Part shown: positions 1 to 23,884 of the stretch, one piece after another | How positions within the stretch are numbered: the first letter of the stretch is position 1 | Layout: each line of letters starts with the position of its first letter | Source of the DNA: an uncultured virus (IMG/VR IMGVR_UViG_3300029309_000009) | Taxonomy: Duplodnaviria > Heunggongvirae > Uroviricota > Caudoviricetes | Length of the DNA stretch: 23,884 bases | Strand: one strand, 5' to 3' | Virus record (IMG/VR): IMGVR_UViG_3300029309_000009 | Coordinates: 62,001 to 85,884 of that record | The notes under the pieces: generated by a model | What the model was told of the DNA's origin: nothing | Database searches by the model: none | The model's input: the letters and a program-made list of their open reading frames with translations, nothing else | Position numbers and translations under genes: made by a program

Positions 1-2
1 AG

Positions 3-440
3 GAGTTAAGCCAAACCATTTCTAAGTTAGAAAGAGAATTATCTTTACCTAAACCGATTAAAAATAAAATTAAAAGGGTAACTAAAAAATTTGACGCTAA
101 CGTATTAGAGGCAGACGAATATAGAGAATATATTACTACTCTTACTTCTTATGAAAGAATATTAATGCAAGTAGGCAGAATGATAGGTAAGGAGATAAAA
201 GAAATGAAATCTTACTTAACTAAAAATCAAAACGCTTTAGAAAATACTGCCGATTATTTTATTCGGCTGGCAAATTCTACCGATGAAGAAGAAAACGAAG
301 AAAATTTAGGAATTGTTAGGAGATTAAATAGAAAGACTTTAACTGAATCTGACTTGGAAGAAATACAGGAGAACATATCTGAAGCACTTCAGTTGAGAAG
401 AAAAATAATCAATATAACTGAAAAAGCAAAGGAGGAATAG
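3..440 (+). CDS. Hypothetical charged helical protein, 5'-truncated by the window edge
   Basis: The frame of the 165..440 ORF is open back to base 3 (ELSQTISKLERELSLPK...), so the true start lies upstream of the window. Confidence 0.75.
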   Translation, partial: ELSQTISKLERELSLPKPIKNKIKRVTKKFDANVLEADEYREYITTLTSYERILMQVGRMIGKEIKEMKSYLTKNQNALENTADYFIRLANSTDEEENEENLGIVRRLNRKTLTESDLEEIQENISEALQLRRKIINITEKAKEE

Positions 441-442
441 TT

Positions 443-781
443 ATGACTTGGGATTGGTATGGAGATATTTTAAAAGATGAAGGAAAAATATTGGCTTCAT
501 TAGATAAAAAGGAAAGAAAGGCGTTAAAGAAAACCCTTCAATCCGCAGAACCTAGTGAATATTTTGGTCAAGATTTTACTAAATTAGGGGAACTTTTAGA
601 TATGATTAAAGAGTTAGATTTGGTTAAAACAGATAAGACATTATCTAAGAAGTTAGAAACAATGGATGAGGCCAACTTAGATATATTAGCCACAGCCAGC
701 AAACTTCGTAAAGAGTATGAAGTTCTTTATAGACAAATTAGAAAAATAGTATATCCAAAAAGAGGAGGAGATTTAAGATGA
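443..781 (+). CDS. Hypothetical helical protein with MTWDWY-GDILK leader (putative head-associated)
   Basis: SD GGAGG upstream; N-terminal motif shared with the ORFs at 1017 and 1286. Confidence 0.8.
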   Translation: MTWDWYGDILKDEGKILASLDKKERKALKKTLQSAEPSEYFGQDFTKLGELLDMIKELDLVKTDKTLSKKLETMDEANLDILATASKLRKEYEVLYRQIRKIVYPKRGGDLR

Positions 782-1017
782 CAGAAATAAATGAAGAAAT
801 AGTAATGTTACTAAAGACATTAGTAGAGAGAGTTCAGCAATTAGAAAAGGTAGCATATAATGATGACAATGTTTTAATGAAGTCGGGATTTGTTGTTACT
901 AATAGCCCTACCCCATCAATGAATAACAAAGCCGCTTCTGCATTTTCTATGGATAGTGTGGCTAATATGTCCTTTGAAGAAATGGCTAAAATAATTGAAA
1001 AGGCAGGTGGAAGATAA
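778..1017 (+). CDS. Small scaffold-like protein (coiled coil plus scaffold-type C-terminal motif)
   Basis: SD GAGGAGG; ATGA overlap with the previous gene; SMDSVANMS matches SMDDVANMS at the C-terminus of the protease-scaffold. Confidence 0.75.
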   Translation: MTEINEEIVMLLKTLVERVQQLEKVAYNDDNVLMKSGFVVTNSPTPSMNNKAASAFSMDSVANMSFEEMAKIIEKAGGR

Positions 1018-1280
1018 TGACTTGGGATTATTATAATGATAAAGAAATAAAAAAGAGCGAAACTTATAGTATGGTTATGTCTGTAAGTGTTCTTCTAGAA
1101 AAAGATGGCGAACAGGTAGAGGCACACGAACTTAATATTTCTGAAAGGGAGTTGCATGGAATAGTTCAAGATATTCTAAAACAGGCTAAAGGCACAAGAT
1201 ATTCTACTGAAGTAGAAGATGATGAAGGGGAAGAAACTCTTATCGAAGTGACTATTGAAGATGTTTCAGAAAATAGGTGA
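1017..1280 (+). CDS. Small acidic protein with MTWDYY...IKKS leader
   Basis: SD AGGTGG; TAATG overlap; shared leader motif. Confidence 0.75.
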   Translation: MTWDYYNDKEIKKSETYSMVMSVSVLLEKDGEQVEAHELNISERELHGIVQDILKQAKGTRYSTEVEDDEGEETLIEVTIEDVSENR

Positions 1281-1285
1281 GTGAA

Positions 1286-1525
1286 ATGACTTGGGACTAT
1301 TACAATATTAAGAAAGAAGAAGAAACACTTACTTCTAGTAATACTATTACTGATTCTAGAAGTGCTGATTCTTATTTGTCTATGAGAACTCGACTAAACA
1401 AAGCGTTTGATGCTATTTATGATTTAATCAATCCCCTTGTAGAGCAAGAAGTTTTGGACTATCAAGAAGATTTAATGGAATTTACAAGAGTAGTGGATAA
1501 AATTATGAAAAAACTAGGTGAGTAA
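1286..1525 (+). CDS. Small acidic protein with MTWDYYNIKK leader
   Basis: SD AGGTGA at 1275-1280 favours the ATG at 1286 over the GTG at 1277; shared leader motif. Confidence 0.75.
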   Translation: MTWDYYNIKKEEETLTSSNTITDSRSADSYLSMRTRLNKAFDAIYDLINPLVEQEVLDYQEDLMEFTRVVDKIMKKLGE

Positions 1526-1526
1526 A

Positions 1527-1892
1527 ATGCCGGAAAGAATGACAAAAGAAGAAGCAAAAATACAGCGAGCAATCGAAGCCGCTAGAATAGCAAAGCAAAC
1601 TCTACTAGAAGAAACAAGGGATAGAATGCCACTAGAGGTAGAAGAAGATTTAGTTAAGGTTACTAGACCAAAGGCTGAAAATGTTACTATTAAAATTCCT
1701 AATCAAGATAAGGAAGGCTACGGTCTTGCAGGTGTAGAGAAGGATTATACAATTAAAAAATCTGATTCTAGATTCATAATGTCAGAATTTGCCGAGATGG
1801 ATGAAGATGAATTGAGAAGTATGGTTATGGAAAAAATAGAAAACATGACTAAAATGGAATTAGTAGAAATTCTAGAAAATTATAGATTGTGA
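1527..1892 (+). CDS. Hypothetical protein with internal YTIKKS motif and acidic helical C-terminus
   Basis: SD AGGTGA at 1516-1521 precedes the ATG at 1527. Confidence 0.75.
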   Translation: MPERMTKEEAKIQRAIEAARIAKQTLLEETRDRMPLEVEEDLVKVTRPKAENVTIKIPNQDKEGYGLAGVEKDYTIKKSDSRFIMSEFAEMDEDELRSMVMEKIENMTKMELVEILENYRL

Positions 1893-1898
1893 TGCTCT

Positions 1899-4421
1899 AT
1901 GTCACTAACCGGCCTTCTATTTGAGAAGGAAACTGAATCCGTTTCTGATAAAATTCTCTCGCTCTTTGAAAAAACTAGAGTGGCTTATTTATCTGCTAAA
2001 AGCGACCCTAAGAATTACGGTTCTAGGTGGAGAAAAACAATCGAGAATTTAAGAGATGAATATGATAATCTAGATTACATAGGAGGACAACTAAAACAAT
2101 ATTTGGCCGAAGATATTCTAGAAAGAAAAGACGCTATGAATCCCGAAAGCCCTATTGCTGGAAAAATATACAACGCAATCAAAATGCTTAGATTTGAATC
2201 TGAAGAAGTTCAAGACCCATTTGCTAAAAGATTCAAAGGTGATGTATTAGAAGCATTACTAACAGATAGCGGAGTCATGATTAAATTTATCCACTATGCT
2301 TTAAGAAGCGATGATGAAATCCTACCCGATGAACTTTATTCTATCAAAGATATAGAGCCGGATGATATAACCGTTGGTCTAAAAGGTTTAGACTTAGACC
2401 CTAAAGATATTCCTCTTTACATAACGGAACATTATGGCGATGGTAAAAATTCTAAAAAAATAGAATCTAAATTTAAGAACGGCCTATCTCTCTTAAAATT
2501 ATTTTTCTTATCTAAAAATACTGAAGAAGAATGGAATAATCTGATGGGGATACGGCTTAACAAATCTATAATTAAAGCAGAAAAGTCTCAAGAAGAAAAA
2601 GCAGAAGTAGATTTTATAATACCTAATAAACCGATGTATAGAATTTTTGAGATAGAAGATATGAATGAACTACAAGGTTTTAGTGGAGAGTATGTCATTC
2701 AAGAAAAATATGATGGTATGAGAATACAAATTCATAAAATAGATGATAGGGTCAAGATTTATTCTTATAACGAAAAAGACATTACAGAAAAATGTCAAAA
2801 ACAAGTTGAGATAATGAAGAAAAAACAATTCGGTGATTGTATTTTAGATGCTGAACTTATACTATTTGATGGTGATGATTCCTTACATAGGGCGGATACT
2901 ATTGCTCATGTATTCAAAAATCAATATCAAGATGCAGAATTAAAGGCGCACGTATTTGACATAATGAGACACGAAGAAAGAAACATGGCTGCTGAAGAAT
3001 TAGGAGAGAGAATAAATATTTTATTTAATAATTATTCTATGCACTCGGATGAATACTTACAGTTTCCTTCTAAGAAAGATACTAGAATAGCAGATAATAT
3101 GAAAGACATAAAAGAATATAGCGAGACTATTATGGAAATGCCCACTGCTGAAGGCGTAGTAATAAAAGATATTACTTCTACTTATTATATAGGAACAAAG
3201 AAAAATCCTAAGTGGATTAAATGGAAAAAATTTGTTGATTTAGATTTGATAGTCTTAGATAAAAAGAAAACTAAGTCAAATATGTTTTCATATTCTTTAG
3301 GTGCGGGGCCAGCAGAAGGAGATGGAAAATACATTAAAGTCATAGACAAAATAAAGTATATGAATGTGGGTAAGGCTAATAATACCAAATTAGTTTTAGA
3401 TATTGGGGATATTTTGAGAGTTAAAGTAGATGAGGTAAAATTTAGCGGAGATAGATATACTATTTATGGCGCAAATCCCATTGAAATACCAGAAGTAGAA
3501 TATCCCGATAAAATAGTAACTTTAGAAATGCTTTCTAAAGAAACCAAACCTACATTAAAATTCAAAACTAAGGCATTAGAGAAGGGCATACTAATTACGG
3601 ATTATGTTCATGGTGAAGCAATACTAAAATCTATGGATGGCTTTTCTTTATATGAATTTGAAAGAGATAATTTAATGTCTAAACACGCTATGATGAATTT
3701 AAGTTCTTGGAAGTCTGACGCTGAAAATATAATGAAAACTAAACAAAGCGAATTAACTGTGGCAGTTTTTCAACAATTAAAAGAAAAAGGGCCAATTAAT
3801 ATTAAAGACTTGCATAATTTTCTAATTAAAGAACATGGCAGATTATACGACAATGTATTAGAAAGTAAAAAGGATAGGCTAATAGATTGGTTTGATAATA
3901 GAGATGGAATAACCTATAATAATAGAGAAAAAAAGTTTATTGCTGATTCAGATAAAATAATGTTAGCAGAAGAAGAATATAAAACTCCTCCGGAATACAG
4001 AAAGGGACTATTCAAAGTGTATTCTAGAAAAGATGACAATCTTACCTTTGCTATAAAGTTATTAGACGAAACATTATATTGGACTATTGACATTAATTCT
4101 GATGATGATATTTTTGACTTATTTGGAAAGGCAGGAAAGTTCCCTGCCGAAGTAGCAACTAATATATCTCCGGATTCTAAAGTCATAGACGAAGGAGATA
4201 TAACTTTAGGAGTTCAAAGAGATGGCTACCATGAGTATTTTATCAAGGGGAATAAATTTGAAACTAAAATGCACTATCGAATTGTTCCCGTAGAAGATAG
4301 AAAAATATGGTTGGTTTGGACTGGATTCAAACAAAGTCCTGCGGATAAAGAAGGAGATGAAGGTTTGTGGAATATTAATGAAGATAAATATTCAAAGTTG
4401 CTAATAAATCCGGAAAAATGA
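1899..4421 (+). CDS. lig: ATP-dependent DNA ligase with long N- and C-terminal extensions
   Basis: Nucleotidyltransferase motifs I (QEKYDGMRIQIH), III (ILDAEL), IIIa (HVFDIM), IV (EGVVIKD) and V (WIKWK), followed by an OB-fold-like segment (DLDLIVL...GDILRVKVDEV). Confidence 0.92.
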   Translation: MSLTGLLFEKETESVSDKILSLFEKTRVAYLSAKSDPKNYGSRWRKTIENLRDEYDNLDYIGGQLKQYLAEDILERKDAMNPESPIAGKIYNAIKMLRFESEEVQDPFAKRFKGDVLEALLTDSGVMIKFIHYALRSDDEILPDELYSIKDIEPDDITVGLKGLDLDPKDIPLYITEHYGDGKNSKKIESKFKNGLSLLKLFFLSKNTEEEWNNLMGIRLNKSIIKAEKSQEEKAEVDFIIPNKPMYRIFEIEDMNELQGFSGEYVIQEKYDGMRIQIHKIDDRVKIYSYNEKDITEKCQKQVEIMKKKQFGDCILDAELILFDGDDSLHRADTIAHVFKNQYQDAELKAHVFDIMRHEERNMAAEELGERINILFNNYSMHSDEYLQFPSKKDTRIADNMKDIKEYSETIMEMPTAEGVVIKDITSTYYIGTKKNPKWIKWKKFVDLDLIVLDKKKTKSNMFSYSLGAGPAEGDGKYIKVIDKIKYMNVGKANNTKLVLDIGDILRVKVDEVKFSGDRYTIYGANPIEIPEVEYPDKIVTLEMLSKETKPTLKFKTKALEKGILITDYVHGEAILKSMDGFSLYEFERDNLMSKHAMMNLSSWKSDAENIMKTKQSELTVAVFQQLKEKGPINIKDLHNFLIKEHGRLYDNVLESKKDRLIDWFDNRDGITYNNREKKFIADSDKIMLAEEEYKTPPEYRKGLFKVYSRKDDNLTFAIKLLDETLYWTIDINSDDDIFDLFGKAGKFPAEVATNISPDSKVIDEGDITLGVQRDGYHEYFIKGNKFETKMHYRIVPVEDRKIWLVWTGFKQSPADKEGDEGLWNINEDKYSKLLINPEK

Positions 4422-4440
4422 TAAACTATTATATACCTAA
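4421..4440 (+). promoter_or_regulatory. Putative archaeal-type TATA promoter for the head genes
   Basis: A-rich stretch then TTATATA (4429-4435) in one of the few intergenic gaps, about 30 nt before ATG 4465. Confidence 0.45.
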
Positions 4441-4464
4441 TAGAAAAACAAGGGGTTGAGGAAA

Positions 4465-5676
4465 ATGGAAACTTCCGTTATGATAGCGAAAGAAAATGAC
4501 TTCCAAATACTCAAAGCACAAGACGATTTAATGATTGGAGGATATGCAAGCATAGAAATCGTGGATAAGCAAAATGATTTAATCACACTCAAAGCACTAC
4601 AAGAAGCAGTAAACAAATATATGGAGAATCCAAAATATAGAAATGTAATGACAAACCATTCAAATGTTCAAGTAGGAGAAGTAGTAAAAGAATATAGAGA
4701 TAAAAATGGAAAACTATGGAAAACAGAAGTAGATGATGTAGGATTTTTTGTAGTGATAAAATTAAGAGATGACATAGAAAAAGCAAAGGAAATAAACAGA
4801 GGGATTCGCAAAGGAACATTAAGGTCTTTTAGCATAGGGGGACAGGCACTTCGGAAAGTTAAGAAGCAAAATTCGGAATTAGGCGAATACAGCGAAATTA
4901 GCAAACTAGAATTACACGAAGTCACCATATGCGAAAAAGGAATTAATCCTGAAGCGAAATTTGATATTTTGAAACAAGAAAAAGAGGAGAAAAATATGAG
5001 CGATAAACTAGAAAAAGCACTTGCGGAACTTGACACTTTATTGGAAGAAGTCAATACCTTGAGGAAGGAAGAAGAAAAAGAAATGTATGGAAAGGAAATG
5101 TCTATGAAAGAAGATGAGAAAATGGAAGAAAAAGAAATGTCCATGAAAGAAGATGAAGAAATGATGGATATGAAAGAGACTATGGAATACATGGATGACG
5201 AAGCAAAAGCACAGCCGGATTTGGGCGCAGGAGTTATAGAACATGGCAACCCTGACGACAGAGTAGTTATAAGCGGTGGAAAACCCGTAGGAGAAAAGCA
5301 AGCAAAAGTTGTAAAGGCTTTTGACAATGCAGAAATTTCTACATTAAATCTATCTCCGGAAATTGTAGAGAAATCTTTCCAGCAATACAAGGCAGAAAGA
5401 CTAGAAGCAATTGCTCTAGAGAATCTAGAGAAAACCTTTGAGAGTCGCTTTGAAAACGAAGTATCTCAAAGAGAATCTATGATTGCAAAGAATAACTATG
5501 ATGCAAGGTCAGAAGTTAGCGCACTAAAGGAAGAATTGGCAGACCTAAGAAAGTCATTTTCTTCAGAAAAAGAAACTATTCTCAAAGCACAGCAAACACA
5601 ATCTGTTGCTCTACCATCTATGGATGATGTAGCAAACATGTCTTGGGCAGACTTAAACAGGCTCGCTGGAAATTGA
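4465..5676 (+). CDS. HK97-type prohead protease fused to a C-terminal scaffold
   Basis: GGYASIEIVDKQND, MTNH (His), RSFSIGG (Ser) and LHEVTICEKGINPEA fit the caudoviral prohead protease pattern. The C-terminal half is acidic coiled coil. Lies directly before the MCP. Start may be 4456 (TTG) or 4465 (ATG). Confidence 0.9.
   Translation: METSVMIAKENDFQILKAQDDLMIGGYASIEIVDKQNDLITLKALQEAVNKYMENPKYRNVMTNHSNVQVGEVVKEYRDKNGKLWKTEVDDVGFFVVIKLRDDIEKAKEINRGIRKGTLRSFSIGGQALRKVKKQNSELGEYSEISKLELHEVTICEKGINPEAKFDILKQEKEEKNMSDKLEKALAELDTLLEEVNTLRKEEEKEMYGKEMSMKEDEKMEEKEMSMKEDEEMMDMKETMEYMDDEAKAQPDLGAGVIEHGNPDDRVVISGGKPVGEKQAKVVKAFDNAEISTLNLSPEIVEKSFQQYKAERLEAIALENLEKTFESRFENEVSQRESMIAKNNYDARSEVSALKEELADLRKSFSSEKETILKAQQTQSVALPSMDDVANMSWADLNRLAGN
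4996..5676 (+). CDS. Putative nested in-frame scaffold protein (internal start)
   Basis: GAGGAG at 4984-4989 precedes an in-frame ATG at 4996 (MSDKLEKALAEL), just after the end of the protease domain. Confidence 0.6.
   Translation: MSDKLEKALAELDTLLEEVNTLRKEEEKEMYGKEMSMKEDEKMEEKEMSMKEDEEMMDMKETMEYMDDEAKAQPDLGAGVIEHGNPDDRVVISGGKPVGEKQAKVVKAFDNAEISTLNLSPEIVEKSFQQYKAERLEAIALENLEKTFESRFENEVSQRESMIAKNNYDARSEVSALKEELADLRKSFSSEKETILKAQQTQSVALPSMDDVANMSWADLNRLAGN
5092..5169 (+). repeat. 39-nt in-frame tandem duplication (KEMSMKEDE x2) in the scaffold
   Basis: aaggaaatgtctatgaaagaagatga at 5092 and aaagaaatgtccatgaaagaagatga at 5131. Confidence 0.85.
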
Positions 5677-5689
5677 GGGGGAATAAAAA

Positions 5690-7033
5690 ATGACAGGATA
5701 CATTAACACAATTAGAGACTTAGAACTAGAGACATATGGATATGGTGGCGCATTTGGCGGAAACGATATTCTAAAGCAAGCAGGAGTTACGCAAGGAATT
5801 TTCACTCCACACGATATTGCTGATGCCGGTGCAAGTGGCGTTACCGGAATTTCTAACACAACAGGACTTTACAATGTTCTTTATGGGCAGAAAGTTTGGT
5901 CAATGTTGAATAGAGAAGTAAACGCTCTTTCTATGATTTCAAAGAGACCTTATTCATCTTCCGGATGGAGAGTTCTAAAGAGCCGACCTTTCGGTGGTTC
6001 CGGAAACACACTCGCTGAAGGACTACAAAGAGATGGAAGCGGAGGAGGAATTGGTGCTGATGATGCACAATTTGATGAGATTGGTGGAGTTGCTGAAAAT
6101 GCAGGACTTTCTACTGCGGCAGATGGTCTAGGTTCTATGGCTCCAACATATGCTCAACTATTTATGAGTCCTAAAACAATTGCACACCAATTTGACTTCT
6201 CGGAGTTGGCTATGGAAATGGCAAAGATTGACGATGGAATAGGAGATATTAGGGCGCAACTTCGTGAAGATATGGGAATTGCCCACGCAGAAGCACAGAA
6301 TATGATGCTCTTAACTCCTCTAGAAAACTATGGTGAGTCATCTGCGCTATCTAACATTGAGAGAAACTATACTTCTCTAAACAAGATAGTTACAAGTCGT
6401 GCGGAACTTTTGGCTATTGATGGCGGTGTTATCGCTTCCGATGCTACAAGTGCATCAAACAATTTGGGTAAAATATTTGGTGAAGAAAGACACACTGCTG
6501 CTTCATTCCTAGATTCTGAAGTAGATTTCGGAAGCGGATATGCTAGTGGCGATGTTCGTGCTTTCACACTAACTCTACTAAATAACATGATTCGCAACCT
6601 ACGAATTGCTGGCGGTTCTCCAAAGGTTATTCTTACAGGATACGATACTATACAGGCAATTGCAGATTTGTTGCAAAGCCAAGAAAGATTCATGGATAGA
6701 AAGGAAATTGTCCCTACTGTAAATGGAGTTCGTGGAGTAAAAGGACAAGAAGTTGGATTTAGAGTAGCGACTTACTACGACATTCCACTAATTCCTTGTA
6801 AAGATATGGCTTCTACTGGCGGTGCTTCTACTAAACTAAGCGATTTGTTATTCTTAGATACAGACCATCTTTGGCTATCTGTTATGAGACCAACACAATA
6901 CTTTGAGGATGGTATTTCTAATGGAAACCCATTCGGTGTTGGCAGACTAGGAAACCAAGCACTTTACCGAACAATTGGAGAAATGGGCTGTTCATTCTTT
7001 AAGGGTCAAGGAAAGATTACCAACATTCAGTGA
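5690..7033 (+). CDS. Major capsid protein (HK97 fold)
   Basis: 447 aa, follows the protease-scaffold, SD GAGGGG. HK97-like elements include FMSPKTIAHQFDFSELA, PKVILTG, TYYDIPLIP and LLFLDTDHL. Confidence 0.88.
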   Translation: MTGYINTIRDLELETYGYGGAFGGNDILKQAGVTQGIFTPHDIADAGASGVTGISNTTGLYNVLYGQKVWSMLNREVNALSMISKRPYSSSGWRVLKSRPFGGSGNTLAEGLQRDGSGGGIGADDAQFDEIGGVAENAGLSTAADGLGSMAPTYAQLFMSPKTIAHQFDFSELAMEMAKIDDGIGDIRAQLREDMGIAHAEAQNMMLLTPLENYGESSALSNIERNYTSLNKIVTSRAELLAIDGGVIASDATSASNNLGKIFGEERHTAASFLDSEVDFGSGYASGDVRAFTLTLLNNMIRNLRIAGGSPKVILTGYDTIQAIADLLQSQERFMDRKEIVPTVNGVRGVKGQEVGFRVATYYDIPLIPCKDMASTGGASTKLSDLLFLDTDHLWLSVMRPTQYFEDGISNGNPFGVGRLGNQALYRTIGEMGCSFFKGQGKITNIQ

Positions 7034-7043
7034 GGTGTTTTGA

Positions 7044-7394
7044 TTGACACACACTGTAACACTGTTGGCTGACCATAAAGGACAGACAAGACCTAGAGTT
7101 TCCGGAGATGAATATTTCGTAGATGCAAACATTGAGATTACTTCATACACAGAAGATGGAGAAGTAATTTCTGCGTCTTCTCTAGGACTAAGCACAATCA
7201 ATGCAGTTATGATTACGGGTGCTGAAACAGCGTCCGGAGTTGCCACTGAAAGATTCGTTGTGGAATTAAGCACTGCGGGTGCTTATGAAAGTGCAAGTTC
7301 TTTCTCTCTAGTAGGAACTACTGCTAGTTCGGGTGCTGAATCGGGTAATTCTGATTTGGGATTCATTAGAGTAAGAGTTTACGGAAACCTTTGA
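7044..7394 (+). CDS. Putative capsid decoration or minor head protein
   Basis: SD GAGGTG with TTG start; beta-rich, Ser/Thr/Gly-rich, 116 aa, directly after the MCP. Function inferred from position. Confidence 0.55.
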   Translation: MTHTVTLLADHKGQTRPRVSGDEYFVDANIEITSYTEDGEVISASSLGLSTINAVMITGAETASGVATERFVVELSTAGAYESASSFSLVGTTASSGAESGNSDLGFIRVRVYGNL

Positions 7395-7404
7395 GGTGAA
7401 ATAA

Positions 7405-7788
7405 ATGGCTAAGATTATTCTTAGTGAGACTTCTGTAATGGGAAGGTTGAGAATTGGGCGAGAAGAAATCACAAGAGAAGTTTCTTGTGAAATCTCCGCA
7501 CTAAAAGGTCTGCTAAAAATGCAAGACCCCAATCTTCTCATTACATTTGAAGAATCAGATGAAGAAGAATTACTAGGCTTAGATGATAAAATTTTAGAAA
7601 TATCTCAAAGAGTTTTAAATTTATCAGATATACCTAAAGGTTCTGATTTAGTTGCTCTACTTCTACCTAAGAAAAGTGTGGCAAAGAAAGCAAAAACCAC
7701 TGCTAAAAAGGCCGCTAAAAAGGTAAAAGATACAGTAGTTCCATCGAAAACTGAAGAAATTGTAGAGGAATCTCCGGATTCTGAATAA
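7405..7788 (+). CDS. Hypothetical protein with Lys/Ala-rich low-complexity tail
   Basis: SD GAGGTGA; KKSVAKKAKTTAKKAAKKVK followed by an acidic end. Confidence 0.75.
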   Translation: MAKIILSETSVMGRLRIGREEITREVSCEISALKGLLKMQDPNLLITFEESDEEELLGLDDKILEISQRVLNLSDIPKGSDLVALLLPKKSVAKKAKTTAKKAAKKVKDTVVPSKTEEIVEESPDSE

Positions 7789-7836
7789 CCAATATCTTCA
7801 AGTATCATTGATGTAACGACTATATGAGGAGATAAT

Positions 7837-8172
7837 ATGGATACTTGTAGGTCAAGTGGAGTTTTAACTGCATCTGCTGTTATAGCGGCTCATCAATGTA
7901 GATTAAAGAGCATACATTTCAGCGTTTTTGCCGGTGGCCCTGATGTTGTTACTATCAAAGTTTTTGATTCTAAAGATTCAACTTTGACAGGAAATACTGA
8001 ATTGGCTAGACTTGTGGTTTCTAAATCTGATGTTTTTCAAGTCGGAGTAACAAATGTAGAATATGATATGCACGGAGTTTTGGCTAGAGAAGGACTCTTT
8101 CTTCAAATTACAAATAGTGAAGGAACCCCTGATGGTGCAACATTTCATGCAGTTTCCGTAGAATTTAATTGA
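7837..8172 (+). CDS. Putative small beta-sandwich virion protein
   Basis: SD GAGGAG; alternating beta-strand pattern (CRLKSIHF, VVTIKVFDS, GLFLQIT, AVSVEFN). Confidence 0.6.
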   Translation: MDTCRSSGVLTASAVIAAHQCRLKSIHFSVFAGGPDVVTIKVFDSKDSTLTGNTELARLVVSKSDVFQVGVTNVEYDMHGVLAREGLFLQITNSEGTPDGATFHAVSVEFN

Positions 8173-8181
8173 GTTGATAAA

Positions 8182-8577
8182 ATGCCAGCATTACAACATG
8201 ATACTAGATTAGTTATGACTATCTTATTTGTAGGGACAGTTAGCGGAGCAAATGTTTTCTTTTATGCTAGTTATGGGACTAGTTTCCCTTACACTACATT
8301 ATCCCATGCAACCTTATTTGGACTTATTACAGTAGGAGCAATAATGATTCTGAAAGCAGTTTTTGATTTAGCACTAAACGAAAAAATAGAAATGTATTTG
8401 CTAGACAGAAGGGTTAATCACTTTTGGGCGCAAAAGAGAAAAGAAGAAGAACAAAAGGGAAAGATTCGTGAAACGATGAAGAATTATACTACAACGTATA
8501 ATACACAACCTCAATTTTCTTCTCAAATGGATACAGACGGAATAGGAAATGAATTTTTAGCGGCTATCGAACAGTGA
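8182..8577 (+). CDS. Membrane protein with two predicted TM helices and a charged coiled-coil tail
   Basis: Hydrophobic segments LVMTILFVGTVSGANVFFYA and ATLFGLITVGAIMILKAVF, then QKRKEEEQKGKIRE. Confidence 0.8.
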   Translation: MPALQHDTRLVMTILFVGTVSGANVFFYASYGTSFPYTTLSHATLFGLITVGAIMILKAVFDLALNEKIEMYLLDRRVNHFWAQKRKEEEQKGKIRETMKNYTTTYNTQPQFSSQMDTDGIGNEFLAAIEQ

Positions 8578-8587
8578 GGTGAATCCT

Positions 8588-8806
8588 TTGGTTTTTACCG
8601 GCTTTGATGAAAGTGCAATGGCCTATGATTTACAAAGGGCGCATTCTGCTGATATTTGGTTTCTTAAATTTAGAGCATATTTTTGGGGAACTTGTGCGGC
8701 TTTGTCGGGTTTTCTAATAGGAAATATTCTAGGAGTTTTTGATATAAATATTCTAGGATGGATTTTAAATTCTACACAGGATGCTTGGGAATATACATTT
8801 GGGTGA
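8588..8806 (+). CDS. Small membrane protein
   Basis: SD GAGGTGA (8576-8582) favours the TTG at 8588; hydrophobic FWGTCAALSGFLIGNILGVFDINILGWIL. Confidence 0.75.
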   Translation: MVFTGFDESAMAYDLQRAHSADIWFLKFRAYFWGTCAALSGFLIGNILGVFDINILGWILNSTQDAWEYTFG

Positions 8807-8812
8807 TTGGAT

Positions 8813-9475
8813 GTGTCAGTCCTTGCAGGTTTCGCAATAGTAGTTACTGAAGCAGCAATAGCATTTTACAAAAGAATACATGCTATAAATTTCGGTGTTT
8901 ATGGTGCTACTAAAGTAGGCAAAACTACTTTGCACCATCAGTTAAGAACTAGAGGTGAAGTTCCCGATATTAAAAAAAGAACTGTTGGACTACATAGGGG
9001 AACTAGAAAAACCATAAAACTAGATGGAGAAACTCACACTTTGAAAACGGCTGATGTTGGGGGAGAATCTTTCTATTGGAAAGAATGGATAAAAGATATG
9101 CGAAAGCGTAAAGTGAATTATATTATTTTTATGATAGACCATAGACATTTAGAAAGTTCTGCAAATTTAGACCATCAATTAGCATGGAAATTTTTAGTAG
9201 ATGCAATATGTTCTTCTACTTGGCCCGATGGAAAAAAGAAAAAAGAAGCAGACTATCCTATGGCTATTGGTATTTGGGCTAACAAATATGATTTGTGGGG
9301 AAAGCGTTATTCTCATGAAGGGGAAATACAAAATCACCCCATCTACGAGCCTTTTAAATATGGGATGCAAAAATTAAATGATAAAGGAATACCTACTTTC
9401 AAGTATATCGTATCGGCTAAGTCTCAGCCCGAAATGGTTTACAAAGGAGTTACAACAATGATAAAGGACTACTGA
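8813..9475 (+). CDS. Arf/Sar-like small GTPase (Ras superfamily) with hydrophobic N-terminal helix
   Basis: G1 GATKVGKTT, G2 RTVG, G3 DVGGE, IIFMID strand, G4 WANKYD, G5 SAK. SD GGGTGA (8801-8806) favours the GTG at 8813. Confidence 0.88.
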   Translation: MSVLAGFAIVVTEAAIAFYKRIHAINFGVYGATKVGKTTLHHQLRTRGEVPDIKKRTVGLHRGTRKTIKLDGETHTLKTADVGGESFYWKEWIKDMRKRKVNYIIFMIDHRHLESSANLDHQLAWKFLVDAICSSTWPDGKKKKEADYPMAIGIWANKYDLWGKRYSHEGEIQNHPIYEPFKYGMQKLNDKGIPTFKYIVSAKSQPEMVYKGVTTMIKDY

Positions 9476-9480
9476 TTAAA

Positions 9481-10122
9481 ATGTATCAACAGAACATAAT
9501 AGATAGACCAACATTTACTGCACCTTCGGCATTTTTACCGCCTTTGCAGAGAGCAAGAGCAAGTGGCCCCGTAGAGGAATATAAGTGCGTTAATATTAAA
9601 CCCAAAAAGCAATTGAAGGAACTAGTTAAAGTTCTATATCCGGAAAAAAAATCATTTTTAAAAATTAAATATGGTAATAAATTTAATTTAAAAGATAGGT
9701 GCGTAGTTTGTGGAATGCACCACGTTTGGGATAGTGGAGATTACATGAGACCACCTATTCCTCTAACACAAGTATTGAAGGGTAGGCCCATGAGAGGAAC
9801 TTATTGTCCTAAACATGCAGGTATTCACAGACAAATGGAAATGCTTCAGCAACAAATTTTGGCAGAACAACATGGATTAGAATTTAAGGCATTTATTCCT
9901 AAAATGCCAAAGTTATCAAGAAAAGGCCCATTGAATACCTTAACCAAAGAAGATGTAGTCTCTCTTTCTAATGCCGGATGGCTTATTAAACCGCCCACAT
10001 TAGGAGATAATAAGTCGGCTACTGATGAGGCGATTGAGATAGTAGGAGAAATAAATATTCTTACGGATAGATTAAATCATCTTATAATACAAAAAGGGGC
10101 AAAAGTAGAGGGAGAGGACTAA
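9481..10122 (+). CDS. Putative Zn-binding protein
   Basis: CVVC...YCPKH Cys/His ligand pairs; basic and Pro-rich. Confidence 0.7.
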   Translation: MYQQNIIDRPTFTAPSAFLPPLQRARASGPVEEYKCVNIKPKKQLKELVKVLYPEKKSFLKIKYGNKFNLKDRCVVCGMHHVWDSGDYMRPPIPLTQVLKGRPMRGTYCPKHAGIHRQMEMLQQQILAEQHGLEFKAFIPKMPKLSRKGPLNTLTKEDVVSLSNAGWLIKPPTLGDNKSATDEAIEIVGEINILTDRLNHLIIQKGAKVEGED

Positions 10123-10123
10123 A

Positions 10124-10771
10124 ATGTTAGGGACAAGTAACAAGACAGTTTTGGGTGCTGTTCAAGCACAAGGAGACCAGCAATTCAAGAATGTAAATAA
10201 TTTACTTTCTTTACAAGATAACCATGTAGAGGAATTTTTTCAATATCACGGAGATAAATTTTTGAAAAGTTTAGAGCAACTTATGGAAGATGTTACTGAG
10301 AGAGTAGTAAGCAGAATGCTTTCTAAACTTCAGTTAGTCCAAGATGATACTACTAAAACAATAAAGGTTCATCCCGATGCTCTTAGAGAATATGAAGGAA
10401 TTACTTCTGCTAATATTGAGTTAGATGTTATGAATTTGTTAAATTCTGCGATAGATTCAGAGGTTATTAATCAAAGAAAGATGGCTAAGTCTCAATTCCT
10501 AGAGTCTCAAGGATTTAGCGGAGGGCAGCAACAAGTTGGAGTAGGTTTAGCAGTAGCAGGTTTGACAGGACAAACTCAACAATATAATCAAGTTCAATCG
10601 GCAGTAGGAAACGGTTCAGGTTTCCCTATACCTCCTAGTGGTCAAGACATGTATGGGAGACCATATTGGTTAGATGCAAACGGTCAAGCATCATATGAAG
10701 CACCAAAGTCCGGACTTGGATTAGGTTCTAAAATACAAAAAACTGCTGCTTGGGCTAAATGGTTAATGTGA
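10124..10771 (+). CDS. Hypothetical protein: helical N-terminal half, Gly/Gln-rich C-terminal half, amphipathic C-terminus
   Basis: SD GAGAGG; ends GLGLGSKIQKTAAWAKWLM. Confidence 0.8.
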   Translation: MLGTSNKTVLGAVQAQGDQQFKNVNNLLSLQDNHVEEFFQYHGDKFLKSLEQLMEDVTERVVSRMLSKLQLVQDDTTKTIKVHPDALREYEGITSANIELDVMNLLNSAIDSEVINQRKMAKSQFLESQGFSGGQQQVGVGLAVAGLTGQTQQYNQVQSAVGNGSGFPIPPSGQDMYGRPYWLDANGQASYEAPKSGLGLGSKIQKTAAWAKWLM

Positions 10772-10772
10772 G

Positions 10773-12251
10773 TTGATTACTTTGCCTACTAAAGTAATTG
10801 GTTTTGATGGCAGTATTGCCAATTGGCCTACTGACTATATAGATATAATAAGAAATACAGTTACAGGTAAAGATGGAGAAAGGTTTTCATTAGAAGGAAG
10901 TAAAAATATATCTACCCTTGCTCAAAATTCACAAATAAGTAATTTGATTGAATTTGATAATGATTCATTTGTAGAAGAAGGATTAGAAATATTGAAGGGA
11001 ATTGAGAATGAAAAAATATTAACTTTAGCAAAAGAAGGAAATCCTTCCGCAGTTTTATATAGAGATTTAGAAAGAAGTAGAATATTTGATGATGTTAAAG
11101 ATTTTACATTGAAAGATATGGAAGATTCAGATAATCTCTTAAAAATTATAGGTTATAGTTTATTTGGTAAAGTTACTGATAAAGAACCCGAAGAAGAAAT
11201 TGGCCTATATGAAGAATATGCGGATACACCGGCTGCTCAAAGATATGTAGAATCGTTTAGAAATATTCCGCAAACTGAAGCAGAAGGTAGAGATGCTCCA
11301 AATTTACCTGCTATGTTCATGACTAATAAGTATGAACCGATTGAAACCTTCACACTTAGAAGAAGAAAAATAGATACGTTAGATGAACATTACGAAGTAG
11401 AAATAAAAAGAGCATCCTCTAGTGATAAGGTTTCAGAATTTTTCTATTTTAACTATGATAATACTTCACAAAGAAGAAATTTTTTAGAAAGATTTTATCC
11501 TAATCTAGTTTATAAAACAACAGGAAAAGATATTTTAGACTCTACTAGAGCCGTTTCGCCAAATGTTTTGAGTGGGGATATTACCATTAATCTTGATTTT
11601 TATGAAAAACTAATAAAAAACGGAAAGTATGTTAAAGCCACCGAAGCACAAAAAATATTAAGTGATTTTTTGCAAGATGAATTTTATAAAAAGTTCTTTT
11701 TCAAGTTTAAGAAATTTTTAGAAGAATCTAATAAGGCTGACCCTCTTAGAGATGAAAAATACAAAGTATATTTTTCAGGAACTCTTAGAAAAATTCCTGT
11801 TAAGGATGCTACGCCTAAAACATTTAAGGTCAAAGTAAAAATACAATCAGTGGAAAAAGGAAGATTTGACATTAGCCCCTTTGCTAAGAATATAAGAAGA
11901 AAAGGTAAGAAACCTAATATTGATGTTATTTTACAACAGGAAATAAAAAATAGATTGGTTGCTCCTAAAGATGTTTATATGCAAGCAGTAGAGGAATATA
12001 TAGATAAGGAAAATGAACTATCAAATCTAAGCGATGAAGATACAAAACAACTTGAAGGTCAAAATATAGAGGTAGGTAAACTGCAAGAAATAATACGGGA
12101 AAGTAAAGAATCCGCTACAAAAAGAATGCAGGAATTTGAAGAATACTCTCAACGTAGAGAGTATAGATTTAATGAAAGATTAGCAGACCACATAGAAGAA
12201 ATAATGGATAGATTCTCTGTTGTAGAAAATGCAATAAAGGAGGGTGCTTGA
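10773..12251 (+). CDS. Hypothetical 492-aa charged protein
   Basis: Long ORF filling the gap between neighbours; no motif recognised; start codon uncertain. Confidence 0.75.
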   Translation: MITLPTKVIGFDGSIANWPTDYIDIIRNTVTGKDGERFSLEGSKNISTLAQNSQISNLIEFDNDSFVEEGLEILKGIENEKILTLAKEGNPSAVLYRDLERSRIFDDVKDFTLKDMEDSDNLLKIIGYSLFGKVTDKEPEEEIGLYEEYADTPAAQRYVESFRNIPQTEAEGRDAPNLPAMFMTNKYEPIETFTLRRRKIDTLDEHYEVEIKRASSSDKVSEFFYFNYDNTSQRRNFLERFYPNLVYKTTGKDILDSTRAVSPNVLSGDITINLDFYEKLIKNGKYVKATEAQKILSDFLQDEFYKKFFFKFKKFLEESNKADPLRDEKYKVYFSGTLRKIPVKDATPKTFKVKVKIQSVEKGRFDISPFAKNIRRKGKKPNIDVILQQEIKNRLVAPKDVYMQAVEEYIDKENELSNLSDEDTKQLEGQNIEVGKLQEIIRESKESATKRMQEFEEYSQRREYRFNERLADHIEEIMDRFSVVENAIKEGA

Positions 12252-12252
12252 A

Positions 12253-13374
12253 ATGCCAACCGTATTTTCCCCAAGCGACTACACTACAATTAATCCGGAT
12301 TATTCTACCGGAAAAGGATTCTATACAGATAAAGACGCTATCTCTGATTTACTACAAATACCTGCATTTACAGCAGGGACAAATCCTACTCAAGCGCAGG
12401 TAGGTTCCATCATAAAAAGAGTAGAGGGAATGATTGATGATAAAGTCAAAAGGTCTTATCGCCCCATCCGACATGAACATGAAGTTCATAATTTTAATTT
12501 TAGTAGAAATCCAGCAGATTCTTATTTTGGAGGATATGTAGGGTTTGTTCAATTGCAACACATGAAAGTTAGAAAGATTGTTAGCCTACAAGTTTGGCAA
12601 GGTAATGCGTATAAAGAATTAGCATCTGCTCAAGCAAGTATAGAAATTTTAGACCATTCTAAACTAAATACAATAGTATTGACACTTCCCGATGGTTCTA
12701 CAACTTTTACATTAAATGCTAGTAATAGCGTAGGAACGTCTTTATCTGATTCTAATTTTAATAAAAAGTTTGGAAATAAAACTACTGCTAAAGAAATTGT
12801 TGCTTTAATTAATGAGCAGTTCCCTTCCAAAACCTTTTCATTTACAAAAGCAGATAATAGAAAAAGTCTAACCGAAGATGGAGGAACCGATTATGATATT
12901 TCTGATTTCTTTTATGCAAGCACTGACCCCGACAATGGAACTAAAATAAATATATCTTCTTTACTAGAAGGCGAGGATGGTTCAGAATGTTCAATAGTTG
13001 CGACTGTTACAGCAGGAAGTGTTGCTGATTCTATTTTAGTTGAAGGATTTACCGATAGACAAGATATGAAAAGATTAGGAAGTTTCTTTAAAATTGGAAA
13101 CGAAGGTCGTTTGTTTTTCTTGAAAGACTATCCATACCATACAGAAAATTCTGTAATCGTTTCGTATATTGCAGGAGATTCTAGAGTTCCTTCCGCAATA
13201 CATGAAGCCGCTACTAAATTAGCAGCAGCAGAAATTTTAAGACATGATGACCAAACTATTCTAATTGCAGAAACAGGAGCAAATATAACTACTAAAGAAA
13301 AATATGATATTCTTAAAACTGAGGCTATGGCAATTCTAGATGGCAAGAAAGATGTAGTGTATATTATTGAGTGA
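12253..13374 (+). CDS. Head-tail adaptor (SPP1 gp15/HK97 gp6-like) with a large inserted domain
   Basis: N-terminal YTDKDAISDLL...IIKRVEGMIDD and C-terminal VSYIAGDSRVPSAIHEAATKLAAAEIL fit the adaptor pattern; SD GGAGGG before ATG 12253. Confidence 0.7.
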   Translation: MPTVFSPSDYTTINPDYSTGKGFYTDKDAISDLLQIPAFTAGTNPTQAQVGSIIKRVEGMIDDKVKRSYRPIRHEHEVHNFNFSRNPADSYFGGYVGFVQLQHMKVRKIVSLQVWQGNAYKELASAQASIEILDHSKLNTIVLTLPDGSTTFTLNASNSVGTSLSDSNFNKKFGNKTTAKEIVALINEQFPSKTFSFTKADNRKSLTEDGGTDYDISDFFYASTDPDNGTKINISSLLEGEDGSECSIVATVTAGSVADSILVEGFTDRQDMKRLGSFFKIGNEGRLFFLKDYPYHTENSVIVSYIAGDSRVPSAIHEAATKLAAAEILRHDDQTILIAETGANITTKEKYDILKTEAMAILDGKKDVVYIIE

Positions 13375-13378
13375 TAAT

Positions 13379-13585
13379 ATGTTTGAAGACATTAGCCAAA
13401 AGTTTGAAAAATATCTAGAAATAGAAAAGGAAAGAAATTTACAAATGCTTGAAGTTTCTAGATTATTAGGAGTAGACTTTACTTTTTCAGAAGAAGAACT
13501 AATTAAAAATGTAGAGCAAAAGATAGCAGACTATATGGAGAAAACTTTACAAGAAAAATTCAAAAAAATGGTTGAGGGAATATAA
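13379..13585 (+). CDS. Small helical hypothetical protein in the neck region
   Basis: ORF bridging adaptor and terminator with a TAATG overlap; start 13367 or 13379. Confidence 0.65.
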   Translation: MFEDISQKFEKYLEIEKERNLQMLEVSRLLGVDFTFSEEELIKNVEQKIADYMEKTLQEKFKKMVEGI

Positions 13586-14094
13586 TGGATGAAGTTAGTT
13601 TACTCATTGACCTTTTAGATAGCAATTGGTCAAGTTCTGCCACTACTTTACAAAGCGCAGGAACTATTACTTCAGACCATATTGGTAAGCCTAATATTAT
13701 TGACATAAGAAATTTAGATGTAAATAGGGGTAGTCGCTATGATTTATCTTTAAAAGATTTAATTGTAATTTTTGAAGATAGCCAAACAATAGAATATCCT
13801 ACCGTTCATTTTGACATAAGAAATGAAAACTATTCTTTTACACTTCATATTAGAACTGTTCAAGATGAGAGAGCAGGAACAGATGGAGATTTTGGCAAAG
13901 ATAGGCTAAGGGCTTTATACTTGATAACTCGTCATGTGCTTGAGGGGAAGCGAACAGGATATACTGCATCGGATGGTTCTAAGTTTAATCAAATATTTGT
14001 AGGCTCTAGAAATGAATCCAATGACAGGAAAAAAAGAATATTCGGATATAAGATTAGTATAGAAGCAAAAAGATTCGCACTCTCAGTCCCATAG
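13585..14094 (+). CDS. Putative tail terminator / tail completion protein
   Basis: 169 aa, directly before the tail tube; alpha/beta pattern (YSFTLHIRT...RLRALYLITRHVLE...FGYKISIEA). Confidence 0.6.
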   Translation: MDEVSLLIDLLDSNWSSSATTLQSAGTITSDHIGKPNIIDIRNLDVNRGSRYDLSLKDLIVIFEDSQTIEYPTVHFDIRNENYSFTLHIRTVQDERAGTDGDFGKDRLRALYLITRHVLEGKRTGYTASDGSKFNQIFVGSRNESNDRKKRIFGYKISIEAKRFALSVP

Positions 14095-14117
14095 TAAGTA
14101 AGTAAGGAGAGGGAAGA

Positions 14118-15734
14118 ATGACAAACACAGACATATTTTTAGGAAGCGGTGCAACATTATCATTAGTGCCGGAATTAGATTTATTTGCTTTAGTTAATCA
14201 TAGTGCTAGTAACACTACTAAATTAATACCTGAAGATGCCTTTATTGTAAATTATCTTCTAGTAAATAATTTATATGTGGGTTGTGTTCTAGAACTTTAC
14301 GAAACGGGAACTACTTCTCCCTTGTCTGTTCATACTGTTACTGAAAACGATTCTACTTCCTTTACTATTTCACCTGCTTGCAGAACTCCTGCTTCGGGGG
14401 ATTTTATAGTAATAAAGTCCTATGGCGCACCTAGCGTTGGGCAAAGAAATTCTTCTGTTAAAAGACTAAATGCTGACAATTGGTTAGGAATTTTAGAAAG
14501 TGCAGAATTTCCAAACGTAGAAGTAGAGGTCAAGCAATCAAATCTTTCTTTGGGAGGTTCTAGAAACTTTACCCATCAGTATAAGGGAATAGAAACTGCA
14601 AGTGGAGGAAACTTGAACATTGTGGCTAATCAAGGAACTTGGCTATACTATGCTTTAGGTGCTTGTGAGCAAGTTTTAGCAAAAACGAATAATGACCATC
14701 CTACTAGTAAAACAGATGCTTCGGTGGCAGGAGATGTATATATTGATACAGGAAATGCAGGAGATTCCGGACAAAGCACAATTCAAACTCATTTGAATCA
14801 AGGGCCAATATTTTACAAGACAGGATATGCGGCTACCGGAGTTGCGGGGGATGCTTTAACTCCTCCATTAGTAAATCATTTAGACTTACATACTAATACA
14901 GAACAATTAGTGCTTCCATCTACTCCTTCCTCTATAACAGATGCAATCACATATACATTTATAGAGGCAAACGGAGAGGACTTACCTTCTTTTGCATTAG
15001 AACAATCTATTAGCAAACTAGTTAGTGGTTCTGAGAACTTGACAGATACTTCTGCCAATTTAGAAGACTTAAACTTCGTAAGAATTGCAAGAGGAAATAG
15101 AGTCAATACTTTTACTATGACCGCAAACGAAAACGAAGAAGTAAAAATGACTCTTGACCTAATGACAAGAACTGTTCACAAGTTAGACCAAAACGAAGTA
15201 TATGAATCTAGAGGTGGCGCAGGAACTGTCAATACCAATTTGTTTAACTTTGAAACAGATGAATTCTTAGAACCATTCTTTTTCTCAAGAGGTTCCTTTA
15301 GTTTATTCGGACAACAGTTCCTAAAGGTTACAAATATGACTTTGACAATCAATAACAATTTACAAGAAAAGAGATTCATTGGTGTAGGAAACACTTCTAT
15401 TCAAGATGCTATTCCGTCAAATAGAGGATACGAATTATCATTTACTGCTTTAGTAACAGATGATTTACTCTTTGAGGAACTGTTCAATAGAAATGAAAAT
15501 ACAGGAACTTCCGTAGTTACAAATGGAACAAACTTTGCCACTGATGCACAGATTGATTTGAAATTCAATAAAGCAAATAACGAAGAAATTAATATCTCTT
15601 TCAAGAACTATTTCCTAGAAAGTGCAAACTTTACAATACCGGATGACAAAGGGCCAATAACTGTTGAAGCAATGGTAAGGCCAAGAGATTTGAAGGAATG
15701 CACAGTAAAAACCCATTGGATTTTACAGGGGTGA
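14118..15734 (+). CDS. Major tail tube protein with inserted domains
   Basis: Tube-like motifs LPSFALEQ, RVNTFTMTANENEEVKMTLDL, NMTLTINNNL and RGYELSFTA; precedes the chaperones and tape measure; SD GGAGAGGG. Confidence 0.78.
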   Translation: MTNTDIFLGSGATLSLVPELDLFALVNHSASNTTKLIPEDAFIVNYLLVNNLYVGCVLELYETGTTSPLSVHTVTENDSTSFTISPACRTPASGDFIVIKSYGAPSVGQRNSSVKRLNADNWLGILESAEFPNVEVEVKQSNLSLGGSRNFTHQYKGIETASGGNLNIVANQGTWLYYALGACEQVLAKTNNDHPTSKTDASVAGDVYIDTGNAGDSGQSTIQTHLNQGPIFYKTGYAATGVAGDALTPPLVNHLDLHTNTEQLVLPSTPSSITDAITYTFIEANGEDLPSFALEQSISKLVSGSENLTDTSANLEDLNFVRIARGNRVNTFTMTANENEEVKMTLDLMTRTVHKLDQNEVYESRGGAGTVNTNLFNFETDEFLEPFFFSRGSFSLFGQQFLKVTNMTLTINNNLQEKRFIGVGNTSIQDAIPSNRGYELSFTALVTDDLLFEELFNRNENTGTSVVTNGTNFATDAQIDLKFNKANNEEINISFKNYFLESANFTIPDDKGPITVEAMVRPRDLKECTVKTHWILQG

Positions 15735-15739
15735 TTTTC

Positions 15740-15847
15740 TTGGATAAATATACTAAGAGAAGAATTATGGCAGAAAAACTCAAGGCTCCTAAGAAAAGAG
15801 GCCGACCAAAAAAAGAGGTAGTTAAAGAAGAAGAAACTACTGAATGA
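15740..15847 (+). CDS. 35-aa AT-hook microprotein (not in ORF track)
   Basis: SD GGGGTGA (15728-15734), TTG start, MDKYTKRRIMAEKLKAPKKRGRPKKEVVKEEETTE*; alternative ATG at 15767. Confidence 0.65.
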   Translation: MDKYTKRRIMAEKLKAPKKRGRPKKEVVKEEETTE

Positions 15848-15849
15848 TA

Positions 15850-15893
15850 TTCCACCAACACCGTTTGTTCGTTTGTTGGTTTTGTAGGTGGAA
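15850..15893 (+). promoter_or_regulatory. Potential RNA structure overlapping the RBS of the tail chaperone gene
   Basis: TTCCACC (15850-56) is complementary to GGTGGAA (15887-93); ACCAACA (15854-60) is complementary to TGTTGGT (15874-80). Confidence 0.45.
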
Positions 15894-15896
15894 AGA

Positions 15897-16265
15897 ATGT
15901 TAAACAAAAAAATAGTAAGTGACAAGAGTGTAATGTTTGCACTCTCAGAAGCAAAATGCCATTGGATAAAAGTTTCAGAGGATTCTGAAGAATATCTAAA
16001 AGTATGGATTAAAGACCCTACTTGGCTAGAAGTAGAAAAAGCAGTGAACTCTTTAATGAACATTGATGCTAAGAATCAAAGTTTAGATATTGATTTAAAT
16101 AAAATGTATCGCTATATGGTTGATAATTTTATTACAAAAACTGAGCCTTCTTTATCTACGGTTGATTTAATTAGACTCAATCCCTATATTGGTAATCAAA
16201 TAAAAGAAATACTTCCTAATCCCTTTGAATTAATGTCGGGGGATGAAGAAAAAAACGCAAATTGA
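15897..16265 (+). CDS. Tail assembly chaperone (lambda gpG-like)
   Basis: Between tube and tape measure; SD AGGTGG then ATG 15897; ends at a slippery site. Confidence 0.75.
   Translation: MLNKKIVSDKSVMFALSEAKCHWIKVSEDSEEYLKVWIKDPTWLEVEKAVNSLMNIDAKNQSLDIDLNKMYRYMVDNFITKTEPSLSTVDLIRLNPYIGNQIKEILPNPFELMSGDEEKNAN
16250..16256 (+). other. Programmed -1 ribosomal frameshift site A AAA AAC
   Basis: X XXY YYZ heptamer in the correct phase (GAA AAA AAC GCA AAT TGA); the -1 frame continues RKLRRAVRRGEG into ORF 16262..16468. Confidence 0.8.
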
Positions 16266-16468
16266 GGCGAGCAGTTAGGCGAGGTGAAGGAGATACCTCA
16301 ACAGCAAGCCTCATAATAGTTTATACCTTAGCAAAAGCATTGGGAATAAATCCTTTAGAAGTATATGAGATGCCAGCACAACTAGTAATGGATATGCTAA
16401 CAATTCACGGCATAGTAGAAGAATATAAAGCGGAAGAACTAGAAAAGAAATCCAAGAAGGTGAAATAA
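16262..16468 (+). CDS. Frameshift extension of the tail assembly chaperone (gpT-like)
   Basis: In the -1 frame of the chaperone, no evident SD of its own; YTLAKALGINPLEVYEMP fits the gpGT C-terminal pattern. Confidence 0.72.
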   Translation: MRRAVRRGEGDTSTASLIIVYTLAKALGINPLEVYEMPAQLVMDMLTIHGIVEEYKAEELEKKSKKVK

Positions 16469-16470
16469 TA

Positions 16471-17826
16471 ATGGCATTTATTGGAGAAGTTGTTGAAAGG
16501 GATTTAAAGCGGCTTAGGGATTCCCAACAACAATATGAAGGAATTCTCACTAGAACATCTAAGGCCATAAAGCGATTTATGGATAATGAAGAAGGTCTTT
16601 CGGGTTTCGTAAAGAGAACAATATATGCTTTTAGAGGATTCAGTGCAATAAATAAAGTATTTCTTGCGTTCAAAACTTCCGGAGCAGTTTATGATAAAAC
16701 TGTGGGAAATCTAATAAAAGGTAATTCATTTTTAGGTAAAAGTTTTGGAGCATTATCTAAACTAAAAATTCCTAACTTTTCAGAAAAGTTGGCGGGGGGA
16801 GTAAGTTCCGGAGTAGGTGCTTTGAAGTATTTGGGTAAAATGGGTAAAAATCCTATGTCTTTATCAGAAAGGATAAATCCTATACTTGGCAAAGGTGAAG
16901 ATAATCTTAACAAGCGTTTTGACCAGTTTAATAGTATTCTTAGTCCTATCAAAGATGCCATACTTAGTTTTGACTATATTGGTAAAGGTAAAGGTTTGGT
17001 TCTAGGAACATTAAAACTTTTGAGAGTTATTTTATCAAAAGCATTCAATTTTTTCATCATAGGAATATTAGGACTTATAGCAATTTTAGCCTTTGTTAAA
17101 CTCTTTTGGAGTGCTGCCAAATCCTTTGGAGAAGGTCTCAAGGAATCCTTTGGGGGTTTCTTTCAAATTATTAAAGATTCATTTGAGATAGTTGTTGATA
17201 GTGTAAAAACAATATTTGGTTTCTTTATGGGAGATACTAGTCTTGGAGAACTAATTTTTGCAGTATTAGATATTGCTGTGGTATTCTTAAATTTAGCAAT
17301 ACAGGTAGCAGTTAGAGTCATAGTGGGATTAGTGATAGGTTTATTTAAACTAGGTATGAAATTGGGAGAAGCAACTTTAAATTTCTTTAAGGGGTTGAGT
17401 CCTAACAAGAGAATAGCAACGGTAGTGGCGATAGGTTTCGCTATTGTAGGATTTTTATTTGGCATTCCCATTATATTTCCGGTTATTATATTAGGTGCTT
17501 TATTCTTATTCGGTAAGTATTTATTAACTAGACTACCTAAATTAATCGGTAAAATATTGCCTTTTGCTAATGGAGGAGTTGTAACTAATAGCGGTATGCA
17601 ACTAGTTGGAGAAAGAGGGCCGGAACTAGTTTCTTTACCTAAAGGTTCTAGAGTTCACTCTAATAGAGATAGTAGAAAAATGATGGGCGGAACTCAAATC
17701 AATAATTATATTACAATTAATGCTAGAGATACTTCTGATGGAGAAATGAGGAGAATTGCAAATAAAATAAGTAGTATGGTTAATAATAAAATTAATCGGT
17801 CTACTTCTTCTAGAACTTTAGGGTGA
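16471..17826 (+). CDS. Tape measure protein
   Basis: Follows the chaperones; helical with several hydrophobic segments; C-terminal FANGGVV...VGERGPELV motif common in tape measure proteins. Confidence 0.85.
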   Translation: MAFIGEVVERDLKRLRDSQQQYEGILTRTSKAIKRFMDNEEGLSGFVKRTIYAFRGFSAINKVFLAFKTSGAVYDKTVGNLIKGNSFLGKSFGALSKLKIPNFSEKLAGGVSSGVGALKYLGKMGKNPMSLSERINPILGKGEDNLNKRFDQFNSILSPIKDAILSFDYIGKGKGLVLGTLKLLRVILSKAFNFFIIGILGLIAILAFVKLFWSAAKSFGEGLKESFGGFFQIIKDSFEIVVDSVKTIFGFFMGDTSLGELIFAVLDIAVVFLNLAIQVAVRVIVGLVIGLFKLGMKLGEATLNFFKGLSPNKRIATVVAIGFAIVGFLFGIPIIFPVIILGALFLFGKYLLTRLPKLIGKILPFANGGVVTNSGMQLVGERGPELVSLPKGSRVHSNRDSRKMMGGTQINNYITINARDTSDGEMRRIANKISSMVNNKINRSTSSRTLG

Positions 17827-17830
17827 TTAA

Positions 17831-18442
17831 ATGAGTTTCGTATATTTAAAAACAAAAGCCAATAATGGTAGTTTAGTAAAAAATGTAATTCCATTAAAAG
17901 TTACGTCTATTAGTATTTCTACCGATAAACAAATTCCTGCTTTACCTGTTCCTGCAAGCGGTCTTACTTTTGGAGAGGCTACAACTGCGGCTTTAGATTT
18001 AGGTATGTCTAGTAAACAAATAACGATTAATGGATTTATTTTAGAAGAAACTATTACTAAAGAGGGTAATCTAGGCAGTGGACACAATAAAGGGCCATTA
18101 GTTTATACTGCTCATGAGATTGCACAGATGATTGCTTCGGGAGTAGATTCGACAGGAGCAGCGATACACCAAGCGTTTGATGAATTAGTATTTTTAATTC
18201 CTTCAAAGGTAGATGAAAACTTTACTCAAGTGACTGAAAGAAATATTCCGTGGACTTTTACTTCAAGAGGTAAAAGAAATAAATTAGATAATTTCCGTGT
18301 TCCTATACCAGCAGATTTTCCAACAAGCGAAACCTCTACCGGAGTTAGAGGATTTATTAGACAATTTGGTTGCGATTTTACTTCTGATACAGTAGAGGTT
18401 TCTTTTAACATGACCTTTGAAGTAGCAAGTGTATTCCCTTGA
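17831..18442 (+). CDS. Putative distal tail (Dit-like) protein
   Basis: Directly after the tape measure; tube-fold-like strands (DLGMSSKQITINGFI, VRGFIRQFGCDF, VSFNMTFEVA); SD GGGTGA. Confidence 0.55.
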   Translation: MSFVYLKTKANNGSLVKNVIPLKVTSISISTDKQIPALPVPASGLTFGEATTAALDLGMSSKQITINGFILEETITKEGNLGSGHNKGPLVYTAHEIAQMIASGVDSTGAAIHQAFDELVFLIPSKVDENFTQVTERNIPWTFTSRGKRNKLDNFRVPIPADFPTSETSTGVRGFIRQFGCDFTSDTVEVSFNMTFEVASVFP

Positions 18443-18451
18443 GGTGAATAA

Positions 18452-19591
18452 ATGTATGAAGTTTTAGCAGGTAGACAGCGAGCGTTGGTCTTTCCTGTTA
18501 TGTGTAATGGTCATGTTAAGATAGATTATAGGGACAATGTTGTAGATACAGGAGGAGATTCTTCTACTACAAATGACGTTGCATATGGACTATGGGCGCA
18601 TGAAGGAGATTTTACTTTTGAAAGTATAATCACTCCGTATGAAATAAATGGTCATGGAACTTATTCTTCTGCTTCTGCTCTTGCTACCGATAGTAAAAAA
18701 GTAATGCCAGCACTTTCACAATCTGTTTATACTGCGGGAAATGAAGGAAATTTCCAAAGTGAATTGTATTTATCTAGAACTGCTAGACTTACTCATGAAA
18801 TGATGATTTTTCATAATACTAATTTTCAAATCTCTTTACTTAATTCAACCTTACATAATGAAAATAATCCTGCTAGATATAAGATTAGAGTTAGATTAAA
18901 ATTAGGGACTTCTACTGAAACATACACGACTGAAGAAGTAATTACTCCTGTTGATTCCGGAAGACAATTTAGAAGTTCTACTATTTCGGGAATAACTTCC
19001 CTTCATGTAAATTCCGATGGTAGAAAAACACATAGAAAATTAGGAACGATTAGTAGTGTTAGCGGGGCAACATTTACTGTTTCTAGTGCATTCAATCTTT
19101 TTGATGGCGACAAATTAGAGTTATTTGTTGTAAGGAATGGAGAAATAGTTTCTATTGGAACCATAAAAACCATTAGCGGAAGTAACGTAACTTTAACCGC
19201 TACTCCCTCTATTAGCCTACAAAATGGAGAGGAATTTTACATCAAAGATGAGCAAATGGCAACCTACACAGAAAATACTTTTCACGTTGCTTGCACGTTT
19301 AACTCATCTTCTAGAACATTGAAAATTTTCTTAAATGGTTCTTTAGTTAAACAAGATGACCATTCAACCGATGATACTTTTTCTTTTGCTAAAGAGGATA
19401 CTTATATTGGGGCTAATGGAACAGGTTCTACGGGGGCAGGTTCAGCAACAACCAATAAGCAATTTATGGGAGAATTGCACGAAATGTCTATGATGGGCGT
19501 AGAAAGAAAAGAGTTTAAAGGAGTTCTAAACTTGATACCTAAATTTGAAGATACTTTATTTTATTTCAGATTTGAGGAGGTGGACTTGTGA
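18452..19591 (+). CDS. Tail protein with LamG/concanavalin A-like domain
   Basis: DFTFESIITP, FHVACTFNSSSRTLKIFLNGSLV, TYIGAN and FMGELHEMSM match the LamG-like pattern; SD GAGGTGA. Confidence 0.78.
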   Translation: MYEVLAGRQRALVFPVMCNGHVKIDYRDNVVDTGGDSSTTNDVAYGLWAHEGDFTFESIITPYEINGHGTYSSASALATDSKKVMPALSQSVYTAGNEGNFQSELYLSRTARLTHEMMIFHNTNFQISLLNSTLHNENNPARYKIRVRLKLGTSTETYTTEEVITPVDSGRQFRSSTISGITSLHVNSDGRKTHRKLGTISSVSGATFTVSSAFNLFDGDKLELFVVRNGEIVSIGTIKTISGSNVTLTATPSISLQNGEEFYIKDEQMATYTENTFHVACTFNSSSRTLKIFLNGSLVKQDDHSTDDTFSFAKEDTYIGANGTGSTGAGSATTNKQFMGELHEMSMMGVERKEFKGVLNLIPKFEDTLFYFRFEEVDL

Positions 19592-22500
19592 GTGATAGGC
19601 TGAATATTTTGGCTAAGGGCAGTGCAACCGTTTTTGCAGTTGGGGGTTCTGTATCGGGGTCATCTGCTACTCTTTCCGTTGGCTCTATAAATAATTTAAC
19701 AGTAGGCATGAAGGTTATTGGAACTACTCCATCTACTACTAATCTTAAAGAAAACACTTTTATCAAGAGCATTGATAGTAGTTCGCAAATAACTTTGAGT
19801 AAATCTACTGATGGGGCTATAAGTAGCAGAATGTTTTCTTTTTCTCAAGTAAATTACGATGTTCCTACAAATCCACATATTAATTTAGCCAAGACACTTT
19901 CTTCAACAGATAGAATGTATGCGGCAATTTTCTCTGATGATAGTAATGCAACTCTTTCTTTTGATGAAGTAGGAACTACTACTGCCAACACAGAAAGAGA
20001 AAACCTAGCCAATACTAGAGGATATAGAATAAAATGTTTTGATACCCATACTAATACCGGAGTTCAATTGATAGATTCTACTACTAATTATACCGATAGT
20101 GATTTTTCTACTAGCCATTATTTTGTATTGTTGCATTCAGATGACCATAATCTTCACCACTTTGCAAAACTAACGCAAGTGACTAGGGATGATGTTACAG
20201 GGGATTCTTTTGAGTTTGAACCTAGATTGGGACAGGAAATCCCAAAGGGAACAAAATTTATGTTGTTTAAAGGCCCACTAAAAAGCACAAACCCTTTAGC
20301 GATTTCTGCTGGAATAAAAAGCAATTTGCAATTTGAGTTATTCTGTTCTAGGCCATTATTTTATTTCTTTGATGAAGATTTAGATAAAGAAGAAGAATTA
20401 GACCACGGAAGAAAATATTATGCTTATTGTCAAACTACTAACACTAACGGGGCAATAGATTTAGATGCAGGATTAAAGACTACATTTTTAACCGTCACAG
20501 AATATGCTGAAGACATTGTAGATTATAGCAAATATAATTTAAGGGCAAAAGTTGTGGATAATTTAAGACCTTTAGATGCACCTCAAACAAATACTTCTAA
20601 TGAAGGAAATACCCCAAATGCTTTGGATTTTACAGATTATAATGATGCTTTCCCTAATGCTAGGAGAGATACAGATGATAACCACACTTCTCTACAATAC
20701 CGTGGGCCTAGAAGATATTTACATTACAAATTCTCTCCGGATAAATCTAATTCTGTATTTGGCGTGTTTGATAATATAGTCTATGAATCATATGGTCAAA
20801 GAGGAGGATATTCTGAAACTAAAATCATAGACGTTTTTAAAATTCAACATAAAAAAATAATAGAGAATGAAGGATATAGAGTAAGGCACAAAGTTCATCG
20901 TGCAGACTTAGAAGAATTTTTTGATTTAAACGTAGAAGTTTTAACTGATTCTTCTCCAACATATACCTTTACATCTGAGTTTGATTTAAACAATTTTTTA
21001 AACGATGATGACGAAATAAAAATAGGAGATACATTATTTATCATTGATTCAATAGGAACCCATACTGCTGCTACTGGAACAACTCCTGCAACTCAAACAT
21101 TAACTCTAAAAAACGCACCTAACAAATTGCATAAAAGTGATGGAGTTGCAGGAACATTTACTAGTTCTTCTAATCCTACGATTTCTATTGGTTCTAAATT
21201 ATTTAGGAGAGCATTCAATAGACAAGATAAAACTTTAATGACAGATTTTAATCTAGTTGCTGGTAGGCATGAAAATCTTTTTATTAATTTTATCTCTGAT
21301 GATTATTCTTTACTTAGGGCTAATGTTACAGCGATAGATGTAGAAAAAAAATTAATGACGCTTGCCTTTACTAATAAAACGTATGGGGTAGCCTCTGATT
21401 CGGGATTACAATGGCTAAACGGAGAGTATGAAATAGAAATAGAAAGATTTAATGGAACTATTGAAACAATAGATTTCTATCAAGAAAACGGGCAAAGAAT
21501 ATTAGAAATGTCCGGAAGAAATAATTATAGCAAACTTTTATCTCCTGTAATAAATAGAGACACACTACATTCTAAAGATATTATTTATTCTAGCACTAGC
21601 CCCTACCCTTTGCTGATAAAAGTTCCTGACGGAGATAGAAATATAGTTTCAACATTCGGAAATAAAACTGTAACTATAACAAGCGGTCACGGATGGACTA
21701 CCGGAACAGAAAGTGATGGAATCGGACACCATCTGTTTGTCTATCATAGCGAACATGATACTGTGGCATATGTAGGAAAAATTTCTGCTGTTCCTAGTAG
21801 CGATACAGTAACTTTAGAAAATTTCCCTTTAGCAGAAACTAGCACGTTACCCGATGGGGGACATGATAGAGCCTATTATGCTGATTCTACCAAACCTCAT
21901 TTTGTTTTGAATAAAGCACTAGCAACAAATTCTTTTGAAAGCACTAGCACTGATTTAACTGCTGCATCTAATAAAGGATTATTTTTTGAAAGCGGTCAAA
22001 GTTTATCAAGCGATGGTTCGGAATCTGCAACATTAGTAGGGACATCTGCAAGTTCTGATGCTAGAGCAATAGGATATTATATTAGTGATACTAGAAATAT
22101 GAAAAGCGATTCTAACTTTCAAACTAGATTAGATGATAATGCTTCTACGAAAGTCTTTTCTAATTTTGAAACTATCAATACTTTGATTGATTTTACAATC
22201 TTAGGGATTTCTGATTCAGATACAGGAAAAAAGATTGAGATTGCCCCATACATACCATTGACTTTAGGTAGAGTAGATATTAATTTTGCCAATACACAAG
22301 ATACTACTTTTTCTAATCTCGGTGCTTGCACAACAGGAACTTCAGGAAATAAATTCTTTACAATTGATAAAGATGTAGATAGCAGCCTATTATCTACTAC
22401 TACTAGCCCTAGAAAAATGCACAACAAACCAATATATGCGAATAATATATTTATAGGAAAATGTATTTCTGCTATTCTAGAAACAGACCATGACACAATA

Positions 22501-23884
22501 AAGGTATTCTTAGATAGAAAATTATCTTCTACGATAGACGGACAGACTATATCCGTTTTGACTGAAACTAACTATGGAGAAACTACCAAATTAACTCATG
22601 AGTTAAACATTATAAATGGAGGACATTTGCATACTGCTAAAATTATCTCTCTGTTAAATCCACATGTTTCTTCTGATTCTATTAACAAAACTATGGCTCT
22701 TAATTATCCATTATACTATGATGATATGGCAAATGGAGAGCAAGACGAAGAATTTACTTATAGTGAAAAATACGGTTCTCCATATTATAGAATAATAAAT
22801 ATTGAAAAAGGAAATTACAATAAAATAAATAAGACAGTTACTACGGACTTAGATATTATTCAAGAATATTATTTAGAAGTTCCTAGTAAAGTTCCTTACT
22901 ATGCTAGTTCATATAGATTTAATTTAGGCGCATTCACCAATAATGTTGGAATTGTAGGGGTTGGAAAATCGGGATTCAATGATGGGGGAACCCATAGTAG
23001 TGCTAACCATCTGCTTCCGGAATCTAGAGGAATGACTTCGGTATTTGGTTCTAGATATTTTGATACAACTATTCACAAAAGCGATGGAGAACCTACTAGA
23101 GTATTATTCCCGCTAGACCCCACAGACACATCTAAATTTGAAAGTCCTTATATTGTAAAAGACCATTTAGATTTATTAGACCATAAAGTAGCAAGAATGT
23201 TTTTATTTGCTAATTCAGATTTATTACCTTATTCTTCAAAAAGATATGATAGTTTAATGTATGGTAGTCAAACTAGAGATATTACTAACTATAATGTGTT
23301 TGCTTTAGAACAACCTACTCTAACTTCGTCATCAGATATAAAAGAAGGAATATCTGGAAAAACAAATACAATTACTCTTAATGATAGTAATTATTCTACT
23401 GCATCAATTATTTCTGCCGATAAAACAGTTTCTTCTTTGAAAAGATTTTCTTTGATGAGATTAACTGAAGTAGTATTTGATTGGGCTTTTAATCAGATTG
23501 ACCCCGAAAATATTCCCAAAGGAGATAGAGTAATTCCTACTTTTATTTATAGTGGGTTCCATTTTAATAATTTAGCAAGTCTATTTGCAGGAGATTCAGT
23601 AGTAGTAACAGCAGACTATCAAAACTATCAGATAACAGGATGCTCTTATGATACTACGAATATAATAACTCATCCAACTAATACTTCTGTAAGAGTAGGG
23701 ATGCCTGTTTCGGGGAGTGGAATACCAACAGGCGCAACAATCAATGCTATTTTAGACTCTCAAAATTTTAGAATAACTCATACCACTACGGGAGGAGCAT
23801 TGACTAATCAAACTTTGACATTCGGTTCATTTATTGCTACTGATACTTCTACAAGTCCCGCTAGTAGTCCCGTTGCAGCGACAG
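19588..23884 (+). CDS. Very large tail-tip / hub-fibre protein, 3'-truncated (>1430 aa; not in ORF track)
   Basis: SD GAGGAGGTGG, GTG start overlapping the upstream stop (GTGA), MSDRLNILAKGSATVF...; I found no in-frame stop to the window end; Ser/Thr-rich beta content; hub-like ERFNGTIE...LEMSGRN segment. Confidence 0.85.
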   Translation, partial: MSDRLNILAKGSATVFAVGGSVSGSSATLSVGSINNLTVGMKVIGTTPSTTNLKENTFIKSIDSSSQITLSKSTDGAISSRMFSFSQVNYDVPTNPHINLAKTLSSTDRMYAAIFSDDSNATLSFDEVGTTTANTERENLANTRGYRIKCFDTHTNTGVQLIDSTTNYTDSDFSTSHYFVLLHSDDHNLHHFAKLTQVTRDDVTGDSFEFEPRLGQEIPKGTKFMLFKGPLKSTNPLAISAGIKSNLQFELFCSRPLFYFFDEDLDKEEELDHGRKYYAYCQTTNTNGAIDLDAGLKTTFLTVTEYAEDIVDYSKYNLRAKVVDNLRPLDAPQTNTSNEGNTPNALDFTDYNDAFPNARRDTDDNHTSLQYRGPRRYLHYKFSPDKSNSVFGVFDNIVYESYGQRGGYSETKIIDVFKIQHKKIIENEGYRVRHKVHRADLEEFFDLNVEVLTDSSPTYTFTSEFDLNNFLNDDDEIKIGDTLFIIDSIGTHTAATGTTPATQTLTLKNAPNKLHKSDGVAGTFTSSSNPTISIGSKLFRRAFNRQDKTLMTDFNLVAGRHENLFINFISDDYSLLRANVTAIDVEKKLMTLAFTNKTYGVASDSGLQWLNGEYEIEIERFNGTIETIDFYQENGQRILEMSGRNNYSKLLSPVINRDTLHSKDIIYSSTSPYPLLIKVPDGDRNIVSTFGNKTVTITSGHGWTTGTESDGIGHHLFVYHSEHDTVAYVGKISAVPSSDTVTLENFPLAETSTLPDGGHDRAYYADSTKPHFVLNKALATNSFESTSTDLTAASNKGLFFESGQSLSSDGSESATLVGTSASSDARAIGYYISDTRNMKSDSNFQTRLDDNASTKVFSNFETINTLIDFTILGISDSDTGKKIEIAPYIPLTLGRVDINFANTQDTTFSNLGACTTGTSGNKFFTIDKDVDSSLLSTTTSPRKMHNKPIYANNIFIGKCISAILETDHDTIKVFLDRKLSSTIDGQTISVLTETNYGETTKLTHELNIINGGHLHTAKIISLLNPHVSSDSINKTMALNYPLYYDDMANGEQDEEFTYSEKYGSPYYRIINIEKGNYNKINKTVTTDLDIIQEYYLEVPSKVPYYASSYRFNLGAFTNNVGIVGVGKSGFNDGGTHSSANHLLPESRGMTSVFGSRYFDTTIHKSDGEPTRVLFPLDPTDTSKFESPYIVKDHLDLLDHKVARMFLFANSDLLPYSSKRYDSLMYGSQTRDITNYNVFALEQPTLTSSSDIKEGISGKTNTITLNDSNYSTASIISADKTVSSLKRFSLMRLTEVVFDWAFNQIDPENIPKGDRVIPTFIYSGFHFNNLASLFAGDSVVVTADYQNYQITGCSYDTTNIITHPTNTSVRVGMPVSGSGIPTGATINAILDSQNFRITHTTTGGALTNQTLTFGSFIATDTSTSPASSPVAAT

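Follow-up and report, generated by a model that had tools for sequence, protein, structure and literature searches.

A conserved small protein encoded in the head module of a magrovirus-like virus shares its C-terminal tail with the protease-scaffold protein and may be an auxiliary scaffold

ORF3, a small gene in the head module of an uncultured tailed virus, encodes a conserved protein whose C-terminal approximately 20 residues are, as judged from pairwise and profile comparison, homologous beyond chance to the extreme tip of the prohead protease-scaffold protein of the same virus. ORF3 is provisionally identified as a conserved head-morphogenesis protein of magroviruses, namely an auxiliary scaffold or adaptor that would dock at the capsid site of the scaffold, an identification which is drawn from sequence and is held here with about even confidence.

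The window (the whole stretch of DNA analysed, 23,884 nucleotides) is part of an 85.9-kb (85,884-bp) magrovirus-like genome. The gene features of this virus are those of the magrovirus group (Philosof et al. 2017), to which it is assigned by comparison of gene features with the accessible text of PMC5434244 rather than by phylogeny. As described in that text, magroviruses have tailed-virus genomes of approximately 100 kb encoding a halovirus-like major capsid protein (MCP), portal and protease, archaeal replisome genes and a chaperonin, while their structural module also houses a second ATP-dependent ligase and a LAGLIDADG nuclease (PMC5434244). These tailed viruses are assigned to Marine Group II archaea. 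The closest annotated relatives of the MCP studied here are those of haloviruses (23–25% identity), and a DNA polymerase B, a GroEL-like chaperonin, a second ligase and a homing-endonuclease-like ORF were recognised by eye in the genome translations, without a family scan. The head module is arranged in the order terminase, portal, a 577-aa coiled-coil protein, small genes including ORF3, ligase, protease-scaffold and capsid protein (Table 1), which places ORF3 2.3 kb downstream of the portal gene and ahead of the gene for the protease-scaffold. The names of the terminase and the portal come from reading of the translations by eye, and the remaining names in the module from Pfam and PHROG matches.

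Table 1. Features of the head module discussed in the text (window coordinates unless marked as whole-genome)
Feature	Position	Strand	Details and basis
Terminase	55289-56740 (whole-genome coordinates)		Name from by-eye reading of translation
Portal	58836-60464 (whole-genome coordinates)		Name from by-eye reading of translation
Shine-Dalgarno-like GAGGAGGAG	762..770	+	7 nt before ORF3 ATG; read from sequence
ORF3 small gene, putative mini-scaffold-like head-module protein	778..1017	+	79 aa; ORF listing
ORF3 predicted N-terminal amphipathic helix, residues 6-35	793..882	+	AlphaFold2, block pLDDT 62-79
ORF3 central segment D-N-x-L-M-K-[SA]-G-x-V-V-x-x-[ST]-P-x-P, residues 30-46	865..915	+	Alignment, 39 sequences
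ORF3 C-terminal module common to scaffold, residues 57-76	946..1005	+	BLASTP, hhalign, motif HMM, AlphaFold2
Ligase domain PF01068	1899-4421		Between ORF3 and protease; Pfam
Prohead protease-scaffold fusion gene	4456..5676	+	406 aa from TTG 4456; Pfam, PHROG
GAGGAG (4984-4989) and conserved internal ATG (4996-4998)	4984..4998	+	Sequence, conservation
Scaffold C-terminal tip SMDDVANMSWADLNRLAGN, homologous to ORF3 tail	5617..5673	+	BLASTP, hhalign
Major capsid protein, HK97 type	5690..7033	+	phrog_24667 major head protein, E 1e-19; SU10_MCP, E 1e-6

The ATG of ORF3 (778) overlaps the stop codon of the upstream ORF (ATGA), and its TAA (1015–1017) overlaps the ATG of the next gene (1017), so these small genes are tightly packed and probably translationally coupled. 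In three metatranscriptome runs from one study, the scaffold and capsid genes are covered in part by short contigs and ORF3 by none, which is uninformative on the expression of ORF3. The protein matches no Pfam-A or PHROG family at E ≤ 0.01, and its Atlas neighbours are unnamed viral clusters. Homologues were recognised in 33 of 36 candidates, and the profile A1, built from 39 ORF3 orthologues, matches 49 representative clusters at E ≤ 1e-3 in a search of 1.84 billion proteins, while conservation of the gene extends over 242 IMG/VR stretches. In a library search free of any length limit, the matches to this profile are 31–166 aa long, two spurious repeat proteins aside; proteins of 6,905 and 1,051 aa were rejected as homologues, as their scores are the sums of many internal-repeat matches of 6–9 bits each. 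A few homologues are fused or extended (P0043, P0046, P0048 and P0058), none of them being joined to the scaffold or the capsid protein. The dN/dS ratio is 0.073–0.118 in three close pairs and has a median of 0.177 in 45 pairs from another clade; ORF3 is a genuine gene, and purifying selection acts on it.

ORF3 can be divided into three parts. The N-terminal helix contains four invariant residues (K13, L15, L22 and E23; 39 sequences) and, from its predicted structure, is probably an oligomerisation element of the coiled-coil type. When the A1 profile was compared with all PDB chains, this helix gave weak, non-significant matches to the GCN4 coiled coil (E 0.6–1.5), and no solved scaffold was matched (best E 0.18). 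The central segment is the most conserved part of the protein and has no counterpart in the scaffold; L33, K35, G37, V39, P44 and P46 are invariant in the same 39 sequences, the segment is predicted by AlphaFold2 to form the end of the helix followed by coil, and it appears to resemble the conserved [ILM]-[LM]-K sites that recur in the capsid protein and the scaffold. The C-terminal module contains the core motif M-[SD]-[WF]-x-[DE]-[ILM]-x-[KR]-hydrophobic-hydrophobic. In the AlphaFold2 model of the whole protein (mean pLDDT 62.9), residues 6–35 form a helix, residues 36–57 are coil, and residues 58–62 and 66–76 form two short helices.

The protease-scaffold protein, whose start is likelier to be ATG 4466 than TTG 4456, contains a Peptidase_S78 domain (PF04586; residues 25–178, E 5.4e-9) and is also matched by PHROG head maturation protease families. 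The internal methionine is kept in all 64 distinct scaffold domains listed, and an SD-like 5-mer precedes its codon in 45 of 55 distinct contexts; of the remaining 741 in-frame ATGs in these genes, 68 are so preceded. A scaffold protein lacking the protease domain thus probably starts within the gene at ATG 4996, in support of the nested start that the sequence-only reading had assumed. The scaffold domain is predicted by AlphaFold2 to comprise one long helix (residues 125–205, pLDDT above 90), a coil and two short helices (residues 213–217 and 221–228), with a mean pLDDT of 69.1. The capsid protein contains the N-terminal arm motif M-x-G-Y-[IF]-x-T-[IM]-x-D-L-E-x-x-T-Y-G, which is nearly invariant across clades in the 71 distinct triples listed. 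This arm is presumed to be the receptor of the tails.

A match at eight of nine core residues between the two C-terminal ends had been proposed from the sequence, and the first nine residues of SMDSVANMSFEEM in ORF3 (S57, nt 946) and of SMDDVANMSWADL in the 406-aa scaffold ORF (S388, nt 5617) do agree at eight positions. BLASTP of the two tails as a single comparison gives 8/16 identities and 13/16 positives with E 0.002, while hhalign of A1 against A2, a profile of 34 scaffold domains, aligns 22 columns, C-end on C-end, with a probability of 95.6% and E 1.3e-8. A loose regular expression of the motif matches at these two places only in the six frames of the 85,884-bp genome, where the motif HMM finds the two tails at E 2.7e-6 and 4.9e-6 and its next match at 0.39. 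When all six frames of 160 related loci and of the whole 85.9-kb genome are taken together (19,080 ORFs), the HMM at E ≤ 1 retrieves 141 scaffold C-ends, 135 ORF3-type C-ends and no others, so that no third protein class carrying the motif was found in this set. The motif ends 3–14 residues from the C-end in these 141 scaffold and 135 small-protein ORFs, and the tail thus sits at the very C-end of scaffold-type proteins predicted to be helical. It is present in every orthologue examined of both proteins, including deeply diverged clades, and a lack of conservation, which had been named as grounds for refutation, is not what was observed.

Gene conversion was considered as the source of the shared motif and rejected, since identical residues other than M and W are encoded by identical codons in just 193 of 373 cases (83 distinct pairs; the tail pairs, picked by regular expression, include at least two false small ORFs, L042 and L054, which are still within these and the co-variation counts below). 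The tail motif is kept by selection at the protein level, not by copying of DNA. The predicted plan of the two proteins is also alike, with a long helix, a linker and a short helix-turn-helix tail, in AlphaFold2 models of moderate confidence (pTM 0.27–0.29).

The two genes occur together. Wherever at least 4.5 kb of sequence precedes the scaffold gene, ORF3 is present (42/42 loci), and wherever an ORF3-like gene is followed by 8 kb or more, a full scaffold gene is present (39/39 loci); the two genes share a strand in every case, and ORF3 precedes the scaffold gene by 2.5–4.1 kb in most loci and by 6.2 kb in one (L157). A second ORF sharing the C-end of the scaffold or protease was found in none of the head modules of three relatives (HVTV-1, HCTV-1 and vir335), so the closest cultured or annotated archaeal relatives are without such a pair and lend no outside support to its generality.

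The description of ORF3 as a paralog of the scaffold is borne out for the last approximately 20 residues and does not extend to the N-terminus. The N-terminal resemblance that had been pointed out is present in the letters, as LKTLVERVQQLEK and LDTLLEEVNTLRK have 7 of 13 residues in common by eye, but it lacks significance in hhalign (E 0.041, probability 1.3%); an alternative pairing of ORF3 residues 18–29 (RVQQLEKVAYND) with residues 136–147 in the middle of the scaffold helix is likewise weak (E 0.0019, probability 14%). A resemblance of this size is to be expected, as both stretches are amphipathic helices. Co-variation of the two tail motifs, proposed as a further check, was looked for and not found, with same-genome pairs being no closer than cross-genome pairs when clustered at 70% and 60% and marginally closer at 80%. 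The observed score was reached in 10,319 of 20,000 permutations with 18 clusters, 16,673 of 20,000 with 7 clusters and 771 of 20,000 with 27 clusters, the last of these being the marginal level. The tails of ORF3 and the scaffold keep a common core without tracking each other. In several clades they differ at polar positions (e.g. LDSLV vs VHELM), and identical contacts of the two tails are therefore not guaranteed. By eye, clades with L-D in the ORF3 tail have the capsid N-arm sequence DLERATYG, a possible charge link, which is a lead only, as these clades probably stem from one split.

The tail is most likely the capsid-docking peptide of the scaffold, as it is helical, lies at the extreme C-end, forms the best-conserved tip of the protein and is encoded directly before the HK97-type capsid gene. 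Since ORF3 ends in the same short tryptophan-containing helix, ORF3 and the scaffold probably dock at one site inside the growing capsid. As an auxiliary scaffold, ORF3 would act in the procapsid, where the tail of the long scaffold would dock on the inward-facing side of the capsid protein and the tail of ORF3 at the same site, so that ORF3 would be built in alongside the scaffold as a shorter scaffold or adaptor and may affect assembly. Should ORF3 oligomerise, two tails of one oligomer could bridge adjoining capsid subunits in the manner of CpmB dimers; alternatively, its N-terminal or central part may hold a further partner. The sequence-only reading had proposed that such an adaptor may bring in the portal or cargo, or adjust the size of the head.

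The closest analogue of this pair is CpmB of SaPI1 and the scaffold gp46 of phage 80alpha. According to the accessible text of Dearborn et al. (2017; PMC5644958), CpmB is a 72-residue dimeric helical protein which oligomerises through its N-terminal part and has a C-terminal motif in common with gp46; both tails fold into one and the same helix-and-hook where they bind the capsid protein, at a common site on its N-arm. ORF3 is similarly small (79 vs 72 aa) and helical by prediction, and carries the C-terminal motif of the resident scaffold at its extreme end. However, CpmB comes from a satellite and redirects the capsid of its helper to a smaller size, whereas ORF3 is a core gene of the virus itself (42/42 loci); its tail has no similarity to the RIIK motif and is predicted to form a helix-turn-helix with an M-x-W core.

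Other known systems share part of this arrangement. Lambda C/Nu3 and herpesvirus UL26/UL26.5 are nested protease/scaffold pairs, where one gene with two starts yields two proteins with a common capsid-docking C-terminus. The present virus likewise has two proteins with the same end, and its window too appears to hold a nested pair (ATG 4996), but ORF3 stands apart as a gene of its own, 3.4 kb upstream, whose diverged version of the tail is maintained by selection. P22 gp8 and phi29 gp7, the latter small and dimeric, are elongated helical scaffolds which bind the coat protein through a C-terminal helix-turn-helix or C-terminal residues. Each of them is the sole scaffold of its phage, unlike ORF3, and no sequence similarity between them and ORF3 was found in the comparison of A1 with the PDB.

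A broader reading, which is unlikely, is that a single code, M-[ST/SD]-W-x-[DE]-[IL]-x-[KR], serves as a general address to the capsid interior, placed at the C-end in the scaffold and ORF3 and at the N-end in approximately 20 small, variable proteins, all competing for the capsid N-arm. The code may fill the first eight residues of the N-tagged proteins, and the head protease may cut labels and tethers at the conserved [ILM]-[LM]-K sites, of which the capsid protein, the protease/scaffold junction, the scaffold approximately 30 residues before its end, the centre of ORF3 and the ends of the N-tags each have one. ORF3, the only invariant short member, may then set the share of docking sites between scaffold and cargo, or the curvature of the shell, and may be the built-in counterpart of what satellites achieve with CpmB.

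Somewhat more doubtful is the identification of ORF3 as cargo, the tail being a label by which a small internal protein is addressed to the head, for carriage in the virion or delivery to the host. ORF3 does sit among small genes with the N-terminal tag MTWD[YW]Y (443, 1017 and 1286), sixteen further ORFs of the genome begin with M-x-W-x-x-[ILV]-[LI]-K (about 20 tagged ORFs overall), and the tail core is similar to the beginning of the tag. Precedents for such labels exist, as encapsulin cargo-loading peptides are short terminal addresses to the interior of an HK97-fold shell, and the T4 prohead protease removes the capsid targeting sequence of internal proteins. ORF3 is not known to carry the encapsulin cargo consensus. 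The T4 targeting sequence is N-terminal and directs proteins to the scaffolding core, according to the accessible part of PMC3012670. The likeness thus lies in a short terminal peptide addressing a protein to the interior or core of an HK97-fold shell, while the C-terminal module of ORF3 differs in being homologous to the end of the scaffold itself, in a protein whose predicted helix-linker-tail plan mirrors the scaffold. Moreover, ORF3 is a strictly conserved core gene under strong purifying selection, it begins with MTEINEE instead of the N-terminal tag and has its W-motif at the C-end, and the motif HMMs miss the N-terminal tags at E ≤ 1, all of which speaks against cargo.

It is distinctly unlikely that the tail docks on the portal, the helical core of the scaffold or the protease domain, with co-recruitment of ORF3 and the scaffold to, for example, the portal vertex. 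Such docking would fit the tail equally well and would suit a gene so close behind that of the portal (2.3 kb), as several phages have a minor head protein that binds the portal and is encoded behind it (SPP1 gp7, Mu F). However, the scaffold C-terminus binds the capsid protein in P22, phi29 and herpesvirus, and a scaffold needs contact with many capsid subunits, for which the best-conserved tip is suited. The extreme C-terminus of the 80alpha scaffold also binds the capsid protein, as stated in the accessible text of PMC5644958.

Still less probable is a role of ORF3 as a competitor or release factor on the docking site of the scaffold, timing scaffold exit or blocking premature assembly, where L-M-K-[SA]-G would be a putative prohead-protease site uncoupling the helix from the tail. 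Conserved [ILM]-[LM]-K sites are found at K29 of the MCP, in ETILK approximately 30 residues before the scaffold end and at L33-M34-K35 of ORF3, and FDILK stands at the protease/scaffold junction in 64/64 sequences listed; such tripeptides are, however, frequent in a proteome rich in Lys, Ile and Leu, so that their conservation alone counts. The tail common to ORF3 and the scaffold is consistent with competition, for which CpmB, known to compete with the scaffold (accessible text of PMC5644958), offers a precedent, though sequence hardly separates competition from co-scaffolding. Finally, a chance resemblance or a decaying, functionless partial duplicate of the scaffold gene is scarcely credible, for although the match is short (approximately 20 residues) and the N-terminal likeness non-significant, the hhalign E of 1.3e-8, the restriction of the motif to two protein classes among 19,080 ORFs, a dN/dS of 0.07–0.18, the occurrence in 242 IMG/VR stretches and 49 representative clusters, and synonymous differences under identical residues all speak against it.

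To our knowledge, contacts between scaffold and capsid protein have been described at atomic detail in a few cultured phages only, and the sole well-studied second small protein copying a scaffold tail is CpmB of the parasite SaPI1. A literature search for a magrovirus scaffolding protein returned nothing on the pair of ORF3 and scaffold, and in the accessible text of the founding magrovirus paper MCP, portal, protease and terminase are the only names given in the structural module (PMC5434244). In the present case the putative mini-scaffold belongs to the virus's own core genes, and it is retained throughout a group of uncultured archaeal viruses that abounds worldwide. Docking of the tail on the capsid protein, if real, would provide a handle of approximately 20 residues for studying and engineering the assembly of archaeal HK97-type capsids, a natural two-scaffold system for the question of how large capsids are sized, and a link to the N-terminal tags on many other proteins of these viruses.

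The contig is a viral sequence of 85,884 bp with 34% G+C, and the window, which covers its bases 62,001-85,884, is its late (structural) arm. By-eye reading of the translations identifies upstream in the genome the large terminase (55289-56740) and portal (58836-60464) genes, a homing-endonuclease-like ORF and a 577-aa coiled-coil protein, the end of which is the window's first ORF, while a family-B DNA polymerase, a primase, a second ligase and a GroEL-like chaperonin lie farther upstream. The capsid gene is followed on its 3' side by tail tube, chaperone and tape-measure genes (Pfam and PHROG matches), and its closest annotated relatives are the capsid proteins of the haloarchaeal siphoviruses HCTV-1, HCTV-5 and HVTV-1 (23-25% identity). 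These genome features match the description of magroviruses, notably in the second ligase and the homing endonuclease, which that description includes as embedded in the structural module (PMC5434244). ORF3, a small scaffold-like gene, is located 2.3 kb past the portal gene and 3.4 kb ahead of the protease-scaffold gene, and thus belongs to the head module.

Coordinates of head-module genes and conserved tripeptide sites in the window
Feature	Coordinates	Strand	Length	Remarks
ORF3	778..1017	+	79 aa	
Ligase-domain protein	1899..4421		840 aa	ATP-dependent DNA ligase domain PF01068, E 1.1e-26
Protease-scaffold	4456..5676			Prohead serine protease domain PF04586 at residues 25-178, then ~230 more residues
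Major head protein	5690..7033			phrog_24667, E 1e-19
FDILK	4966-4974			Protease/scaffold junction, end of protease domain; 64/64 sequences
ETILK	5578-5586			~30 residues ahead of scaffold end; conserved
N25/L28/K29	5768-5776			Capsid protein; conserved
L33-M34-K35	874-888			ORF3 central segment; invariant

Several other features of the structural arm were observed. The ligase domain of the 840-aa protein is confined to residues 260-443, with large flanks that match no family, and the gene is placed between small head-module genes and the protease; the odd location of the magrovirus structural-module ligase has been remarked in the founding paper (PMC5434244). A 222-aa ORF (8807-9475), unusual between head and tail genes, contains a P-loop-like GATKVGKT and weakly matches small GTPases (Ras, Roc, MMR_HSR1; E about 1e-3, under the curated cut-offs). 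A long fibre-like gene extends from 19588 as far as the end of the window. The contig's initial 60 bases reappear 366 bases before its end, and the two ends (1-366 and 85,519-85,884, the latter being window 23,519-23,884) agree at only 190 of 366 ungapped positions, which represents either circular closure or terminal redundancy across strain variants, or an internal repeat of the fibre-like gene.

ORF3 has the attributes of a genuine gene. GAGGAGGAG sits 7 nt ahead of its ATG, and it overlaps both neighbours, its start with the preceding stop (ATGA) and its stop with the start that follows. Three close pairs give dN/dS values of 0.073, 0.097 and 0.118, and 45 pairs from another clade have a median of 0.177. 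It matches no Pfam or PHROG family, and 33 of 36 candidates from a word-indexed search are homologues. The ORF3 profile gave 49 matches at E<=1e-3 among 1.84 billion representatives, including two repeat proteins judged spurious; these aside, homologues are 31-166 aa long, and ORF3 is therefore a stand-alone protein, although a few neighbours are extended or fused. A query with the scaffold protein recovered 130 relatives among 133 candidate IMG/VR stretches, and in the 80 loci kept an ORF3 orthologue is present in 50. All 42 loci that extend 4.5 kb or more upstream of the scaffold ORF have one, as do 8 of the 38 whose upstream stretch is shorter. A second query, built from eight distant ORF3 relatives, identified 242 relatives among 401 stretches, from which 80 further loci were kept; all 80 contain an ORF3-like ORF and 75 a scaffold match, some of them cut by contig ends, with a full scaffold ORF in 39/39 loci having at least 8 kb downstream.

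The sequence-only reading had proposed that ORF3 is a paralogue of the scaffold, its C-terminus matching the scaffold end and its N-terminus resembling a stretch near the nested scaffold start. The C-terminal likeness was found where it had been placed, the residues encoded from nt 946 and nt 5617 agreeing at eight of the first nine positions; BLASTP gives 8/16 identities (E 0.002), and hhalign comparison of 39 ORF3 orthologues with 34 scaffold domains aligns the C-ends over 22 columns (E 1.3e-8, probability 95.6%). The claimed N-terminal likeness was not borne out by local comparison (E 0.041, probability 1.3%), and another pairing, of the ORF3 N-terminus with the scaffold mid-helix, is better yet weak (E 0.0019, probability 14%), so the tail alone is taken as homologous. 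Both proteins end in every clade with [IV]-x-x-[ML]-[SDNE]-W-x-[DEQ]-[ILVA]-[HND]-x-hydrophobic-hydrophobic, where F replaces W in ORF3 of the window's own clade. A profile built from 122 distinct 16-residue segments, searched at E<=1 against 19,080 six-frame ORFs from the 160 loci together with the whole genome, matches the C-ends of 141 scaffold and 135 small-protein ORFs and no other ORF; within the genome that holds the window, a regular expression for the motif and an earlier HMM match the ORF3 and scaffold tails only.

Copying of the tail at the DNA level was considered and rejected: where the residues agree, M and W left aside, 193 of 373 codons are the same (83 distinct pairs). Co-variation of the two tails, which had been suggested as a check, did not emerge in permutations, as tails from one genome do not outscore tails paired across genomes other than marginally at the 80% level: the observed value was reached in 771, 10,319 and 16,673 of 20,000 permutations with scaffolds clustered at 80% (n=27), 70% (n=18) and 60% (n=7), respectively. 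One representative was taken per cluster from the 107 of 161 sources (160 loci and the window) in which the regular expression finds both tails, a set that retains at least two false small ORFs (loci L042 and L054). The two proteins have in common a core that purifying selection conserves in both, a pattern expected from a shared receptor but not proof of one.

AlphaFold2 predicts for the ORF3 alignment (mean pLDDT 62.9) a helix at 6-35, coil at 36-57 and helices at 58-62 and 66-76, and for the scaffold alignment (mean pLDDT 69.1) a helix at 2-70, a low-confidence acidic stretch, a helix at 125-205 (pLDDT above 90), coil, and helices at 213-217 and 221-228. In both models a long helix is thus linked by a tether to a short helix-turn-helix tail, and as modelled ORF3 is a scaffold in miniature. 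Its profile matched no scaffold in the PDB, only weakly GCN4 coiled coils (E 0.6-1.5). Conservation in ORF3 is highest in its central segment, D-N-x-L-M-K-[SA]-G-x-V-V-x-x-[ST]-P-x-P (invariant L33, K35, G37, V39, P44 and P46), which has no counterpart in the scaffold.

The scaffold gene contains an internal ATG (4996) just past the protease domain. It is present in each of the 64 distinct scaffold domains listed and is preceded by GAGGAG, the two together spanning 4984-4998. An SD-like 5-mer precedes it in 45 of 55 distinct contexts, a count that overstates independence because the contexts are related sequences, compared with 68 of 741 other in-frame ATGs, and is retained among relatives even where the amino acids encoded there differ. 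This suggests that the window also holds a nested pair, with a putative protease-free scaffold protein starting at ATG 4996. Nested protease/scaffold pairs are exemplified by lambda C/Nu3 and herpesvirus UL26/UL26.5; ORF3, by contrast, is a gene of its own.

The four conserved [ILM]-[LM]-K sites may be cleaved by the prohead protease; since tripeptides of this sort abound in the proteome, weight attaches to their conservation alone. Twenty genome ORFs, all on the + strand of the late region (41,987-63,286), share one of two starts at the first Met, sixteen with M-[STNK]-W-x-x-[ILV]-[LI]-K and four with MTWD[YW]Y, three of the latter flanking ORF3 (window starts 443, 1017 and 1286). Among the loci compared, 39 of 161 sources contain the MTWD[YW]Y start, 51 times in all and always on the + strand. 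The first residues of the tag resemble the tail core, and the tail motif profiles detect no tag in the window's genome or among the 19,080 ORFs at E<=1. The tags likewise end in ILK. At locus L163 (11676-13783; Caudoviricetes sp. vir335, a Methanomassiliicoccales virus), two adjacent hypothetical proteins between the protease and capsid genes each have a hydrophobic helix followed by a final G-x-[AV]-C (…LLQSIGAVC and …GLRAHGGAC), the likeness of their ends being not significant by blastp-short.

Mapped scaffolds bind the capsid protein through their extreme C-terminus. By analogy, the magrovirus tail would most likely be a docking peptide on the capsid protein, where ORF3 would dock alongside the scaffold. 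Across all clades the N-terminal arm of the capsid protein is almost invariant, consistent with a conserved receptor. The function offered by the sequence-only reading is plausible and partly supported, with capsid binding putative, and we give about an even chance to ORF3 being an auxiliary scaffold or adaptor that docks on the capsid protein. Most of the remainder is divided among three alternatives, in which ORF3 is pure cargo, its tail binds a receptor other than the capsid protein (portal, scaffold core or protease), or it acts as a competitor or release factor. That the tail likeness arose by chance or decay is very improbable.

Clades with the ORF3 tail [LI]-D-x-[LM]-V all have DLERATYG in the capsid N-arm (L082-L116 and window-clade loci), most of them with a basic residue at position 6, and most clades with an I-H-K-M-V tail have DLEA[QA]TYG; this pairing may reflect charge compensation but is probably a single phylogenetic split.

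No account of ORF3 or the shared tail was found in the literature on magroviruses and scaffolding proteins, passages of the founding paper naming only four structural genes (PMC5434244), and no second protein of this kind is present in three head modules from archaeal viruses that are annotated relatives. A precedent for docking on the capsid protein is provided by SaPI1 CpmB, a dimeric protein of 72 residues with the same C-terminal motif as the 80alpha scaffold, which occupies the scaffold's own site on the capsid protein N-arm, the 80alpha scaffold C-terminus having been seen on the capsid protein at near-atomic resolution (PMC5644958). ORF3 is outside the CpmB family, as it shares no sequence similarity, is not satellite-encoded as CpmB is, and has no known size effect; in its proposed function, however, it would act most like CpmB in relation to the 80alpha scaffold.

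Follow-up and report, generated by a model that had tools for sequence, protein, structure and literature searches.

Members of the Arf family possess an N-terminal amphipathic helix that is myristoylated at Gly2, and their G3 motif is DVGGQ with the catalytic Gln. In these proteins, an interswitch toggle links helix exposure to the bound nucleotide. The eukaryotic protein SR-beta combines an Arf-like G domain with an N-terminal hydrophobic membrane anchor, docks a soluble partner in a GTP-dependent manner, and carries a His after DxGG. Small GTPases are also encoded by giant eukaryotic viruses, which acquired them recently from Rab, Ras or Ran genes of their hosts. Phage lysis genes usually evolve fast, and phage holin cassettes encode small membrane proteins, made late, with one or two transmembrane (TM) segments and a charged C-terminal tail. 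No holin system known to us includes a GTPase. In archaea, according to the available text of one report, the ArvA-ArvB-ArvC (OapABC) operon of Haloferax volcanii, in which a small GTPase lies beside a Zn-ribbon protein, drives vesicle formation, and the zinc protein was proposed as a regulator of the GTPase (PMC10927574). In the available text of a 2024 review, the egress players of tailed archaeal viruses are described as uncharacterised and their holins as elusive (PMC10791045). A five-gene viral cassette encoding a small GTPase was analysed here and compared with these systems. No description of it was found in the published literature searched.

The cassette in the magrovirus genome

The window analysed, a DNA stretch of 23,884 nucleotides, is the morphogenesis block of a magrovirus, a tailed virus of Marine Group II (Poseidoniales) archaea. 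Magrovirus genomes are ~65–100 kb, and the present record is 85.9 kb. Its genome carries a split PolB, RFC, an ATP-dependent ligase, a thermosome, a TFB zinc ribbon, an XPF-type nuclease, TerL, and a portal, together with the protease, capsid protein, tail tube protein, and tape measure protein of an HK97-type tailed-virus module. The ICTV profile text of Magrovirales gives the same gene set (PMC10768690). One homologue at 70% identity bears the name of a protein of Poseidoniales virus YSH_150918. The combination by which a magrovirus is recognised, namely an archaeal-type replisome with an HK97-type tailed module and relatives among Poseidoniales viruses, was accordingly found in this record. 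The sequence-only reading had implied a haloarchaeal setting, which is wrong for a virus of uncultured Poseidoniales with a G+C content of 34%. The cassette (8182–10771, plus strand) is placed between the genes of the major capsid protein and the tail tube protein, as follows (positions in the window).

5690–7033: major capsid protein, upstream of the cassette
8182–8577, plus strand: gene A, 131 aa, two hydrophobic segments
8579–8806, plus strand: gene B, 75 aa, one hydrophobic segment
8807–9475, plus strand: gene C, 222 aa, small GTPase
9481–10122, plus strand: gene D, 213 aa, CxxC...CxxH soluble protein
10124–10771, plus strand: gene E, 215 aa, Gln/Gly-rich protein
14118–15734: tail tube protein, downstream of the cassette

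The cassette had been described as lying between head and neck genes. The head side was borne out by the capsid gene, whereas no neck gene was positively identified; on the downstream side, the tail tube protein was recognised. All five ORFs of the tightly packed set were confirmed, with gaps of 1, 0, 5, and 1 bases at A-B, B-C, C-D, and D-E, respectively. The earlier descriptions of the products as a 2-TM protein, a small TM protein, a complete Ras-superfamily GTPase, a CxxC/CxxH protein, and a Gly/Gln-rich protein with a Trp/Lys end also agreed with the properties reported below.

The cassette is strongly conserved, strictly syntenic, and virus-restricted, and it reappears as one block in another lineage. 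The five genes were collinear on a single strand in all 80 related loci, an arrangement that is not due to chance. Genes A, B, and E were present in 77, 78, and 71 of these loci, and each of the 3, 2, and 9 misses was explained by a locus end. Thus, the possibility that the genes do not co-occur in relatives, named in the sequence-only reading as a refutation, did not materialise. Over 56 loci, the GTPase was the most conserved gene of the region, with a median identity of 69%, ahead of the capsid protein (65%) and the protease (60%). At E ≤ 0.1, the cassette proteins matched nothing in Pfam beyond generic GTPase models, and PADLOC gave zero matches.

The second magrovirus lineage was sampled with 266 relatives, of which 80 were kept. 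The order was the same there, with a TM protein, a small TM protein, the GTPase, a D homologue, and a Gln/Asn-rich protein. However, the block was located after an ORF of 2200–3000 aa and upstream of the terminase gene, and did not adjoin the capsid gene. The same order at a different place in the genome indicates that the unit moves as a whole. The GTPase, the zinc protein, and the Gln-rich protein were detectably homologous between the two lineages. The D profile matched the ORF adjoining the GTPase in 64 of the 80 second-lineage loci (hhalign between lineages, 96.9%, E 2e-10), and the N-terminal part of E matched the Gln/Asn-rich gene at the same position (hhalign 91.6%, E 8e-7). In contrast, A and B showed no profile similarity to their positional analogues, which are a protein of 170–200 aa with a TM segment and a protein of ~80 aa (hhalign probabilities of 0.9% and 0.4%, respectively). 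The second lineage also has a sixth, small 2-TM gene, for which hmmsearch found no counterpart in the present genome (nothing at E ≤ 10).

In a Kyte–Doolittle scan, hydrophobic segments were predicted in three consecutive products, A, B, and C, and this was the sole cluster of such ORFs in the genome. The segments of A (10–29 and 39–66) are followed by a K/R/E-rich C-terminal tail, and D7, T8, R9, G18, G22, N24, T50, G52, K58, and D62 were invariant in the alignment. With its small size, its predicted TM segments, and its charged, hydrophilic C-terminal domain, A resembles the products of phage holin cassettes, but this is a generic description and not proof of holin function. The single predicted segment of B (38–63) is preceded by an invariant R-A-H-S-A motif. 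The absence of an endolysin, originally stated for the window, was found to extend to the whole genome, since the Pfam scan detected no lysis enzyme or holin family among 122 ORFs (28 in the window and 94 elsewhere). The cassette therefore differs from holin-endolysin systems in having no adjacent endolysin or envelope-degrading enzyme, and it is far better conserved than holins usually are.

Metatranscriptome contigs of relatives (150–365 nt, from three marine runs of one study) mapped to the protease and capsid genes and to genes nearby. One of them lay at 10725–10875 and none over 8182–10700. Being contigs, they were uninformative on cassette expression.

The GTPase and its downstream neighbours

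On its sequence motifs and predicted structure, gene C is a Ras-superfamily small GTPase with a fold that is probably nearest to the Arf family. The motifs G1 (GxxxxGKTT), switch-I Thr59, G3 (DxGG), G4 (NKxD), and G5 (SAK) were intact, and all were invariant in 27 relatives of 62–95% identity. Across 55 sequences, down to 23% identity, residues G33, G38, K39, T59, D83, G86, N159, and K160 were invariant, and G1, T59, G3, and NKxD were retained down to 23–34% identity. Judged from the alignment, these motifs read as the signature of an active nucleotide-binding site and not of a relic.

The AlphaFold2 model (pLDDT 87.9) adopted a small G-domain fold. In VIA-align, the best 36 rows were all Arf family (Z 19.1–17.7, rmsd 2.2–2.6 over ~160 of ~165 residues), and all 1000 re-aligned PDB chains had Z of at least 8. 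Rab and G-alpha came next at Z 17.6–17.2, which is within the tie range of the tool for neighbouring rows. Foldseek ranked Rab, Arl3/Arl, and Ras together at E ~5e-10. In profile searches, C remained below every curated cut-off, with 19.2 bits vs 21.6 for Ras, 19.8 vs 27 for Roc, and 18.7 vs 21.9 for MMR_HSR1 in Pfam, and 27.4 vs 42.5 for TIGR00231 in NCBIfam. The C protein of this window gave no match to Pfam Arf (PF00025) at E ≤ 0.1, whereas across the viral family as a whole Arf scored best, with 16 of 55 members matching at E ≤ 0.01 (best 4.2e-9).

The fold of C is shared with Arf1, Arf6, Arl1, Arl3, Arl6, Arl8, and the Asgard ArfR (PDB 8oum/8ouk). As in these proteins, a membrane-seeking N-terminal helix precedes the G domain, and the switch-I 'T-V-G' and G3 'D-[VI]-G-G-[QE]' of C resemble Arf/Arl motifs. 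However, identity to the Arf family was only 17–24%, Rab and G-alpha structures lay within 2 Z units, C is virus-encoded, and no cassette partner is similar to any known Arf GEF, GAP or coat. The Gly2 myristoylation site is also absent, residue 2 being Asp here and Ser in relatives. The N-terminal helix (residues ~3–24; Kyte–Doolittle segment 1–21) had a mean Eisenberg hydrophobicity of 0.73 and a moment of 0.16 in this genome, and is therefore hydrophobic rather than amphipathic. The corresponding segment of the second lineage was much weaker (H ~0.4–0.55, Gly/Ala-rich), which indicates that a true transmembrane anchor of the GTPase is not general. In place of the catalytic Gln of Arf, Glu87 follows DxGG, and the G3 motif reads DVGGE. 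Among 45 distinct close relatives, this position was Glu in 28 and Gln in 17; it was mostly Gln in the second lineage, and His, Ala or others in some relatives. A candidate covariation of this Glu/Gln with position 102 of D (Arg/Lys vs Tyr) was rejected, because four Glu+Tyr exceptions were found and the remainder tracked two subclades.

The N-terminal anchor followed by an Arf-like G domain also recalls SR-beta, and Pfam SRPRB was matched by 12 of the 55 family members (best E 5.9e-6). Unlike SR-beta, C itself reached 15.3 bits against an SRPRB cut-off of 25, and Pfam detected no SR-alpha-like partner among the cassette proteins. One distant relative was automatically named SR-beta by its source.

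A profile search of 1.84 billion representatives with C returned only 81 matches and no large cellular family. In GTDB genomes, 2 loci were found, both in a single metagenome-assembled genome that bears a bacterial label; they are probably virus DNA binned wrongly. No credible cellular copy was found in either collection. Fused forms were absent among proteins of 491–2000 aa, which is weak evidence, and tblastn gave no match in the phage collection. In a cluster look-up, ten distant relatives proved to be singletons lacking context, and no viral contig was recovered for two of the distant relatives, P0037 and P0061. In BFVD, the best 50 viral structural matches were all from giant eukaryotic viruses and none from a prokaryotic virus. 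These giant-virus proteins (E down to 9.4e-10; mimivirus Rab, PDB 5xc5, Z 17.6) are likewise virus-encoded members of the Ras superfamily. C differs from them in belonging to a tailed archaeal virus, in having no close cellular relative, and in having its own anchor and partners.

In both virus lineages, D is the gene conserved immediately downstream of the GTPase. The motif C74-x2-C77 ... C109-x2-H112 was invariant in 24 relatives, and from the sequence these residues form a probable zinc site. The AlphaFold2 model of D had a pLDDT of 76.2, with ~84–93 in the core (20–135). No fold match was obtained, as the best Z in VIA-align against 48,161 chains was 4.3 (none of at least 5) and the best Foldseek E was 3.4, and neither tool recognised a GAP fold. 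D had zero matches in Pfam, PHROG, NCBIfam, and PADLOC, a single PDB profile match at E 0.89, and no named neighbour above 0.84 in the ESM Atlas. An ArfGAP-like motif, C-x2-H-x4-R, was considered for D and rejected, since relatives have Lys or Met in place of Arg117, and the second lineage lacks this Arg.

In E, a conserved N-terminal helical part is followed by a variable Gly/Gln/Pro-rich linker, a conserved 'GRPYW-D-x-TGQ-x-SYEPP' stretch, and an invariant terminal A-W-x-K-W-L (A-W-A-K-W-L here). The PDB profile search gave five matches, none significant (best E 0.12), and the ESM Atlas gave no usable match. A WW-like nature of the C-terminal stretch is unproven, the match suggesting it being the non-significant one to an Itch WW chain (E 1.9).

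Possible functions of the cassette

The reading preferred here, tentatively and at a rough probability of 0.4, is that the cassette encodes a membrane-anchored GTP switch complex that acts at the host membrane late in infection and most likely controls release. The sequence-only reading, which proposed a GTP-switched lysis/egress, vesiculation or membrane-anchored assembly machine, is partly supported. In the preferred reading, the five genes would form one functional module and yield a viral switch complex at the cytoplasmic side of the host membrane. Its Arf-like GTPase would be held there via the N-terminal hydrophobic helix, with A and B beside it, and the positive-inside rule would place the charged tail of A and the N-terminal R-A-H-S-A region of B in the cytoplasm. 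D and E may serve as a soluble regulator and effector reading or setting the nucleotide state. The module would be made together with the virion proteins and would license a late change of the host membrane, most likely an opening or remodelling that lets finished virions leave, with gene A as the holin-like candidate. We only infer the membrane location, the topology, the physical association of the five products, the late timing, and the egress output.

That the genes form a module is supported by the complete collinearity and by the same order in the second lineage, where D and E are homologous. The invariant G1–G5 motifs, the confident model, the Arf-nearest structures, and the highest conservation of the region argue for a working switch. 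The cluster of three consecutive products with hydrophobic segments points to a membrane site, and the lack of a lysis enzyme or holin family among the 122 ORFs scanned is consistent with a role in release. The Haloferax GTPase that adjoins a Zn-ribbon protein and drives vesicle formation is a precedent (PMC10927574). Other observations weigh against the preferred reading. The GTPase surpasses the capsid protein in conservation, whereas lysis genes of phages usually evolve fast, its N-terminal segment is much less TM-like in the second lineage, A and B lack detectable homology between the lineages, the residue after DxGG is variable, and D has no recognisable fold. A more specific version is doubtful, in which the cassette would be the release machine of tailed archaeal viruses, with holin-like A and B gated by the membrane-anchored GTPase, D and E as regulator and effector, and the GTP state, not holin concentration alone, timing the opening of the envelope.

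The position inside the morphogenesis block in both lineages fits a role in assembly equally well. The GTPase complex could be a membrane-tethered assembly or maturation factor, that is, a platform or checkpoint for head assembly, DNA packaging or head-tail joining, without a part in release. The cassette is as conserved as the core virion genes and packed gap-free among them, and E has a scaffold-like build, with its helical N-terminal part, flexible linker, and conserved C-terminal peptide. However, the neighbours differ, being the capsid gene here and the giant ORF in a terminase-proximal place in the second lineage, so gene order does not tie the cassette to one assembly step. Moreover, the protease gene bears a long charged C-terminal extension that could already serve as a scaffold, and the best viral structural matches of C came from giant eukaryotic viruses. 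We know of no tailed virus that needs a small GTPase for assembly. This explanation is considered unlikely, though more probable than those that follow.

A host take-over or exclusion device is a still weaker candidate. Here, an SR-beta-like anchored GTPase would dock viral or host factors, thereby preventing superinfection, diverting host secretion or S-layer insertion, or inhibiting the formation of vesicles by the host. The SR-beta build of C, the SRPRB matches, the relative named SR-beta, and the His after DxGG in some relatives point in this direction. Genes for such devices are usually variable and located outside the structural block, whereas this cassette is a near-invariant part of it; the zero PADLOC matches and the missing SR-alpha-like partner also count against this idea.

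Even less probable is that the virus captured the host ArvABC system and, after divergence, uses it for budding or vesiculation of the host membrane. In both cases a small GTPase adjoins a zinc-type protein, and the one in Haloferax was proposed as a regulator (PMC10927574); the analogy is loose. DUF2072 (the Zn-ribbon of ArvC) and DUF2073 (ArvB) were not detected in the four partner proteins by Pfam at E ≤ 0.1, and the 81 GTPase matches among 1.84 billion representatives revealed no large cellular family. To our knowledge, budding of tailed virions has never been observed. ArvABC is cellular and the cassette viral, and the distinction between them is drawn here from Pfam family profiles. The available text on ArvABC reports no membrane-protein partners (PMC10927574), whereas the viral set has two, and a Gln-rich protein in addition.

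That the products are ordinary virion structural proteins, with incidental hydrophobic stretches and a decayed NTPase fold, is hardly credible despite the location in the structural block, given the nucleotide-binding motifs preserved even in distant relatives. Moreover, HK97-type tailed particles are not expected to contain integral membrane proteins.

Magroviruses, which infect uncultured hosts, rank with the most abundant archaeal viruses in the surface ocean. The exit of tailed archaeal viruses is an acknowledged blank in the available text of the recent review (PMC10791045), and the cassette is a candidate for filling it. Its strict conservation, restriction to viruses, predicted membrane link, and fixed partners make this GTP switch a five-gene target that is testable without host culture. 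Viruses of Euryarchaeota-grade archaea possess Arf-like switches accompanied by partners of their own, which bears on the origin of small-GTPase membrane machinery. If the cassette is the release machine of the more specific version above, GTP-gated release would be a new kind of lysis control, and the Arf-type membrane switches of magroviruses would form a separate viral lineage beyond those of eukaryotes and Asgard archaea.

Five-gene cassette and its virus

The five tightly packed genes proposed from the sequence alone were present on the + strand at window positions 8182–10771. Their coordinates were taken from the ORF listing and direct sequence reading, as follows.

Gene A: 8182–8577, + strand, 131 aa; hydrophobic segments at residues 10–29 and 39–66, then a K/R/E-rich tail
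Gene B: 8579–8806, + strand, 75 aa; one hydrophobic segment at 38–63
Gene C, the GTPase: 8807–9475, + strand, 222 aa; hydrophobic segment at the extreme N-terminus, 1–21
Gene D: 9481–10122, + strand; zero hydrophobic segments
Gene E: 10124–10771, + strand; zero hydrophobic segments

The genes were spaced by 1, 0, 5, and 1 bases, and the G+C of the cassette (0.35–0.36) was the same as that of its flanks. None of the cassette proteins matched PHROGs or PADLOC. For the GTPase, Pfam and NCBIfam returned GTPase models below threshold, and for A, B, D, and E nothing meaningful; the remaining few hits (E 0.003–0.12, all far under the cut-off) look like noise. Three marine metatranscriptome runs belonging to a single study contained short contigs (150–365 nt, 90–100% alike) that matched the protease, capsid, and neighboring small genes (window 4835–7898) and the junction of E and the next gene (10725–10875), although contigs in RNA libraries are no proof of transcription.

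The virus record comprises 85.9 kb with an estimated completeness of 93%, and the window covers its positions 62001–85884. The window encodes a prohead protease, HK97-type capsid protein, tail tube protein, tail chaperones, and tape measure protein, while the large terminase and portal genes are located beyond it, as are genes for a split family-B DNA polymerase (PolB), an RFC-like clamp loader, an ATP-dependent DNA ligase, a thermosome-type chaperonin, a TFB-type zinc ribbon, an XPF/ERCC4-HhH nuclease, and a Cas4-like nuclease. NCBI lists a 70% identical GTPase homologue as a hypothetical protein from Poseidoniales virus YSH_150918; this virus is the exemplar of Aoguangviridae, a family in the order Magrovirales (PMC10768690). 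Based on this homologue and the gene content, the virus belongs to the magroviruses, which are tailed and infect uncultured Marine Group II archaea; it is not a virus of haloarchaea.

Several other features of the genome were recorded. Among the head genes, an 840-aa ORF immediately ahead of the protease (window 1899–4421) carried a nucleotidyltransferase domain of the ATP-dependent ligase type (Pfam DNA_ligase_A_M, 1.1e-26, residues 260–443); this ORF is separate from the canonical 514-aa DNA ligase of the replication block (whole-record coordinates, G000 22430–23974). The two PolB ORFs (G000 12685–13578 and 14606–16333) were separated by ~1 kb that contains small ORFs, one of 86 aa with two hydrophobic segments. 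Three further ORFs of note lay outside the window (G000 28505–29059, 40535–40831, and 53094–53534): one ThiF/E1-like (8.3e-17), one assigned to the Kyanoviridae Gp96 family (3.5e-17), a family otherwise known by name from cyanophages, and one EF-hand-like with a sub-threshold score. Past the tape measure and two more genes, an ORF of >1432 aa (window 19588–23883) ran off the window end; it had zero Pfam or PHROG matches and presumably encodes a tail-tip or fibre protein.

Conservation and distribution of the cassette

Among 235 GTPase relatives in the viral contig collection, the best 80 (61–99% identity) were searched with 15 window proteins using tblastn. The GTPase was present in all 80 loci, B in 78, A and D in 77 each, and E in 71, and each missing gene would fall beyond the end of its locus. 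The lack of co-occurrence that would have refuted the sequence-only reading was not seen, as the cassette genes were on the same strand and collinear in 80/80 of these best loci. In the 56 loci containing seven reference genes at >70% coverage, the GTPase was the best-conserved gene of the region, since its median identity (69%) exceeded those of the capsid protein (65%), protease (60%), E (58%), D (57%), B (55%), and A (54%). The joint between the GTPase and D (window 9475–9481), an empty 5 bases in the window genome, held one to three extra ORFs in relatives (L003 8757–9170; L017 10666–11836), all starting with MITMW[KQ]..[IV]LK; the gap was at least 81 bases in 27 of 77 loci.

When prokaryotes were searched at one genome per species (185,579 species), only two loci were found (72% and 63% identity to the viral GTPase), both from one MAG labelled as an alphaproteobacterium; these are probably mis-binned viral DNA. 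Giant viruses of eukaryotes supplied all of the 50 best structural hits in a set of predicted viral proteins. The family seems restricted to this group of archaeal viruses. Five papers covering magroviruses and tailed viruses of archaea (PMC5434244, PMC10160649, PMC11706807, PMC8651126, and PMC7318539) do not use the word GTPase in their main text, and no GTPase is listed in the legend to the gene map in the ICTV profile (PMC10768690). Full-text searches (GTPase with Poseidoniales viruses; small GTPase with archaeal Caudoviricetes) returned no description of the cassette, but Zhou et al. 2023 (Environ Microbiol) may annotate the gene, and some records carry the JGI automatic name 'GTPase SAR1 family protein'.

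A profile of 27 GTPases gave only 81 matches among 1.84 billion representative proteins (E <= 0.001), including full-length relatives of 228–264 aa with ~30% identity. An alignment of six of them brought in 266 more viral loci; 80 of those were retained (L086–L165). Two of the records, of 103–105 kb (98% complete), with TerL 37–38% identical to that of the window genome and an unsplit PolB, represent another magrovirus lineage. Its gene order was a 2200–3000-aa ORF with zero Pfam matches (for example, L120 2497–9108), a 170–200-aa TM protein, an 80-aa TM protein, the GTPase, a 290–330-aa protein, and a 190–225-aa Gln/Asn/Gly-rich protein. In 56 of the 80 loci, a sixth gene of 77–90 aa with two TM segments followed (for example, L120 12178–12435), which had no counterpart in the window genome. 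The D HMM matched the ORF adjoining the GTPase in 64 of the 80 loci, and profile–profile comparison related D (96.9%, E 2e-10) and E (91.6%, E 8e-7) between the lineages, with no detectable relation for A (0.9%) and B (0.4%). The cassette was ~7 kb upstream of the terminase gene in this lineage, whereas it lies beside the capsid gene in the window genome. Therefore, it behaves as a unit independent of its structural neighbors.

GTPase and its partners

The claim of a complete Ras-superfamily GTPase held in both motifs and fold. G33-x4-G38-K39-T40-T41 (G1), T59, D83-x-G85-G86, N159-K160-x-D162, and S203-A204-K205 were invariant in 27 sequences, and the core of these motifs was kept in 55 sequences down to 23% identity. 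The residue following DxGG was Glu in the window GTPase; among 45 distinct close relatives, it was Glu in 28 and Gln in 17. The window protein fell under all curated cut-offs (Ras 19.2 vs 21.6, Roc 19.8 vs 27, and TIGR00231 27.4 vs 42.5), and a PDB profile search reached only E ~0.05, to Arl8/Arl10 and Ras. Across the 55 family members, Pfam Arf scored best (16 members, best E 4.2e-9), while Roc matched 24, SRPRB 12, and Ras 11. The AlphaFold2 model (pLDDT 87.9, pTM 0.84) resembled small GTPases: Foldseek gave Rab1, Arl3, Rab6, and NRAS at E ~5e-10, and the first 36 VIA-align entries were Arf-family, including Asgard ArfR (Z 19.1–17.7, rmsd 2.2–2.6, ~160 aligned residues), followed by Rab and G-alpha (Z 17.6–17.2). 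On these matches, 'Arf-like' appears the best label, by a small margin.

In the window genome, the N-terminal helix carried invariant Gly8 and Glu15 and was TM-like, with a mean hydrophobicity of 0.73 and a moment of 0.16. A sister subclade had a shorter helix (0.55), and the second lineage a weaker one rich in Gly/Ala (0.36–0.54). The helix may either span the membrane or merely dip into it.

In D, C74, C77, C109, and H112 were invariant, and the conserved stretch G-[RY]-P-M-R-G-T-Y-C-P-[KE]-H was common to the second lineage. Its model was confident across residues 20–135, with no fold match in the searches performed (Foldseek best E 3.4; best Z 4.3). E consisted of a conserved N-terminal part, a Gly/Gln/Pro linker of variable length, the conserved stretch Y-P-[VI]-P-P-x-G-x-D-...-P-Y-W-x-D-...-Q-x-x-[YF]-x-x-P, and an invariant terminal A-W-x-K-W-L. 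As a lead only, this stretch may be WW-like, alongside a near-invariant R-P-P-x-P-L in D of the window lineage; the single supporting match, to an Itch WW chain, was non-significant (E 1.9).

Possible role at the host membrane

The analysis shows a conserved module, apparently virus-only, around a functional-looking nucleotide switch. Three products (A, B, and the GTPase) were predicted to be in or on the membrane, and the positive-inside rule would place the A tail, the N-terminal region of B, the G domain, D, and E on the cytoplasmic side. At the host membrane, the products may form a complex that acts as a GTP switch, which would be made together with the virion proteins and would control virion release.

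An assembly role at the membrane, a docking or exclusion role like that of SR-beta (the signal recognition particle receptor beta subunit), and a diverged vesiculation role of the type of ArvABC, the Haloferax small GTPase system, are each possible. A classical lysis cassette of the holin type is somewhat disfavored by the very strong conservation and by the location among the structural genes. The sequence-only reading had seen no endolysin in the window, and in agreement, the 122 ORFs scanned contained no other recognizable release function. Because of this, and because PMC10791045 describes the egress machinery in tailed viruses of archaea as unknown, we infer that control of virion release is the most likely output of the cassette.

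Follow-up and report, generated by a model that had tools for sequence, protein, structure and literature searches.

The Arf family of small GTPases is defined by an N-terminal amphipathic helix that is freed on GTP binding, and full-length GerdArfR1 in its GDP state (PDB 8OUN) is an Arf protein of Asgard origin (10.1101/2024.02.28.582541). In Haloferax volcanii the Arf-like small GTPase ArvA, which also has an N-terminal amphipathic helix, drives vesicle formation; arvB directly follows arvA, and the zinc-ribbon protein ArvC is encoded within two genes (PMC10927574). Arf GTPases have also been described in Atabeyarchaeia, where they lie on an integrated, mobile-like region and, in the tree of that study, group with the Arf proteins of Asgard archaea and eukaryotes (PMC11529989). 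In MglA, Arg53-Thr54 provides an intrinsic arginine finger that acts with Gln82 (PMC3199381). As for the release of archaeal viruses, holins are recognized as small membrane proteins that have one or more transmembrane domains and a hydrophilic, charged domain at the C-terminus and are encoded near lysis genes, and a 2024 review describes the holins of archaeal tailed viruses as elusive and the players in egress as uncharacterized (PMC10791045).

Here we describe a small GTPase encoded by such a virus. The stretch of DNA analyzed, called the window below, is 23,884 nucleotides long and corresponds to positions 62001-85884 of an 85,884-bp virus genome. It makes up the structural module of this 85.9-kb genome, which is that of a group-B-type magrovirus infecting archaea of Marine Group II. 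The genome encodes a split family-B DNA polymerase, a Cpn60/TCP1 chaperonin, a TFIIB zinc ribbon, ERCC4 and two ATP-dependent DNA ligases, one of them within the structural module; a split polymerase, two ligases and a chaperonin are described for group-B magroviruses, whose Marine Group II hosts belong to the most numerous microbes in the ocean's surface waters (PMC5434244). The nearest named relatives of the capsid protein are found in tailed viruses of haloarchaea and methanogens. The GTPase gene sits between the capsid and tail genes, in one co-oriented block of abutting genes (Table 1).

Table 1. Coordinates in the window of the GTPase gene, the motifs of its product and the neighboring genes.
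Feature	Position	Strand	Description
Small GTPase gene	8813..9475	+	220 aa, GTG start; from the list of open reading frames and the sequence
N-terminal hydrophobic helix	8816..8878	+	Residues 2-22, SVLAGFAIVVTEAAIAFYKRI; DSSP on the model, pLDDT 68-78; conserved Glu13
G1 / P-loop	8903..8926	+	GATKVGKT, residues 31-38; from the sequence; P-loop in 80/80 loci
Switch I	8978..8983	+	Arg56-Thr57; G2 Thr after the invariant Arg; candidate intrinsic arginine finger
G3 / switch II	9053..9088	+	DVGGESFYWKEW, residues 81-92; Glu85 and Trp92
Polybasic loop	9233..9244	+	KKKK, residues 141-144; within the insertion preceding strand beta-5
G4	9281..9292	+	NKYD, residues 157-160; NKYD in 71/80 and NKFD in 9/80 loci
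G5	9413..9421	+	SAK, residues 201-203; from the sequence
X	8182..8577	+	131 aa; two predicted membrane helices (KD19 segments 10-29 and 39-66), charged C-terminal tail; holin-like build
Y	8579..8806	+	75 aa; one predicted membrane helix (KD19 segment 38-63)
Z	9481..10122	+	213 aa; Cys/His protein (CVVCG ... TYCPKH) adjoining the GTPase downstream
W	10124..10771	+	215 aa; Gln/Gly-rich protein, third of the conserved trio

The GTPase frame, which ends at its stop at 9475, has a second possible start at an in-frame TTG at 8807. As most homologues at 80 related viral loci have ATG, GTG or TTG at the position equivalent to 8813 (MS[VL][LM][AT]GF), this is the likely start, and residues are numbered from it (Met1 = 8813). 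Comparison with six relatives at unsaturated dS gave dN/dS values of 0.035-0.085, and a seventh relative carried 0 non-synonymous changes at a pS of 0.096; the reading frame is a real gene under strong purifying selection. It was present in 54/54 loci that were picked by capsid similarity and had enough downstream DNA, and is a core gene of group-B-type magroviruses. Its median identity is 68%, and among 14 neighboring genes compared only the capsid protein was higher (74%).

Beyond these viruses, a tblastn search with the GTPase through 50,697 phage records had no match at E <= 0.01. Species genomes yielded no cellular relative, with either the GTPase alone or a two-row alignment of the relatives P0037 and P0059 as query, by a method that detects close relatives only. 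P0037, a singleton from a 1.6-kb contig, had no relative on viral contigs. Fused forms of 386-2000 aa were sought and none was found, which is weak evidence. The 775-aa repeat protein P0061 (E 2.8e-4, 19% identity) was judged a chance match and set aside. Two clusters are labeled "GTPase SAR1 family protein" by JGI's automatic annotation. In the magrovirus literature, the main texts of PMC5434244, PMC10160649, PMC11706807 and PMC8651126 make no mention of a GTPase; full-text searches gave the same result, as did the supplements of PMC5434244, PMC10160649 and PMC11706807, the last of these in incomplete coverage.

All the G1-G5 motifs of a Ras-superfamily small GTPase (TRAFAC class) are present, in order and conserved. 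The motif strings quoted in the original prediction were all found in the 8813-9475 product: RTVG at residues 56-59, ADVGGESFYWKEW at 80-92 with Glu85 directly following DVGG (codon GAA, 9065-9067), IIFMID at 104-109 and WANKYDL at 155-161, in addition to SAK. Columns G31, G36, K37, D81, G84, D109, N157 and K158 are invariant across 26 family members. NKxD, and a Trp 12 residues past the Asp, each occur in 80/80 loci, and a regex for VSAK or ISAK matched 74/80, the remaining 6 giving another regex match. An AF2 model had a mean pLDDT of 91.2 and a pTM of 0.86, and all 1000 re-ranked chains scored a Z of at least 8 against it. The TIGR00231 small_GTP model gave 27.4 bits for the window protein, under its cut-off of 42.5. 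Judged by motifs and model, the protein is very probably a true GTP-binding switch whose fold is Arf-like, and the motifs together with the fold and profile matches bear out the predicted small GTPase in a virus of a prokaryote, here an archaeon.

The closest fold and profile matches were to the Arf family. Among solved structures, the best sequence match of the family profile was 8oun_A (E 1.1e-9), with the alignment beginning in the N-terminal helix. In VIA-align the best 35 of the 1000 re-ranked chains were all Arf-family (Z 18.9-17.6, rmsd 2.3-5.5 A, and 2.3-2.7 A in 31/35 of these rows). A wide fold search of 48,161 cluster representatives returned Arf6 (18.4 and 18.3), Sar1 (17.7), SR-beta (17.6) and an Asgard RagA-like protein (17.5), then at lower Z a mimivirus Rab (17.2), G-alpha-i (16.9), Ran (15.3), RhoA (15.0) and Roc (14.4 and 13.9); MglA was absent among the best 50 matches listed. 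Arf, Sar1, SR-beta, Rag and Rab differ by no more than 1-2 Z units, the Arf margin over Rag and Rab being only about 1, and Foldseek's own ranking placed Rab1 and Rab6 first. With hhalign, the family matched the Arf-family alignment at a probability of 97.6 and a score of 80.7 over 163 columns, three MglA-like CvnD proteins at 96.5 and 66.8 over 89 columns in the N-terminal half only, and one Rab at a probability of 77.7.

The likeness to the Arf family (Arf1, Arf6, Arl1, Arl3, ARFRP1 and Asgard GerdArfR1, PDB 8OUN/8OUM) thus consists of the best fold and sequence matches and a full-length hhalign alignment, together with a common switch II of the form DxGG[Q/E]x6W with the Trp aligned and a helix before strand beta-1. 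As in Asgard ArfR and Arl8 (10.1101/2024.02.28.582541), the viral GTPase has no myristoylation signal. Of the Arf switch-II signature DxGGQxxxRxxW it keeps the Asp, the Gly-Gly and the Trp (Trp in 80/80; hhalign pairs Trp92 with the Arf-family Trp), whereas the Gln is Glu and the Arg is replaced by Trp in the window protein. Arf proteins also have an interswitch toggle, a two-residue register shift of beta2-beta3; the AF2 model represents one state. Further differences from Arf are an Arg in place of Pro/Thr before the switch-I Thr, the G5 motif SAK, an N-terminal helix that is longer and far more hydrophobic, with a low moment, and two insertions: the polybasic loop that precedes beta-5 and a stretch of about 25 residues following NKxD. 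The polybasic insertion is gapped by hhalign against the Arf-family alignment, where it has no counterpart; a basic stretch occurs in every row displayed of the 26-member alignment (columns 201-230), and we suggest that this loop may bind membranes.

The window protein had no match to Pfam Arf (PF00025, cut-off 22.3 bits) at E <= 10, nor at E <= 1 in six frames, and it scored under the cut-off of each of the Pfam small-GTPase models (Ras 19.2, Roc 19.8, MMR_HSR1 18.8 and SRPRB 15.3 bits); P0001, a 63%-identical relative, reached 16.8 bits with Pfam Arf. Arf was the best Pfam family for three distant relatives (57.2, 39.5 and 27.2 bits), and only the distant relatives P0037, P0059 and P0035 exceeded its threshold. 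As proteins in 13/14 control prokaryote genomes were over the cut-off, passing the Pfam Arf model is not diagnostic. PF00025 is assigned to 17-100% of the members of the ESM Atlas clusters that are nearest among the named ones. A quick IQ-TREE of 44 rows, very thinly sampled and without Ras, Sar1, SR-beta, G-alpha, ArvA or true MglA, placed the viral clades with P0035, P0037, P0059 and P0064 on one side (SH-aLRT 98) and four ARFRP1-like proteins, three CvnD and one Rab on the other, with no sister group resolved. The GTPase did not group with the MglA-like controls, a grouping that had been named as counting against the original prediction. The "Arf-type" label itself held in part: the Arf family is closest by fold and profile, but the protein does not match Pfam Arf and strict Arf membership was not established by the 44-row tree. 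We treat it as an Arf-like family of its own, known so far from viruses only. In the best explanation given below, it would have branched off within the Ras superfamily from the part that resembles Arf, Sar and SR-beta.

Some traits are shared with MglA and CvnD. An Arg directly before the switch-I Thr is common to MglA (PMC3199381) and the viral GTPase, and the long spacing from this Thr to DxxG and the prokaryote-type organization in an operon with fixed partners are also MglA-like. In contrast to MglA, Pfam recognized no Roadblock/LC7 (MglB) partner near the viral gene, nor any other family on X, Y or Z, whereas the CvnD controls do have a roadblock neighbor. MglA, for its part, lacks an N-terminal membrane helix.

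The genes around the GTPase are themselves conserved. An X homologue was found in 77/80 related loci, its stop 1 nt before the Y start, and a Y homologue in 78/80, the Y stop codon ending at 8806 so that it abuts the GTPase frame. By jackhmmer, Z lies directly downstream of the GTPase in 73/80 clade-1 and 80/80 distant-clade loci; W follows in 68/80 and 80/80, respectively, with the order unchanged. The order GTPase-Z-W was found in all 80 loci of the distant viral clade, where no other window gene was detectable and the trio is accompanied by quite different neighboring genes. X and Y showed no detectable sequence similarity there (0/80 for X); three loci of this clade have, at the place of X, a similarly sized protein predicted to contain one or two membrane helices. 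X is holin-like in its size, predicted helices and charged tail, which are generic features, and neither Pfam nor PHROG recognized an endolysin or holin family among the neighbors. W had a weak match to Pfam DUF7217 (17.8 bits against a cut-off of 29).

The pairing of a GTPase bearing an N-terminal helix with a following Cys/His protein recalls ArvABC (OapABC), and the cassette could be its viral counterpart, with the GTPase corresponding to ArvA and Z to the zinc-ribbon ArvC, a proposed GAP, and with vesicle or bud formation rather than lysis as the outcome. The two would share an Arf-like GTPase with an N-terminal helix and a zinc-type protein in one operon, and possibly a tie to membrane deformation. 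The gene order differs, since the viral Cys/His protein is directly downstream. OapB (PF09846) and OapC (PF09845) gave no six-frame match in the 85.9-kb genome, while the Haloferax volcanii and Methanosarcina acetivorans controls were positive. Z had no match in Pfam (E <= 0.01), PHROG or NCBIfam; its model (pLDDT 71.8) found no fold match (best Z-score 3.9), and ESM Atlas scores were at most 0.84. Residues C74, T107, C109 and H112 of Z are invariant, but the second Cys of the CxxC is not retained in the distant clade. Tailed viruses, moreover, have no envelope, and we regard a viral ArvABC as unlikely. The Arf GTPases of Atabeyarchaeia are likewise carried on an archaeal mobile element, whereas the magrovirus family fails the Arf model and sits in tailed viruses of Marine Group II.

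The location of the gene among those for the head and tail, and a conservation nearly that of the capsid protein in a core gene, are also what would be expected of a virion assembly factor, that is, a GTPase anchored in the membrane that positions or times the assembly of capsid, neck or tail and has no role in release. HVTV-1, the closest named relative by capsid, speaks against this: its genome codes for no P-loop protein between the genes for capsid and tail chaperones, despite keeping homologues of the window genes that flank the cassette. The GTPase cassette thus appears as an insertion, outside the common assembly line. The persistence of the trio among quite different neighbors in the distant clade and the lack of a PHROG family match also argue against an assembly function, which we likewise think improbable.

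The original prediction had noted a hydrophobic N-terminus lacking the Gly2 needed for myristoylation. Residues 2-21 (SVLAGFAIVVTEAAIAFYKR) indeed begin with Ser rather than Gly, and the model places a helix at residues 2-22. This helix is predicted and conserved, but hydrophobic rather than amphipathic (mean hydrophobicity 0.83, hydrophobic moment 0.21, which is low). Its Kyte-Doolittle 19-residue maximum (KD19) is 1.85-1.97, over the usual membrane threshold of 1.6. The median KD19 maximum is 1.69 in relatives with Glu at position 85 (E-type) and 1.33 in those with Gln (Q-type), and Q-type and distant relatives have values of 0.8-1.4, under the level of a membrane span; since it is so weakly hydrophobic there, the helix could pack against protein instead. 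In the window's subclade the helix has the hydrophobicity needed to enter a membrane, as the suggested Sar1-like insertion would require.

The helix might alternatively be a permanent transmembrane anchor of the SR-beta type, with the nucleotide state governing partner binding and the helix itself not switching. Sar1 and SR-beta likewise combine a membrane-directed N-terminus with no lipid modification, and their fold scores are tied with that of Arf, SR-beta lying within 1 of Arf6; in keeping with an anchor, the N-terminus in the window exceeds the KD19 threshold and SRPRB is a weak Pfam match in 14/26 family members. The distant relatives P0014, P0033 and P0062 have a His after DxGG. Sar1 and SR-beta carry a His at this place. 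Against a permanent anchor stand the conserved Glu13 in mid-helix, the sub-threshold KD19 values of Q-type (median 1.33) and distant (0.8-1.3) relatives and an SRPRB score of 15.3 bits against a cut-off of 25. No SRX/longin-like partner was recognized among the neighbors, nor any Sec23/24- or Sec12-like one, and an SR-beta-type arrangement seems quite unlikely to us.

A Glu at the catalytic Gln position is unusual among described small GTPases. The reported Glu at the position of Arf Gln71 proved correct: in hhalign Glu85 falls opposite the Gln of the Arf family, and in HMMER alignments to GerdArfR1 and Arl3 it again pairs with Gln, and Trp92 with Trp. In the close family the two residues alternate, with 49 E and 31 Q in the 80 loci and 140 E and 57 Q in 197 proteins (P0124, P0132, P0144 and P0168, which did not show the regex motif, were left out), and the swaps correspond to 4-5 changes along the tree. 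In more distant relatives the residue is Q, E, D, H or A. In raw counts, position 85 pairs with a P-loop Val or Ala as E-V 132, Q-A 52, E-A 7 and Q-V 5, although this represents only 2-4 independent pairs, too few to support covariation of E/Q with the P-loop residue or with N-helix hydrophobicity. In H-Ras, the Q61E substitution is cited as increasing intrinsic GTPase activity (PMC2987813). No mention of Glu or Gln61 was found in a review of non-canonical GTPases (PMC13236570).

The Arg before the switch-I Thr was found in 156/156 proteins across both clades. RT lies 24 residues ahead of the DxxG Asp in 79/79 clade-1 proteins and 32-34 residues ahead in 77/77 scored clade-2 proteins, 3/80 clade-2 ORFs having been left out of the counts for this Arg and for the catalytic position. 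The segment rtvg was aligned with HTIG of Rab14, and hhalign paired RTVG with TTVG of the Arf-family alignment. By analogy with MglA, Arg56 may have a catalytic role. From the pattern of residues, Glu85 would be a tolerated variant of the water-orienting Gln and not a knock-out. The catalytic machinery is probably intrinsic, made up of Glu85 and the invariant Arg56, as in MglA or G-alpha, and therefore a partner would orient residues rather than supply them. The proposal that Glu marks a slow or GAP-dependent timer was not upheld, given the E/Q alternation, the faster H-Ras Q61E and the invariant Arg. A pseudo-switch, in which Glu85 cripples hydrolysis and the protein stays GTP-locked as a slow timer until a GAP acts or dilution occurs, is very unlikely, since the rarity of this Glu and the presence of conserved neighbors that could regulate the GTPase are outweighed by repeated Glu/Gln swaps among close relatives under strong purifying selection, by the increased activity cited for H-Ras Q61E and by an invariant Arg at the place of MglA's intrinsic finger.

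Our best explanation overall, which we hold at roughly even confidence, is that of a distinct, virus-only GTPase family, a core gene of the late block, acting as a membrane switch. Encoded in the late (head-tail) block, the GTPase would be made late in infection. It would bind the host membrane by means of the hydrophobic helix at its N-terminus, perhaps aided by the polybasic loop, and as an active enzyme would cycle between GTP and GDP states. It would work with Z and W and, in the window's clade, with the upstream membrane proteins X and Y. A membrane-associated late switch that acts with Z and W is the most likely role, although in our estimation it could equally prove wrong. The target of such a switch would be the host membrane, and progeny release the most attractive target. 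A role in egress is speculative, with prospects well below even, the only link to lysis being the gene neighborhood and the build of X. Bolder and rather improbable is the idea that X-Y-GTPase-Z-W is the missing release machine of archaeal tailed viruses, in which a GTPase with its own arginine finger and an E/Q catalytic residue would sense the GTP state of the cell and time the opening or remodeling of the host membrane by the holin-like proteins X and Y; if true, this would be a nucleotide-gated lysis clock without counterpart in bacteriophages.

The natural alternation of Glu and Gln, together with the invariant switch-I Arg, provides a natural test of what is required at the "catalytic glutamine" position. 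A core, conserved viral GTPase that is tied to fixed partners and membrane proteins is a concrete candidate for a membrane step of infection. The family extends Arf-like switches to viruses of non-Asgard archaea, and it bears on the spread of such switches before and outside eukaryotes.

The GTPase frame is open on the + strand from 8807 (TTG) or 8813 (GTG) to 9475. Because homologues in 80 related viral loci mostly begin at the position of 8813 (ATG, GTG or TTG, reading MS[VL][LM][AT]GF), the start was taken as 8813, as the original prediction had it, and every string quoted there was recovered in the product numbered from this Met. An alignment of 26 family members showed G31, G36, K37, D81, G84, D109, N157 and K158 to be invariant, and the P-loop, NKxD and a Trp 12 residues past the Asp were each present in 80/80 loci. 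For the six relatives in which dS was not saturated (as it was in two further pairs), dN/dS lay at 0.035–0.085, and a seventh relative showed zero non-synonymous changes at a pS of 0.096. Judged by these comparisons, this is a genuine gene held under strong purifying selection.

Features of the window and of the GTPase (GTPase residues numbered from Met1 at 8813)
Feature	Window position	Strand	Residues	Description
Ligase-domain protein	1899-4421	+	260-443 (domain)	840 aa; ATP-dependent DNA ligase domain, 94 bits; inside structural module
Gene X	8182-8577	+		131 aa; two predicted membrane helices, charged C-terminal tail
Gene Y	8579-8806			75 aa; one predicted helix
GTPase	8813-9475	+		220 aa
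N-terminus SVLAGFAIVVTEAAIAFYKR			2-21	residue 2 is Ser
P-loop GATKVGKT			31-38	
RTVG			56-59	
Switch II ADVGGESFYWKEW			80-92	Glu85 after DVGG
IIFMID			104-109	
WANKYDL			155-161	
SAK			201-203	
Gene Z	9481-10122			213 aa; CVVCG...TYCPKH
Gene W	10124-10771	+		215 aa; Gln/Gly-rich middle; sub-threshold DUF7217 (17.8 bits, cut-off 29)

The window covers positions 62001-85884 of an IMG/VR virus record that is 85,884 bp long (CheckV completeness 93), and its products include a prohead protease, an HK97/SU10-type major capsid protein, a tail-tube-like protein and a tape-measure protein. The nearest named capsid relatives belong to the haloarchaeal tailed viruses HCTV-5, HVTV-1 and HCTV-1 (23–25% identity) and to viruses assigned to Methanomassiliicoccales and Methanofastidiosa, and therefore what had been called a prokaryotic virus is an archaeal tailed virus. 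Outside the window the genome encodes a two-piece family-B DNA polymerase together with another ATP-dependent ligase, a Cpn60/TCP1 chaperonin, a TFIIB zinc ribbon, ERCC4 and a PD-(D/E)XK nuclease. The polymerase pieces are separate ORFs about 1 kb apart on the - strand (12685-13578 and 14606-16333 of the whole record, G000:C1). The flanks of the ligase domain inside the window (about 260 N-terminal and 400 C-terminal residues) matched no family. According to Philosof et al. (PMC5434244), group-B magroviruses, which are viruses of Marine Group II archaea, have a split polymerase (a trait of seven of them), a chaperonin and two ligases; the paper places one ligase within the structural module in groups A and B alike. 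An ORF of >1,432 aa (19588-23883, +) runs past the 3' end of window and record; it matched no family of Pfam or PHROG and, given its place after the tape measure, is a probable tail or host-recognition protein.

When 1.84 billion representatives were scanned in full with HMMER, only 65 proteins came back at E ≤ 0.001, mostly fragments of the same family and none of them a classical small GTPase; a word-indexed search with the family profile gave 738 clusters at E ≤ 0.001. Among the matches listed (the best 120 of the 738 clusters), sources were marine metagenomes with contigs of up to 96 kb; JGI had given two of these clusters the name "GTPase SAR1 family protein", and almost all others were unnamed. 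Close relatives on viral contigs numbered 235, a second clade of proteins of about 240 aa comprised 81, and ESM Atlas clusters of the family were 93–100% labelled Viruses. No relative turned up in two scans, sensitive to close relatives only, that covered each prokaryote species by one genome. In the converse test, 80 loci were fetched by capsid similarity (75–99% identity), and the GTPase was found in 54/54 of those whose sequence extends 2.6 kb or more past the capsid gene, 1.6–2.4 kb after that gene. The GTPase is thus a core gene of this virus group, and its median identity (68%) ranked behind that of the capsid protein alone (74%) in a comparison covering 14 neighboring genes.

The gene sits in the late block, where X, Y, GTPase, Z and W abut or nearly so, and each of the five was found in 68–78 of the 80 related loci. 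In the distant viral clade (L086–L165), GTPase, Z and W kept the same order in 80/80 loci (jackhmmer on locus ORFs), a fixed linkage, and no other window gene was detectable there, capsid protein, X and Y included (0/80). In the three distant loci inspected, X-sized and Y-sized proteins stand at the same places, with a predicted membrane helix in 3/3 X-type and 2/3 Y-type proteins. The build of X is the generic holin build as given in PMC10791045; no holin or endolysin family was recognized by Pfam or PHROG anywhere in the window. In Z, residues C74, T107, C109 and H112 are invariant and the second Cys of the CxxC is not conserved in the distant clade; Z matched no Pfam, PHROG or NCBIfam family and no fold (model pLDDT 71.8, best Z-score 3.9). 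The C-terminal end of W reads GRPYWLDANGQASYEPP then AAWAKWLM, a WW-like stretch and an amphipathic tail.

By capsid protein, the closest named relative is HVTV-1. The stretch between its capsid and tail-chaperone genes encodes no P-loop protein but does include homologues of the window genes at 12244-13374 and 14118-15734; the cassette is therefore inserted into a shared head-tail layout and does not belong to it. Gene 124 of HVTV-1 (L182 11250-11582, 110 aa), between the capsid and neck genes and roughly at the insertion place of the magrovirus cassette, has a strongly hydrophobic segment (Kyte-Doolittle 19-residue window, KD19, maximum 2.04). The gene after W (10773-12251, +, 492 aa) occupies a variable slot, with a homologue in only 14–16 of the 80 related loci, and the genes on both sides of it are kept. 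In relatives, the joints of the GTPase gene hold inserted small genes that share the start M(IT)MW.KILK: at L016:6666-7836 three of them separate GTPase from Z, and at L027:5485-5988 one separates Y from GTPase; the tag occurs nowhere in the genome of the window virus.

The best solved-structure sequence match of the family profile was 8oun_A (E 1.1e-9, 41.4 bits), with an alignment that begins in the N-terminal helix; Arl3 (37.1), KRas (36.6) and Rab33B (36.0) were close behind. 8OUN is full-length GerdArfR1-GDP, an Asgard Arf (preprint 10.1101/2024.02.28.582541). An AlphaFold2 model built from the alignment had a mean pLDDT of 91.2 and a pTM of 0.86. Foldseek's own ranking placed Rab1 and Rab6 on top. 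When its 1000 best chains were re-ranked with VIA-align, rows 1–35 were Arf6, Arl1, Arf1, Arl3, Arl6, Arl8, Arl2 and GerdArfR1 (Z 18.9–17.6; rmsd 2.3–5.5 Å, 31/35 at 2.3–2.7 Å), followed by an Asgard RagA-like protein, G-alpha (17.5) and a mimivirus Rab (17.2). A second fold search, independent of Foldseek and covering 48,161 cluster representatives, gave Z-scores for Arf6 (18.4, 18.3), Sar1 (17.7), SR-beta (17.6), Asgard RagA-like (17.5), mimivirus Rab (17.2), G-alpha-i (16.9), Ran (15.3), RhoA (15.0) and Roc (14.4, 13.9), the margins between top families being about 1 unit.

A metagenome scan yielded eukaryotic genes L166–L177, which we take to be ARFRP1-like (one scored 163 bits on Pfam Arf). 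The viral family aligned to five of them by hhalign with a probability of 97.6 (E 3.9e-12, 163 columns), pairing RTVG with TTVG, Glu85 with Gln and Trp92 with Trp. The probability was 96.5, over only 89 columns, for three conservon GTPases of actinobacteria (CvnD, each with a Roadblock neighbor; presumably MglA-like), and 77.7 for one Legionella plasmid Rab-like protein. Arf was the best Pfam family of the distant relatives P0037 (57.2 bits), P0059 (39.5) and P0035 (27.2; cut-off 22.3), and PF00025 occurred in 17–100% of members of the nearest named ESM Atlas clusters. However, the Arf model was above cut-off in 13/14 control prokaryote genomes, so passing it proves little. The window GTPase itself had no Pfam Arf match at E ≤ 10 and scored under cut-off for Ras (19.2), Roc (19.8), MMR_HSR1 (18.8) and SRPRB (15.3). 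In a quick IQ-TREE of 44 rows, a branch (SH-aLRT 98) parted all viral and distant members from the Arf, CvnD and Rab references, among which the tree gave no resolution. The Arf-type assignment of the original prediction thus stands for motif pattern, fold and profile matches but not for Pfam membership; grouping with MglA, which had been named as a contrary outcome, was not seen, the GTPase lying apart from the MglA-like controls in this small tree. We conclude that this is a separate family with an Arf/Sar/SR-beta-like fold and motif pattern.

Glu was indeed found at the switch-II Gln position of this virus, and the position is polymorphic across the family: E in 49 and Q in 31 of the 80 loci, and E in 140 and Q in 57 of 197 close members (after four rows lacking the motif were set aside), with 4–5 changes on FastTree trees, 2 of them on well-supported branches. 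The distant clade had Q 52, E 18 and D 7 (77/80 scored), and other remote relatives had Q, H, E, D or A. Glu (GAR) and Gln (CAR) are one base apart. As cited by PMC2987813, H-Ras Q61E has increased intrinsic GTPase activity. A slow or GAP-dependent switch, read earlier from the Glu, therefore does not follow from it, because Q61E of H-Ras is cited as faster and the two residues alternate within the close family. An Arg directly precedes the switch-I Thr in 79/79 clade-1 (close family) and 77/77 scored clade-2 (distant clade) proteins; Thr57 as the G2 threonine rests on alignments to Rab14 (HTIG) and to the Arf family (TTVG). MglA likewise has Arg53 directly before Thr54, described in PMC3199381 as an intrinsic arginine finger acting with Gln82, its GAP MglB only orienting Arg53/Gln82. 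By analogy, we infer that the viral GTPase is a candidate for carrying its own arginine finger.

The hydrophobic N-terminal helix without Gly2 was borne out, with a model helix at residues 2–22 (pLDDT 68–78) that is highly hydrophobic with little amphipathic character (mean hydrophobicity 0.83, moment 0.21; KD19 maximum 1.85–1.97) and has a conserved Glu13. Median KD19 maxima were 1.69 in relatives with Glu at position 85 and 1.33 in those with Gln; distant relatives had values of 0.8–1.3. Family-wide, an in-plane or short hydrophobic anchor fits such values better than a true membrane span, which the helix may form in the subclade of the window. A polybasic loop, KKKK (residues 141–144), in an insertion without counterpart in the Arf-family alignment, may add membrane affinity.

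The word GTPase is absent from the main texts of the magrovirus papers PMC5434244, PMC10160649, PMC11706807 and PMC8651126 and from the supplements of the first three (one file of PMC11706807 excepted), and full-text searches for magrovirus with GTPase, and for archaeal viruses with small GTPase or Arf, found no description. The nearest precedent found comes from Atabeyarchaeia, in which an integrated mobile-like region carries Arf GTPases (PMC11529989). Judged by its described parts, the nearest functional analogue of the cassette is ArvABC of Haloferax volcanii, reported in PMC10927574 as an Arf-like GTPase with an N-terminal helix and a zinc-ribbon protein that drive vesicle formation. However, six-frame searches of the genome of the window virus gave no match to the OapB or OapC family. 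The GTPase would be expressed late in infection and attached to the membrane via its N-helix, with Arg56/Glu85 as a putative intrinsic catalytic pair and Z or W as a possible regulator or effector. In archaeal tailed viruses, holins are elusive and egress players uncharacterized, according to the review PMC10791045; our guess is that the GTPase might act on the host membrane for progeny release.
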